NCBI GenBank assembly: GCA_003551845.1
Contig: PUNQ01000056.1
Location: forward strand, 1 to 54,069
Direction: 5' to 3'
Length of the DNA stretch: 54,069 nucleotides
Origin: Candidatus Nealsonbacteria bacterium
GTDB lineage: Bacteria; Patescibacteriota; Minisyncoccia; Minisyncoccales; PWPS01
Part shown: one piece after another, positions 1-54,069 of the stretch
Layout of the letters: each line of letters starts with the position of its first letter
Position numbering within the stretch: position 1 is the first letter of the stretch
Notes under the pieces: generated by a model
Told to the model about the DNA's origin: nothing
What the model saw: only the letters and a program-made list of their open reading frames with translations
Database searches by the model: none
Translations under genes and position numbers: made by a program

Positions 1-119
1 ATGAAAAGACTGAGGATAGCTACGTTTATCCCCAACTCAACTATGTCTTCCTTGCTCATCTTTCCCTCTTCTTCCTTTAGAAAATCGGTGATTGATTTTT
101 TAATTCTAAATTCTTTCAC
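1..119 (-). CDS. Partial small protein (N-terminal part only), possible His-Xaa-Ser (HxsA-like) RiPP precursor
   Basis: Manual translation from GTG at 119: (M)KEFRIKKSITDFLKEEEGKMSKEDIVELGINVAILSLF, open to the window edge, with an in-frame TGA upstream at 146-144. The IKKxIxxFLxxEEGKxSK pattern resembles my recollection of CPR/DPANN HXS precursor leaders; the diagnostic C-terminus lies outside the window. Confidence 0.45.
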   Translation of the reverse strand, partial: MKEFRIKKSITDFLKEEEGKMSKEDIVELGINVAILSLF

Positions 120-267
120 TTGGCTTTTAAGTTTATCGTATCTTCATTGATTATAAACCGTATAAAAAATAGTGCAAATTTTTAATGGTCACCCACTTGT
201 CCACAAGGATTTCTTTTGTTAAAATTGTTGGAGTAACCATCCTATTATTAGTTATTCACTAAATCAG

Positions 268-1971
268 ATGAACAATACCGAAAACAGAGGAAAAATAGCC
301 TACTTCAGCATGGAGATAGCTATAAAAAACAGTATCAAAAGCTACAGTGGAGGTTTGGGAGTTTTGGCCGGAGATACCCTGAAGGCGGCTGCGGACTTGA
401 AGATGCCAATGGTCGGAGTAACTCTTTTGAATAACCAAGGATACTTTAAGCAGATAATTAATAAAAACGGAGAACAAGAGGAAGAGCCCGATAATTATGA
501 TTACTCAAAATTAAAAAAAACGGATGCCGAGGCGATCGTATCAATAGAAGGAAACGAAGTAAAAGTAGGTGCTTGGAAATATGAGATAAAGGGAGAAAAA
601 GACTATTTTGTTCCGGTCTATTTTTTGGATACCGATATCGAAGGAAATAATGAGGAGTACAGAAACCTTACCGGAAATCTTTACGGTGGTGATGATCGAT
701 ATCGCTTTATGCAAGAGATAATCCTGGGAAGGGGTGGAGTAAAAATATTATCTTCTTTGGGATATGAAGATATCCAAAAATATCATCTTAATGAAGGTCA
801 TGCAGCCCTGGCGGTGATAGAAATTTTTTCCCAATTCAAGCCGAGACCACTAACCTTAACTTCCAAAAGAGCGGAAGAGATAATCGAAAAAATAAGAGAA
901 AAATGTATCTTTACCACCCACACTCCGGTAGAAGCCGGGCATGATATTTTTCCCTTGGATTTGGTTGAAAATTTACAACCGGAAATGCCCTATCGATTTC
1001 CCGGCTTGATAAAGAAAGACTTTCTCAACATGAGTCATTTGGCGGCTTATTTCAGCTTTTACATCAACGGCGTTTCCAGAAAACACCAAAAGGTTTCCAC
1101 GGAGATACTTCCCGATTATAAAATTTCATCGATTACCAACGGAGTGCATTCCAAAACCTGGACATCTCCGGAATTCAAAGAGCTATTCGATAAATACATT
1201 CCCGGCTGGCGAAGCTGTAGCCTTTCTCTGAGAAACGCTTTCAATATTTCACCGAAAGAAATTTGGGATGCTCACCAAAAAACCAAGAAAAGATTGCTTG
1301 ATTATGTTGAAGAAAAAACGGGAAAAAACTTATCGGAAGATATCTTTACCATAGGTTTCGCTCGTCGTTTCGCAACCTATAAACGCCCGACTCTCCTTTT
1401 TAACGATATGGACGAGTTGATTAGAATCCACAAAGAGGTAGGAAGAATGCAGATAATTATTGCCGGAAAAGCTCATCCTAAAGATTCGGCGGGTAAGCAA
1501 AAGATAAAGGAGGTTCATGAAATAATGAAAAATTATGAAAACGATATCGATATCGTCTTTTTGCCCGACTACGACATGCGGGTTGCGAAGCTACTTATTC
1601 CCGGTGTTGACATATGGCTGAATACTCCCCTTCCACCGAATGAAGGATCGGGAACCAGTGGGATGAAAGCGGCTCATAACGGCGTTCCTCATTTCAGCAC
1701 GCTGGACGGCTGGTGGCTGGAGGGATTCATAGACAGAAAAACCGGGTGGTCAATAGGAAAAAAAGAAGGCTCCTCTTCCCCGGAAGAGCTGACCGAAGAA
1801 GATTCAGCCGATCTTTACTATCGGTTGGAAGATAGAATATTGCCCAGATATTACAACACTCCCGACAGATGGCGGGAGACGATGAGACATACCATTGCAA
1901 TCAACGCTTCCTTTTTCAATTCGGAAAGGATGCTCAGGCAATACGCTCAAGAAGCCTATCTCCAAAAATAG
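268..1971 (+). CDS. glgP: Alpha-glucan (glycogen/maltodextrin) phosphorylase
   Basis: AYFSME, YSGGLGVLAGD, HLNEGH, FTTHTP, ITNGVH, FARRFATYKR, GKAHP and the PLP-lysine motif EGSGTSGMK. Confidence 0.95.
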   Translation: MNNTENRGKIAYFSMEIAIKNSIKSYSGGLGVLAGDTLKAAADLKMPMVGVTLLNNQGYFKQIINKNGEQEEEPDNYDYSKLKKTDAEAIVSIEGNEVKVGAWKYEIKGEKDYFVPVYFLDTDIEGNNEEYRNLTGNLYGGDDRYRFMQEIILGRGGVKILSSLGYEDIQKYHLNEGHAALAVIEIFSQFKPRPLTLTSKRAEEIIEKIREKCIFTTHTPVEAGHDIFPLDLVENLQPEMPYRFPGLIKKDFLNMSHLAAYFSFYINGVSRKHQKVSTEILPDYKISSITNGVHSKTWTSPEFKELFDKYIPGWRSCSLSLRNAFNISPKEIWDAHQKTKKRLLDYVEEKTGKNLSEDIFTIGFARRFATYKRPTLLFNDMDELIRIHKEVGRMQIIIAGKAHPKDSAGKQKIKEVHEIMKNYENDIDIVFLPDYDMRVAKLLIPGVDIWLNTPLPPNEGSGTSGMKAAHNGVPHFSTLDGWWLEGFIDRKTGWSIGKKEGSSSPEELTEEDSADLYYRLEDRILPRYYNTPDRWRETMRHTIAINASFFNSERMLRQYAQEAYLQK

Positions 1972-1972
1972 A

Positions 1973-2707
1973 TTATTCCCGAGTCAATATTTCCGGATTA
2001 CCGTCAACTATCGCTACGGTATGCTCGAAATGAGCGGATGGATTTTTAGTTTTTATGCCGCTTTTCGTATGCTTTATTCCCGGTTTTTTCAGGGTAACCA
2101 TCGGTTCTATACAAAAAACGAACCCTTCTTCTATCTTCATCCCTTTCCCCGGTTTACCGGTATTTAAAATTTGAGGAGCTTGATGAACTTCCCTTCCGAT
2201 ACCGTGACCACAAAGCCCTTCAACCACCACAAATCCACGGCTTCGCACATAGCTTTCAATCGCGTACCCTATATCTCCCAGCCTATTTCCCCGTTTTGCT
2301 TTTGCAATTCCCTTTTTTAGAGCTTTTTCGGTAACCGATAGCAATTTTTTCTTTTTCTCATCAATTTCTCCTATCGGAAAAGTTACAGCCATGTCGGTAT
2401 GATACCCTTTCCACTCAATTCCCAAATCTATGGACAAAATGTCCCCTTTTTTTAATTTTCTTTCGGAGGGAATTCCGTGAACTACGGTTTCATTGACGGA
2501 AGTACATATGGCGGCCGGAAAACCCTTGTAACCCAAAAAAGAGGGTTCGGCCCCCTCCTTAAAAATCAGATCTTTGGCCAATTCTTCCAGCTTACCGGTG
2601 GTTATTCCCGGTTCGGCTCTTTTTTTAACTATTTCGGTGATTGAAAAGAGCTTCCTTCCACCTTCTCTCATCAGTTCAATCTCTTTTTTATTTTTAAGCT
2701 CAATCAT
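1973..2707 (-). CDS. map: Methionine aminopeptidase type I
   Basis: SVNETVVHGIP, DLG...TDMAVT, GHGIG, IEPM, SAHFEHT; located downstream of adk. Confidence 0.97.
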   Translation of the reverse strand: MIELKNKKEIELMREGGRKLFSITEIVKKRAEPGITTGKLEELAKDLIFKEGAEPSFLGYKGFPAAICTSVNETVVHGIPSERKLKKGDILSIDLGIEWKGYHTDMAVTFPIGEIDEKKKKLLSVTEKALKKGIAKAKRGNRLGDIGYAIESYVRSRGFVVVEGLCGHGIGREVHQAPQILNTGKPGKGMKIEEGFVFCIEPMVTLKKPGIKHTKSGIKTKNPSAHFEHTVAIVDGNPEILTRE

Positions 2708-3269
2708 CGATTCCCAATAAATTAATTATATCCTTTTGAACTTTTTTAATCGATTGCTCTCCGTTTATCGTTTTCAAGATTCCCTTCTCCTTATAAAAAT
2801 CGAGTACCGGCTCGACATCGGTCTCAAACCAGCCCAAACGTCTTTCAATTTCTTCTTCATGGTCATCAGCCCGCCCACGCTTCAAAAGCCTTCTCTTGGA
2901 CTCTTCCCGGCTTATGTCGATGTGAATGGGGATAAAATCATTCCACTCGAACATTTGAAAAACTTCTTCCAACATTTTAGCCTCGTAAAGCTTTCTGGGA
3001 TTGCCGTCAAAAAGAACTCCGTCCACATTTCCGGCTTGCCTGAATTCAATCAACTTGGGCATCCAAATATTAAAAACCACGGGAGTCGGTATCAACCTGC
3101 CCTCGGAAAGCGCTTTCTCAATCTTGTTACCCATAAAGTCATCCTTTTTTGCCCTTTCTCTTAAAAGCTTTCCGGTGTAGATCGGCTCCCAGTCGGTTTT
3201 TTCAATTATTCTTTCCGCCTGAGTTCCTTTTCCGCAACCGGGTCGCCCTATCAGTGATATTATTCTCAT
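2700..3269 (-). CDS. adk: Adenylate kinase (short, LID-less form)
   Basis: P-loop GRPGCGKGTQA, DGNPR, RGRADD; located between secY and map. Confidence 0.9.
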   Translation of the reverse strand: MRIISLIGRPGCGKGTQAERIIEKTDWEPIYTGKLLRERAKKDDFMGNKIEKALSEGRLIPTPVVFNIWMPKLIEFRQAGNVDGVLFDGNPRKLYEAKMLEEVFQMFEWNDFIPIHIDISREESKRRLLKRGRADDHEEEIERRLGWFETDVEPVLDFYKEKGILKTINGEQSIKKVQKDIINLLGIDD

Positions 3270-3333
3270 ATATTTTTCCCTTTAAAATTTATTAACTTGG
3301 TTATTATAGCATTAGTAAAACTTTTCTCCAATC

Positions 3334-3353
3334 AAAAAACGGTCCGAAGACCG
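3334..3353 (-). terminator. Intrinsic terminator after secY
   Basis: Minus strand CGGTC-TTCG-GACCG followed by T6. Confidence 0.7.
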
Positions 3354-3400
3354 CTTCAAGGCTTGTCAGCGAATTAGCCGACATCATATGACAAAGCCAC

Positions 3401-4675
3401 CTAAATTTCTTCGTATTCTCTCATTTGAAGTTGAGCATTTATCTGTTGAGTGGTGTCCAGCACAACCGAAACTATAATCAAAATGGAGGCACCACCGATT
3501 AAAAATTGAAAGGTTCCCACTCCGGTTATTCCGGCAATAATGGAAGGCATCACCGCAATGGTAGCCAAATAGAGGGCACCGACCGTAAGAACACGATTCA
3601 ATATGTATCTGATATGATTTTCAGTCGATTTTCCGGGCCTTATTCCGGGAACGAAGCCTCCCATCTTTTTTAAATTATCGGCAACGTTTTCCGGGTCGAA
3701 GGTAACCGCCGTATAGAAAAAGGTGAAAAGAAAAACCAAGACGAAATAAGCCGTCCCCTGGACCCAGGGATTTTCCAAAAATGACCCCACACTTGCCGCA
3801 ATGGGAGCAATCGCTCCCTCCGTTTCAGCTAAAAATTGAGCAACCATAGGAGGCATGGCCATCAGGGAAAGAGCAAATATAATCGGAATAACTCCGGCCG
3901 GATTTATATTTAGCGGAATGTAAGTTGAAGATCCTCCATAAACTTTTCTGCCCTTCACCCTTTTTGCATAGGAAACCGGAATATTTCTCCTCGCCTCGTT
4001 AACCAAAACTACGGCAGCAACTATAAATATCGCTAAAAAGATGAATAAAATATAAGACGGTAATTGAGTATAATCCCAAGTAACTATCGCTTCATATATT
4101 TGAGCGGGAACATTGGCTATAATACCGGCAAAAATCAGTAAAGAAACCCCGTTACCGATCCCCTTTTCACTTATAAGCTCACCTATCCACATCAAAAATA
4201 CCGTTCCGGCGGTGACCGTAAGTATCGTGGCAATCAAATCAACCGGCCCAAGGGGGTCTATAACTCCCTGATTCTGAAAAAGAGTCAACATTCCGAAGGA
4301 TTGAAGAGTGGCAAACGGAACGGTCAAAAGTCTTCCGTATTGATTTATCTTTTGCCGTCCTTGCTCTCCTTCTTCCTTGTAAAGTTTTTCCAGGCGAGGA
4401 AAAACCATGGTTAAAAGCTGCATAACAATTACCGCCGTAATGTAAGGTCCCAAGCCCAGCATGGCAATTGAAAACCTGTCCATGGTTCCACCGGTAAAAA
4501 CATTGGCGAACTCAAACATCTGAAATTGAGCAAAAAACTCTTCCAATCTCTCCGGATCCATTCCCGGCATCGGAATATTGGCCATCACTCTGAATATTGC
4601 CAACATTCCCAAAACGAAAAGTATCCGATTTTTCAGGTCTTCAATCTTAAATATTTGAGCTATCTTTTTGAACAT
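3401..4675 (-). CDS. secY: Preprotein translocase subunit SecY
   Basis: LGLGPYITA, GIGNGVSLLIFAGI, AGVIPIIFA, GFVPGIRPG; multiple TM segments. Confidence 0.98.
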   Translation of the reverse strand: MFKKIAQIFKIEDLKNRILFVLGMLAIFRVMANIPMPGMDPERLEEFFAQFQMFEFANVFTGGTMDRFSIAMLGLGPYITAVIVMQLLTMVFPRLEKLYKEEGEQGRQKINQYGRLLTVPFATLQSFGMLTLFQNQGVIDPLGPVDLIATILTVTAGTVFLMWIGELISEKGIGNGVSLLIFAGIIANVPAQIYEAIVTWDYTQLPSYILFIFLAIFIVAAVVLVNEARRNIPVSYAKRVKGRKVYGGSSTYIPLNINPAGVIPIIFALSLMAMPPMVAQFLAETEGAIAPIAASVGSFLENPWVQGTAYFVLVFLFTFFYTAVTFDPENVADNLKKMGGFVPGIRPGKSTENHIRYILNRVLTVGALYLATIAVMPSIIAGITGVGTFQFLIGGASILIIVSVVLDTTQQINAQLQMREYEEI

Positions 4676-4709
4676 GGATTGAGTTCTTTTTAGGTTATCC
4701 TAAAATATT

Positions 4710-5135
4710 TTATTCGACAGTTCCTCCCGCCTCGGAAATCTTCTTCTTTGCACTCTTCGAAAATTTACAGCTTTTGACGGTTAATGATTTTTCAATTTTT
4801 CCTTCTCCTAAAATTTTAACTTGCGGAACTTTTCCCTTTACTCTTCTCACCAGCCCTTTTTCTGCCAATACGAAAGGCTTAACGGTGTCTCCGTCATCAA
4901 AAGCGGCTTGAAGGTCCTTGACGTTAACCACGGCGAATTTTTTTCCGGAAGAGGTGTTGTACCCTCTCAACTTGGGATATCTTTTAATTAACCCTCTTAT
5001 TATCGGTTCTCCTCCGGTTCCGGCTCTCTTTTTTTGTCCCTTGGTTCCTTTACCGGAAAAAGAGCCACGAGCACCGCCGCGACCGATTCTTTTTTTCTTC
5101 TTCTTATCTTTTGATTTTAAATCGTGAAGTTGCAT
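4710..5135 (-). CDS. rplO: 50S ribosomal protein L15
   Basis: KRIGRGG...GKGTKGQK, PKLRG, KILGEG; operon position. Confidence 0.97.
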   Translation of the reverse strand: MQLHDLKSKDKKKKKRIGRGGARGSFSGKGTKGQKKRAGTGGEPIIRGLIKRYPKLRGYNTSSGKKFAVVNVKDLQAAFDDGDTVKPFVLAEKGLVRRVKGKVPQVKILGEGKIEKSLTVKSCKFSKSAKKKISEAGGTVE

Positions 5136-5590
5136 TATTCCTTTAAATTATCCAAAGCTTTTATAGTCGCCCTGGCGTTGTTCAACTTGTTTCTCGTATT
5201 GCCCAATATTTTGGAAGATATGTCTTGCACTCCGGCCATCGAGCATATCGATCTGACCGTTCCACCGGCTACCAAGCCCCTTCCTTTGGCTTGAGGCTTT
5301 AAAAGCACTTCCGCCGCACCGTGTTTTCCCATTATTTCATGAGCGATGGTTCCTTCTTTCAAATTAACCTCTATAACATTTTTTTTGGCCTTTTTGGTCG
5401 CCTTGTCTATCGCCTTTCCGACATCGTTACCTTTTGCCAAGCCGACACCCACTTTTCCATTTTGGTTTCCGACCACGACCAAAGCCCTGAACCTTAATCT
5501 TCTTCCGCCGGCAGTCATCCTTTCCACTCTGTCTATGTGTAAAACATCCGATTTGAATTCCTTGTCTTTTTGTTGCTTTTTTCTTTCCAT
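5135..5590 (-). CDS. rpsE: 30S ribosomal protein S5
   Basis: GGRRLRFRALVVVGN, GRGLVAGG. Confidence 0.97.
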   Translation of the reverse strand: MERKKQQKDKEFKSDVLHIDRVERMTAGGRRLRFRALVVVGNQNGKVGVGLAKGNDVGKAIDKATKKAKKNVIEVNLKEGTIAHEIMGKHGAAEVLLKPQAKGRGLVAGGTVRSICSMAGVQDISSKILGNTRNKLNNARATIKALDNLKE

Positions 5591-5617
5591 AGTAATGTCG
5601 GTGAGTATTATTAAAAA

Positions 5618-5971
5618 TTAAAATTCAAGTCCCGCTTCTCGCGCTCCTTCGGCCAAAGCCTTGACTCTTCCGTGATATTTATAGCCACCCCTGTCGAAAA
5701 CAGCTTTTTTTATTCCTTCTTTTTTCGCCTTTTTCCCCAAAAGTTTACCAGTCTCAAAAGCCAACTTCACCTTCCTGTTATCTTCTTTTATCTCTTTTTC
5801 AATATCTTTGTCCTTGGCGGAAGCCAATACGTTTCCGGTAGTGTCATCAACAAGCTGTCCATAGATATGCTTTGAAGACCTGTAGACATTTAACCGGGGC
5901 TTGCTTTTTGTTCCTCTTATTTCGGACCTGATTCTCTTGTGTCTTTTTTTTCTTGCTTTTTCTTTTGACAT
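5618..5971 (-). CDS. rplR: 50S ribosomal protein L18
   Basis: [42 protein letters not shown]. Confidence 0.98.
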
Positions 5972-5991
5972 TTTTATTTTCTTGATCCTTT

Positions 5992-6534
5992 TTATTCCGT
6001 ACCGACCGCCTTTTTACCCTCTTTTCTTATTATCTCTTCTCCTTCATATCGAATTCCTTTTCCCTTGTAGGGTTCGGGGGGTCTGACCGCTCTTATCTTG
6101 GCGGCGACTTCTCCCACCTTCGCCTTTTCTATTCCGGAAACTTTTATCTTTCCTTTTTCAACCTCAACGGAGACATCTTCCGGGGGATCCATTTTAACCG
6201 GATGAGAAAACCCGACTTCTATTACCAGGGTTCTCCCTTCCGTTCTTGCTCTGTATCCGACTCCGTGAAGCTCCAATTTTTTTTCAAATCCTTCCGTTAC
6301 TCCATGAACCATATTAGCCACTAAGCTTCTTTCCAATCCCAAAAAGGCTTTTGATTTCTTGGTTTCCTTTTCTATCGTAAGCTGTAATGATTCTCCTTCT
6401 TTTTTTATTCCTATTTCCGGTCGTATTTTTCTTTCAAGCTCGCCCTTGGGTCCTTTCACCCGTACCAATCTCCCGTTTATTTCAACATCCGCCGTCGAAG
6501 GTATATTTATCGGTTTTTTTCCTATTCTGGACAT
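5992..6534 (-). CDS. rplF: 50S ribosomal protein L6
   Basis: Starts MSRIGKKPI at ATG 6534 (ORF track start is over-extended); [13 protein letters not shown]. Confidence 0.97.
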
Positions 6535-6538
6535 GGTT

Positions 6539-6928
6539 TTAATGCACTTTACATAAAATTTCTCCACCCAAGCCGGCTGTTTTCGCTTCCTTGTTGGTCA
6601 TTACTCCTTTGGGGGTCGATATTATCGATATCCCGTAACCTCCCTTAACCGGCTTTATGTCTTTTAGGGAAGTATAAACTCTTCTTCCCGGCTTGGAAAC
6701 CCTTTCCGTTTCGGTTATCGCCGGTTTTCCGTTTTCGTATTTCAAATTGACCCTGATTACTCTCTTCGGGTTTTTTCCTTTCTTTTCAGCGGCATCGATA
6801 AATCCTTCCGCTTCCAAAACTTTGGCAATCTTGTATTTGATTTTGGAAAAAGGAATATCGACCGTCTTTTTGTTTACGGCCTGTCCGTTTTCCAATCTAT
6901 TTAACATGTCCGTTATTGGGTCAGTCAT
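6539..6928 (-). CDS. rpsH: 30S ribosomal protein S8
   Basis: MTDPITDML, SKPGRRVY, STPKGVMT, GGEILC. Confidence 0.98.
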   Translation of the reverse strand: MTDPITDMLNRLENGQAVNKKTVDIPFSKIKYKIAKVLEAEGFIDAAEKKGKNPKRVIRVNLKYENGKPAITETERVSKPGRRVYTSLKDIKPVKGGYGISIISTPKGVMTNKEAKTAGLGGEILCKVH

Positions 6929-6944
6929 AATTCTGATATAAATT

Positions 6945-7130
6945 TTACCAACTTGATTTTCTTATTCCGGGTATTTCTCCCTCATTTGCCTTTTCTCTGA
7001 AGCAAATCCTGCAGAGTCCGAAGTCTCTCATATATCCCCTGGTTCTGCCACACCTGAAGCAGCGACGAACTTTTCTCGTCTTGTATTTCGGTTCTTTTTT
7101 GGCTTTTTCTTTTTGTGCTCTTGTTGCCAT
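6945..7130 (-). CDS. rpsN: 30S ribosomal protein S14 (zinc-binding type Z)
   Basis: 61 aa, RCFRCGR...[15 protein letters not shown]. Confidence 0.97.
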
Positions 7131-7137
7131 ACTTTTT

Positions 7138-7701
7138 TTAATTATCTTTTTTGAAAGGAAATCCCATTTTTTTGAAAAGCTCCAATCCTTCTTTTTCGGT
7201 TTCGGCGGTGTTGGTTATCGTTATCTGCATACTGAATATATCATCCCTTTCATCGGCAGGTATTTCCGGAAAAGAGATCTGTTCATCTATTCCCAGAGTC
7301 AAATTTCCGGAACTGTCCACCGAATTCGGGTTAAGTCCCCTAAAATCTCTCAACCCGGGAAATACGACATTTATCAATTTTTCTAAAAAATTATTCATCC
7401 TTCCACCCCTCAAAGTAACCATGATACCCACCGGATCTCCTTCTCTTATGTCAAATCCCGAAATTGATTTTTTTGCTTTGGTTACCACCGGTTTTTGTCC
7501 GGCGATAAGTCCGATATCTTTGGATACGTATTCTATTATTTCTTCTTTTTTATCGGTTGATTTTCCTTTCAGCTTTTCTCCTATTCCCGTATTCAAAACC
7601 ACTTTTTCCAATCGGGGGACGGCCATTCGGCTACCGTACCCGAATTCATTTTTCATCTCGTCAACCACCTTTTCATTAAATTGTTTCTTCAAATCTTCCA
7701 T
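7138..7701 (-). CDS. rplE: 50S ribosomal protein L5
   Basis: [30 protein letters not shown]. Confidence 0.97.
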
Positions 7702-7702
7702 A

Positions 7703-8011
7703 TCAATTAAACTCTTTTTTACATTTTTTACAAACTCTTTTTTTATCTTTATCGGATCTTTTTATACCCGTTCTCACTGCATCACCGCATTTCGGGCAAA
7801 CCAATTTTACATTGGATACGTCCATCGGAGCGGGAAATTCAACAATCTGCCCCGATTCTCCCTGTTTTTTGGGTCTTACATGCTTTTTCATTAAATTCAA
7901 TCCTTCCACGATAACTTGCCCGTCTTGAGGAAAAGCATGCATCACTTCGCCCGTTTTTCCCCGATCCTTGCCCGCAATTATTAAAACTTTGTCACCTTTT
8001 TTTATTTTCAT
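7703..8011 (-). CDS. rplX: 50S ribosomal protein L24
   Basis: [18 protein letters not shown] (KOW motif), SNV. Confidence 0.97.
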
Positions 8012-8379
8012 ACTATCTCCTTTGCTAAAGTGGTAATCTTTTTGAATCCCTTGTCGGCCAGCTCTCTCGGAATCGGACCGAAGATTCTACCTCCCTTGGG
8101 CTCGTTGGAGTCACCGTCCAAAACCACGGCCGCATTTTCATCAAACCTGACATAGGATCCGTCTTTTCTTCTGAATTCTTTCTTTTGCCTGACTATCACC
8201 GCCCTGACCACATCATGCTTTTTAACTTCTTTTCTGGGTTCCGCCTCTTTTACGGCAGCCACTATCACATCACCGATTTGAGCATACCTTTTTTTGGAAC
8301 CACCCAAAACCTTGAAGCATTGAATCTTTTTAGCTCCCGCATTATCGGCCACTTTCAATTTTGTTTCCGGCTGAATCAT
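8008..8379 (-). CDS. rplN: 50S ribosomal protein L14
   Basis: Starts [17 protein letters not shown] at ATG 8379; [18 protein letters not shown]. Confidence 0.97.
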
Positions 8380-8383
8380 GAAG

Positions 8384-8623
8384 TCAACTCTTTTTAAGCT
8401 TTTTAACGACTTTCCATCTTTTTCTTCTTGAGATCGGTTTCGCTTCTTCAATCAGAACTCGATCCCCCTCGACGCAATCTTCATTCTCATCATGTGCTTT
8501 ATATTTTTTGTGTACTTCGTATCTTTTTTCGTAACGAGGATGTTTTTTGACCCTTGAAACCTCGACAACTACCGTTTTGTCTTGCTTTGTGGAAATAACT
8601 TTTCCTTCCAATTTACTTTTCAT
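8384..8623 (-). CDS. rpsQ: 30S ribosomal protein S17
   Basis: [26 protein letters not shown]. Confidence 0.97.
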
Positions 8624-8810
8624 AAGAACCCTCGTTTAAAATGGTTAATATTCTGGCAATCTCTTTTTTTAAACCTCGAGCTTCTTTTATATTTTTTACT
8701 TTTCCTGAAGAAAGTCCGTATCTCGTCTCTCTGAGCTTTTCTCTTTTTTGATCAAGAAGCTTTCTCAACTCTTCTTCACTTTTTTTTCTTAATTGATTCG
8801 CTTTCATCAT
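8613..8810 (-). CDS. rpmC: 50S ribosomal protein L29
   Basis: 65 aa, KKEIARILT; lies between rplP and rpsQ. Confidence 0.93.
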
Positions 8811-9220
8811 TTTTTTCTTACGAATTTGGTTCTGACCGGTAATTTGTCCGAAGCTCGGGAAAAAGCTTCCTTGGCTTTCTCTTCACTTATTCCGTCGAGC
8901 TCGAAAATGATGCGACCCGGTTTTATGGGTGCTACATATCTGTCAACACTTCCCTTTCCTCCTCCCATGGGAACTTCCAATCCTTTTTTGGTCACCGGTT
9001 TGTCCGGAAATATCCTTATCCACATCTTTCCTCCTTTTCTGAGATGCCTGATTATCGCCCTGCGAGCCGCCTCCAGCTGCCTGGAAGTAATCCATTTGGC
9101 ATCAAGGGTTTTGAGTCCGTAGGTTCCGAATTCAACCTTGGTTCCGGAGGAGGCTACACCTTTGAGCCTCTTCATCTCCTTGTGCCTTTTTCTGTGTTTT
9201 ACTTTTTTCGGTACTAACAT
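8807..9220 (-). CDS. rplP: 50S ribosomal protein L16
   Basis: [25 protein letters not shown]. Confidence 0.98.
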
Positions 9221-9221
9221 G

Positions 9222-9872
9222 TTAATCGAATTTTTCTCCTTTATAAATCATTACCTTTATTCCGATCGTTCCGAATTTACAATAAGCTTCTTCAAAAGCA
9301 TAATCCAAGTCGGCTCTCAAGGTTTCTCGGGGCAGATTTCCTTCCGAAATATGCTCCGTTCTGGCGATCTCACTACCGTTAAGTCTTCCGGCAACCTGGA
9401 TTCTGGCTCCTTGAACGCTTCTGTTGGCCGTAATTTTTCCCATGGCGTGCTTTATAACCCTTCTGTAATGCATCCTTTTTTCCAATTGCTTGGCTATCTC
9501 CTTGGCGGCTACGGAAGCCCGAGACCAGGGATCTTTTACTTCTTTGACTTCTATTCTGACATTTTTTTCCGGAGTTAATCTTTCTTTCTCCAAAACCTCA
9601 TCCAGTCCGGCCTTCAAGCTTTTGACTCCTTCTCCTCCTCTACCGATGACAAGACCCGGCCTGGAAGAATGAATTACTATATTCAATTGAGAAGGTGTTC
9701 TTCTTATTTCTATTTCAGCCAACCCGACATCATGCAATCTGTTATTTATATATTCCCTTATGATGTGGTCCTCTTCCAGGTACTCGGGATATTTTTCATC
9801 ATAAAATCCCTTCGACTTCCAGTCGGTCGTAGTGGTTATTCTTTTAATTCTCGGATGAGATCTCTGGGACAT
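9222..9872 (-). CDS. rpsC: 30S ribosomal protein S3
   Basis: [10 protein letters not shown] (KH domain), [20 protein letters not shown]. Confidence 0.98.
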
Positions 9873-9877
9873 GTTTT

Positions 9878-10393
9878 TTATATTGATTTTCTTCTAAAAA
9901 TACTTTCACCTTTACCTTTTTGCTCTTTTTTTGTTTTATCTTCTTTTCTCGGAGGCTTCGAATCCTTATCTCTTTTATCTTTTGCTTCTTCTTTGGGCTT
10001 CTCTTTGCTCTTTACTTTCTTTATCTTTCCTTTTTTTCCGGTCTTCAATTCTTCTCCGGGATTGACTTCATCCAAAACCAAAGTGATGTGTGATGTCTTC
10101 TTTTGAATTTGGTTGGTCGCTCCCCGCGCTCTGGGTCGCCATCTTTTCAGTGTCGGGCCTTCATCAACTCTTATTTCGGCAACGTATAAATCTTTCTCAC
10201 TCAATTCAAAATTGTGTTCAGCGTTGGCAACAGCCGATTTTAAAAGCTTCTCGACCGGTTCAGCCGCTTTATTGGGAACAAATTGTAACTTAACCTTCGC
10301 TTCGGAAACTTTTCTACCCCTGATCAAATCCGCAACCAAGCGAACCTTGCGGGGAGACATTCTCAGATAATTCAATTTTGCATCAACTTTCAT
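9878..10393 (-). CDS. rplV: 50S ribosomal protein L22 with Lys-rich C-terminal extension
   Basis: SPRKVRLVADLIRG, SAVANAEHN, RPRARG; about 60-aa charged tail. Confidence 0.97.
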   Translation of the reverse strand: MKVDAKLNYLRMSPRKVRLVADLIRGRKVSEAKVKLQFVPNKAAEPVEKLLKSAVANAEHNFELSEKDLYVAEIRVDEGPTLKRWRPRARGATNQIQKKTSHITLVLDEVNPGEELKTGKKGKIKKVKSKEKPKEEAKDKRDKDSKPPRKEDKTKKEQKGKGESIFRRKSI

Positions 10394-10421
10394 AAATTTT
10401 TACACCACTTTAATCGTTTTT

Positions 10422-10718
10422 TCAACTCTTTTTTTCTTTTCCGCCTTTTTCAATCTCCCGCTGCATACGTCCACCGTGCCTTATGAATTTTTTCGTCGGC
10501 GAAAATTCTCCCAACTTATGCCCGACCATATCTTCGGTAACCGAAACCTCCACATGCTCTTTTCCGTTATAGACACCGAAAGTAAAGCCGATCATTTCGG
10601 GTGTAATTACCGCATCTCGAGCCCAAGTCTTTATCATCCCGTCTCCCGGTTTCCTGTCGGCTACCTTCTTTATCAATCGCTCATTTATGTTGGGGCCTTT
10701 TTTTAAACTTCTTGCCAT
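10422..10718 (-). CDS. rpsS: 30S ribosomal protein S19
   Basis: [21 protein letters not shown]. Confidence 0.98.
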
Positions 10719-10751
10719 ACTTTTAACTGAATATTAATTAACCTGAATTGA

Positions 10752-11540
10752 TTATTTTTTTCTCTTTTTTCCACCTCTTCTCCTGATTATGTATTTATCG
10801 GTATGTTTTCTCTTTCTGGTTTTTACTCCCTTGGCCGGCTTTCCGGTCGGTGTTTTCGGGTGTTTTAATCCGATGGTTGAGCCACCTTCTCCTCCACCGT
10901 GAGGGTGATCAACGGCATTTTTCGCCTTTCCTCTCACTTTGGGGCGTCTTCCTTTTCTTCTGGTCGTACCCGCTTTTTTCTGATCGACATATTGATGTTC
11001 GGGATTGGAAAGCTCACCTATTGAAGCAAAACATTTTCGGTTCACTTTTCTTACCTCCTTGGACGGCATTTTCAAATGAGTATACTTTCCTTCTTGTGCT
11101 AAAACTACCGCCGAAGCACCTGCTGCTCTAACCATTTTTCCTTCTCCGTCCGGATTCAAGGAGATATTGTGAACCTGAGTTCCTACGGGAATGTTTTTAA
11201 GCCTCATCCTGTTGCCCGGCTTGATGTCAGTCTCCTCGTCAACAACAACTTCGCTACCTTTTTCGACTCCCTGAGGGGCCAAAATATAAGCCAAATCACC
11301 ATCTTCATAACTCACAAGAGCCAAATAAGCCGTCCTGTTGGGGTCATAATCGATTCGCTCAATCTTTCCCGAAACGCCCATCTTCTCTTGTCCGTAATTC
11401 ACCTTTCGCCAAATCTTTCTGGCTCCACCTCCACGGGTTCTGACAGTCATTTTTCCGGTATTATTTCTTCCCCCCGATTTTTTTAAGCTGACCGTCAGCG
11501 ATTTCGGAGGGCGACTGTTTTTTTCTGGTTTTTGACTCAT
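10752..11540 (-). CDS. rplB: 50S ribosomal protein L2 (short N-terminus)
   Basis: GRNNTG, YDPNRTA, NAVDHPHGGGEG. Confidence 0.97.
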   Translation of the reverse strand: MSQKPEKNSRPPKSLTVSLKKSGGRNNTGKMTVRTRGGGARKIWRKVNYGQEKMGVSGKIERIDYDPNRTAYLALVSYEDGDLAYILAPQGVEKGSEVVVDEETDIKPGNRMRLKNIPVGTQVHNISLNPDGEGKMVRAAGASAVVLAQEGKYTHLKMPSKEVRKVNRKCFASIGELSNPEHQYVDQKKAGTTRRKGRRPKVRGKAKNAVDHPHGGGEGGSTIGLKHPKTPTGKPAKGVKTRKRKHTDKYIIRRRGGKKRKK

Positions 11541-11575
11541 TACCGTTTACTATTAAATCATATTTATTTCTTATG

Positions 11576-11854
11576 TCAAGAAGATAAAATCTCAATCTTA
11601 TCCCCTTCCGCCAATCTGACCATCGCTTTTTTATATCCTTTCTTTTTTCCTTCGATCATGCCCAATCTTCTTTTTTTTGAAGGTATGGAAACGATAGTCA
11701 CTTTTTCAACCGTAACATCATACATTTTTTCTATCTCTTCGGCAATCTCAATCTTGTTCGCCTTCTTTCCCACTATGAAAGTATAAATATTATCTTTTTG
11801 GATCAATTCTGTCGTTTTCTCACTGATATGCGGTTTTTTTATTATCTTTTTCAT
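11576..11854 (-). CDS. rplW: 50S ribosomal protein L23
   Basis: PHISEK, ANKIEI, YKKAMVRL. Confidence 0.96.
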   Translation of the reverse strand: MKKIIKKPHISEKTTELIQKDNIYTFIVGKKANKIEIAEEIEKMYDVTVEKVTIVSIPSKKRRLGMIEGKKKGYKKAMVRLAEGDKIEILSS

Positions 11855-12474
11855 AAAAAGGTTTCTTTTAAAACTTTCAAAGAATTCTCCGGTAAAACAA
11901 GATACTCGTAAGTCAATACGTCCAAAGCATTCAAGTTTCTGGCTTCCATGACATGCAGATCGGGGATGTTGCCGGCTGCCAAAACCAGATTTTCATCAGC
12001 CTTTTCGGCGGCAATCAGTGTCGATCCGTCATTACAAGGTAGATTTTTTAAAAAAGAAAGGTTTTTGGTTTTCGGGCCGTCAATATTCAAATCATCGACC
12101 AAAATCAAAAGTTCATTTTCCAATTTGCCCGCCAGGGACATAAAAAGTGCTTTTCTTTTCTCCTTTTTATTTACCTTTTTTTTGTAATTTCTTTCATTTC
12201 TGGGGCCGAAAGTCACTCCTCCTCCTCTCCATATCGGCGATCTTATCGATCCGTGCCTGGCTCTACCGGTTCCTTTCTGCCTCCACGGCTTTCTTCCTCC
12301 ACCTCTCTTTTCCGATCTGTCCTTGGTGTGTGCACTGTTTTGCCTTCTTGCAGCCTGCTGGCAAGTTACCACTTGATATATCAAATCCGAATTGATATCG
12401 GTTTCAAATATTTCTTTCGGAAGATTTGCCTTTTTTTCCGATTTTCCTTCTTTATTGTAAACGGGAATCTTCAT
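11851..12474 (-). CDS. rplD: 50S ribosomal protein L4
   Basis: KPWRQKGTGRARHGSIRSPIWRGGG. Confidence 0.98.
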   Translation of the reverse strand: MKIPVYNKEGKSEKKANLPKEIFETDINSDLIYQVVTCQQAARRQNSAHTKDRSEKRGGGRKPWRQKGTGRARHGSIRSPIWRGGGVTFGPRNERNYKKKVNKKEKRKALFMSLAGKLENELLILVDDLNIDGPKTKNLSFLKNLPCNDGSTLIAAEKADENLVLAAGNIPDLHVMEARNLNALDVLTYEYLVLPENSLKVLKETFL

Positions 12475-13064
12475 ATTTCTTTTATTTCTAACAAATTACC
12501 TTTTCCTCCGGGTACGGCTCCCTTAATCGCCAATGTATTTTCTTTCGTGTCAATATTTACTATCTCCAGATTTTTAACCGTTACCCTGTCGGCGCCCATT
12601 CTTCCGGGCATCTTTTTCCCTTTAAAAACTCTTTGCGGGTAAGCCGACCCTATCGAGCCACCCCTTCTTTCATCATGCTTGGTTCCGTGAGTTCTCGACT
12701 GACCCGAAAAACCGTGTCTTTTAACCACACCCTGAAAACCTTTTCCTTTGGATATTCCCGCTATTTTAACCTGATCCCCTTTCTCAAAAAGAGAAACGTC
12801 TATCTCTTGCCCTTTTTCAAATCCTTCGGTCTCGGTTCTGAACTCGCAAAGATATCGGAAGGGTTTTTCTTTCTGTGGTTTTTTAACTTTTTTTTCCGGC
12901 AATTTCTCAAATCCGATCTGCACCGCTTCATAGCCGTCTTTATCTTCATTTTTCAATTGAGTAATAACACACGGACCGGCCTTAACCAAAGTAACGGGGA
13001 TAACTTTTCCCTCATCGTCAAAAAACTGTGTCATTCCCAATTTTTTTCCCAATATGAATTTCAT
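12471..13064 (-). CDS. rplC: 50S ribosomal protein L3
   Basis: Starts [13 protein letters not shown] at ATG 13064; [22 protein letters not shown]. Confidence 0.97.
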
Positions 13065-13198
13065 AATTTTAATTGCATCTACATTCTTTTCAACCTTTTC
13101 AAACAAAAAGGCGGGGCTTCCCCCCGACTCGGTGAAGTCGGAAAAATTTTACTATAACCCTATGCGTTACTTATTGTAATCATCTAATTCAAAAAAGC

Positions 13199-13221
13199 AA
13201 AGCTCGGATGGTTCGAGCTTT
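13199..13221 (-). terminator. Hairpin/terminator directly after rpsJ
   Basis: Inverted repeat AAAGCTCG...CGAGCTTT overlapping the rpsJ stop, with a T-run shortly after on the minus strand. Confidence 0.55.
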
Positions 13222-13537
13222 ACATCTTAACTTCAATATTGACCCCGTTGGGTAAAGTAAGGTTTCTGAGGGCATCCAAAACTTTCGGATTGGCGTCAAG
13301 TACGTCAATAAGTCTTTTGTGCACCCTTACCTCGTATTGTTCCTTCGATTTGTTGTTTACGAACGTTGATCGATTAACGGTATACTTTTTAATCTCGGTA
13401 GGTAAGGGAGTGGGACCCGAAATCTCACTCCCGTACCTGGTTGCAGTTTCTACAATTTGTTCCGCGCTACTGTCAATCACTTTATGATCGTAACCGCGAA
13501 GCTTAATCCTGATTCTGTTAATATCGTCCTTGGCCAT
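13220..13537 (-). CDS. rpsJ: 30S ribosomal protein S10
   Basis: RIRIKLRGYDH, GPTPLPT, HKRLID. Confidence 0.97.
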   Translation of the reverse strand: MAKDDINRIRIKLRGYDHKVIDSSAEQIVETATRYGSEISGPTPLPTEIKKYTVNRSTFVNNKSKEQYEVRVHKRLIDVLDANPKVLDALRNLTLPNGVNIEVKM

Positions 13538-13543
13538 AAGTCA

Positions 13544-14740
13544 TTACTTGATTATCTTGGTCACCACCCCGGCACCTACGGTTTTACCACCTTCTCTGAT
13601 GGCGAACCTTTGCTCTTCTTCAAGTGCGATGGGGGCGATTAATTTTATTTTCAATTCGGCCGTATCACCGGGCATAACCATTTCGGTTCCTTCCTTGAGC
13701 TCCACTTCTCCGGTTACGTCGGTTGTTCTGAAATAAAATTGCGGTTTGTAACCGTTAAAAAACGGAGTATGTCTTCCACCTTCGTCCTTATCCAGGATAT
13801 AAACCTCCGCTTCGAATTCGGTGTGAGGCTCCACACTTCCCGGTTTAGCCAAAACTTGTCCTCTTTCTATTTCATCCTTTTTGGTTCCCCTGAGAAGAAG
13901 TCCGGCATTATCTCCGGCTTCACCTCTGTCCAGGCTCTTGTTGAACATCTCAATACTTACAACGGTAGTCTTGTCGATATCTTCCTTGAGTCCGATAATA
14001 TCAACTTCATCCTTGGCGTTTATGACTCCTCTTTCAATTCTTCCGGTTGCAACCGTTCCTCTTCCTTCAATTGAAAAGATGTCTTCAATGGCCATAAGGA
14101 AAGGTTTGTCGACATCTCTTTCCGGTTCGGGAATGTAATCGTCCAAGGCATCCATCAATTCCAAAATCGGCTCAACCGCATCGTCATCCGCACTTTCGGC
14201 TTCAAAAGCCTTCAGGGCGGATCCTTTGATTACCGGTACGTTGTCACCGTCATATTCATATTTATTAAGAAGCTCTCTTACTTCCGATTCGACAAGCTCG
14301 ATCATTTCCGGATCATCAACCATGTCGGTCTTGTTCAAAAAGACAACCAAAGAAGGAAGTCCCACCTGTCTGGCCAAGAGAATGTGTTCTCTGGTTTGAG
14401 GCATCGGACCGTCCGCGGCGGAAACAACCAAAATCGCTCCGTCCATTTGAGCTGCTCCGGTGATCATGTTTTTTACGTAATCGGCGTGTCCGGGACAATC
14501 GATATGTGCGTAGTGCCTTTTCTCGGTTTCATATTCTTGGTGAGAAACGGCAATCGTAATTCCTCTTGCCTTTTCTTCCGGTGCGGAATCGATGTCTTCG
14601 ATACTCGCCGTCATCCCGGAGAGTCCTTTCATATTCAAAGTCTTCAGAATCGCAGCGGTAAGAGTGGTCTTACCGTGGTCTACGTGACCAATGGTTCCGA
14701 TGTTAAGATGTGGTTTTGATCTTTCGAATTTTTCAGCCAT
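13544..14740 (-). CDS. tuf: Elongation factor Tu
   Basis: [35 protein letters not shown]. Confidence 0.99.
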
Positions 14741-14867
14741 ATTATTATTTTAATTAATTAAACGAAATAACTCGTTTAATACTTTTAATTTTTATTTGGA
14801 AATCAACTGATTTTAAATTGATTTCAGTGTCTTTTATATTACAATAATTTTTCTCAAAAGTCCAGAC

Positions 14868-16994
14868 CTATCTACCGGCTTTTATTTCTTCGGCAACATT
14901 GGCGGGAACCTTCTTATATTCCAAAAATTCCATCGTGAAATTACCTCTTCCTTCGGTAAGTGACCTGAGGGTGGTTACGTAGCCGAACATTTCAGCCAAC
15001 GGAACGTTGGCTCTTATCACTTTCATATCCATCTTTCCCTTGGTATTTTCCGTATTTTGAACTTCTCCTCTCCTGGAAGAAAGATCTCCGACGATGTCAC
15101 CGAAAAACTCGGACGGAACTACCACTTCGACTTTCATAAACGGCTCCAGAAGAACCGGTCTCGCTTTTTTGCATGCATCCTTAAAAGCCATCGACCCCGC
15201 AATCTTGAAAGCCATCTTGGAAGAATCCACCTCATGGTAAGACCCGTCAACAAGTCGAGCCCTTATTCCGACCATAGGATAGCCGGCAACGACTCCTTCA
15301 TCCATCACTTCGGCTATACCTTTTTCCACTGCGGGAATATATTCTTGCGGAATAACTCCACCGGTAATTTCATCTAAAAATTCCAGCCGATCTTCCTTTT
15401 CCTGGCTGTCGTACTCGGACGGCTCTATCTCTATTTTTACATGACCGTATTGACCCCTGCCTCCGGTTTGCTTTACGTATTCGGACTCCGCCTCGGATTC
15501 TTTTGTTACGGTTTCCCGATAAGCCACTTGCGGTTTGCCGACTTCCGCTTCAACTCCGAACTCTCTTTTAAGCCTGTTGATTATGATATCCAGATGAAGC
15601 TCTCCCATACCGGAAATAATCGTCTCTCCGGTTTCTATATCTCCCTTGACTTTAAAAGTCGGATCTTCCTGGCCCAGTTTTCTCAAGGCGAGTCCCATCT
15701 TTTCTTGATCTTCCCTGCTTTTTGGTTCTACTCTTATCGAAACAACCGGATCGGGAAAAGTTATATTCTCCAGAATGACCGGGTCCTTGGGATCACAAAG
15801 CGTGTCTCCCGTGGCGGTCTCATCCAAGCCGACGAGAGCAACTATGTCCCCCGTGTAAATTTCTTTGACCTCTTCTCTTTCATTGGCATGCATCCTCAAA
15901 ATTCTGTTTATCCTTTCTTTTTTTCCGGTCGTCGAATTGACAACGTTGGACCCACCGGTCAATTTTCCGGAATAAACCCTGACAAAAGTAAGACTTCCGA
16001 CATAAGGATCGGTAGCCAATTTGAAAGCCAGAGCGGAAAACGGCTCATCATCATCCGCATTTCTGATCATCTCGGTTTCTCCGTCTTCGGGATCAACCCC
16101 CTTTACCGGTGGTAAATCGGTAGGAGCGGGGAAAAAATCACAAATCGCATCGATAACCGGTTGAACCCCCTTGTTTTTAAGGGCCGTTCCACAATAAACG
16201 GGAACCAAATTATAGTTCAAAACGGCTTCTCTGAGAACACTTTTAAGTTCTTCAACCGAAACTTCTTCACCTTCCATGTATTTTTCAAAAAGCTCCTCAT
16301 CTTCGGTAACTATTCTTTCAATCATCTCTTCTCTTTTCTCTTTCGCTTCGGCTTTCAGTTCTTCGGGGATTTCTTCTTTTACGACTTCTTCACCCATCTC
16401 TCCCTCGAATCTCCAAGCCTTCATCGTTAAAAGATCAACCACTCCTTTGAAATCCTTTTCCGAGCCGATCGGTATTTGCATCGGAACCACGTTGGGGGTC
16501 AATTTTTCAACTATAGTCTCCACGGCCCCTTCATAAGTAGCACCGACCCTGTCCATTTTATTTATAAAGCAGATCCTGGGAACTTGATACTTGTTGGCTT
16601 GTCTCCAAACCGTTTCCGATTGGGATTCGACTCCGGAAACTCCGTCAAAAACAACGACCGCTCCGTCCAAAACTCTGAGCGATCTTTGTACTTCTGCCGT
16701 AAAATCGATGTGTCCCGGAGTATCTATTATGTTTATTCTGTATTCACCTTTCCCTTTCTTCTTTTTATAAGTAGGCGTCCAAAAACAAGTGGTTGCCGCA
16801 GAGGTGATGGTAATGCCCCTTTCTCTCTCCTGATCCATCCAGTCCATTACGGAGTCACCATCGTGAGTTTCTCCTATTTTATGGGAAATTCCGGTATAAA
16901 AAAGAACTCTTTCCGTCATCGTGGTCTTGCCCGCATCGATGTGGGCTATGATTCCTATATTTCTGTATTTTTCCAATTTATATTCTCTTGGCAT
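14868..16994 (-). CDS. fusA: Elongation factor G
   Basis: [35 protein letters not shown]. Confidence 0.99.
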
Positions 16995-17043
16995 AATTTT
17001 TCAAATAAAAAACGCTTTCCGAAAGCACTTTAAAAACTTAAGT

Positions 17044-17520
17044 TTATTTTGCTAAAAAGGCAAAGGCTCTATTTGCTTCAGCCATCCTTTCCATATTCTC
17101 TCTCTTTTTGATTGCCGACCCCTGACCTTGAGAAGCGTCCAAAAGCTCGTCGGCCAATCTCTTTTCCATCGCCGATCCCGACTTTGATCGAGCAGCCTCC
17201 AATATCCATCTCATGGCCAAGCTCATTCCTCTTTTCTTTCCGACGTCATAAGGAACTTGATAAGTCGCTCCTCCGACACGCTTTGATCTCACTTCCTTGG
17301 ACGGAGTGGTATTTTGCAGCGCTTTTTCAAAAACTTCTATCGGATCACCTCCCGTCTTTTCTTTAATGATATCGAAAGAATCATAAAGAATCCTTCTGGC
17401 CAAAGATTTTTTTCCGTCCTTCATTATGTGGTTTACGAATTTTGCGACTACCACATTTTTATATTTCGGATCGGGATCTATCGGATGAGTCTTATATTTT
17501 TTTCCTTTCTCTTCAAACAT
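17044..17520 (-). CDS. rpsG: 30S ribosomal protein S7
   Basis: MKDGKKS, RVGGATYQVP, MAEANRAFA. Confidence 0.98.
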   Translation of the reverse strand: MFEEKGKKYKTHPIDPDPKYKNVVVAKFVNHIMKDGKKSLARRILYDSFDIIKEKTGGDPIEVFEKALQNTTPSKEVRSKRVGGATYQVPYDVGKKRGMSLAMRWILEAARSKSGSAMEKRLADELLDASQGQGSAIKKRENMERMAEANRAFAFLAK

Positions 17521-17530
17521 ATTTCAGATT

Positions 17531-17941
17531 TTAACTCTGCTTTTTTGTTCCGTATTTACTCCTGGATTGTTTTTTGCCTTCAACTCCTTCGGAATCAAGT
17601 GCACCCCTCACCACCGTGTAACGAACTCCGGGAAGGTCCTTGACTCTTCCTCCTCTCACTAAAACGACCGAGTGCTCCTGTAAGCTGTGTCCTTCACCGG
17701 GAATATAAGCGGTAACTTCCATTCCGTTGCTCAGACGAACTCTGGCCACTTTCCTGAGAGCCGAATTCGGTTTTTTGGGAGTGGTCGTCGAAACCTTCAG
17801 GCAAACTCCTTTTTTAAAGGGAGACGGATAATAAGATTTTTCATTCTTCAAATTATTAAAACCATAAGACAAAGCAGGTGATTTCTGCTTCTTTTTGGGC
17901 TTCTTTCTTCCTTTTCTGACTAATTGATTTATTGTCGGCAT
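17531..17941 (-). CDS. rpsL: 30S ribosomal protein S12
   Basis: [31 protein letters not shown]. Confidence 0.99.
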
Positions 17942-18003
17942 CTTACAACGGGCATTCTAATTACGAATGCCATTTTCTTTAACTTTTAATCCGTCATGTG
18001 GCA

Positions 18004-18032
18004 ATATTACAAAAAAGATCTCTTTTTGTCAA
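18004..18032 (-). promoter_or_regulatory. Sigma70-type promoter of the str/S10/spc superoperon
   Basis: Minus strand TTGACA-17 nt-TAATAT upstream of rpsL; the leader also contains a GGCATTC/GAATGCC hairpin. Confidence 0.65.
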
Positions 18033-18046
18033 GAACGAAATGATAT

Positions 18047-18658
18047 TTACAAAATTAGACCCGGCGGTATCCCGGTGAAAAGCTCAAATACGAAACCGGC
18101 GACAATCGGTAAAAAGATAAAAGCGACCATCAGCGCTATCAAGATTCCGAGTATGCTTCGCCCCGGAGAAAAATTGAGGGGAGTAAAAATCCTGAGCAGC
18201 TTTGAGCCGTCCAAAGGGGGAACCGGAATCAAGTTGAAGAGCGCTAAAATAATATTTATATAGATTATGAGCGCTACCGAGAACGTCCAAAAGGGAGCCA
18301 AGTCGACATATCTGATCACTATTGAAAATATTAAAGCGATGATCAAATTGGAAGCCGGCCCGGCGGCGGCAACTTTGGCCGATCCGTATTTTTGATCTCT
18401 CAAATTATAAGGGTTAAAGGGAACCGGTTTAGCATAACCTATGAAAAATCCTCCCGTAAGCATTAAAAAAAGCGGTAGAATAATCGTTCCGAAAGTATCT
18501 ATGTGAGCCAAGGGATTCAAGGTGAGTCTCCCCTGATGCTTGGCGGTGGGATCGCCCAAATAAAGAGCCATCCACGCGTGAGCGTACTCGTGAAATATGG
18601 CCGACATTATTATTATCACATATATAAATAGCGCCATTTGTAAATCCATGTTTCCCAT
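18047..18658 (-). CDS. Site-2 protease family (M50) membrane metalloprotease
   Basis: HEYAH, AAAGP, NLIPVPPLDG; hydrophobic. Confidence 0.93.
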   Translation of the reverse strand: MGNMDLQMALFIYVIIIMSAIFHEYAHAWMALYLGDPTAKHQGRLTLNPLAHIDTFGTIILPLFLMLTGGFFIGYAKPVPFNPYNLRDQKYGSAKVAAAGPASNLIIALIFSIVIRYVDLAPFWTFSVALIIYINIILALFNLIPVPPLDGSKLLRIFTPLNFSPGRSILGILIALMVAFIFLPIVAGFVFELFTGIPPGLIL

Positions 18659-18796
18659 ATACCACTTATTTTAACAAAAAATAGGCAAATTAAAACCTTT
18701 TGACTTTGACTCTCTTTAATGTATAATGAATTGCAACATTGATCAAGTCACAAAGTCACAATCGATAAAATTATTATTTAACTTCAAACCGATAAA

Positions 18797-19009
18797 ATGG
18801 CTAAGTGTAAAATTTGTAAAAAGAAATCGGAGCTGGCCGGTAATTACGCCAAAACCAGAGGACAATACAACCCGACCGGAAAACGGAGAAGAAAACCGAA
18901 TCTTCAAAGTGTCCATGTCCCCGAAGGAATTGAAAAGAAGGCTTACAAAGAATTCGCCGGAAAAAAGATTACCGCTTGCGCCAAGTGCATAAAAGCAATT
19001 TCCAAGTAA
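18797..19009 (+). CDS. rpmB: 50S ribosomal protein L28
   Basis: MAKCKIC...KRRRKPNLQ...CAKCIK zinc-ribbon L28 pattern. Confidence 0.8.
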   Translation: MAKCKICKKKSELAGNYAKTRGQYNPTGKRRRKPNLQSVHVPEGIEKKAYKEFAGKKITACAKCIKAISK

Positions 19010-19042
19010 TGCCCTATTTTGGTTTTTATTTTCAAGCGATTT

Positions 19043-19116
19043 CGGGCCGTGGCCTAGAGGCTTAGGGCGCGCCGCTGGGGGCGGTGAGATCGCCGGTTCG
19101 AATCCGGCCGGCCCGA
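19043..19116 (+). tRNA. tRNA-Pro (anticodon GGG)
   Basis: Acceptor stem CGGGCCG/CGGCCCG, anticodon arm CGCCG-CTGGGGG-CGGTG (GGG at 19077-19079), T arm GCCGG-TTCGAAT-CCGGC; CCA not encoded. Confidence 0.95.
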
Positions 19117-19120
19117 CAAA

Positions 19121-19153
19121 AAAACTCCCCTTCTTGCATTGAAGGGGAGTTTT
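19121..19153. terminator. Bidirectional terminator between tRNA-Pro and the YbaB/EbfC gene
   Basis: AAAACTCCCCTTC...GAAGGGGAGTTTT flanked by A and T runs, between convergent genes. Confidence 0.8.
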
Positions 19154-19167
19154 GTATTTTGAAAGCT

Positions 19168-19419
19168 TTAAATTCCACCCATCTCTTGCATCTTTTGGGC
19201 CGCCTTCTTTTGCATCTTTTTTAAGGCTTTATTCACACAGTCCTTGACCAGCTCTCCGGCTCTTTCCGGCTCCACATTCTCATCAATTTCAACTTTTTCC
19301 ACCTTCATTTGTCCGTTAACGATCACTCTGACTCCTCCGTTTTCTACCGTTTCTTTCTCTTTTGAAAGACTGCTTTGTAAATCTTTCAATTTTTTAGCTT
19401 GTTTGAATTTATCGAACAT
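19168..19419 (-). CDS. YbaB/EbfC family nucleoid-associated protein
   Basis: GGVRVIVNGQMKVEKVEID...CVNKALKK pattern, 83 aa. Confidence 0.85.
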   Translation of the reverse strand: MFDKFKQAKKLKDLQSSLSKEKETVENGGVRVIVNGQMKVEKVEIDENVEPERAGELVKDCVNKALKKMQKKAAQKMQEMGGI

Positions 19420-19550
19420 ATATTTTGTTTAAATTTTTACTCTAAAAACAACTATAGCAAATATCAAATTAAAAACAAATCGAAACGAATCCTTTAAAAG
19501 ATGAAAAAGACCACCTCGATTGAGAAGGTGGTCTAAAGTTTATAGCTCAT

Positions 19551-19997
19551 TTAAAATGGAGAGCTTCTTATCTTTCTTTTTTCCAAGATTATCCACTTTC
19601 CACTTTCTTCTATAGCGCTTATAATTTCTTTGAGTTCTTCTTCCTGAATGAAGGAGGGATATTCTCCTTTGCCCCTCCACATCATCTCTATCATTTCAGT
19701 GGGCTCTTCATCACTGAAATGAACTGCTTCAATTATGACCGTTTCGGTCTCTTTTCCCGTTCCCGAAAAAGAAACCATTTTGCTTCCTTGGATTTTTGTA
19801 CTCTGGTTTCTTTTTGCTATTATAATTTCTCCCCAAGAAATATCTTGGGAAATTTCAACCGAAAAAAAACTCATAAATGGAAGTGGAATAGGAGGTGCCT
19901 CTTCCCACTTGGTCCACTCGACTCCTTCAGCGTTACCCGGAAAAGTAAGCACTATTGTCATCGCGATCAACAAAATCACTAAAAAATTCTTAAGCAC
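19551..19997 (-). CDS. Hypothetical secreted protein
   Basis: Signal-peptide-like N-terminus; no family recognised. Confidence 0.6.
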   Translation of the reverse strand: MLKNFLVILLIAMTIVLTFPGNAEGVEWTKWEEAPPIPLPFMSFFSVEISQDISWGEIIIAKRNQSTKIQGSKMVSFSGTGKETETVIIEAVHFSDEEPTEMIEMMWRGKGEYPSFIQEEELKEIISAIEESGKWIILEKRKIRSSPF

Positions 19998-20072
19998 AAA
20001 ATCACTTCCTTTCTTTTATTTCATTATAAAATGAGCTACTTTTCTTTATTATATAATATATATTATATATTG

Positions 20073-22229
20073 TCAATTCTTCAGCCTTAAAGAATTAAAC
20101 ACTACGGAAACGGAAGAAACCGTCATCGCCCCGGCGGCTACGGCCGGTCCCATGGGAGTGGCTAAAAATCCCAATGCGGCGAGTGGTAGCGCCAAAGAGT
20201 TGTAAAGATAAGCCCAAAACAAATTCTGTTTTATTACCTTAAAGGTTTTTCCGGACAAATCAATCGCTTCCGTCAACTTTTCCAACTCTCCCTTTATGAG
20301 GGTAATGTCTCCGGATTCTATGGCGATATCGGTTCCGGTTCCGATGGCGATCGACACATCCGCTTTGGTCAGGGCGGGAGCATCGTTTATCCCGTCACCG
20401 ACCATTGCGACCTTTTTTCCTTCTTCTTGCAAACCTTTTATCACTTCCGTTTTCTCATCGGGATATACTTCAGCTATCACTCTTTCAATCCCCAAATCAT
20501 CCGCCAAGCTCCGAGCTGTTTTTTGATTGTCTCCGGTAAGCATAACCAATTCGAATCCTTTGCCCTGTAAGCTTTTTATCGCCTCCTCGCTTGTCTCTTT
20601 TACGGTGTCGGCAAGAGCTATAAGGCCGAGTGAGTCCCGTCCGGCGACGATAACCGTCGTCTTTCCTTCATCTTCCAACTGCTTTTTCTTACTTAGAAGC
20701 TCTTCCGGTAAATCGAAGCCCTTTTTCTTAATCAAGTCCTCTCTCCCCACCACCGCCTCTTTCCCGTCCAATTTTCCGACGACTCCTTCTCCGAAAATGG
20801 CTTCGAAATCGGCCACCTTTTCCGGACTCAACTTTTCTTCTCTCGCCTTTTTTACAATCGCCTTGCCTAAGGGATGCTCCGATCCCGACTCGAGTGAGCC
20901 GGCAACCTTTAAAACCGAACTCTTTTCTCCCCGGAAAGAAAATATATCCGTTACCTGTGGTTTTCCCTCGGTTATTGTCCCGGTTTTATCAAAAACAATT
21001 GTGTCAACTTTCGAAATTATCTCTATGGCCGCACCTTTCCTAAAAAGAATCCCTTTCTTGGCTCCATTGCCGACCGCTACGGTAAGTGCGGTAGGAGTGG
21101 CAAGACCCAAAGCACATGGACAGGCAATAACCAAAACGGTCATGGCGGCCAAAACGGCCGTGAGCCACTCTCCAAATAAAAGCCCCCAAGCCAAAAAGGT
21201 TATCAAAGAAAGTACTAATACGACGGGAACGAAATAAGAGGTAACCTTGTCCGCCAAATTTTGAATCGGAACTTCCGATCCTTGCGCCTCTTTGACCAAC
21301 TCAATAACCTGTGAAAGAAAGGTTTCTTTTCCGATTTTGGTGGCTTTAACCTTTAAAACCCCTTCGATATTTATCGTCGCTCCGATAACCTCATCACCGA
21401 CCTCTTTGGCTACGGGAACCGATTCTCCGGTAGCCATCGACTCATCAACGCTTGATTTTCCTTCCATCACCTCCCCGTCGGTGGGAACCTTTTCTCCCGG
21501 CCTGACGACCATCACGTCTCCTTTTTTAAGCTCATCGACCCTGATTTGTTTTTCTTCACCATCAACAAGAATATTCGCCGTTTTAGCTTCCAGCTTTAAC
21601 AAGGACTTCAGAGCCTCGGAAGTTTTTCCTTTCGCCTTGACTTCCAAATACCTGCCCAAAAGATGAAAGGCCATAATAAAAGAGGCTACGGCAAAAAAGG
21701 CCGGAATGCCGGGAATGATAAAAGCGGCCAGCCCGAAAAGATAAGCGGCATTGTCACCTACGGAAATCAGTACATCCATATTGGCATAACCTTTCCTTAT
21801 CGACTTAAAAGCGGAAAGATGAGTCTCTTTTCCAAAATAATAAACCGGAAAAAAGGCCAATATTGCTTCAAGTGTCAGCTGGACGTAGTGAGGAGATAAT
21901 CCCAAAACGGAAAAGCCGAGAGCCGGTTCAAAAAAATATCTGAGACCCATGAGGCTCATTAAAAATACGGCGATCGCCAAAGATATAAAAGTTTTCTTTT
22001 TTGCCTTTTTGATTTCTTCATTATCACGCTTTTTTTCAGTCGAGTAACCCAGGTCGTTAACTATCTCACTTATCTTTTTTTCAGAAATCTCATCTCCCTC
22101 AACCTTTAATTTTTCATTGGTAAAATCAACCTCAGCTGAAAATACGCCGTCCAATTTGACGACTTCCTTTTCAATTGCATCCGCACAGCTAATGCAGTGC
22201 ATTCCCGATATATCGAACTCTTTTTTCAT
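20073..22229 (-). CDS. copA: Cu(I)-translocating P1B-1 ATPase
   Basis: N-terminal HMA domain (GMHCISC), TGES, CPC, DKTGT, HP, GDGIND, YN and MxxSS transmembrane motifs. Confidence 0.95.
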
Positions 22230-22259
22230 ACGATTTTTTTAAAAATAATTAAATTACGA

Positions 22260-22883
22260 TCACCTTTCGACAGTGGCCTTATATCTGTCAAAGACTTCCA
22301 AAGAAAGAATTTCTTCCAAGTCGACTTTCTCCTTATTGTAAAACACTTCAAAGTAATTGGGAGAAGAAAATTCAACATTCTCAACTCCGTTCACCTGATT
22401 CAATTCATTGTTGATTAAAAAAGAGTGGCCTTCACACGGAATATCAACCTGTAAGATCTTTCCGGAAGTGTCGGCTGACAGACTACCTACATCAACTCCG
22501 GAGTCGATTCCGGCTACGGCGGGAAAAATTACAAGAAAAAAGAGAAGATTTACAGCCAAAGTGGTTCCATAAAGAGCCGTAGCGTAACCTTTCTTCTCCA
22601 AAAGTCCGGAAAAAGAAAACTTATCAATTCTTTTAAGGTAAATCACCAACGAGAAGGTAGCAAGAATGAGTGAAAGTCCGATTAAGATGTGAAGCAGATA
22701 CGGGGTCATTAAGATGGATCTGAAAACGGTCGTCGCCACAGTAACTCCGAGAATGGAAAAAATTATAAAACCCAAGCATCCCAAATGCGGAATAATCCCG
22801 TAAAAAATTCCTTTACCGATCCCGTCTTTTTTGTCACGTTTTTTCTCGCTATTATCACAACAATCCATATTGCTTTGTTTCAA
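22260..22883 (-). CDS. Membrane protein with C-terminal HMA-like domain
   Basis: N-terminal DCC, PHLGC in a TM segment, C-terminal DIPCEGH...VNGVENV. Confidence 0.7.
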   Translation of the reverse strand: MKQSNMDCCDNSEKKRDKKDGIGKGIFYGIIPHLGCLGFIIFSILGVTVATTVFRSILMTPYLLHILIGLSLILATFSLVIYLKRIDKFSFSGLLEKKGYATALYGTTLAVNLLFFLVIFPAVAGIDSGVDVGSLSADTSGKILQVDIPCEGHSFLINNELNQVNGVENVEFSSPNYFEVFYNKEKVDLEEILSLEVFDRYKATVER

Positions 22884-22918
22884 ATTTTAATGAAATAAAA
22901 ATAGAAGCTTCCACCAAC

Positions 22919-23629
22919 CTACCGATTCAATTCCCTCTCGATAATCTCTTCGAATACTTCATAAGGCTGAGCTCCTCTTACGACCTCTCCGTTGATTACG
23001 AAGCCGGGTGTTCCCGTTATTCCCAACCCGATCGCTTCTTCCGTAGAGTTTTGAACTTTTTCAACGTATCGACCCTCTTCAAAGCAAGTAACCAGCTCCT
23101 CTTCATTCAGACCGAGCTCCCTGCTGTAGCTTGCATGAATATCCGGATCGGACCAATTTCCTCTGTCTTCTTCCAAATTTTCAAATAAAAGATCGTGATA
23201 TTCCCAAAAACTATCTTGTTCTCCGGCACAATGGGCCGCCTCCGCGGCTTTGTCGCCTCCGACGACGACCAAATCCTTGTAAACGAAGTGAACCTCTCCG
23301 GTATCGATGTAATTTTCCTTTATATCCGGCAAAGTTTCTTCAAAAAATCTTCCACAGAAAGGACAAGCGAAGTCGGAATACTCAACCATCACAACCGGAG
23401 CTTCGGAGTCACCCAAAGAGGGCCACCCGTCAAGTTCAATATTATCCATATCGACCCTTTCGGCTTCTTCAACAACCTCCTCCTCTTCCTCGATGACTTC
23501 CCGTTCCTGATCTTCTTCAACTATTTCCCGGTCAACGGAAAAATCATTTCCGGAGATTATAATCGCTCCCCCAATAATAAGTCCGGCGACAATTATAGCT
23601 ATGAATGTTAAATAGTTTTCGTTTTTCAT
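22919..23629 (-). CDS. DsbA/BdbD-like thioredoxin-fold protein
   Basis: N-terminal anchor, EYSDFACPFC, GTPGF, GAQPY. Confidence 0.92.
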   Translation of the reverse strand: MKNENYLTFIAIIVAGLIIGGAIIISGNDFSVDREIVEEDQEREVIEEEEEVVEEAERVDMDNIELDGWPSLGDSEAPVVMVEYSDFACPFCGRFFEETLPDIKENYIDTGEVHFVYKDLVVVGGDKAAEAAHCAGEQDSFWEYHDLLFENLEEDRGNWSDPDIHASYSRELGLNEEELVTCFEEGRYVEKVQNSTEEAIGLGITGTPGFVINGEVVRGAQPYEVFEEIIERELNR

Positions 23630-23670
23630 ATTTTTTCAATTAGATGAATAAAGATTCCAGCGGATTGATT

Positions 23671-23943
23671 TTATTTATTTAAAAAACGCATCACTTTTAC
23701 GATCTCTTCAATCATCTCTTGCTTTTTCTTTTCGTCATCCGTTTCCATAGCTTGTTTAAAACAAGTATTCAAATGATTCCTCATAAGTTTTTCATGAGAA
23801 GACTTCAACATTCCGATAACCGCCAAGTTTTGCTGCATTATGTCAATACAATACTCATCATTTTCCATCATTTCGATCTGTTTTTGTAAAAGGCTGCGAG
23901 CTTTCTTTAAATTCGTTATCACTTTTTGCTTGTTTTTTTTCAT
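23671..23943 (-). CDS. csoR: CsoR/RcnR family metal-sensing repressor
   Basis: YCIDIMQQ...NHLNTC (Cys-His-Cys Cu(I) ligand set); lies within the copA operon. Confidence 0.88.
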   Translation of the reverse strand: MKKNKQKVITNLKKARSLLQKQIEMMENDEYCIDIMQQNLAVIGMLKSSHEKLMRNHLNTCFKQAMETDDEKKKQEMIEEIVKVMRFLNK

Positions 23944-24497
23944 GATTTTATTTTACAATTATTTTTATGGATTAATCGGCTTGAAATTAATATCAAAGAG
24001 GTTCCCAAAAGCACAATGCCTGCAATCTCAAATTCAACACCACCCATGGGTAACAAGGCAACCAAAGACCCCAATCCGAAAAAAGAAAGAAAAGAGACGG
24101 CTAAAATTCCGCACGCCCCACATCCGGCTCCCAAAATACCGAAAAGCAATCCTCCGGCAATCGTTCCGGTTGTCTTTTTTTTCAATTTCTTACTGTTTTT
24201 TCGTAGATTTATAAAAAGAACCAGATTAAGCCCAAAAAGAACGGAAATCAAAACCGTACTCACCTGTGAAAAGGGAAGAAATCCGGCGAACGAGTGAATA
24301 ATTACATCCAAAAAGTTTACAACTGAATTCCTCGGACCACTCAAGACCGTCCCAACAACTGAAGTGTTGGGCAGGGCAACTAAAAGAAGCCAGAAAAGAG
24401 TTGTAAATATAAAAAATAAAAATACGTTTTTAAAAGAGCTGAAAACACTTAATAGTTCTCTCAATCCGCAGTTAACCTTTTTTATTTTTTCACCCAT
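23940..24497 (-). CDS. Membrane protein with CxxC motif
   Basis: Several TM segments, GAGCGACG. Confidence 0.7.
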   Translation of the reverse strand: MGEKIKKVNCGLRELLSVFSSFKNVFLFFIFTTLFWLLLVALPNTSVVGTVLSGPRNSVVNFLDVIIHSFAGFLPFSQVSTVLISVLFGLNLVLFINLRKNSKKLKKKTTGTIAGGLLFGILGAGCGACGILAVSFLSFFGLGSLVALLPMGGVEFEIAGIVLLGTSLILISSRLIHKNNCKIKS

Positions 24498-24551
24498 TTA
24501 TTTTGCTGACTTACTTTTGCCAATTATAGGGAAAATGAATCCAAAAACCAA

Positions 24552-25115
24552 CTACTCCCTGCAACAATCAACCAAGGAGGAAACTTTTTCCTTTAGCTTG
24601 AAAAGGAAAGTGTCTTCCTTATCCTCTTTCAAGGATTCTTCCTGGCTTTCCGTTCTTTTATCACTCTCTTTTCTGCCTTTTTCAACTCCTTGCTTCAACT
24701 CTTTCAAGTTAAAGGAGTCATCATTTACGACCCAAAACAAAGAGTATAGGCTGTAAGAATGATTGAACATCTCGTTGGCTTTTTTCTTATTTCCTCGATC
24801 CAGCTGCTTTGTGCCAACCTCCATAAGCCTCATCGATCCGGCTAAAAGGTGCTTTGAAATGCACCACACCTCTCCCTCGTAATCGGTAACGATTTCTTTT
24901 AAAAGCTCTTTTCTTATGCTTCTCACTTCATTCGCCAAATCATAATACTTGGCTTTTCCGGTTTTTGATCCGGTGAAGATGAAGTGCTCTTCAATACTTA
25001 TCAGATTCATAAGTGCCAATGATAAATCCTGGTCGGAAGAAAGATCCATCTTTTTTTCATCACTGATTTTATCCAACTTCTCTTTTACTTTTTTTGCTTT
25101 TTCAGAACTGTTCAT
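24552..25115 (-). CDS. Hypothetical protein (Cys/His motifs)
   Basis: SIEEH, WCISKH, C-terminal DCCRE; co-oriented within the copper operon. Confidence 0.7.
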   Translation of the reverse strand: MNSSEKAKKVKEKLDKISDEKKMDLSSDQDLSLALMNLISIEEHFIFTGSKTGKAKYYDLANEVRSIRKELLKEIVTDYEGEVWCISKHLLAGSMRLMEVGTKQLDRGNKKKANEMFNHSYSLYSLFWVVNDDSFNLKELKQGVEKGRKESDKRTESQEESLKEDKEDTFLFKLKEKVSSLVDCCRE

Positions 25116-25118
25116 GGA

Positions 25119-25616
25119 TTAAAATATAAAGATTTCCGCAATAATGGAAGTTAAAATAAGCAAACCGAAGGTTATTAGCATTGTCTGAAATTGAAACGTC
25201 TTTCCTCTTATTTTTTTTACCTTTTCACTTATAAGGGGACTAAAAATCAAAATCAAAGCCCCCATAACAGAACCCAGTAAAAATTGATTTGCGGTTACAA
25301 TCTCTCCGTAATCACCCAAGAAGGGGATAAAGATTCCCTGAACATCTCTAAAAAGGGCGGCAACCGATAAAACCGTCAACACGAAAGTTAAAAGACCCAG
25401 TATGTGCTCCGGAATATTTTTAAATCTTTTTGCCATTACCAACCCAATGGCAAACCCGAAAGCTCCGATAAATATTCCAACGACTCCTTGAGAAACTCCC
25501 AGCCAAACCGCAAAACCGCCCGCCGCTCCGGCTCCTACCGTACAAAGCGGACAATGAGCAAGGCTAAGTTTGGGAATAAGTAAAAGTGACAGTGTTGCAA
25601 TTAATACTTTTTTCAT
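25119..25616 (-). CDS. Membrane protein with N-terminal HCPLC motif
   Basis: Signal-like N-terminus followed by AHCPLCT and several TM segments. Confidence 0.7.
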   Translation of the reverse strand: MKKVLIATLSLLLIPKLSLAHCPLCTVGAGAAGGFAVWLGVSQGVVGIFIGAFGFAIGLVMAKRFKNIPEHILGLLTFVLTVLSVAALFRDVQGIFIPFLGDYGEIVTANQFLLGSVMGALILIFSPLISEKVKKIRGKTFQFQTMLITFGLLILTSIIAEIFIF

Positions 25617-26068
25617 ATTTCCATAAATAAGTTACCTTTTTCACCTTCTTCCGGGATTTCATAAATCCTGAAAGCTTCCGTTTTAACTCCACCCATTCCG
25701 GGTGATCCGGCCGGCATTCCCGCCATTCCTATACCTTCGATATCTCTGCCCTCTTCTCTGAGCTCTTCTATCGCCTCCATCGGAATATGTCCCTCAACCA
25801 AATATCCATCGATTACCGATGTGTGACAACTGGCTAATTCTTGAGGAATTCCCCAATCCGTCTTCAATTCACCGTATTCGAAATTATCCAAAACCTTTTT
25901 TTCGACTTCGTAATTTCTGCTCATTATGTTCGCATACACGTCGCAACACTGACAATTCTCAGTCATGTAAACGGTCATTTCACCTTTCACCTCTCCGGGG
26001 TTTTGCAAAAATACAACTCCGATGATTAAAGCTATTAAGCTCCCCGCTATAATTATTTTTTTCTCCAT
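25613..26068 (-). CDS. DUF411 / CopG-like periplasmic metal-binding protein
   Basis: Likely start MEKKIII at 26068; CQCC, SCHT, VEGHIP, GMPAGSPGM. Confidence 0.88.
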   Translation of the reverse strand: MEKKIIIAGSLIALIIGVVFLQNPGEVKGEMTVYMTENCQCCDVYANIMSRNYEVEKKVLDNFEYGELKTDWGIPQELASCHTSVIDGYLVEGHIPMEAIEELREEGRDIEGIGMAGMPAGSPGMGGVKTEAFRIYEIPEEGEKGNLFMEI

Positions 26069-26087
26069 TTTATTTGACCTTATTAAA

Positions 26088-26285
26088 TTAAAATTCACCG
26101 ACCAATCCTCCTCTAAGCTGAGAAGCTTGTCGGGTTTGAGCTGTTTCCGCAGTTTCAGCAACTTCGGATTCATTTCCGGAGCTCATAAATCTGGGACTGA
26201 CGGAAACATCGGCTACGGTTAAAAAGAGAACCAGAGCGATTAAAACGAAGCTAAACCCTTTCCAAAAATTTGTATCTTTTTTCAT
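26088..26285 (-). CDS. Small single-TM protein, first gene of the copper operon
   Basis: 65 aa, one hydrophobic helix; directly downstream of the operator/promoter. Confidence 0.6.
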   Translation of the reverse strand: MKKDTNFWKGFSFVLIALVLFLTVADVSVSPRFMSSGNESEVAETAETAQTRQASQLRGGLVGEF

Positions 26286-26309
26286 AACTATGTTAGTTAA
26301 AATTTTATA

Positions 26310-26336
26310 AATACCTATACCTGGGGTGTAGGTATT
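26310..26336. promoter_or_regulatory. CsoR-type operator
   Basis: Near-palindrome AATACCTATACC-TGG-GGTGTAGGTATT with a central G-tract, immediately downstream of a minus-strand TTGACA(26365-26360)-17-TAATAT promoter. Confidence 0.75.
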
Positions 26337-26408
26337 ATATTAATCCACAAAAAAGACTATGTCAAGAAACCTAAGCCTTTTAAAATTTGTTAGTAGAAAT
26401 CGAAAAGT

Positions 26409-27572
26409 TTATTCTTTGATGCAGCGAATTGAAACTCCGACCCTATCGGAAAATACAAAATCACCGACAGAAGTATGATCATGAGAGAAATATATTCCCT
26501 TTATTTCTATATCTCCATCTTCACTTTCAGGATCTATTGAGGAGCTCCACCAATGTCCGTGAGTCCCCACTCTATTCAACTTATAGGAAAAGTCAGACCA
26601 ATCAACTCCTTGATACCCGCCCGGTAGAGCTAAAAAATCAATCTCTCCACAAAATTCACTCCCCTCTTCCGTACACCAATCTTCCTGGGGATCTTTTAAT
26701 GCATTACTATACACTTCACCGGAGTCGTCGATTTCGTAACCATTATCAAGAAGCCAGCTTTTTAAATCCTCCCAATCTGAATCGGTTGGTATATACCAGT
26801 CATCCGGACACAGTCCTTGAACCCCTTCTTCAGGAGGATCTCCTTCATAATCCCATGCTACGGCCGCCGGCCATTGATAGAGAACATTGCCGTAATCGTT
26901 AGTTCCATCATTTGCATCAGAGCACATAGTAGGGTCTTCCTCTTCATCCCACCAACCTTCTGGTGACTCCGTACTATCCCCGGTATCAACATAATTTTCA
27001 CATTCATGCCTAAGATCTTCAGCCATCCAACATTGCTCTCCGATCATAACCGTGTCATAAGTTTCTCCGTCCCTACTGTCAACCAAAGCATCTCCACAGG
27101 CAAAATCATTCTCTCTCCTCTCAGTTTCACAAATTCCTACCTCTCTGGTTTCTGCCAGAGGAGCACAAACGGTAACATCATTTATCTCATTTATTGCTAT
27201 TTCATAACCCGTGCTAACCTCATTCTCTCCAACTGCCGGATCAATCGGTATATCATTCATGTAATCAGGGACTAAGGGGGAGAGATCAACTAAATCATTT
27301 TCTGCACAATCTTCAAAATCAAAATGATTCGTATTGCAAATCTCTTTGGGCTCGGAAGGTAAGTCTATATCCGGAAACCCTCCCGCTCGACTGACTCGAT
27401 ATGATAGAAGGCTTTGGTATATTGAACTTGTGTCCGAATCTCGAGCCGAATCTCTCGCTGCAGCAAACTGCCGCCCCGGATTTGTTGCTACAATCACGAT
27501 TGCTGACAATATTGCAATTATTCCTATTGTCATCAAAAATTCAATTAGAGTAAATCCTTTATTTTTATTCAT
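26409..27572 (-). CDS. Type IV pilin-like protein with C-terminal FISUMP (Fib_succ_major) domain
   Basis: Prepilin motif KGFTLIE; DSRDGETYDTVMIGEQCWMAEDL, LYQW, GLCPDDWYIPT, WWSSS, SIRCIKE. Confidence 0.88.
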   Translation of the reverse strand: MNKNKGFTLIEFLMTIGIIAILSAIVIVATNPGRQFAAARDSARDSDTSSIYQSLLSYRVSRAGGFPDIDLPSEPKEICNTNHFDFEDCAENDLVDLSPLVPDYMNDIPIDPAVGENEVSTGYEIAINEINDVTVCAPLAETREVGICETERRENDFACGDALVDSRDGETYDTVMIGEQCWMAEDLRHECENYVDTGDSTESPEGWWDEEEDPTMCSDANDGTNDYGNVLYQWPAAVAWDYEGDPPEEGVQGLCPDDWYIPTDSDWEDLKSWLLDNGYEIDDSGEVYSNALKDPQEDWCTEEGSEFCGEIDFLALPGGYQGVDWSDFSYKLNRVGTHGHWWSSSIDPESEDGDIEIKGIYFSHDHTSVGDFVFSDRVGVSIRCIKE

Positions 27573-27645
27573 AAGATTAGATAAAATAATAATGATTACT
27601 ATTTAATTATATAAATCCAACTAAAGATGTAAAGTAAAATCTCGG

Positions 27646-27691
27646 GAGAGGTCAGGCCTCTCACAAGTTAGAGAGAGGTCAGGCCTCTCTC
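27646..27691. repeat. Tandem pair of REP-like palindromes
   Basis: GAGAGGTCAGGCCTCTC at 27646-27662 and 27673-27689, each an imperfect hairpin. Confidence 0.7.
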
Positions 27692-27737
27692 ATACGATTT
27701 ATATTTTGTGGGTTTTGTGATGTATTGATTTGAATAT

Positions 27738-27765
27738 AAAAACCACCTCCCTTCCGGGAGATGGT
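27738..27765 (-). terminator. Terminator of the 6S RNA gene
   Basis: Minus strand ACCATCTCCC-GGAA-GGGAGGTGGT followed by a T-run. Confidence 0.75.
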
Positions 27766-27771
27766 CTTTGG

Positions 27772-27899
27772 TGCACCTCGTCACTCATAAAAAATCTGAG
27801 AATTTTTCAAGTGGGTGCCTCAGCCTCAGCCCACGGGCTAAGGATCATTTGCGGCTCCCTTAAGTGTTGATGTATCAGACTTTATGCTAACGAGGTGCA
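27772..27899 (-). ncRNA. ssrS: 6S RNA (compact)
   Basis: Rod-like fold: closing stem TGCACCTCGTTA/TGACGAGGTGCA, TCTGA/TCAGA, central bubble, GGGAGCC/GGCACCC, terminal hairpin. Has its own TTGACA-18-TATAAT promoter (27934-27905) and terminator. Confidence 0.8.
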
Positions 27900-27937
27900 A
27901 TCTAATTATATTACTTGTCCGATCGAAGTGTCAACCG

Positions 27938-29011
27938 TCAAGATTTACGCAAAATGTCCGCAAGTTGACCGATGAATGAAACCACTGCCGGCGGTGCCAA
28001 CAGGCTGTAACTTTTTACCCCTTCGTCATCTTCGATAGTCCAAGGAATCTCCTCCGTTTCCACTTTCTCTTTTTTTGCATTCCAACTGTGTACGTATTCC
28101 GGAGTAAGTTCATAGTCGGAAACATAATTTTCAGCTTTGTCCACGGGAATCGCATTTCTAACCAAAACCTTGGGAATTCCGTGAAGCTGAAAGGCTTGTT
28201 TTATTAATTTTTCATCCAAATCGAGTCGCTCCCTGAGCGGCTTTATTCCTTTTTCGTCTCCTTCTTTTCTTACCATCCTCACCTCTTTACAGTCGGGGTT
28301 ATCACAAATCAAATGAAATTCATCATTTTCTTTGTCGTACTCCACTTTGGATGTCGGTAAAAGTTTCAAATTTCTGGAAGTGTTACATTCCGGGCAAATC
28401 CTTCTGTATTTTATCCTTTCGTCTATAATCGTTTCCGGAACGTCAATAAGCGCAAAAATGTCGACATCATCCCTGTAACCGATAAGATCCCTGAAAAAGA
28501 GCGAATAACTGATTTGATCCATATTTCTGGGAAAGCCGTCAATGAAAAGCACCTTTCTGCCTCTTTTGGCAATTTCTCTTTTTATCAGAGTTAAAATTAA
28601 CGGTGTGGGCAAAAGAGATTCGGTGCTTCTTCCTTCCAAGCGGGCGACAATTTCGTCAATCTCAATCCATCCTCTGTAATTTTCTTCCAGAAAATCAATA
28701 AGTTTTTCCCTTTTTTCTTCATCTTTTAACTCCTCATCCACTTCCCTGATCATGTCTCCCACTGAGAAATGCTCCACTTTATCCTTTCCGATCGCATCGG
28801 CAACCATCTTCGAGTAAGTTCCTTTGCCGGCACTCTTTTTACCCAATAGGTAGACTACGAAAGTGTTGTTTTTAAGGAATTCTCGTATATCTTCTATATC
28901 TTTTCCCGACTTGAATTCAAAATACTTTTTTCTTTCTTCAGGGTCGGAAAGATCGAACTTACGATCATCTTTAACTTTTGTTTTGTAAATCGGAAACTCT
29001 ATACCTTTCAT
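27938..29011 (-). CDS. Adenylate-kinase-like nucleoside monophosphate kinase (extended)
   Basis: GKKSAGKGTYS P-loop, FSVGDMIR, IDGFPRN, RRICPEC...CDNPDC LID-like region. Confidence 0.85.
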   Translation of the reverse strand: MKGIEFPIYKTKVKDDRKFDLSDPEERKKYFEFKSGKDIEDIREFLKNNTFVVYLLGKKSAGKGTYSKMVADAIGKDKVEHFSVGDMIREVDEELKDEEKREKLIDFLEENYRGWIEIDEIVARLEGRSTESLLPTPLILTLIKREIAKRGRKVLFIDGFPRNMDQISYSLFFRDLIGYRDDVDIFALIDVPETIIDERIKYRRICPECNTSRNLKLLPTSKVEYDKENDEFHLICDNPDCKEVRMVRKEGDEKGIKPLRERLDLDEKLIKQAFQLHGIPKVLVRNAIPVDKAENYVSDYELTPEYVHSWNAKKEKVETEEIPWTIEDDEGVKSYSLLAPPAVVSFIGQLADILRKS

Positions 29012-29037
29012 ATCTTTTTTTGTTTATCTTATATTTT

Positions 29038-29736
29038 TTATCTTTTTAACGGCTCACCCTCTTTTATTATTTTCAGAGCCTCCTCCGGCGCATCGACCAC
29101 CTTGATCAAGTCCAAATCTTCTTGGCTTATTGTTTTATATTCTTCCAGAAGCGTATCTTTCATCCAATCGATTAACGGTTGCCAATAATCTTTTCCCACC
29201 GCCACCAGCGCAACCGGCTGGGGCAATTTTTCGGTTTGCATCAAGGTTAGCATTTCAAAAAGCTCATCCAAGGTTCCGAAACCACCGGGAAAAAACACGT
29301 AACCGTAAGAGGCATAAGAAAGCATCACTTTTCTGGTGAAAAAATAGTGAAATCCGACTGACTTTTTGAGATAATCATTGGCTTTTTCTCCTTCATTTCT
29401 AAGCTGGATATTTATACCCACCGACTCACCATCCTTCTCATAAGCTCCCCGGTTGGCCGCCTCCATTATTCCCGGACCACCTCCGGTAACCACCGCATAA
29501 TCATTTTCAACCAAAAGCTCGGCAAGCTTCCTGGCTTTCTCATAGTGCGGATTATCTTCATCGAATCTACTGGAGCCGAAAAAAGAAACCGACCTGTTAA
29601 AATCAGCCACGAATTGGAATCCTTCCACGAACTCGGCCATTATCCTGAAAATCCTCCATTGAAAGGTTTCTCTGAAATCTTTCTCCGGAAACGGAAAATA
29701 TTGGTCTTCAAAGTTTTCTTTTTCTTTATTTTTCAT
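29038..29736 (-). CDS. LOG family (TIGR00730-like) Rossmann-fold nucleotide phosphoribohydrolase
   Basis: VSFFGSSR, TGGGPGIMEAANRGA, FFTRK, PGGFGTLDELFE. Confidence 0.92.
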   Translation of the reverse strand: MKNKEKENFEDQYFPFPEKDFRETFQWRIFRIMAEFVEGFQFVADFNRSVSFFGSSRFDEDNPHYEKARKLAELLVENDYAVVTGGGPGIMEAANRGAYEKDGESVGINIQLRNEGEKANDYLKKSVGFHYFFTRKVMLSYASYGYVFFPGGFGTLDELFEMLTLMQTEKLPQPVALVAVGKDYWQPLIDWMKDTLLEEYKTISQEDLDLIKVVDAPEEALKIIKEGEPLKR

Positions 29737-29934
29737 AATTTTTTGGTTTTAATATTCTATCACTTTCAATCTCTTTTTCAACTTTTTAATTTTATCATTA
29801 AAAGATAAAAGATAAAATTAAAAACCCTAAAAGCAACATCCACTCTTCGTGTGAAGCTCAACCTCACTCACATTCATACTCTCACTTGCTATCCCGGGCT
29901 TAGCACTTTAACTTGCATCTGCTTGTCAATAGAT

Positions 29935-29963
29935 GATAAAACGGACAAAGAGACCGTTTTATC
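29935..29963. terminator. Hairpin downstream of the pilin-GLUG gene
   Basis: GATAAAACGG-N9-CCGTTTTATC perfect inverted repeat. Confidence 0.5.
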
Positions 29964-30017
29964 TTAAAAAGCAAGATTTTCTCACAAGAAAATCAATTAA
30001 GATATCGCTTGTTTCCC

Positions 30018-31538
30018 TTACTCATTAAATTGAAACCACAATTTGGGATAATCTTGAAGATTATCTATAAACCAAATGGCAGTATCTTCATTTCCGTCAT
30101 GATTACCCTCTTCAACCATGTCCCAATCCACATTATTTGTTGTATAGGTGTCTATATCCTGCATCTCCGCTGTAGTTTTACCCGTTCCCATTTCTGATTG
30201 GGTGGTTTCGGAAGCTTCCGTATCCCAGAAATTGTCTATGTCATCAGTATCACCCTCTTTGCGACCACAAAAACCTCCAATGTTCGATTCTCCAACAGGC
30301 TCCCCGATAGAGTAGGAATTTTCAATAGAGGCGTCCCAAGCAAGTCCTACAAAGCCCCCGACACTGTCATCTCCATCTACATCACCCATAGCGTAAGAAT
30401 TTATAATATGACCATCCGTGTATCCCGCAAGTCCACCAACATTATCTTCTCCACTTACATCAGCTGCAGCATAAGAATTGACGATACTACCACCCTGCAT
30501 CTGCCCTACAATCCCACCCACATCCCGATCTCCACCATCTCCGGTTACGGCTCCTATCATATAAGAGTTATTAATCGTGGCATCACCATTGAAACTATGA
30601 AGGTCTCCCACCAAACCACCCGTGCGAGTTTCTCCATTTACGGTTCCTATCATATAAGAGTTATCAATAGTTCCTCCATACATACCACCTACAAAACTTC
30701 CAATTGCAGACCCTTCACCATTTACCTCACCCGTCATACCGAGATTTTTTATCGTTCCCCCATTGTCCAGCACAGAAAATAATGCTATATACCAAGTTTC
30801 CGTTTCGTGTCCGATATTTATGTTCTGAATTTCATGTCCCGCTCCGTCGAGATCACCTTCAAAAGCAGGAAGAGACCACCAAGAACCACCTATGGGAGTA
30901 AAATAATCATTGTAATGCTCACTCCAATCAATATCGTTGGTTAAGACATAAGAGTCATCCATCTGCCAATCGTCATATTTATCCGTAGGATTGCCTTCAT
31001 CATCTTCACCCGTACCCCAGTTATCACCATCTTCGTGACCGTAACCTATATTTTGCAAGTCGGCAGGGGATGACACCCTCCAAGAGCATGCTCCCAGAAA
31101 TATATCTTTATCTTTCTCCGCATGAAGAACCTCTACACACAGATCTCCGGTTGTGGGGCTTTTCCTTATTTTATAACCGGTTCCATCTTCGCCCGTCCCC
31201 ACTTTCGGGTCAACCGGTATTCTGTCAATATAAGTGGGAACCAATGAAGAAAGATCAACCAAACCTTCACAATCGGGATTTTCCAAATTCGTGTTACATA
31301 TTTCCGTAAGTTCCGAAGGTAAATCAATATCACCCCAGCTTCCTCTGTTTGTCATTCGATAATAATCCAAAGAAGTATATAAGCTCTTTATATGAGAATC
31401 ACGAGCCGTGTTTCTTATAGCGGCAAATCGGCCTCCGGGATTTAGAGTTATGATAACGGCACCGGTTAAAACGGCAATTATCCCGATAACTATGAGAAGT
31501 TCAATAAAAGTGAATCCTTTTTTGTCGTTTGAAAACAT
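30018..31538 (-). CDS. Type IV pilin-like protein with GLUG-repeat beta-helical domain
   Basis: KGFTFIELL prepilin motif; FEGDLDGAGHEIQN and repeated NSY..G.V.G...VGG.VG units. Confidence 0.88.
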   Translation of the reverse strand: MFSNDKKGFTFIELLIVIGIIAVLTGAVIITLNPGGRFAAIRNTARDSHIKSLYTSLDYYRMTNRGSWGDIDLPSELTEICNTNLENPDCEGLVDLSSLVPTYIDRIPVDPKVGTGEDGTGYKIRKSPTTGDLCVEVLHAEKDKDIFLGACSWRVSSPADLQNIGYGHEDGDNWGTGEDDEGNPTDKYDDWQMDDSYVLTNDIDWSEHYNDYFTPIGGSWWSLPAFEGDLDGAGHEIQNINIGHETETWYIALFSVLDNGGTIKNLGMTGEVNGEGSAIGSFVGGMYGGTIDNSYMIGTVNGETRTGGLVGDLHSFNGDATINNSYMIGAVTGDGGDRDVGGIVGQMQGGSIVNSYAAADVSGEDNVGGLAGYTDGHIINSYAMGDVDGDDSVGGFVGLAWDASIENSYSIGEPVGESNIGGFCGRKEGDTDDIDNFWDTEASETTQSEMGTGKTTAEMQDIDTYTTNNVDWDMVEEGNHDGNEDTAIWFIDNLQDYPKLWFQFNE

Positions 31539-31661
31539 CGATTATAAAAAATGTATATTGGTTAATTATAAATTAATTGCCTTTTAGCAGCAAATCCTTT
31601 AAGTTTCATAGCCCCATTTTAAGCCCAACGGGTGTAAAAAATTTGAAAGTATGTAAAAATT

Positions 31662-32513
31662 TTATTCGAATTGAATCCTCAAATTACCATCCCGAAAAGT
31701 CTTATGCAGATTTATCCCCAAATCTTCAAAAGTTTCCATCGTTTCTTCGTGAGGGTGTCCGTAACGGTTGTCTTTTCCCGCACTTATCAATGCAATTTCC
31801 GGAGAAACTTTTTTTATAAAATCATGATCCGAAGAAGTGGAAGAGCCGTGATGACCCACTTTCAGGACTTCCGAAGGAATCTCCATCACTCTGCACCATC
31901 CGTAATCCGCATCCCGACACTTTTTTTCCCATTCGAGTAATCTATTTTCCTGAGCTTTATAAGCGTCTCCCATAAAAAGAACCGCTCCGTCATCGTGAAT
32001 CAATCTGTTTATTACCGAGCTTTCATTAAGAGATTTTGAAAAATCATAATCTTCAACCGGATACAAGACATCCAGATAAGCGTTTCCCAGATCAACTCTC
32101 TGCCCTCTGTAAGCTTTCTTGCTTTTAACGCCTTCCAGGAGCATCTCCCACTCCCTGTAAAGCAGGCTGTCATGAGGCTGCTTATTCCATAGGACTTTTT
32201 CCACTTCATACTTTTCCAAAACGGCAACCAGTCCGGACAAGTGATCGGCGTGAGCATGGCTGAGAATCATCAAGTCAATCCTTCTGTCCCAAAAAGAAAG
32301 TTCCCGACTAAGGTGCGGAATTATCTTTTTCCCGGGCCCTCCGTCAATCAGGATGTTGTGTCCTTTTTCGGTTCTTATTAAGGCGGCATCTCCCTGGCCG
32401 ACGTCGAAAAAGACGACTTCCAGTTCTCTTTCTTTTCTCAAATCCAAAAAAATTGAAAGGGCAACTATATTGCAAAAAATCAAAAAGGCGATTAAGAGCT
32501 TTTTATTTTTCAT
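31662..32513 (-). CDS. ComEC/Rec2-type metallo-beta-lactamase-fold protein
   Basis: DVGQGD, LIDGG, SHAHADHLSG, KVGHHGS, NRYGHPH. Confidence 0.92.
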   Translation of the reverse strand: MKNKKLLIAFLIFCNIVALSIFLDLRKERELEVVFFDVGQGDAALIRTEKGHNILIDGGPGKKIIPHLSRELSFWDRRIDLMILSHAHADHLSGLVAVLEKYEVEKVLWNKQPHDSLLYREWEMLLEGVKSKKAYRGQRVDLGNAYLDVLYPVEDYDFSKSLNESSVINRLIHDDGAVLFMGDAYKAQENRLLEWEKKCRDADYGWCRVMEIPSEVLKVGHHGSSTSSDHDFIKKVSPEIALISAGKDNRYGHPHEETMETFEDLGINLHKTFRDGNLRIQFE

Positions 32514-32631
32514 CTCAATGTTTGCTTTTTATTCATATTACACCAAAAAAAGCTCTTTTCCAATTCGGATCCCTTAAACAACCAAAAACCACCGTGGTCG
32601 GTGGTCTTTGGAGGTAGAGAAACCTTTTAAA

Positions 32632-32793
32632 CTAATCGGCTTTCCCGAGGATCCTGAACATTTTAGTTCCACATTCAGGGCATTTTCCGGAAAGAGCTCT
32701 TCTTTTGGTTCCGCCCTTTCCTTTCATTACAACTTCTTTTTCGTCATCCATTTCTCTTTTCGCTTTACATTTTACACAATATGCTTCAGACAT
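32632..32793 (-). CDS. Small zinc-ribbon protein (DUF5679-like), missed by the ORF track
   Basis: Manual translation: MSEAYCVKCKAKREMDDEKEVVMKGKGGTKRRALSGKCPECGTKMFRILGKAD* (53 aa), followed by a terminator hairpin near 32586-32606. Confidence 0.85.
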   Translation of the reverse strand: MSEAYCVKCKAKREMDDEKEVVMKGKGGTKRRALSGKCPECGTKMFRILGKAD

Positions 32794-32910
32794 TATTTTT
32801 AGAAATTGATTTTTCCAAGCCGACCTTTATTGACTCGCACAAAAAATTCAAGTTCATTTGTACGAGATTTAACTTGACTTGAGGTTATTATATATAAAGC
32901 TAATAAAAAA

Positions 32911-34065
32911 TCAAGTTAAAACACGTTTATTTTCAATGGCTTGCCCCTTCAGGTCTTCGAGATCCAGCTCTTCATCCAGCTTCAAAACCTCTTCAAGGTC
33001 GGCATTGGTTTCCGGTCTGCGGGGATTAAAAAGAGTACAGCAATCCTGATCGGGGAGAATGGAAATATCATAAGTCCCTATCTCTTTGGCAATTGAAATT
33101 ATTTCTTCTTTGTTTTCCCCTACGAGGGGTCTGAGGACGGGCAATTCGGTGGCCTGCTCCGTTGCTCGCATGTTGAGAAGGGTTTGAGAGGAAACTTGCC
33201 CCAAACTCTCCCCGGTAACCAAAGCGGACGCAGATCGACTGTCAGCTATTTTCGTAGCAATCTCAAGCATTACTCTCCTATAAAATATTATCCTGAATTT
33301 TTCCGGAATCTCCAACTTTATCCTTTTTTGCACTTCCCCGAAAGGAATTAATAGCAGTTTCGATTCGGGAGAATATCTTTTCAAGACTTCAAATATTTTT
33401 TCACTTTTTTTTATCGAATCATCGGATAAAAGCGGGTAGGCGTGGAAATGGACGTAATCGAGCCCCAATCCCCGCTTCATCATTTTGAACCCGGCCACCG
33501 GAGAATCTATTCCTCCGGAAAGGAGCATTATCGCTTTTCCGCTCGAGTAAACCGGCAAGCCTCCGTAACCTTTTACTTTCTTAAAATATATGTAGCTTCC
33601 GTTACGAGTAATTTCCACGCTGATATTGAGGTCAAAATTCTCCAAATCAACATTCCATCCGAATCTTTCAACTATCGTCGCCCCGATTTTTCGACTTACT
33701 TCCGGAGAATCGAGGGGAAAACTCTTATCCGATCTTTTAGTGGTCACTCGAAAAGATTGAGGAGAAAAGCCTCCATCATCCAAAATCCGTATCACCTCTT
33801 TTTTTATTTTTTCCAGATCGGATTCCGTTTTTTGGGCGAATGAAAAATAAGCCAATCCAAAAACTTTTAAAAGTCTGTCTTCAATTTCACCTTTTTCAGC
33901 TTGATCGGTGAGTTTTGCCACCACCCTTCCTTCCGGCCTTTTTACCGACTCCAAAAAGCAATCCGGAAGAGCCGATTTTATATTGGAAACCAATCTTTTT
34001 TCAAAAAGACTTCTGTTTTTTCCTTTCAGCCCTATCTCAGAATAATGGCAAAGAAGATAATTCAT
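32911..34065 (-). CDS. thiI: tRNA 4-thiouridine synthase (no rhodanese domain)
   Basis: YSEIGLKGKNR, THUMP region, LLSGGIDSPVA, TGESLGQVSSQT, LRPL, DCC. Confidence 0.95.
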   Translation of the reverse strand: MNYLLCHYSEIGLKGKNRSLFEKRLVSNIKSALPDCFLESVKRPEGRVVAKLTDQAEKGEIEDRLLKVFGLAYFSFAQKTESDLEKIKKEVIRILDDGGFSPQSFRVTTKRSDKSFPLDSPEVSRKIGATIVERFGWNVDLENFDLNISVEITRNGSYIYFKKVKGYGGLPVYSSGKAIMLLSGGIDSPVAGFKMMKRGLGLDYVHFHAYPLLSDDSIKKSEKIFEVLKRYSPESKLLLIPFGEVQKRIKLEIPEKFRIIFYRRVMLEIATKIADSRSASALVTGESLGQVSSQTLLNMRATEQATELPVLRPLVGENKEEIISIAKEIGTYDISILPDQDCCTLFNPRRPETNADLEEVLKLDEELDLEDLKGQAIENKRVLT

Positions 34066-34265
34066 TCTGCATCTTGATTTAGCTCTTCCAAAATCTTTTC
34101 CAAGTCAAGGCCGTACTTTTGAGCAACGTCACCTATTTTCAGATATTGAATTTCCATTGAGGCCATTGCGCATCCCAAACAAGGAACTCCGTACTTGGCA
34201 AGAACCCTCCTTCCTTCCGGATGCTTTAAAATTTCTTCCAATGTAGAGTCTTGGTTTACTTTCAT
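34062..34265 (-). CDS. DUF1858 domain protein
   Basis: 67 aa, HPE...GVPCLGCAMA..E. Confidence 0.8.
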   Translation of the reverse strand: MKVNQDSTLEEILKHPEGRRVLAKYGVPCLGCAMASMEIQYLKIGDVAQKYGLDLEKILEELNQDAE

Positions 34266-34278
34266 CTTAATTTTAAGC

Positions 34279-35301
34279 TTAATTAATAATTCCTCCTCCC
34301 AAAAGTTGATTCCCTTTATAAAAAACTATCGACTGTCCTCCGGCTATCGCCGTTTGAGGCGCGGAGAATTCAAACTTTTTTTGATTTAAAACTCCCCTCC
34401 CTCTCGGTGCATTATATCTTATCTTCGCCTCCGCCGACAAGGGAAAATCGATGTCTTCAAAAAAATTTTCTTCTCTGAAACAAACCTCTTTTTTTTCCAG
34501 TTCGGATCTATTTTTGGTAACCACCAAGACATTTCTTTTTATATCTTTTTCCAAAACGTAATAAGGGCCACCGGAAAGACCGATTCCCTTTCTTTGTCCG
34601 ATGGTATAAACGGGAAGACCTACGTGGGTCCCCAATTTTTTTCCCTCCGTATTCTCTATATCTCCCGGATAAAGGTTCAACCGCCCTTCCAGATAACTTT
34701 TCAAATTTCTATCCACAAAACAGACTTCCTGTGATTCCCGTACCGAAGCAGTCGGCAAATTAAGCTCATGAGCTTTTTCTCTAACCTCCATCTTGGTTAG
34801 CTCGGCAAGTGGAAAGAGCGATTTTTTCAGCAGTTTCTTCTCCAGTGCCCATAAAAAATAACTTTGATCTTTTTCTTCATCTTCGGCAACGAAAATCTTT
34901 CCGTCTTCGGTTTTTGCATAATGGCCCGTAGCTATGAACGAGGCATTAAAATCCCTCAATTTATCGAAAAGGACTTTGAATTTAACTCGCTTATTACAAA
35001 CTATGCACGGGTTGGGAGTTTCCCCTTGCTGATAACTTTTTAAAAAATATTCAATAACTATATTCCTGAATTTTTCCCTAACATCAATCAAATAAAAAGG
35101 GGTTTTTAATTTTTGGCAAACTTTTCGAGCCCTCCTTTCCGCCTCGGATCCGCAACAATCATTATTTCTTTTTTGAAATTTTAAAAAAACCGCAACGGGT
35201 GAAAATCCTCTTTCTTTCAAAAGAGCTAAAGACACGGAGGAATCGACCCCTCCGGAAACACCCACGACTACTTTTCTATTTTTTTGACTCATAATCTTCA
35301 A
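34279..35301 (-). CDS. mnmA: tRNA 2-thiouridylase MnmA
   Basis: SGGVDSS, TPNPCIVCN, TGHYA, KDQSYFL, ESQEVCF, TIGQRKG; the start may be at 35292. Confidence 0.95.
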   Translation of the reverse strand: MKIMSQKNRKVVVGVSGGVDSSVSLALLKERGFSPVAVFLKFQKRNNDCCGSEAERRARKVCQKLKTPFYLIDVREKFRNIVIEYFLKSYQQGETPNPCIVCNKRVKFKVLFDKLRDFNASFIATGHYAKTEDGKIFVAEDEEKDQSYFLWALEKKLLKKSLFPLAELTKMEVREKAHELNLPTASVRESQEVCFVDRNLKSYLEGRLNLYPGDIENTEGKKLGTHVGLPVYTIGQRKGIGLSGGPYYVLEKDIKRNVLVVTKNRSELEKKEVCFREENFFEDIDFPLSAEAKIRYNAPRGRGVLNQKKFEFSAPQTAIAGGQSIVFYKGNQLLGGGIIN

Positions 35302-35650
35302 CCGCCGCCTTCAGCCCTTTTTGAGCCAGATCGGCACAATGAACTTTGGTTTGCGGCAAAGAGCCCAGATTATCAACCAAATCTTGGAAGGTTATTTTTA
35401 AAGCATCTTCTATTTTTTTCCCTTGAGCCATTTCACAAATCATATCCGAAGTGGCAATAGCGGCAGCACAACCAAGAGTCTTAAAACGCATCTCCTTAAT
35501 AGTGTCGTCTTTCACTTTTATGTAAATGGTCATCAGGTCACCGCAACGGGGATTACCCACCTCTCCGACTCCGTCAGCATCCTCAATTTCTCCCATATTT
35601 TCCGGATTAAGAAAATGCTTCATCGCTTTATCAGAATAACTTTTCTTCAT
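35276..35650 (-). CDS. iscU: IscU/NifU-type Fe-S scaffold
   Basis: GNPRCGD, GCAAAIA, KVHC. Confidence 0.93.
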   Translation of the reverse strand: MKKSYSDKAMKHFLNPENMGEIEDADGVGEVGNPRCGDLMTIYIKVKDDTIKEMRFKTLGCAAAIATSDMICEMAQGKKIEDALKITFQDLVDNLGSLPQTKVHCADLAQKGLKAAVEDYESKK

Positions 35651-35689
35651 AATTGTTTTTATTTTATATTTTTCATCGGAAATCGAAGC

Positions 35690-36838
35690 TTATCTTCCCG
35701 ATATCTTTCTTAACGAAGTTATAATTTTCGGTAAAAGCTCTAAAAAGAAATCGATATCTTTTTTGGTCGTATTTCTTCCCAAAGAAACTCTCAGAGAGCT
35801 ATGCGCTTCAAGATCTTTCAGCCCTATTGCCCTGAGTACATGTGAAGCTTCCAGATTGTTACTCGAGCAAGCTGAACCCGTTGAAACGGCAACACCCTCC
35901 TGATCAAACATCAATACGATCGATTCGCCTTCCGCTCCCTCAAAGCTGAAGTTGGCATTATTGGAGAGTCTTCTCTTTCTCGGTCCGTTGAGCGAGGTTC
36001 CTTTTAATTTTAAGACTTGATCAATCAGATAATCTCTCAGTTTTTCGGTTTTTTCTTTTTCCCTCTCCTTCTCAATAAGTTCCACCGCCTTGCCCATCCC
36101 TACAATTAAGGGAGTGTTGTAGGTTCCCGATCTGATACCCATTTCTTGTCCTCCTCCAAAGATTATGGGGTCGATATCCACCGAAGAATTTTTGTAGAGT
36201 GCACCAATGCCTTTGGGTCCGTAAATTTTGTGACCACTCAAGGTTAATCCGTCAACATTCAAGCTATCGACATCACAATTCAAATAACCCGCAGCTTGTG
36301 CCGCATCGGTATGAAAACGTATCTTTCTCTCTCTGTCTTTATTTTTTTTCGAGATCAGCTCACCCATCTTTTTTATCTCTTGTATAGCTCCAATTTCATT
36401 ATTGGCATACATTATGGAAACCAAAACCGTCTTTTCATTTATTGCTTCTTCCAAATCTTCAAGGCTTACAAAGCCGTTTTTGTCAACCGGCAAAACGGTG
36501 AAGTCGGCTCCGGATTCTTTTACGGTTTCCAAAACGGCATCATGCTCTATGGGAGAGGTTATTACATGAGAATCCTCATATGAGTTCAAGACTCCTAAAA
36601 TAAAAATATTATTGGCTTCAGTAGCCGAACCGGTAAATATAATTTCTTCGGCTTCACAATTTAAAAAATCGGCTACTTTTTGGCGTGCATCATCTATTCC
36701 GACCCTCGCTTCCTGACCGAACGAATGAATTGAAGAAGGGTTTCCGTATTTTTCGTTAAAATAAGGCTCCATCGCCTTCAAAACCTTTTCATCCACGGGA
36801 GTCGTGGAAGCGTTGTCCAGATATATTTTTTTATTCAT
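35690..36838 (-). CDS. iscS: Cysteine desulfurase (IscS/NifS type)
   Basis: YLDNASTT, GNPSS, HTDAAQ, SGHKIYGPKG, STGSACSS. Confidence 0.96.
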   Translation of the reverse strand: MNKKIYLDNASTTPVDEKVLKAMEPYFNEKYGNPSSIHSFGQEARVGIDDARQKVADFLNCEAEEIIFTGSATEANNIFILGVLNSYEDSHVITSPIEHDAVLETVKESGADFTVLPVDKNGFVSLEDLEEAINEKTVLVSIMYANNEIGAIQEIKKMGELISKKNKDRERKIRFHTDAAQAAGYLNCDVDSLNVDGLTLSGHKIYGPKGIGALYKNSSVDIDPIIFGGGQEMGIRSGTYNTPLIVGMGKAVELIEKEREKEKTEKLRDYLIDQVLKLKGTSLNGPRKRRLSNNANFSFEGAEGESIVLMFDQEGVAVSTGSACSSNNLEASHVLRAIGLKDLEAHSSLRVSLGRNTTKKDIDFFLELLPKIITSLRKISGR

Positions 36839-36844
36839 AATGAC

Positions 36845-37240
36845 TTATTTGTTTTTATCAACTATGCTTTTTACGGTAATTAATTCCAGCTTACTTTTAA
36901 CTTCTTGATCCAATCTTTTCCAGGTCGGAGCAACGGGACAGTCGGTAATCCTTTTACAGCTTTCATCAATACACTCAACCAAAGAAAGATTGGCTTCCAA
37001 GCTTTCAAGAATCATTCTTAAATTTATCTTTTCCGGCTTCATGGCCAGGGCGTAGCCACCGGAAGGGCCTCTTTTGGATTTTACGAAACCGGCCTTTTCC
37101 AGCTCAGTAAAAATTTTCTCCAAATAGTCGGGTGAAATTTCCTCTTTTTCTGCAACTTCCTTCATTGTCAGATACTCATCGGATTCGGCTAACCTGAAAA
37201 GCCCCCTTAATCCGTATTGTGATTTTTTTGATATCTTCAT
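36845..37240 (-). CDS. iscR: Rrf2 family regulator (IscR-like)
   Basis: Start MKISKK at 37240; YLEKIF, SKRGPSGGY, three Cys (ECIDESC...DC); first gene of the isc operon. Confidence 0.8.
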   Translation of the reverse strand: MKISKKSQYGLRGLFRLAESDEYLTMKEVAEKEEISPDYLEKIFTELEKAGFVKSKRGPSGGYALAMKPEKINLRMILESLEANLSLVECIDESCKRITDCPVAPTWKRLDQEVKSKLELITVKSIVDKNK

Positions 37241-37271
37241 AGATTGTAGATCATGGGGGGTAACAATTAAA

Positions 37272-37327
37272 AAAACCGACTGTAACACTCGGTATTATGA
37301 TAGCAGACCGATTAGAGTTAGTCAATC
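37272..37327. promoter_or_regulatory. Tandem IscR type-1-like operators around the operon promoter
   Basis: Minus strand ATTGACTAACTCTAATCGGTC and ATACCGAGTGTTACAGTCGGTT, with promoter TTGACT-17-TATCAT. Confidence 0.65.
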
Positions 37328-37347
37328 ATCAATTTTATTCCTAAAAA

Positions 37348-38175
37348 TCAATCAATTCGAAAGCAATGCTTGCAAATTTCTCTTTCCGGTTTTCCGGAAA
37401 GAAGATCTTTTTTTACATTTTTAAAACTTTCATCTCTCCATATTTTTAAAAGATTTTTTTCTTTCACATTTCCGAATTTATTTTCAGAAAAATAATCATC
37501 AAAACAAAGAATTACATTTCCATCCACATCCACGGTAAGTTGCAAACTGGGGAATATGCAGCTGGTTTTAACTTCTTTATTTTCAACCTCCAAAAGCCCC
37601 CCTCTCGTGGAGAGTATCCTTTCCGTTATCTTTTTTTTAATAACGGTATTTTTACCACCGGTCATCTTTTTAATCTTTTGATATTTTTTATTCACATTCT
37701 CTCCATGAAGTGAAACAGCCAACAAAACATCATTTTCTTTTAATCTTTTATAAAGTTTTTCGGTCAGCATATCACCATTGGTATAAATAATTATTTTCGC
37801 CTTTTTCAATTTTTTTCGAACATAGCGAACATGCCTGACGATATCATCATCAAGCAGAGGCTCATAATACCCACTGAAGCAAACTTTTTCAGAATAATTG
37901 ATATTTTCCAATTCTCTTACTATTTTTTTAAAAATTTTGAAACTCATTTTTCTTTCATCATTCTTTTCGGGAAATTTCGATTTGGGGCAATAACTACATT
38001 TCCTGTTACATCTTCTTCCCAGCTCTATATTGATTTGATTAAAAATTCTTCCGTCTCCATATTTAATTTTGTTTTTAATTCGAATAAAAAAAAGGTATGC
38101 TTTTGCCAAAAAGCTTCTCAGTGCTCCGTTCACTCTTTTTGATTGGCGAATAATTATTTCATCTATAATTTTCAT
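37348..38175 (-). CDS. Radical SAM protein with SPASM/twitch domain
   Basis: CNRKCSYC, YEPLLD, TNG; C-terminal CIFP...CFDD...CKHC. Confidence 0.9.
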   Translation of the reverse strand: MKIIDEIIIRQSKRVNGALRSFLAKAYLFFIRIKNKIKYGDGRIFNQINIELGRRCNRKCSYCPKSKFPEKNDERKMSFKIFKKIVRELENINYSEKVCFSGYYEPLLDDDIVRHVRYVRKKLKKAKIIIYTNGDMLTEKLYKRLKENDVLLAVSLHGENVNKKYQKIKKMTGGKNTVIKKKITERILSTRGGLLEVENKEVKTSCIFPSLQLTVDVDGNVILCFDDYFSENKFGNVKEKNLLKIWRDESFKNVKKDLLSGKPEREICKHCFRID

Positions 38176-39359
38176 CTTGAAATTTTGTTTATCTTTTCAG
38201 CTATCTTTTTCACCTCTTTATTTTTAAGTCCGCAATAAAGAGGAAGCTGAATGATGCTGTCATAAACACTCTCCGCTTTTTTAAAATTTTTATCTTCAAC
38301 ACAAAGATCCATTATCTCATCTTCAATTGCTATGTCGACACCTTCGGAAAACATCTTTTTACTTATGATCTTACTGTCTTTGTCCGTTTTTAAAATTAAA
38401 AAATAGTTTGAATACTCCGAATTCATTCCCGATGGCCTTTCATCAAGAAGTTTTTTGCTAAGATTGACTTCATAGGTTTCAAGCTTATTTTTAATTTTTT
38501 GCTGTCTCTCTTCGAAAGATTTAAGTTCTGTGTTTCCGATAAAAGAAAGGAATGGGGATAATTTTTCTTTTTTCCAGTTTTTTTTATGAGAATTATGGAT
38601 TTTTTTTATTGTTTTCTTAATTTTTTTATTTTTCAGGAAAAACTTCAACAATCTGATAATGGGGGTTTTTAAAACTAATAACAAAAAATAATAATAAAAA
38701 ACCTTCTTTAAAGTCTCTCTTTTCTTCATTTCTTCATATCCGGAATAATCTTTTTCTATCTTTTTAAGATATTCTTTCTTCCCGACCAGCAAAGCGCCTC
38801 CTTCAAGTGTTTTTAGCGTCTTTATGTAGTTAAAGCTGAAAAGTGCAAAGTCGCCGAAAATTCCCAGGCTTTTGTTCTCGTACTCGGATCCGAAAGAGTG
38901 GGCGCAATCCTCTATTATTAAAATGTCTTCTTTCTTGTCTTTCACCTTTGCAATGAAATCATCGACATCCCCACATATTCCGAACATGTGCGATAAAATA
39001 ATAAAACGAGTATCTTCCGATATTTTTTCCAAAACATCTTCAAGGTCATTGGATAAATTGTTCTCATCTATATCGCAAAAGACGGGAACGAGCCCCTTTG
39101 ATTTGAAAATCGGAATTAGTACTTTTAAATAATAGTTGGGAACTATGATTTCCGAACCGGATTCATACGGAACATTATCAAAAATAAGATGAAAAGATTG
39201 TCTGCCGCCTCCCAGCAAAAAAATATTTTCACTCGAAAGATATTCCTGAAGACCGGCCCTGAATTTTTCCGGATAGACTTTCTTTTTTTTATCCTTAATC
39301 CAATCAACAATAATCGGGGCCAGGTTATTATACAAACTTATGTCTCTTCTCGGAATCAT
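38172..39359 (-). CDS. DegT/DnrJ/EryC1/StrS PLP-dependent sugar aminotransferase
   Basis: PVFCDID, HMFG, IEDCAHSFG, FSFNYIK...EGG, LPLY. Confidence 0.88.
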   Translation of the reverse strand: MIPRRDISLYNNLAPIIVDWIKDKKKKVYPEKFRAGLQEYLSSENIFLLGGGRQSFHLIFDNVPYESGSEIIVPNYYLKVLIPIFKSKGLVPVFCDIDENNLSNDLEDVLEKISEDTRFIILSHMFGICGDVDDFIAKVKDKKEDILIIEDCAHSFGSEYENKSLGIFGDFALFSFNYIKTLKTLEGGALLVGKKEYLKKIEKDYSGYEEMKKRETLKKVFYYYFLLLVLKTPIIRLLKFFLKNKKIKKTIKKIHNSHKKNWKKEKLSPFLSFIGNTELKSFEERQQKIKNKLETYEVNLSKKLLDERPSGMNSEYSNYFLILKTDKDSKIISKKMFSEGVDIAIEDEIMDLCVEDKNFKKAESVYDSIIQLPLYCGLKNKEVKKIAEKINKISR

Positions 39360-41047
39360 GGTCTTTTTACTAAAAAGTTATTTATCGCCAAATAATCGAG
39401 ATCGGAATCCAAGAAGCTTGCGATCGCTTGATCCGGTGTCATTACTATCGGCTCTCCGTGAGCATTAAAGCTCGTGTTTATTATTGCCGGAATTCCTGTT
39501 AACTCATAATAATTATCTAAAACTTCATAAAAACTCCGATTATCCTCTTCGGAAACAATTTGAGGCCGGGCGGTTTTGTCAACATGAACCGCTGCAGGAC
39601 ACTTATCGATCATATATTCGGTAACATTGAAAGATATGTTCATGAATTTCGAAGTAAATTCAGCGCCTGATAAATTTTTAACGCACTTGTCGGCAAATTT
39701 ATCAATTATGGCCGGAGCAAATGGCATAAATTCAGTTCTATTCAATTTTTTATTTAAAATATCATTTATTTTCGGGTTCGTCGCTTGAACCAAAATACTT
39801 CTATTTCCGAGAGCTCTGGGACCGTATTCCATCTTTCCGTTAAAACGGGCGACAATATTTCCTTCGGCAATAATTTCGGCAATTTCCATCTCTATGTTTT
39901 GGCATCGCTCATACTTCATGTCGGATTTTTGTAGAGCTTTTTCAACACTTTTATCATCATACCGAGGACCCTTGAATACATTTTTTAAAACATTTCCTTT
40001 CTCAGCCAAGCTCAATATTGCTCCGTGTGACAATCCGCTGTCACTCATAGCGGGATAAATATAAATTCTCCGAACCTCTTCGAGTTCATGAATCCTTTGA
40101 TTCAGCTTAACATTTGCGAAGACGCCACCGGCCAAACACACATTTTCATGTTTCGTTTCTTTCAAGTAGTGGGATATTATTCTGCATATGTATTTTTCCG
40201 TATTTTTTTGTAGCCATGCAGCTATATCTTCCACGGAGTGTAAAGACAACTTCTTTTTTAGCTTTTTCAGTCCTTTCGCGCCATGTGCTCCGGTATATTT
40301 CAATTTCATATCGGAAGTGAGTTTGAAAGGAAATTTTTCATCTACCATCTTCGAATCTCCAAAAGCGGCAAGTCCGGTAATTTTTCCTTCATGCCTATGC
40401 TTTTTATATCCGCAAAGCTCGGTGATCATCGAGTAAAACAATCCGAAAGAATCCAAACTGTCTGCAGAAAACAAGGTCTCGAATTTACCTTCCCGAACTG
40501 AAAATAATTTTCCGGAATATCCGTCCCCGAACCCGTCAAAAGTGGCCACTAAAGCCTCTGAGAATCCGGAACAATGAAAAGCCGTTCCGGCGTGAGCGGG
40601 ATGATGCTCTATAAAAGAAATCGGCTTATTCCCAAGCGGTTCGGGCAACCTCCTTCTGATTAATTTTTCCGACACTTTCTCAATTACCGATGCGACTTTT
40701 GAATTCGGCTTTATACGTGAATTTAATTTCAAACGATACTCGATAAAATCTATTAAAAAACGAGAAAAAGAGTCTTCCTTTTTTTCATATTTATCCATTT
40801 TTTCCAATTTGGAAGAAAAACGAGTGGCTAAAGTCGGAGTGAGTATTCCTGCAACAACTATACGATCAATATTTTTCGCTTCTTGCGGGAAATTATTTAC
40901 AAAATAGTCAATTGCTTTTTTCGGATGACCTCCCTGTGTTTTTTTTCTCGTTAATCTTTCCTCATTCAAGGCAAAAATTAATCGCCCGTTCTCCGAATAA
41001 GCAATTCCGGAATCGGTTATGGTATCTGTTATTCCGAGAATTTTCAT
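39356..41047 (-). CDS. O-carbamoyltransferase (NodU/CmcH/TobZ family)
   Basis: EERLTRKK, EHHPAHA, EGKITGLA, AGGVFANV, EYGPRALGNRS, MPFAP, NTSFN. Confidence 0.95.
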   Translation of the reverse strand: MKILGITDTITDSGIAYSENGRLIFALNEERLTRKKTQGGHPKKAIDYFVNNFPQEAKNIDRIVVAGILTPTLATRFSSKLEKMDKYEKKEDSFSRFLIDFIEYRLKLNSRIKPNSKVASVIEKVSEKLIRRRLPEPLGNKPISFIEHHPAHAGTAFHCSGFSEALVATFDGFGDGYSGKLFSVREGKFETLFSADSLDSFGLFYSMITELCGYKKHRHEGKITGLAAFGDSKMVDEKFPFKLTSDMKLKYTGAHGAKGLKKLKKKLSLHSVEDIAAWLQKNTEKYICRIISHYLKETKHENVCLAGGVFANVKLNQRIHELEEVRRIYIYPAMSDSGLSHGAILSLAEKGNVLKNVFKGPRYDDKSVEKALQKSDMKYERCQNIEMEIAEIIAEGNIVARFNGKMEYGPRALGNRSILVQATNPKINDILNKKLNRTEFMPFAPAIIDKFADKCVKNLSGAEFTSKFMNISFNVTEYMIDKCPAAVHVDKTARPQIVSEEDNRSFYEVLDNYYELTGIPAIINTSFNAHGEPIVMTPDQAIASFLDSDLDYLAINNFLVKRP

Positions 41048-41094
41048 GTTTTATCGAAATTAGTAACGCTGAATAATTCTATTTTTTCAGATGA

Positions 41095-42807
41095 TTATGA
41101 GTTGATATTTTGCAGTTTTTCTATCACTCTTTCATTGTTCTTATGGACCCAAACAAGATAAGCCACTCCTCTTTCTTGATCCTCTATCCGAATACTCCCG
41201 TATCCGTTTTCCGAAAGATATTCTTCGACAAAATCAATATTGAATACTCTCTCTTGAAAAAAAGATTGACCTTTTTCGTAATCGGAAACGAGTGCTTTTT
41301 CCGAATCAGTGACAATCAAATCAAAATAGACATTATTTTTATTCGCCGAACTTTCAATTACATCCTCAAATTTTATCGCCCTCAACTCTCTCCTTTCCCA
41401 TTCGGGATTACGAGCACTGAAATAAGCTTTATCTTCCGTTCTCAACGCTTCAAAAACATTTTTCTGCGGAACTCCTTCGGATAAAAAATAGAGGGAAATA
41501 CCGGCAACCCCGCAGACATCGCATGCCCAAGGATCAACAAAATTATAAATACTATCAAACCCCCCTACACTTAGCGACGATCCCAGGCGATAAAATGTAG
41601 AATATCTCCCGCTGGAGAAGTTCTCTTCAAGATATTTCACTTCAAATATATTAAATAAATTAAAAATTATAATAAATGTTATTAAAAGAGAAGGAGTAAC
41701 CCGGGTAACGATTTTGTTTTTAGAAATGCTCTCAAAAAATTCGAATGTTCCATGAACCAAAATGACTACAAAAAGCGGTATTAAAATCATCAGATGAAAT
41801 GTTAGCATCATTTGCATCTCAAAAGTACTGGCGGCAGTATATAGCAAAATCAATAAAATAAAAGTTCCACTTTTTTTATCTTTCTTCAAAAAAAGGAAAA
41901 AAGCGGAAAAAAGGAAAAGATAAAAACTGAAAAAGCCGACCATGGCGGAGAATCCTCCGGGATTTCCGTGTAATTGAGGAAAGGTGGTGAAAATATTTTC
42001 CATATCCCCGAATCTGTGAATTAATTTAGTTAAATAATCGGAGTGAGCCCCTTCCTTGAAGAGATTCAAAATATTTTCAGTAATTCCATAGTATTGAGAA
42101 TAAAATACCATGTAAAATTCCCATATGATAAGAGGTAGCGCCCCCATAACTGTTGCACCCAAAAGAACTAAGGACTTTTTAATTGACAAAAATCTCTTCT
42201 TGAATCGGCGAGGATTGATTAATACGTAAGAAAGAATTAAAAAAAGGCCGAAAGGGGCGAATATTATTTTTCTATATGTTCCGATTCCGATAAGAAGCCC
42301 CAAAATAAAGATATATTTATCGTTATCTTCTTTTTTTAAAATTAAAGAATAAAAAAATAGACAACCGGTGGTGATAAAAGCTAAAAATGAATATTCCGAA
42401 TAATATCTGTGAAGAATAAAGTAGGGAAAAGATATCAGCAACAAAGTGGATAAAAGAGCCTTCTTTCGGTCATTAAAATAATTTTTTGAAAAAAAGAAAA
42501 AAAGAACTATCGAGCCCGATAAAAAAAATGCCTGCATCAACCTGAGCGTGGAAATATCAAATTCAAAAAACATATAAAAAGGCAGGGCCGGAAACTCCAT
42601 CGAATTATGATGATCATTCATCAAATATCTGATATTGAAACTTTCAATAAATTTAATTACGGAATTACTGTCATAAAAATCCTCCATTCCGTGAATTTCC
42701 GACGCCCGATAGAAATTTATTGAGAAAGCGGATATAAAAAGAAAAAGAGGCAAAAGGGTGCTTCTTAAACGGCTTTTAAATTGTTGAAAAATATTTTTAG
42801 AATTCAA
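41095..42807 (-). CDS. Multi-TM membrane glycosyltransferase (GT-C, PMT/ArnT-like)
   Basis: TTG start; many TM segments plus a soluble C-terminal domain; cluster context. Confidence 0.6.
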   Translation of the reverse strand: MNSKNIFQQFKSRLRSTLLPLFLFISAFSINFYRASEIHGMEDFYDSNSVIKFIESFNIRYLMNDHHNSMEFPALPFYMFFEFDISTLRLMQAFFLSGSIVLFFFFSKNYFNDRKKALLSTLLLISFPYFILHRYYSEYSFLAFITTGCLFFYSLILKKEDNDKYIFILGLLIGIGTYRKIIFAPFGLFLILSYVLINPRRFKKRFLSIKKSLVLLGATVMGALPLIIWEFYMVFYSQYYGITENILNLFKEGAHSDYLTKLIHRFGDMENIFTTFPQLHGNPGGFSAMVGFFSFYLFLFSAFFLFLKKDKKSGTFILLILLYTAASTFEMQMMLTFHLMILIPLFVVILVHGTFEFFESISKNKIVTRVTPSLLITFIIIFNLFNIFEVKYLEENFSSGRYSTFYRLGSSLSVGGFDSIYNFVDPWACDVCGVAGISLYFLSEGVPQKNVFEALRTEDKAYFSARNPEWERRELRAIKFEDVIESSANKNNVYFDLIVTDSEKALVSDYEKGQSFFQERVFNIDFVEEYLSENGYGSIRIEDQERGVAYLVWVHKNNERVIEKLQNINS

Positions 42808-42876
42808 CTTTCAGTTTCCGGTTTAAAATAATATATTTTCTTCTCCGATGAGCAACTACCGAGAAGGTTGCTAAAA

Positions 42877-44307
42877 TCATTTGAAAGGATTCATTAAGCT
42901 CAACAAGACCTTTAAACCGTTGAAATGCCTTTTAACTCCCTCCCAACTTCTTATTTTTGCCGCTCTTCGTAAAATGCGCTTCGGGCTTCTATAAAATCTA
43001 ATGTAAGATTTTTCATACATCTCTTTAACTTGATCCATGTCCCTGTAACCATCAGGAATAAAAACCAATTTATGTGTGGTATATTTATCATGATCATGAA
43101 TCAGCTCTCCATATTTCTCAGCCTCCCTGTGTAATTGAGTTCCGGGAAAAGGGGTTGTCGGAGCAAATTGTGCATAATCCGGATCCAGTTCTATCGCAAA
43201 ATCAACAGTTTTTTTAGTCATTTCGGGAGTTTCGCCCGGCATGAATAGCATGAAAGAGGCTCTAACCTCTATTCCCGCCTCTTTAGTCCATTTTACGGCT
43301 TTTTTATTTTGCTCTATTGTAGTTCCCTTGTTGACCTTGTCCAGAAGCTCCTGAACGCCGGATTCTATTCCGTAAAATATCTGCCAACAACCGGCCTCTT
43401 TCATCCTTTTTAAGATTTCAGGATCAACCGAATCAACCCTACAATAACAAGACCATCTGACATTTAAGTCTTCTTCAATCAATTTATCCGTTAATTCTTC
43501 CAACCACTCTCTGTCAGCCGATATCATTTCACTGCGGAATATTATCTCTTTGACTCCGTAATTTTCTATAACATGTTTCATTTCCGAAACGACCCTTCCC
43601 GGTGAGTGATAGCGCGCCTTCTTGCCCGAAACCTGGGTAAACGAACAAAAAGTACAATTATAGGGACAACCACGAGCAATAATCATGTGTGAGACGGGAA
43701 GCTCTTTGAAGTGATGTGGTGCCGGTTTATATTTTTCCATCGGCAATAAATGTCTTGCAGGAAAAGGAATTTTATCCAGCTCTTGAATGAGTTCCCGAGG
43801 TTTGTTTTTTATTATCTTTCCGGATTTATCCCTATATATCACTCCTTTGATTCCGGAAAGATCATCTCCGTTTAAAATTGCCCTCACCAACTCGGAAATA
43901 GTTTTTTCCCCCTCCCCGTAGACCACTATATCTATATTTTCATTTTCACGAAGCAGTTCTTCTTTTTTTATTGTCGGATAATGACCTCCCACCATTATCG
44001 TCTTTTCCGGAAATACTTCTTTTATCTTTTCAGCCGCCAAAACGACTCTTCTGAATGTGGGTGTCAAAACGGTAAATCCGATTATTTCCGGATTTATTTT
44101 TTCTATCTCCCGAATCATTTCATCAAGGTTCAAATCCAAAACCGGAGAATCTATTATATCAACAGAAATTTTCTCTTGTTCCAGAATGGCTGCCAAATAA
44201 GAAATTCCCAAAGGGGGCATATGATAGCCGACATCGGCAAACTGATATCGTTCTTCCGGAGTTATCGGGGGTATGGCGAACAACACCTTTTTTCTTTTCT
44301 TCTTCAT
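42877..44307 (-). CDS. Cobalamin-binding radical SAM protein (class B methyltransferase-like)
   Basis: PPLGISYLAA, GGHYPT, GEGE, RGCPYNCTFC, GIESG, PFPGT. Confidence 0.92.
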   Translation of the reverse strand: MKKKRKKVLFAIPPITPEERYQFADVGYHMPPLGISYLAAILEQEKISVDIIDSPVLDLNLDEMIREIEKINPEIIGFTVLTPTFRRVVLAAEKIKEVFPEKTIMVGGHYPTIKKEELLRENENIDIVVYGEGEKTISELVRAILNGDDLSGIKGVIYRDKSGKIIKNKPRELIQELDKIPFPARHLLPMEKYKPAPHHFKELPVSHMIIARGCPYNCTFCSFTQVSGKKARYHSPGRVVSEMKHVIENYGVKEIIFRSEMISADREWLEELTDKLIEEDLNVRWSCYCRVDSVDPEILKRMKEAGCWQIFYGIESGVQELLDKVNKGTTIEQNKKAVKWTKEAGIEVRASFMLFMPGETPEMTKKTVDFAIELDPDYAQFAPTTPFPGTQLHREAEKYGELIHDHDKYTTHKLVFIPDGYRDMDQVKEMYEKSYIRFYRSPKRILRRAAKIRSWEGVKRHFNGLKVLLSLMNPFK

Positions 44308-44381
44308 GAAAATAAAATTAACACTTTATTTTTGTCATTATACATTAAAAAATAATTATTCACCAAATATCATTCAAAAAA

Positions 44382-45320
44382 TTAAGAAAATAAAATATTT
44401 CCGATATTATCCGTTTTCATCATTTCTTCCACATCTTCCTCTCCGAAAAGATCCAGTCCGAACTTCGAGAAACCCGAGCATTTATTCCGAAGACTGCAAT
44501 TGGGACAAAAAGAGTTTTTAATTTTATCTTCCGGATCGAGGCTGCTCGTCTCAGCCCCTTCATTATAGATAAGAGAATCGTCATTACTGGTGTAGCCGAT
44601 AAATTTCTTTTCATAGCCTCCTATATGAAACCATTTTTCAGGAAGACGAACCGGTAAAACGCATCTGGTAAAATTAAGAAGATAAAACTGATCGAAGTTA
44701 CTGAATAATTTCATATTGTCATATAAAAATTTTTTCTTTTCGGTATAAGGAATGGCAAATCTTTCGAAATCCGAACCGGACGATCTTCCTTGCGGAACAA
44801 GCTCCAGTAATGAATACGCCTCTATCTTCATCTTTTGCAGCTCTTCGCATAATTCGGTCAAATTTTCAATGTTCTGCCGAATAAGAACCGAGGCGACGGC
44901 AATCTTTACACCGTATTTTTGAAGATTTTTGATGCCCTCCATACTCTCTCTGAAGGCTCCTTTTTTTTGAACGATCTCATCATGATCTCTCTCAATTCCA
45001 TGAAGAGCTACATCGACACTTTTGAGACCCAAGTTAACCAATTTTTCAGTAAATTCTTCATCGGAAAAATTTCTCCCGTTGGTGCTCATCCTAATAACTT
45101 TATATCCCTCACTCCGCCCTTTTTGAAAAAAATCAATAATTCCGGGATGTTCCGTGGGCTCTCCTCCCGTAAATTCCAATACTTTTAATTGGTCGCTGTC
45201 CTTATGAAGTTGTTCAAAAATTTCTTTTTTATCAGCGATAAAATCGAGGCCCGAATATTTTTTTACACTACACATGACACAATCATTATTGCACATGTTT
45301 CCTAAAAATATGATCTTCAT
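44382..45320 (-). CDS. Radical SAM protein (HxsC-like)
   Basis: N-terminal CNNDCVMC, TGGEPT, STNGR; C-terminal CPNCSLRNKCSG. Confidence 0.85.
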   Translation of the reverse strand: MKIIFLGNMCNNDCVMCSVKKYSGLDFIADKKEIFEQLHKDSDQLKVLEFTGGEPTEHPGIIDFFQKGRSEGYKVIRMSTNGRNFSDEEFTEKLVNLGLKSVDVALHGIERDHDEIVQKKGAFRESMEGIKNLQKYGVKIAVASVLIRQNIENLTELCEELQKMKIEAYSLLELVPQGRSSGSDFERFAIPYTEKKKFLYDNMKLFSNFDQFYLLNFTRCVLPVRLPEKWFHIGGYEKKFIGYTSNDDSLIYNEGAETSSLDPEDKIKNSFCPNCSLRNKCSGFSKFGLDLFGEEDVEEMMKTDNIGNILFS

Positions 45321-45446
45321 CAGTCAAAAAAATTTATTAACTTCATAAATAATAAACGACCCTTTTCATCGGTCGAGGTATTTTTTGCGAATGATTCATT
45401 AAAAAAGCACCCCTCCCGAAAAAGAGCGCTTTTATTTTAAAATTTT

Positions 45447-45701
45447 TTATACTTTAAAAACCTGATAACCTTCTCTGACCTTTTCCTTCACTTTCACTCC
45501 CACTTCCATTCCTTTTTTTGCACTCTCAACTTCTTCATAATCAATCTCCATGGAGGATACTTCTTGAGTAAAATCGGTATCTTCTCCACCGGCTATCCGT
45601 ATCTTTTCACCGATCTTCAGGCTATCGGAAAGTTTTATTATCGCAACCTCTATTTCTCCGAAATAGTGAATTATTTCCCCTATTTTTTTGCCCTCTGCCA
45701 T
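45447..45701 (-). CDS. Small beta-barrel protein (U32 C-terminal / translation-factor-like)
   Basis: IGEIIHYFGEIEVA, QEVSSMEID, VGVKVKEKVREG; start probably MAEGKK at 45701. Confidence 0.7.
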   Translation of the reverse strand: MAEGKKIGEIIHYFGEIEVAIIKLSDSLKIGEKIRIAGGEDTDFTQEVSSMEIDYEEVESAKKGMEVGVKVKEKVREGYQVFKV

Positions 45702-45722
45702 GTTAGTCATGTTTTTTATAAT

Positions 45723-46217
45723 TTATAGTATTCTAACATTTACTTTCTGAGCATCTTCTCCTTCCTCGGTGGTGTGAATCAAAACGTATATATTGCCCCT
45801 GTATTCTTGTTCCAGTATTTCCGCGGAAAAATTAAGGTCGTGACTGTCCGCATCCGAATCGGTTCCTTCCAGCCGATAATCCCTTTCTTCCAAAAAACTT
45901 ATAATTTCAGGTATATCATCATCTTCAATCACCCTGTTTACGACATAAGAAAGAGCAAGAACATCGCCCGTTTCCACAAGTTTCGGTTCTTCTCCGAAAA
46001 TTTCTTCCAACACCGATGCGAAGTCCTCGTGCATAACGATATTACGTTCGGTTATCGGCTGCACTTCTTCTACCGCGTAATAAGGATTGTCTTCATCAAC
46101 GATTTCTTCTTCATTTTCAACTTCTGGATCTCCGATGTTTTCCGCTTGAAAGTAAAAATATAATCCTCCCACTACGAGAACGAGGAGGACTATTATGATT
46201 AATGCCGTTTTTTTCAT
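45723..46217 (-). CDS. Hypothetical membrane-anchored acidic protein
   Basis: N-terminal TM anchor, D/E-rich. Confidence 0.65.
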   Translation of the reverse strand: MKKTALIIIVLLVLVVGGLYFYFQAENIGDPEVENEEEIVDEDNPYYAVEEVQPITERNIVMHEDFASVLEEIFGEEPKLVETGDVLALSYVVNRVIEDDDIPEIISFLEERDYRLEGTDSDADSHDLNFSAEILEQEYRGNIYVLIHTTEEGEDAQKVNVRIL

Positions 46218-46347
46218 GAAAAATAATTAATTTATTTTTAAATTCAACCTTTCAATTTCATTTTATCATATCCGGACAATCAAAACAACGGCGATGGTAT
46301 AATCGCTTTCTTTTACAACAACTTAATGGGTTAAAAGCTTTTAACCT

Positions 46348-46746
46348 TTAAAGATTAAACTTTTTTGCAAATTTTCCAATAACGGGAAGTTCTTTCTTTT
46401 TTCCCTTTAACACATTGACAATTCCCATTATGAAGAAAACAAAAGCGGCTATGTAAGCTACAAGTATAACCAGCCATCCCAAAATCGGAATAATCAGCAA
46501 AGGTATGCTTGCAATCCAAATGGCCACCCAAAAAATAAACAGGACGAGTCCCTGTTTGGCATGAAATTGAGCGAATTCGTCATCCTTTGCCGCAAGCAGG
46601 GGAACTAAAAAAAGAATCCATAAATAGCTGAGGAGAGCTAACGCATTTATTCCTCCCGACTCCTCTTCCGGCTGATTATCTTCCTGTTGTTCTTCCGGTT
46701 GATTTTGATGTTGGCCCTCTTCTTGATTGAGATTTTCTTCAGACAT
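46348..46746 (-). CDS. DUF4870 family membrane protein
   Basis: ALLSYL...FHAKQGLVLF...LPVIG. Confidence 0.85.
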   Translation of the reverse strand: MSEENLNQEEGQHQNQPEEQQEDNQPEEESGGINALALLSYLWILFLVPLLAAKDDEFAQFHAKQGLVLFIFWVAIWIASIPLLIIPILGWLVILVAYIAAFVFFIMGIVNVLKGKKKELPVIGKFAKKFNL

Positions 46747-46907
46747 AGATATGTTTTTATTTTTTAATTAATAAATTTCATAACGACCTTTGTCTTAGGT
46801 AAGTATATCACAATTTACGACAAGAAAAAAGAATATCATTCTTGCAATATTTTATGGTTTTTAGATTGAATTAAACCTTGCTTTTTGAATGAAAATGCAA
46901 TTCAAGA

Positions 46908-46934
46908 AAAAATCCCGGTTCTACCCGGGATTTT
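46908..46934. terminator. Terminator after dps
   Basis: AAAATCCCGG...CCGGGATTTT inverted repeat with A/T flanks. Confidence 0.7.
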
Positions 46935-46953
46935 AAGATTTTAAATTTTTCAA

Positions 46954-47388
46954 TCAAGAGCGGATCGCTTCTATAAACCAGATCTTTTGGCTGTAGTCGG
47001 CGACGTGGTCTTCCATTTCGGCAACCACCTCGAAATCATTTTCCTCATCGGCTTTATTTCTGATCTCCGTAGCTAATTTTTTCATTTCCTTCAAGTCCTT
47101 TTCCACGATTTCAAGAGACTCCATGCATCCGAACGATCTACTCTTTTCTTCCTTTACGGTTGCGTTTTTTACATAATCCTCCATTTTGACGAGAGGCATT
47201 TCTCCCTTCATTTTCAGAATTTCAGCAATCTCATCGAACTTCTCGAAAAAATCCTCGTAAAGCTCTTCTGTAAATTTATGAATCTGCATAAACTCCTTAC
47301 CTTCCACATTCCAGTGAATGTTGTGGAGCTTGGTGTTTAGCACTGCGAGATTGGAGAGATATGTCTGCATGCTTTTATAGTTTTTCAT
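46954..47388 (-). CDS. dps: Dps DNA-protecting ferritin-like protein
   Basis: KLHNIHWNVEG..F..IH..TEELY, DEIAE. Confidence 0.93.
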   Translation of the reverse strand: MKNYKSMQTYLSNLAVLNTKLHNIHWNVEGKEFMQIHKFTEELYEDFFEKFDEIAEILKMKGEMPLVKMEDYVKNATVKEEKSRSFGCMESLEIVEKDLKEMKKLATEIRNKADEENDFEVVAEMEDHVADYSQKIWFIEAIRS

Positions 47389-47416
47389 GGTTTTAAATAG
47401 GTAAAACTAATAATTA

Positions 47417-47439
47417 TTAATGATAATTACTATCATTAA
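47417..47439. promoter_or_regulatory. Fur/PerR-like box upstream of dps
   Basis: Palindrome TTAATGATA-ATTAC-TATCATTAA containing a 7-1-7 TGATAAT-T-ACTATCA, downstream of a TTGACA promoter (47475-47470). Confidence 0.65.
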
Positions 47440-47503
47440 CTATAAGTATGTTATCAAATCTTAGATTTTTGTCAAGAAAAACATCCTTTTTTTATTTTTG
47501 GAA

Positions 47504-47722
47504 TCACTCTCCTTTCTCAGCCATCTTAGCTATCCAAACGGTAGCGGTTACGGCAATTATGGTAACGACCACTGCATATACCAGCATGGAAACCACACCT
47601 TCCGCGGTTCCGAAAACCTCCCTGAAAACAGCTTGAATAGCACCATTCCAGGCCAAAGCGGCAACCAGCCCGAAGGCGGAAATTATTAGTGAACTCATCT
47701 TGTCAATTACTTGATTTTTCAT
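47504..47722 (-). CDS. DUF5654-like small membrane protein
   Basis: SAFGLVAALAWNGAI...YAVVVTIIAV. Confidence 0.8.
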   Translation of the reverse strand: MKNQVIDKMSSLIISAFGLVAALAWNGAIQAVFREVFGTAEGVVSMLVYAVVVTIIAVTATVWIAKMAEKGE

Positions 47723-47888
47723 AATTATTTTTATTTTAACTTATAATGGATAATGATTAATTACCCGATTCGGACCGATGCTTCCGGCAGGTTCAAGTAA
47801 CCGAATGACAAAAAACTGCAATAATCTTGAAGAATGTTTATTATCCGGAATTTTCATAATTTCACTTCAAGGATAAGAATATCCTCAC

Positions 47889-49004
47889 TCAATAACATAT
47901 TTCCGAATGCATTTTTTGACCATTTAAAACCTTCTTTATACATTCGGTTTCAAACCTCGTAAATCTATAAATTCCTCCATGCTGAACTTCGGGTAATTTC
48001 CAAACGACTTCACCACTTCTATTTATTTCAAATGCACGATTTTTCATTGATTCTGAAATTAAAATATTTCCATTCGGCAACTCTTGAGCACTTCCCATAA
48101 ATTCCGAATGGAAATTTTCTGTTCCCGCCTTATTATAGCTCCAAACTATTTCATTTTCCGGATTTATCTCCAATATTCGGCTGTAATCTCGTTTCTCCAG
48201 CCCGTTATCGAAAATCAAAATATTACCGCCTTCTGTCATTGTCGGATGGTGGGGTCTGTCCAGATCGACATCTGAAAACCAGACAATCTCTTCTTGATTA
48301 AAATCAAAAAGTATTATCATGTCAATATTTCTAAGAGATAACAGAATTCTGTCTTTTATAAAAATATCATCATAATCTTTATCCAAAACCGTTATTGAAT
48401 TCAGATGAAATAACTTAATCGCCTCATCGGAAGATAGGTAGATATCTTTCAGAGGTTCTTCTCGAAAAAGACTTTTTTCGGCTACTTCCTTCAGATTAAT
48501 TTCATTACTGCTTTCAAAAACTTCATAAAGAGAGACCTCTTTGTCGAAAACTTCTCCCGTATCAATTGCAACCCTCTTTAAGACTTCATCCTCAATGTGC
48601 TCTTCCAATAAGTCAGAGTAGCGACTTTTTCTTGATGAGGCAATTAAATTTTCTCTGAAAACTCCCGTGTCATGATGGCCCAGATCACGATTTTTCCAAA
48701 CCACATTGGATTTTTTATCAAAACGAACAATTACTTCACTGTTGTCCGTATAAATCAAATCACCATTTTCCCAGATTAAAGGATAATTAAATCTCATAAC
48801 GGAATCAAAGTTTTTGTCCACATCCCACTGATGCACAACCGATCCGGAATTTTCCATTAAAAAAACCTTTCTTTCCCTTCTGTCGTGAAAAAAATTCATT
48901 CCGGGATATACGTCTTTTGGATTTCTTTCAATAATCTCAAAACTTTCATAATCCGAAACCGATAATTTTCTGTTCCAAAAATCCAGTTGAAAAAAAATAA
49001 CCAA
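47889..49004 (-). CDS. Arylsulfotransferase (ASST)-like beta-propeller protein
   Basis: HHD, FHLNSI, LLSLRN, HHPT...ILIFDNG, SAQELPNGNILISES; the true start is probably further upstream. Confidence 0.8.
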   Translation of the reverse strand: MVIFFQLDFWNRKLSVSDYESFEIIERNPKDVYPGMNFFHDRRERKVFLMENSGSVVHQWDVDKNFDSVMRFNYPLIWENGDLIYTDNSEVIVRFDKKSNVVWKNRDLGHHDTGVFRENLIASSRKSRYSDLLEEHIEDEVLKRVAIDTGEVFDKEVSLYEVFESSNEINLKEVAEKSLFREEPLKDIYLSSDEAIKLFHLNSITVLDKDYDDIFIKDRILLSLRNIDMIILFDFNQEEIVWFSDVDLDRPHHPTMTEGGNILIFDNGLEKRDYSRILEINPENEIVWSYNKAGTENFHSEFMGSAQELPNGNILISESMKNRAFEINRSGEVVWKLPEVQHGGIYRFTRFETECIKKVLNGQKMHSEICY

Positions 49005-49243
49005 TATAGCTGCTGAGATCGAAAAAAAAATAGCGGCTCCCGAAATATATCTTGCTTTTTTCTTGAAGTTGATAGAACTGTAATTTGTTTATTTTATCTT
49101 GCTTAACTATACCATAAACAAAAAACAATGAAATGGATTTCAAAGCTGCAGCTTTATTTTGTGCCCGTTTGGAGTCTTCGACAAAACCGAAAAGATTATA
49201 TCACATCAGGCAGAATATTTATCCATCTTTTCGACCATCTCTA

Positions 49244-50794
49244 TCAAAGAATTAATTTTTCTTTAATTTCCTCGGTTCCTTCTTGTATTTCTTTTATAAT
49301 TTCTTCAGTTTCTTCTGCAAACATAGGGTTTTTGTATCGAGGAATAGGTCTTTGACCGGCTGATAACTTTGACAGTACTCCGTTTTGAGCCTTTTTCTCT
49401 TCTTCGGGCTCTATTACCCACAATAAAACGGGGTAATCCTCATTGATATATTTTTTTGCCCAAACCGAATCGAAGTCCCATTTGTCATACAGATCTTTCA
49501 AGGGTTCTTCCTCATATTCATAAAAATTTTCAATCTCATCCACAAGCAAACATTCCGTTTCCGTGCCATTTTCCTCTATTTTGCCTACACAATCTTTTTC
49601 ACCGTCTTGTTTGTAAGCGAACGAATTTTTTATAAATTCATTATTCCTACCACCGAAAACTCCGGCATAGTCAATATTTCCCACCACATTTCCGACAGAA
49701 TAAGAGTTCTTTATAACTCCTTCATCAAGATAGCCGACAAAGCCACCCACTTTGTTCCCATCATTATCGACTTCTCCCACATCTCCCGTAGCATATGAGT
49801 TTTTTACGGTTTTGAGATTGTATCCGACAAAGCCACCCGTCGTTCCCTCTTCCGCTTCTTCATCATAATTCCAATTTACATCACCTCCGGAATGAGAATT
49901 CTTTATAATTCCTTCATTAAAACCGACAAAACCACCTACTCCCCAATATCCTCCTTCCACATTTCCCCGGGAATAGGACTCTTCCACGGAAGCAGTCTCA
50001 TTTTCTCCGCTCACATTGTGGCCGATAAGACCTCCGACTTGATCATCCTCGCCTTGAACCTTTCCCTTGGCATAAGATCTTCTTATATCCGATTTTTCAT
50101 TTCTTCCGACAAGGCCTCCGAGGATTTTATTTCCCTCAACATTGCCCGTGGCATATGAATCTTTTATGGTCGCATCTTGATTCCATCCCACCAAGCCTCC
50201 GACAAGATCGTCTCCTTTCACTTCCACTTTTGCACCGGAATCGTTAATTGATCCCTTCCAATTGGTGGCTACAATTCCACCTACGTAATCATCTCCCTCC
50301 ACTATTCCTCCTTCCATATGCACATTTCGGATATTGCCGCTATTGTATCCGACGAGACCGCCGGTCTGCTCACCTCCCGAGATATCAACATTTTTCAATC
50401 TGAGATCAAAAATTTTTCCGCCACTGTCCACTTTGGAAAAGAGGCCGACTCTTTCTCTTGTACTCTCATCAATAGTCAGATTTTTTATCTCGTATCCGTT
50501 ACCATCGAAAATTCCTCCGAATGGACTCTCTTCATTTCCTATCGGTTGAAATTCTAAATTTTTGCAATCGATATCTTTTTTCAAAATATAATTACCATTC
50601 AACAAATAGTTGTCATCAATACCGATAAGTTGCATCTCCTCACAACTTTCAATCATTATTTTTTCTTGTCCCATAACTATTCCATTGGGTTTGGGAGTAA
50701 AAACTGACAAGATTAAAATTATTGTAATGAGAAAAAATTTATGGAAAATATTTTCTTTCCGCACTCCTCTTTTTCTTTTTTTTAACTTAATCAT
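49244..50794 (-). CDS. Membrane-anchored GLUG-repeat surface protein
   Basis: N-terminal TM segment; FGGIFDGNGYEIKN and many VGGLVG.N repeats. Confidence 0.88.
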   Translation of the reverse strand: MIKLKKRKRGVRKENIFHKFFLITIILILSVFTPKPNGIVMGQEKIMIESCEEMQLIGIDDNYLLNGNYILKKDIDCKNLEFQPIGNEESPFGGIFDGNGYEIKNLTIDESTRERVGLFSKVDSGGKIFDLRLKNVDISGGEQTGGLVGYNSGNIRNVHMEGGIVEGDDYVGGIVATNWKGSINDSGAKVEVKGDDLVGGLVGWNQDATIKDSYATGNVEGNKILGGLVGRNEKSDIRRSYAKGKVQGEDDQVGGLIGHNVSGENETASVEESYSRGNVEGGYWGVGGFVGFNEGIIKNSHSGGDVNWNYDEEAEEGTTGGFVGYNLKTVKNSYATGDVGEVDNDGNKVGGFVGYLDEGVIKNSYSVGNVVGNIDYAGVFGGRNNEFIKNSFAYKQDGEKDCVGKIEENGTETECLLVDEIENFYEYEEEPLKDLYDKWDFDSVWAKKYINEDYPVLLWVIEPEEEKKAQNGVLSKLSAGQRPIPRYKNPMFAEETEEIIKEIQEGTEEIKEKLIL

Positions 50795-50810
50795 ATTTAC
50801 AGCTTAAACT

Positions 50811-50832
50811 AAAAAACCGACTTAAAAGTCGG
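50811..50832 (-). terminator. Riboswitch expression-platform terminator
   Basis: Minus strand CCGACT-TTTA-AGTCGG followed by T6, between the aptamer and the start codon. Confidence 0.8.
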
Positions 50833-50843
50833 AGAGGGTTTTC

Positions 50844-50921
50844 TTGGTGATCGGTTACGCCACCGGCTCCTCGCAATTCAGGCGTCCAAATAAAACAATT
50901 GCGAATCAAGGCCCCCACCAA
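50844..50921 (-). ncRNA. Cyclic di-GMP-II class riboswitch aptamer
   Basis: Minus strand UUGGUGG-G-GGC-CUUGA-UUCGCAAUU-(..UUUGGACGCCUG)-AAUUGCGAG-GA-GCC-GGU-GGCGU-AACCGA-UCACCAA: P1, kink-turn, pseudoknot ACGCC/GGCGU and the conserved AACCGA. Confidence 0.82.
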
Positions 50922-50974
50922 ACTTTTTAAATTTATACCATTCTTTTAACTTCAAATCAAGAATGAATAAAAAA

Positions 50975-51811
50975 TCAATAAAAAATTATCGTTCGGCAAC
51001 AGCTTAGCCTTTTGCTCTTATCCGTAAGCACGCTTTGTTTCTCTAATTTTATCCAATCTGCATTCTTTACTTTTCTTAACTTCTCTTCATCCGCAATTGG
51101 AGTCTTGACAACATTGCTTATCTTTATTCGTTTTTTTCTTTTTTCATAATCAAAAATAATGTAGTCCAAAAAATCAAAAATGATAAATCCTCTTCTTAGT
51201 GCTCTTTCGGTTTTCTTATTTTCTTCCGGTAGATATTTTTTAATTACATTTTGAGTCTTTTTTGCCATTTCAAAAGATTCACCACATCCAACCGAACAAG
51301 GTATGTGTGACAGATAATAATATTCATTACCGAAGTATTCTTTTATTCGTGAACCTATTTTTTCCAACCCCTCGGTTCCTATGCTTTGTATATTGAGTAG
51401 AGTGTTTATCCTATAATCGAGCTCCATGTTATCACCCTCGTTAAAAATAGTCGACTCTTCTCTGGAAAAAGACTTATTACCACGCTTCCCCAAATGATGC
51501 TTCACGCAACACTTCGGATAACCGAGCATGAGTCCGAGCTTATAAAAATCACCCTTTTTTCTTATTTTTTTAACCTCTTTGCAAATTTCTTTCTTTTTTC
51601 CGATTGCTATTGATATATCAGCCGGATCTTCATCGGATGACCACATTTCTACTTCGAGTCCGAAGTTATTCAACGTCTTTTCAATAAGGTTTCTGTCATG
51701 GTGCCAATACAAACCATCAAAAAGAACATCCTTTTCTCCTTCATAAACCATGCACAGCTCTTGATAGGACCCCGGCCATGTATCTATTAATTTTGATATT
51801 TTTTCCGACAT
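50975..51811 (-). CDS. Hypothetical Cys-motif protein (DUF483-like)
   Basis: GLMLGYPKCCV and LSHIPCSVGC motifs. Confidence 0.6.
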   Translation of the reverse strand: MSEKISKLIDTWPGSYQELCMVYEGEKDVLFDGLYWHHDRNLIEKTLNNFGLEVEMWSSDEDPADISIAIGKKKEICKEVKKIRKKGDFYKLGLMLGYPKCCVKHHLGKRGNKSFSREESTIFNEGDNMELDYRINTLLNIQSIGTEGLEKIGSRIKEYFGNEYYYLSHIPCSVGCGESFEMAKKTQNVIKKYLPEENKKTERALRRGFIIFDFLDYIIFDYEKRKKRIKISNVVKTPIADEEKLRKVKNADWIKLEKQSVLTDKSKRLSCCRTIIFY

Positions 51812-51987
51812 TTTTAAATATGTAACGATAATTATATAAAACCTAAATAATTATTTCGAAGGCTTTAAGGTCCGTATGCCGATTTTATGAAAGGAAAATT
51901 TTGATTACAAAGAAGAATAAGGCTATTCAATTCGTGCTCGTAATTCATTTATTTTTTCTTCTATGTCCTCAGCAATGCGTTGAGCGA

Positions 51988-52302
51988 TTATTCGGTTACC
52001 TTTCTTATTTTTTTATTATTGGAAAAATCGCCGACCATTTTCACTATTTTTTTACAAGTATCGTCATTTCGTTTGGGGATGTAAAAAATCGTCAGATCAT
52101 CATCCGGATTCAATTCTTTGTAGTTTATCTCTTTTTCTGAAACAACCTTTTTCTCATCACCAATTCTTATTTTTTTCTCTTTAAAAACGGTTTTACTGTC
52201 AAATTTTATCGTAATAACTCTTCCCGTTTTTTTATCGATTCCCGTAATCAATCCTGCTTCAATTTTATTCACCATTATATCTGCTGTCTTTTCCTCCATC
52301 AT
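51988..52302 (-). CDS. Hypothetical protein (possibly a fragment)
   Basis: 104-aa ORF co-oriented with its neighbours; no family recognised. Confidence 0.45.
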   Translation of the reverse strand: MMEEKTADIMVNKIEAGLITGIDKKTGRVITIKFDSKTVFKEKKIRIGDEKKVVSEKEINYKELNPDDDLTIFYIPKRNDDTCKKIVKMVGDFSNNKKIRKVTE

Positions 52303-52425
52303 ATCTTTATATCTTTATAAAATATTATCTTAATTGTTTTCGGGTCTTTGAATCAGTATAGATAATTTTTAAAAAAACAAAAAGCGGAAACATTCCGCCT
52401 TTTGTTTTATTTGTATTTTTATTTT

Positions 52426-52836
52426 TTATTCCACTATCAAGCTCCCGTACATTCCCTCTTCTCTATGATTTTCCACACTGCAATAATACTCGAATTCACC
52501 GACTTGATCAGCAATAAAATCAATTGTTTGGATTTCTCCTTCCGAAAGAACTTCCGTAGCTACGCCGAATTCATCTATAACAAAATCATGCGTTCCTCCC
52601 GTCACGATAAATTCAATCACCACCTCATCACCTTGATTGACCACTATATTCGGATTTTCTTCTCCGTTAACGTAATATTCCCTACCTTCCGCTTCTATTT
52701 GCAAAGCAACATCCCTCGATTCAATTCGTATATCTTCTCTATTTAATTCATCATTAATTTCACCCATCTGAAAAGCAAGAATGATTCCAACAAGAGCCAG
52801 AGCGATAACGAGCGGAGCAATTATTTTTTTACTCAT
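52426..52836 (-). CDS. Cupredoxin (plastocyanin/azurin-like) domain protein
   Basis: N-terminal anchor; THDF...EYYCSVENHREEGM type-1 copper ligands (H, C, H, M). Confidence 0.9.
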   Translation of the reverse strand: MSKKIIAPLVIALALVGIILAFQMGEINDELNREDIRIESRDVALQIEAEGREYYVNGEENPNIVVNQGDEVVIEFIVTGGTHDFVIDEFGVATEVLSEGEIQTIDFIADQVGEFEYYCSVENHREEGMYGSLIVE

Positions 52837-52951
52837 ATATAAGCTTTATTTAATAATTCGACCTTTGTTAATTTTATCACGACAAAACCATTTGGACAAT
52901 TTTTTAAAATGGGCTTTTTTGTTGTCCGTTTCTTTGAGTTGCGGAATCTAA

Positions 52952-53617
52952 CTACGGACACAACCGGTCCGCCGACTGCCAAAATTCTTGATCGGGTCTC
53001 CTGCAAAACGTTCTTTCACCCATCCATACCAAAATCCAGCTCCCTTCCTCCGAAACGATAAAATCATACCGGGTTTCGTTTCCACCGATCGAATCATCCG
53101 GAAAATTCATTGCCTGAACGTAGGCCGACAACCCTTCTTCGGCCGGCCCCGCATCTTCATAGTCAGCAATAGGATATTCGGCTACGACACTTTCATCCAA
53201 TGAGTGGAAGGATGCGTAGTACTGAAACATGTCTTCGGAATATGCATCCAACTCTTCTTGAGACGGCACCTTTTCTTCCAGTATTCGCTCGATGAAATCA
53301 ATTGGAGTTTCTCCCGATTCAAGATTGAATTCCGTCTCTACCAGCCTTGTTTCTTCGTCCGTTATTTCAATTTCATACGGAAGTTCGGCATATTCTTCAC
53401 GTGACTTTTGGTCTATCGAATCGCGATCAAGTGTAATTCGGCGATCTCTAACTTCCGTTTCCCGAGGAAGTCTACCGAGCTCCATTTCGACTTCCGTCAA
53501 CTCTATATCATTATCGTTTACAATCAGCTCCTCTTCAAAATTACCGATCCAAAGAATAAATCCCGCAGCCAATACGGCTAAAGCAATAATGATTTTTAAT
53601 CCCGTTTTTGTCTTCAT
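52952..53617 (-). CDS. Hypothetical membrane-anchored acidic protein
   Basis: N-terminal TM anchor; DDSI...RYDF...CRR...CP C-terminus. Confidence 0.65.
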   Translation of the reverse strand: MKTKTGLKIIIALAVLAAGFILWIGNFEEELIVNDNDIELTEVEMELGRLPRETEVRDRRITLDRDSIDQKSREEYAELPYEIEITDEETRLVETEFNLESGETPIDFIERILEEKVPSQEELDAYSEDMFQYYASFHSLDESVVAEYPIADYEDAGPAEEGLSAYVQAMNFPDDSIGGNETRYDFIVSEEGSWILVWMGERTFCRRPDQEFWQSADRLCP

Positions 53618-53641
53618 ATTATGACTGTGATTAGTTGATAA

Positions 53642-53869
53642 TTATTGAAAAAAGTTGATCCAAATTGCAAGTATTCCGTGAGCCAAACTGACAATTACGG
53701 CTATTACGGCCACCCTTGAGTGCCATTTAAAAGGAATTACCCGAATTTTGAATTTCATATTCAGGGTGGCGATAAGAGCGGCAAAAAGTATTAACAATAA
53801 TGATAAAAGTCCCAGCCAAAGAACTAACGGTCTTCCGAATATCATGTAATAAGCGATGTTTGATAGCAT
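53642..53869 (-). CDS. Small two-TM membrane protein
   Basis: 75 aa with two His in TM context (KWH, AHG). Confidence 0.65.
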   Translation of the reverse strand: MLSNIAYYMIFGRPLVLWLGLLSLLLILFAALIATLNMKFKIRVIPFKWHSRVAVIAVIVSLAHGILAIWINFFQ

Positions 53870-53995
53870 ATGTTTTTACTAAAATCCTTATTTAACGATA
53901 CCACAAATTAAAGTTCAATTAAAATAACAAAGGCTCGGATTAGATCTAATCACTCTTACATCCTGCATTATAAAGCTTTGAAAGTGTTAATCCAA

Positions 53996-54069
53996 TCAGG
54001 GCTGTAAAACTTCTTCCGTTTCACCCTCTATCGATATAACCACATCATCTATATCCTCGAATTGGAGTA
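53996..54069 (-). CDS. Partial CDS (C-terminus), GerMN-domain-like
   Basis: Manual translation ...LQFEDIDDVVISIEGETEEVLQP*, which resembles GerMN C-termini. Confidence 0.55.
   Translation of the reverse strand, partial: LQFEDIDDVVISIEGETEEVLQP

What the first reader, a model, noticed from the sequence alone, without database searches (positions are those of the whole stretch)
50811..50921. c-di-GMP-II-class riboswitch, with G at the J1/2 ligand position, controlling a GLUG surface protein in a CPR bacterium
Seen: the leader of the 516-aa GLUG protein folds into P1 (UUGGUGG/UCACCAA), a textbook kink-turn (GGC-CUU-GA / GA-GCC) and a long P3. The P3 loop UUUGG-ACGCC pairs with downstream GGCGU-AA-CCGA, and an intrinsic terminator follows. 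Known: this is the architecture of clostridial c-di-GMP-II aptamers (GCACU/AGUGC pseudoknot, AACCGA), here with compensatory changes. The single J1/2 base is A in canonical aptamers but G here, which I recall as the signature of the 'GAG' variant class. Inference: AACCGAU can alternatively pair with the terminator 3' arm (GUCGGUU), suggesting an OFF switch when ligand is bound. An episymbiont may be gating an adhesin with its own or a host-derived cyclic dinucleotide. No GGDEF/EAL genes occur in this window.
Basis: partly seen in the sequence, partly recalled or inferred. Interest (0 to 1): 0.85.

Follow-up and report, generated by a model that had tools for sequence, protein, structure and literature searches.

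The report
c-di-GMP-II riboswitch before a GLUG protein

Summary
Window 50925-50840 (minus strand) matches Rfam c-di-GMP-II at 58.7 bits (cut-off 53.5). It is followed by an intrinsic terminator (50832-50817 plus a U-run) and the 516-aa GLUG protein. Across 62 distinct related aptamers, 90.8% of pair cells form standard pairs, and the pseudoknot is 99% paired with compensatory changes.

It is not a GAG/GCG variant. Those names describe model positions 66-68, where the Galpha-reading adenine becomes G. Here that adenine, the intercalating adenine and the Gbeta-reading G are all kept. The J1/2 G co-occurs with A at position 73, so the canonical A.G floor pair is swapped to G.A. The same swap is found in 5 of 62 aptamers of the CPR-centred set and 5 of 27 Clostridia-class aptamers, so it is a common natural variant.

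The aptamer's 5' strand (50925-50912) can pair with the C-run plus the terminator's 5' arm (50838-50826), forming an antiterminator. Nine relatives show the same design clearly.

GGDEF, EAL, HD-GYP, PilZ, DAC and SMODS are absent from the assembly. However, the site where a congener carries its GGDEF gene falls on a contig break, so absence of a cyclase is unproven. GGDEF occurs in 60 of 150 genomes of the phylum.

Verdict: a new member of a known class, of moderate interest.

The parts
50932..50940 (-). Putative extended -10 promoter element, TGgTATAAA. It places the transcription start at about 50926-50924, the 5' end of the aptamer.
   Evidence: Read from the sequence. The two-hexamer consensus scan did not report it because there is no -35. 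The congener G021 has TATAAT at the same distance. This is inference.
50840..50925 (-). c-di-GMP-II class aptamer (86 nt)
   Evidence: RF01786 at 58.7 bits, cut-off 53.5. Own model R1 gives 79.3 bits.
50915..50921 (-). P1 5' strand UUGGUGG, pairing with 50844-50850 (UCACCAA)
   Evidence: All 8 P1 pairs change on both sides across the 62 sequences.
50914..50914 (-). J1/2 nucleotide G (model position 12, A13 of PDB 3Q3Z), the floor of the ligand pocket. Its partner is A at 50851 (model position 73).
   Evidence: Structural role taken from PMC13715770.
50905..50913 (-). P2 5' strand GGC plus the kink-turn bulge and GA (CUUGAU). Partners are GGA at 50868-50870 and GCC at 50865-50867.
   Evidence: P2 is 96.7% paired.
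50871..50904 (-). P3 stem (50897-50904 with 50871-50878) and its loop
   Evidence: P3 is 95.4% paired and all 6 counted pairs change on both sides.
50881..50887 (-). Pseudoknot 5' strand GGACGCC in the P3 loop. It pairs with GGCGU (50857-50861) and CC (50853-50854).
   Evidence: 99% paired, 4 of 5 variable pairs change on both sides. The pseudoknot was not part of the model that made the alignment.
50851..50864 (-). J2/1 ligand-site strand GGUGGCGUAACCGA: ceiling G 50864 (canonical A); AA 50856-50855 (Galpha reader and intercalator); G 50852 (Gbeta reader); A 50851 (floor partner)
   Evidence: Roles taken from PMC13715770.
50826..50838 (-). C-run CCCUCU plus the terminator 5' arm and one more base (CCGACUU). 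This is the proposed 3' strand of the antiterminator, pairing with 50912-50925.
50811..50832 (-). Intrinsic terminator: CCGACU-UUUA-AGUCGG (50832-50817) followed by UUUUUU (50816-50811)
   Evidence: Conserved in G021 with a different loop. Unchanged in the strain variant of run X2.
49244..50794 (-). Regulated gene: 516-aa protein with an N-terminal signal/anchor-like segment and GLUG repeats
   Evidence: An orthologous GLUG protein follows the aptamer in G021.

Best explanation
This is a canonical-class c-di-GMP-II riboswitch in the 5' leader of a gene for a secreted or N-terminally anchored GLUG-repeat protein, in a bacterium of the Patescibacteria (CPR). The aptamer keeps the three nucleotides that read or intercalate the ligand, so the ligand is most likely c-di-GMP. 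G at J1/2 is one half of a swapped floor pair: the canonical A.G becomes G.A. The most likely mechanism is transcriptional OFF. Without ligand, the 5' strand of the aptamer (AAGUU-U-GG-U-GGGGG, i.e. P1-5', J1/2 and P2-5') pairs with the C-run and the 5' arm of the terminator (CCCUC-U-CC-GACUU). This blocks the terminator and allows read-through into the GLUG gene. With ligand bound, P1, P2 and the pseudoknot hold that strand, the hairpin plus U-run forms, and transcription stops at about 50811-50816. Shown: class membership by covariance model, covariation of all helices including the pseudoknot, conservation of the ligand-site nucleotides, the terminator, and the gene association in a congener. 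Inferred: the ligand, the direction of switching, and the promoter.
For: Class: RF01786 at 58.7 bits, above the 53.5 cut-off and above the GAG (48.4) and GCG (49.0) models at the same place.
Fold: on 62 distinct aptamers, 90.8% of pair cells form standard pairs and 0 of 500 shuffles reach the observed values. Slid controls give 30-41%. The pseudoknot is 99% paired.
Ligand site: A68 in 62/62, A69 in 61/62 and G72 in 60/62, and all three are present in the window. Their roles as Galpha reader, intercalator and Gbeta reader are taken from PMC13715770 (whole text read).
J1/2: G12 goes with A73 in 5 of 6 G12 aptamers of the CPR-centred set and in 5 of 6 of a Clostridia-class sample. A12 goes with G73 in 43 of 52 and 15 of 20.
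OFF logic: the MFE of the nascent leader, before the terminator's 3' arm exists, is the antiterminator fold at -28.0 kcal/mol. The P1 fold gives -22.8 in G000 and -15.8 in G021. The 5' strand/terminator-arm duplex is -14.3 kcal/mol and is matched by 1.8% of 246,692 genomic windows. In 9 of 19 evaluated relatives with a separate terminator, the same two segments are complementary (for example GUGAAGGC:GCCUUCAC), with at most 4 of 300 shuffles as good.
Conservation: the aptamer, terminator and GLUG gene are arranged the same way in congener G021. A strain variant in run X2 differs at 4 bases (50800-50809), with two indels nearby (TATT put in behind 50793, 1 base left out at 50811), between the ATG and the U-run, but at no position in 50812-50840 (that contig has depth 4.55, so this is weak evidence).
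Against: At equilibrium the full-length leader prefers the terminator-containing fold (-31.8 against -28.0 kcal/mol), so antitermination would have to be kinetic. The G000 antiterminator is only modestly better than background (2.3% of shuffles, 1.8% of genomic windows). In G021 it is not distinguishable from shuffles (0.32), because any G-rich strand pairs with that C-rich target, and the register differs by one base between the two congeners. The pocket-lining positions 12 and 60 are G and G rather than the usual A and A (A in 52/62 and 55/62), so altered affinity or specificity cannot be excluded. The assembly contains no enzyme that makes or degrades c-di-GMP. The four class-II switches characterised in C. 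difficile are all ON switches (PMC6366702, passages read). No binding or transcription data exist.
Confidence: 0.6

Rival explanations
1. Same aptamer, but with altered ligand preference. The G.A floor, the G ceiling and the G-C first pair of P2 would shift selectivity towards another cyclic dinucleotide, such as 3',3'-cGAMP, or towards a dinucleotide acquired from the host cell.
For: Positions 12 and 60 line the pocket and are A in 52/62 and 55/62 aptamers. The window is the only row with G at both. PMC13715770 shows that small changes near P1 and the first P2 pair of a class-II aptamer shift cGAMP-isomer affinities several-fold. No GGDEF, EAL, HD-GYP, PilZ, DAC or SMODS is found in the assembly.
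Against: All three base-reading or intercalating nucleotides are canonical. The G12.A73 swap recurs in 5 of 27 Clostridia-class aptamers and in several CPR lineages whose genomes do encode GGDEF, including G021, G191 and G218. No synthase for another dinucleotide was found either. The missing GGDEF coincides with a contig break.
Confidence: 0.15
2. ON switch, or no ligand-dependent switching at this terminator. The hairpin would form in both states, and the ligand would act otherwise, for example through the ancestral AACCG...CGGUU terminator logic seen in relatives, or through RNA stability or translation.
For: The terminator hairpin is part of the MFE both in the unconstrained fold and when P1 is forced (-31.8 and -30.5 kcal/mol). 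In 9 of 63 surveyed leaders (plus 2 looser cases) the terminator's 5' arm is the aptamer's own AACCG segment, which is ON logic; this includes congener G017 and the G12.A73 aptamer of G092. The window's terminator 3' arm, GUCGGUU, is still complementary to AACCGAU. The characterised class-II switches are ON.
Against: In G000 and G021 a separate local 5' arm exists, so sequestering AACCGAU in the bound aptamer cannot prevent the hairpin. The nascent-chain MFE is the antiterminator. The same 5'-strand antiterminator design is clear in 9 relatives.
Confidence: 0.2
3. One reading: AACCGAU (50856-50850) pairs with the terminator's 3' arm GUCGGUU as the antiterminator.
For: The 7-bp complementarity exists in G000 (read from the sequence).
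Against: Forcing this helix gives -20.6 kcal/mol against -31.8 in G000, and -16.6 against -29.2 in G021. In G021 only 5 bp remain. The helix ends directly at the U-run, and in relatives that same geometry is the terminator. The local 5' arm is much closer to the 3' arm.
Confidence: 0.04

Closest known systems
c-di-GMP-II riboswitch (Rfam RF01786; Clostridium acetobutylicum aptamer, PDB 3Q3Z; C. difficile Cdi-2 switches)
   Same: P1-P2-P3 architecture with a kink-turn. Pseudoknot between the P3 loop and the 3' joining strand. The AACCG ligand-site motif with A, A and G conserved. Location in a 5' leader with an intrinsic terminator. Association with secreted or surface proteins.
   Different: The floor pair is G.A instead of A.G and the ceiling is G instead of A. 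The pseudoknot is ACGCC/GGCGU instead of GCAC(U)/(A)GUGC. The predicted logic is OFF via a 5'-strand antiterminator, whereas the four C. difficile class-II switches are ON (PMC6366702). The host is a roughly 0.86-Mb Patescibacteria genome.
c-di-GMP-II-GAG and -GCG variant classes (Rfam RF03169, RF03170)
   Same: Same overall fold and clan. The window scores above both of their cut-offs (48.4 against 40; 49.0 against 47.9).
   Different: Their consensus replaces the Galpha-reading adenine with G (positions 66-68 read GAG or GCG). The window has G-U-A there and scores 10 bits higher with the canonical model. J1/2 is A in the GAG consensus. The GCG reading is inferred from the name and was not seen in a call.
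Tandem c-di-GMP-II riboswitches upstream of surface-anchor genes in Paraclostridium (PMC9481103)
   Same: Many Patescibacteria relatives found here carry two or three class-II aptamers in series, each with its own terminator.
   Different: The window has a single aptamer, and the host phylum differs.

Membership tests
c-di-GMP-II riboswitch (RF01786) | Covariance-model score at or above the curated gathering score | tested here: met
   58.7 bits against 53.5, full-length match 1-84. It is the best-scoring model of clan CL00127 at this place.
c-di-GMP-II riboswitch (RF01786) | P1, P2 with kink-turn, and P3 helices supported by covariation | tested here: met
   P1 has 8/8 pairs changing on both sides, P2 is 96.7% paired and P3 is 95.4% paired. 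The alignment was fitted to these helices, so the counts lean towards them. The UGA and GGA kink-turn bases are invariant or nearly so.
c-di-GMP-II riboswitch (RF01786) | Pseudoknot between the P3 loop and the 3' joining strand | tested here: met
   ACGCC/GGCGU plus GG/CC in the window. Across 62 sequences it is 99% paired, with 4 of 5 pairs changing on both sides. The pseudoknot was not in the aligning model. Many rows were collected with a pattern that fixed this helix, so the variation comes from the other rows.
c-di-GMP-II riboswitch (RF01786) | Ligand-reading nucleotides A69, A70 and G73 of 3Q3Z (model positions 68, 69, 72) | tested here: met
   A, A and G in the window (50856, 50855, 50852). 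Conserved in 62/62, 61/62 and 60/62. Roles from PMC13715770.
c-di-GMP-II riboswitch (RF01786) | Typical rather than defining: adenines lining the pocket as floor (A13 of 3Q3Z) and ceiling (A61) | tested here: not met
   G at 50914 and G at 50864. These bases stack on the ligand and do not read it. G at the floor with A at position 73 occurs in 5/62 and 5/27 natural aptamers. G at the ceiling occurs in 4/62 and 1/27.
c-di-GMP-II riboswitch (RF01786) | Binds c-di-GMP and changes expression of the downstream gene | not testable with these tools
   Needs in-line probing or ITC, and transcription assays.
c-di-GMP-II-GAG / -GCG variants (RF03169 / RF03170) | G in place of the Galpha-reading adenine (positions 66-68 read GAG or GCG instead of GCA) | tested here: not met
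   The GAG consensus reads ...GGCGAGACCGa.... The window reads GGCGUAACCGA, with A kept at position 68. The meaning of the names is my inference from that consensus. The defining paper (PNAS 2017, PMC5358364) is not held.
Rho-independent terminator | GC-rich hairpin immediately followed by a U-run | tested here: met
   6-bp stem with 4 G-C pairs, a 4-nt loop, and UUUUUU.
GLUG-motif protein (Pfam PF07581) | GLUG repeats above the Pfam cut-off | tested here: met
   119.1 bits against 20.5, 5 stretches. There is a weak Peptidase_M26_N match below its cut-off (19.9 against 27.7). No solved-structure relative was found by sequence (0 hits).

The most novel reading that the evidence does not exclude
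A genome-reduced episymbiont that truly lacks any diguanylate cyclase, phosphodiesterase or PilZ receptor keeps a single c-di-GMP-II riboswitch as its only cyclic-dinucleotide sensor. It uses the riboswitch to read a dinucleotide made by its host or neighbours, possibly with selectivity shifted by the G.A floor and G ceiling, and switches off a secreted GLUG beta-helix protein in response.
Probability: 0.08. Interest if true: 0.8.

Novelty: new member of a known kind. Interest (0 to 1): 0.35.

Why it matters
The finding shows that class-II c-di-GMP riboswitches are part of the small regulatory repertoire of Patescibacteria. They occur in 7 of 150 sampled genomes of the phylum, often in tandem. 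There they sit in front of secreted, cell-wall-active or adhesin-like proteins, which are the kind of proteins an episymbiont would use on its host. My three searches of the held literature found no paper describing this.

It also gives a set of natural class-II leaders whose architecture predicts OFF switching, the opposite of the characterised C. difficile examples. In addition, it documents an A.G to G.A swap at the floor of the ligand pocket as a recurrent natural variant. That is useful for anyone predicting ligand specificity from sequence.

It does not, as it stands, show a new ligand or a new riboswitch class.

Tried and rejected
GAG/GCG variant: rejected.

Archaeal (DPANN) origin: considered because of a weak DUF483 hit, a GC-rich tRNA and a strong archaeal-SSU-model hit. 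Rejected for the window contig because it carries the bacterial S12-S7-EF-G-EF-Tu...L2-S3...SecY gene order.

Second aptamer copy in the genome: none found. The next-best matches are 16.5 and 13.8 bits.

The G137 hit in the order sample (29.7 bits) lies inside 23S rRNA and was dropped.

The DNA pattern scans were unspecific. Only 32 of the 238 fetched loci contain an aptamer by model R1. The rest are chance matches, mostly in GC-rich genomes. One weak match (L034, 21 bits) was ignored.

No RNA holder is listed among public runs, so there is no expression or 3'-end evidence. Run X3 and the low-share run X4 showed only the G021-type relative's aptamer.

No solved-structure relative of the GLUG protein was found by sequence. 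No structure prediction was run.

I did not test whether the riboswitch-bearing genomes are enriched for GGDEF beyond raw counts: 5 of 7 against 55 of 143 in the phylum sample. The numbers are small and the genomes are related to each other.

Papers not held: PMC5358364 / 10.1073/pnas.1619581114, PMC3093532 and PMC4538695. What I say about 3Q3Z contacts therefore comes from PMC13715770 only. Supplements were not consulted.

Full report
1. THE OBSERVATION

A scan of the whole window with all Rfam families gives two hits above gathering score. One is a tRNA. The other is RF01786, c-di-GMP-II, at 50925..50840 on the minus strand: 58.7 bits against a cut-off of 53.5, E 1.5e-10, full model length. 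The loop sequence GGACGCC is complementary to GGCGU..CC in the 3' joining strand.

A consensus scan of 50600-51100 finds one terminator-like site, CCGACTTTTAAGTCGG followed by TTTTTT at 50832-50817 on the minus strand (1 found; shuffles gave mean 0.3). The next ORF, 50794..49244, encodes 516 aa with five GLUG motifs (E 2.1e-35) and a sub-threshold match to the N-terminal region of M26 IgA1 peptidases. Its N-terminus is a basic stretch followed by a hydrophobic segment, and there is no C-terminal anchor motif.

2. WHOSE GENOME

The window is contig C23 of an 864,282-bp assembly in 71 contigs, estimated 100% complete. The contig carries the bacterial S12-S7-EF-G-EF-Tu, L2, S3 and SecY genes, so it is bacterial. 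This holds despite a strong hit of the archaeal SSU model elsewhere in the assembly.

Nearly all sampled genomes of its family, order and phylum are 0.3-2.1 Mb. Among 119 named genome records fetched by a motif pattern, 8 contain true aptamers. Five of those 8 are titled Candidatus Saccharibacteria (two), Candidatus Moraniibacteriota, Candidatus Doudnabacteria or Patescibacteria group. The other three are two contigs of one Bdellovibrionales MAG and one Clostridiales MAG. The aptamer pair of G111, a genome of the window's own order, is identical to that of a record titled Candidatus Saccharibacteria. 'CPR bacterium' is therefore well supported. An episymbiotic lifestyle is general knowledge about that group and was not tested here.

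3. IS THE FOLD REAL AND CONSERVED?

RF01786 was searched in relatives. It is found in 2 of 27 other genomes of the family, both in the same genus: G021 at 51.9 bits and G017 at 44.6 bits. In the order sample it is found in 3 of 150 others, one of which (G137) lies inside 23S rRNA and is false. In the phylum sample it is found in 7 of 150 others.

I built a covariance model from 17 of these aptamers and screened 238 loci fetched with a motif pattern from genome and metagenome collections. Thirty-two of these loci hold aptamers. The combined structural alignment has 79 matches, 62 of them distinct.

On this alignment, 90.8% of pair cells form standard pairs. Shuffles give 71.4% and none of 500 reaches the observed value. 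Slid controls give 30-41%. The pseudoknot, which was not in the model, is 99% paired with four of five pairs changing on both sides (A-U, U-A, G-C and so on). Caveats apply. Helices 1-3 are favoured by the model-fitted alignment. The pattern used to fetch many rows fixed the pseudoknot sequence, so its variation comes from tandem partners and from the genome searches.

4. GAG VARIANT OR NOT?

The same place scores 48.4 bits with RF03169 (GAG, cut-off 40) and 49.0 with RF03170 (GCG, cut-off 47.9). Both are below the canonical model's 58.7. Three relatives are best matched by the GAG model, which let me see its consensus...cgGGAgGC...AgUGGCGAGACCGaCC.... Against the canonical ...GAggC...AGUgGUGCAACCGgCc..., the difference lies at positions 66-68 (GAG instead of GCA), and J1/2 is A in both.

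I infer that the class names refer to those three positions, so that the adenine at position 68 is replaced by G. The paper that defined the classes is not held, so this is inference, and I did not see the GCG consensus. According to PMC13715770 (whole text read), in PDB 3Q3Z the upper guanine of c-di-GMP is read by A69, A70 intercalates, and the lower guanine is read by G73 and the ribose of A70. [quoted passage not shown] A non-canonical A.G pair at the top of P1 forms the floor, and the first P2 pair stacks on the ligand backbone. These correspond to model positions 68, 69, 72, 60, 12/73 and 13/59.

The window has A, A, G at 68, 69, 72 (canonical), G at 60, G/A at 12/73, and G-C at 13/59.

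5. WHAT THE J1/2 G MEANS

In the 62 distinct aptamers, position 12 is A in 52 and G in 6. Position 73 is G in 45 and A in 17. The combinations are A/G 43, A/A 9, G/A 5 and G/G 1. The G/A aptamers come from at least three lineages: the window's genus, genus g143, and G092.

In a sample of 150 genomes of the class that contains a Clostridiales MAG, 16 genomes carry 27 distinct aptamers. Position 12 is G in 6 of these, and 5 of those 6 again have A at position 73. The floor pair is thus found in two orientations, A.G and G.A. The G.A form is a recurrent natural variant in the classic host group as well, and it occurs in genomes that encode GGDEF (G021, G191, G218). G at the ceiling is rarer (4/62 and 1/27). 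The window is the only row with both changes, and its congener G021 has the usual A at the ceiling. Because these bases stack on the ligand rather than read it, I take c-di-GMP as the most likely ligand (about 0.75), but altered affinity or selectivity is not excluded.

6. EXPRESSION PLATFORM

I surveyed the 130 nt downstream of 63 distinct aptamer-plus-flank rows. Two designs stand out.

- Type A: the helix that ends at the U-run uses the aptamer's own AACCG(G/A)... segment as its 5' arm. There are 9 clear cases with 6-12 bp, among them G092 and G237a, and 2 looser ones including congener G017. Ligand binding would sequester that arm, which is ON logic.
- Type B: a separate hairpin plus U-run starts after the aptamer. 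There are 19 cases with stems of 6 bp or more, including G000 and G021.

For type B I asked whether the aptamer's 5' strand (end of P1-5', J1/2, P2-5') is complementary to the terminator's 5' arm. Of 21 listed leaders, 19 could be evaluated. Nine show 8-12 bp of complementarity reached by at most 4 of 300 shuffles, for example GUGAAGGC with GCCUUCAC. G000 gives -13.3 kcal/mol, reached by 7 of 300 shuffles. Nine others, G021 among them, are not distinguishable from shuffles. This is the architecture of an OFF switch: the antiterminator needs the strand that the ligand-bound aptamer holds.

In G000 the pairing is AAGUU-U-GG-U-GGGGG (50925-50912) with CCCUC-U-CC-GACUU (50838-50826). It covers the whole 5' arm of the terminator, and the J1/2 G forms a G-C pair in it. 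Before the 3' arm is transcribed, this fold is the MFE at -28.0 kcal/mol. The P1 fold gives -22.8 in G000. In G021 the values are -28.0 and -15.8. Once the 3' arm exists, the terminator-containing fold is lower (-31.8 in G000, -29.2 in G021), so the switch would be kinetic, as in many riboswitches. Genome-wide, 1.8% of 15-nt windows pair with the 5' strand as well as the real partner does. The support is therefore moderate, not strong.

Its geometry is that of the type-A terminator.

An extended -10 element (TGgTATAAA, 50940-50932) lies 6 nt upstream of the aptamer, and G021 has TATAAT at a similar distance (5 nt). This is inference.

7. CYCLIC-DINUCLEOTIDE ENZYMES

The assembly has no match to GGDEF, EAL, HD-GYP (HD_5), PilZ, DAC or SMODS. 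tblastn with seven GGDEF proteins of relatives finds nothing better than E 0.049. GGDEF is nevertheless common in the phylum (60 of 150 sampled genomes) and is present in 7 of the 11 other riboswitch-bearing genomes, including both congeners.

In G017 the GGDEF gene lies in a 1.65-kb stretch. Its left flank matches G000 contig C36 up to base 1, and its right flank matches contig C55 from base 4. Neither that gene nor its 186-aa neighbour is found anywhere in G000. The syntenic site is therefore an assembly break. Absence of a cyclase in this organism is not shown, and the idea of a host-derived ligand has no positive support.

8. WHAT THE SWITCH CONTROLS

G021 has the orthologous GLUG protein behind its aptamer. 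Elsewhere in the phylum the aptamers precede a CAP-domain protein (behind a tandem pair), an SLT+VanY cell-wall hydrolase, a glucosaminidase, a GGDEF protein (G285), an RNase III-like protein, and several signal-peptide proteins without Pfam matches. This resembles the surface and adhesion regulon of class-II switches in Clostridia (PMC6366702 passages; PMC9481103 passages). 'Adhesin' for the GLUG protein is an inference from family annotation. No solved relative was found by sequence.

9. POPULATION DATA

No RNA run is listed. DNA contigs of a second run (X2) include a strain variant differing at 4 bases (50800-50809), with two indels nearby (TATT put in behind 50793, 1 base left out at 50811), between the ATG and the U-run, and at 5 positions in the first codons. 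It shows no difference within 50812-50840, which covers the terminator and the C-run (that contig has depth 4.55, so individual differences may be errors).

10. VERDICT

This is a real riboswitch of a known class in a lineage where the papers I could search do not describe it. It carries a common floor-pair variant, and its platform most likely turns the GLUG gene off when c-di-GMP is bound. Confidence by part:

- class membership: about 0.93
- c-di-GMP as ligand: about 0.75
- OFF direction: about 0.6

Novelty: a new member of a known kind. Interest: moderate.

Noticed in passing
L008:1342-1585, L049, L047, L052, L096, L169, L199, L228, L235, L259, L265 and others: Class-II aptamers in Patescibacteria-type records are very often in tandem (doublets 133-271 nt apart start to start, some triplets). 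There is usually a terminator between them, of the recurrent form GACCUUCAC...GGUC plus a U-run, whose 5' arm is complementary to the preceding aptamer's 5' strand. Tandem class-II switches are known from Paraclostridium (PMC9481103). I found no paper on them in CPR in my three searches.
   Followed up: partly
L014:805-1584 (G285): One relative has the aptamer directly upstream of a GGDEF gene (Pfam E 1.9e-25), which would be a c-di-GMP feedback loop on its own synthesis.
   Followed up: partly
G000 contigs C36:1 and C55:1-4, compared with L027:1131-2784: The G000 assembly breaks exactly where congener G017 carries a GGDEF gene and a 186-aa neighbour.
   Followed up: yes
window 30018-31538 (-): A second GLUG protein (506 aa) with a type-IV-pilin-like N-terminal methylation motif (N_methyl, E 5.9e-7). 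There is no aptamer upstream. The 16.5-bit RF01786 match at 29138-29228 is on the opposite strand and is probably chance.
   Followed up: no
window 36000-54069: GC content drops from about 0.40-0.45 to 0.34-0.37 from about 36 kb onwards. This part holds three radical-SAM proteins (one B12-binding, one SPASM), a DegT-type aminotransferase, a carbamoyltransferase and a PMT_2 glycosyltransferase. It may be a glycan- or metabolite-modification island that also contains the riboswitch locus.
   Followed up: no
G000:C43:19-651 and G000:C64:10512-11650: Two SSU rRNA fragments. The one on C43 was listed only by the archaeal model (701.9 bits for model positions 829-1467), while C64 is matched by both models. 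C43 could be a contaminating archaeal fragment in the bin.
   Followed up: no
window 19043-19117 (+): tRNA-Pro(GGG) with 76% G+C in a roughly 40% G+C contig.
   Followed up: no
window 49244-51100: Public runs that hold this stretch are labelled salt-lake (X1, which may be the source, and X2) and soda-lake (X3) metagenomes. The same runs also hold the G021-type relative's aptamer and a third, more abundant class-II aptamer with a GGCCGGUUUUUUU terminator.
   Followed up: partly
L066 and L141: A MAG titled Bdellovibrionales carries four class-II aptamers very similar to the Patescibacteria ones, including a tandem pair. This could reflect mis-binning or shared ancestry of the elements.
   Followed up: no
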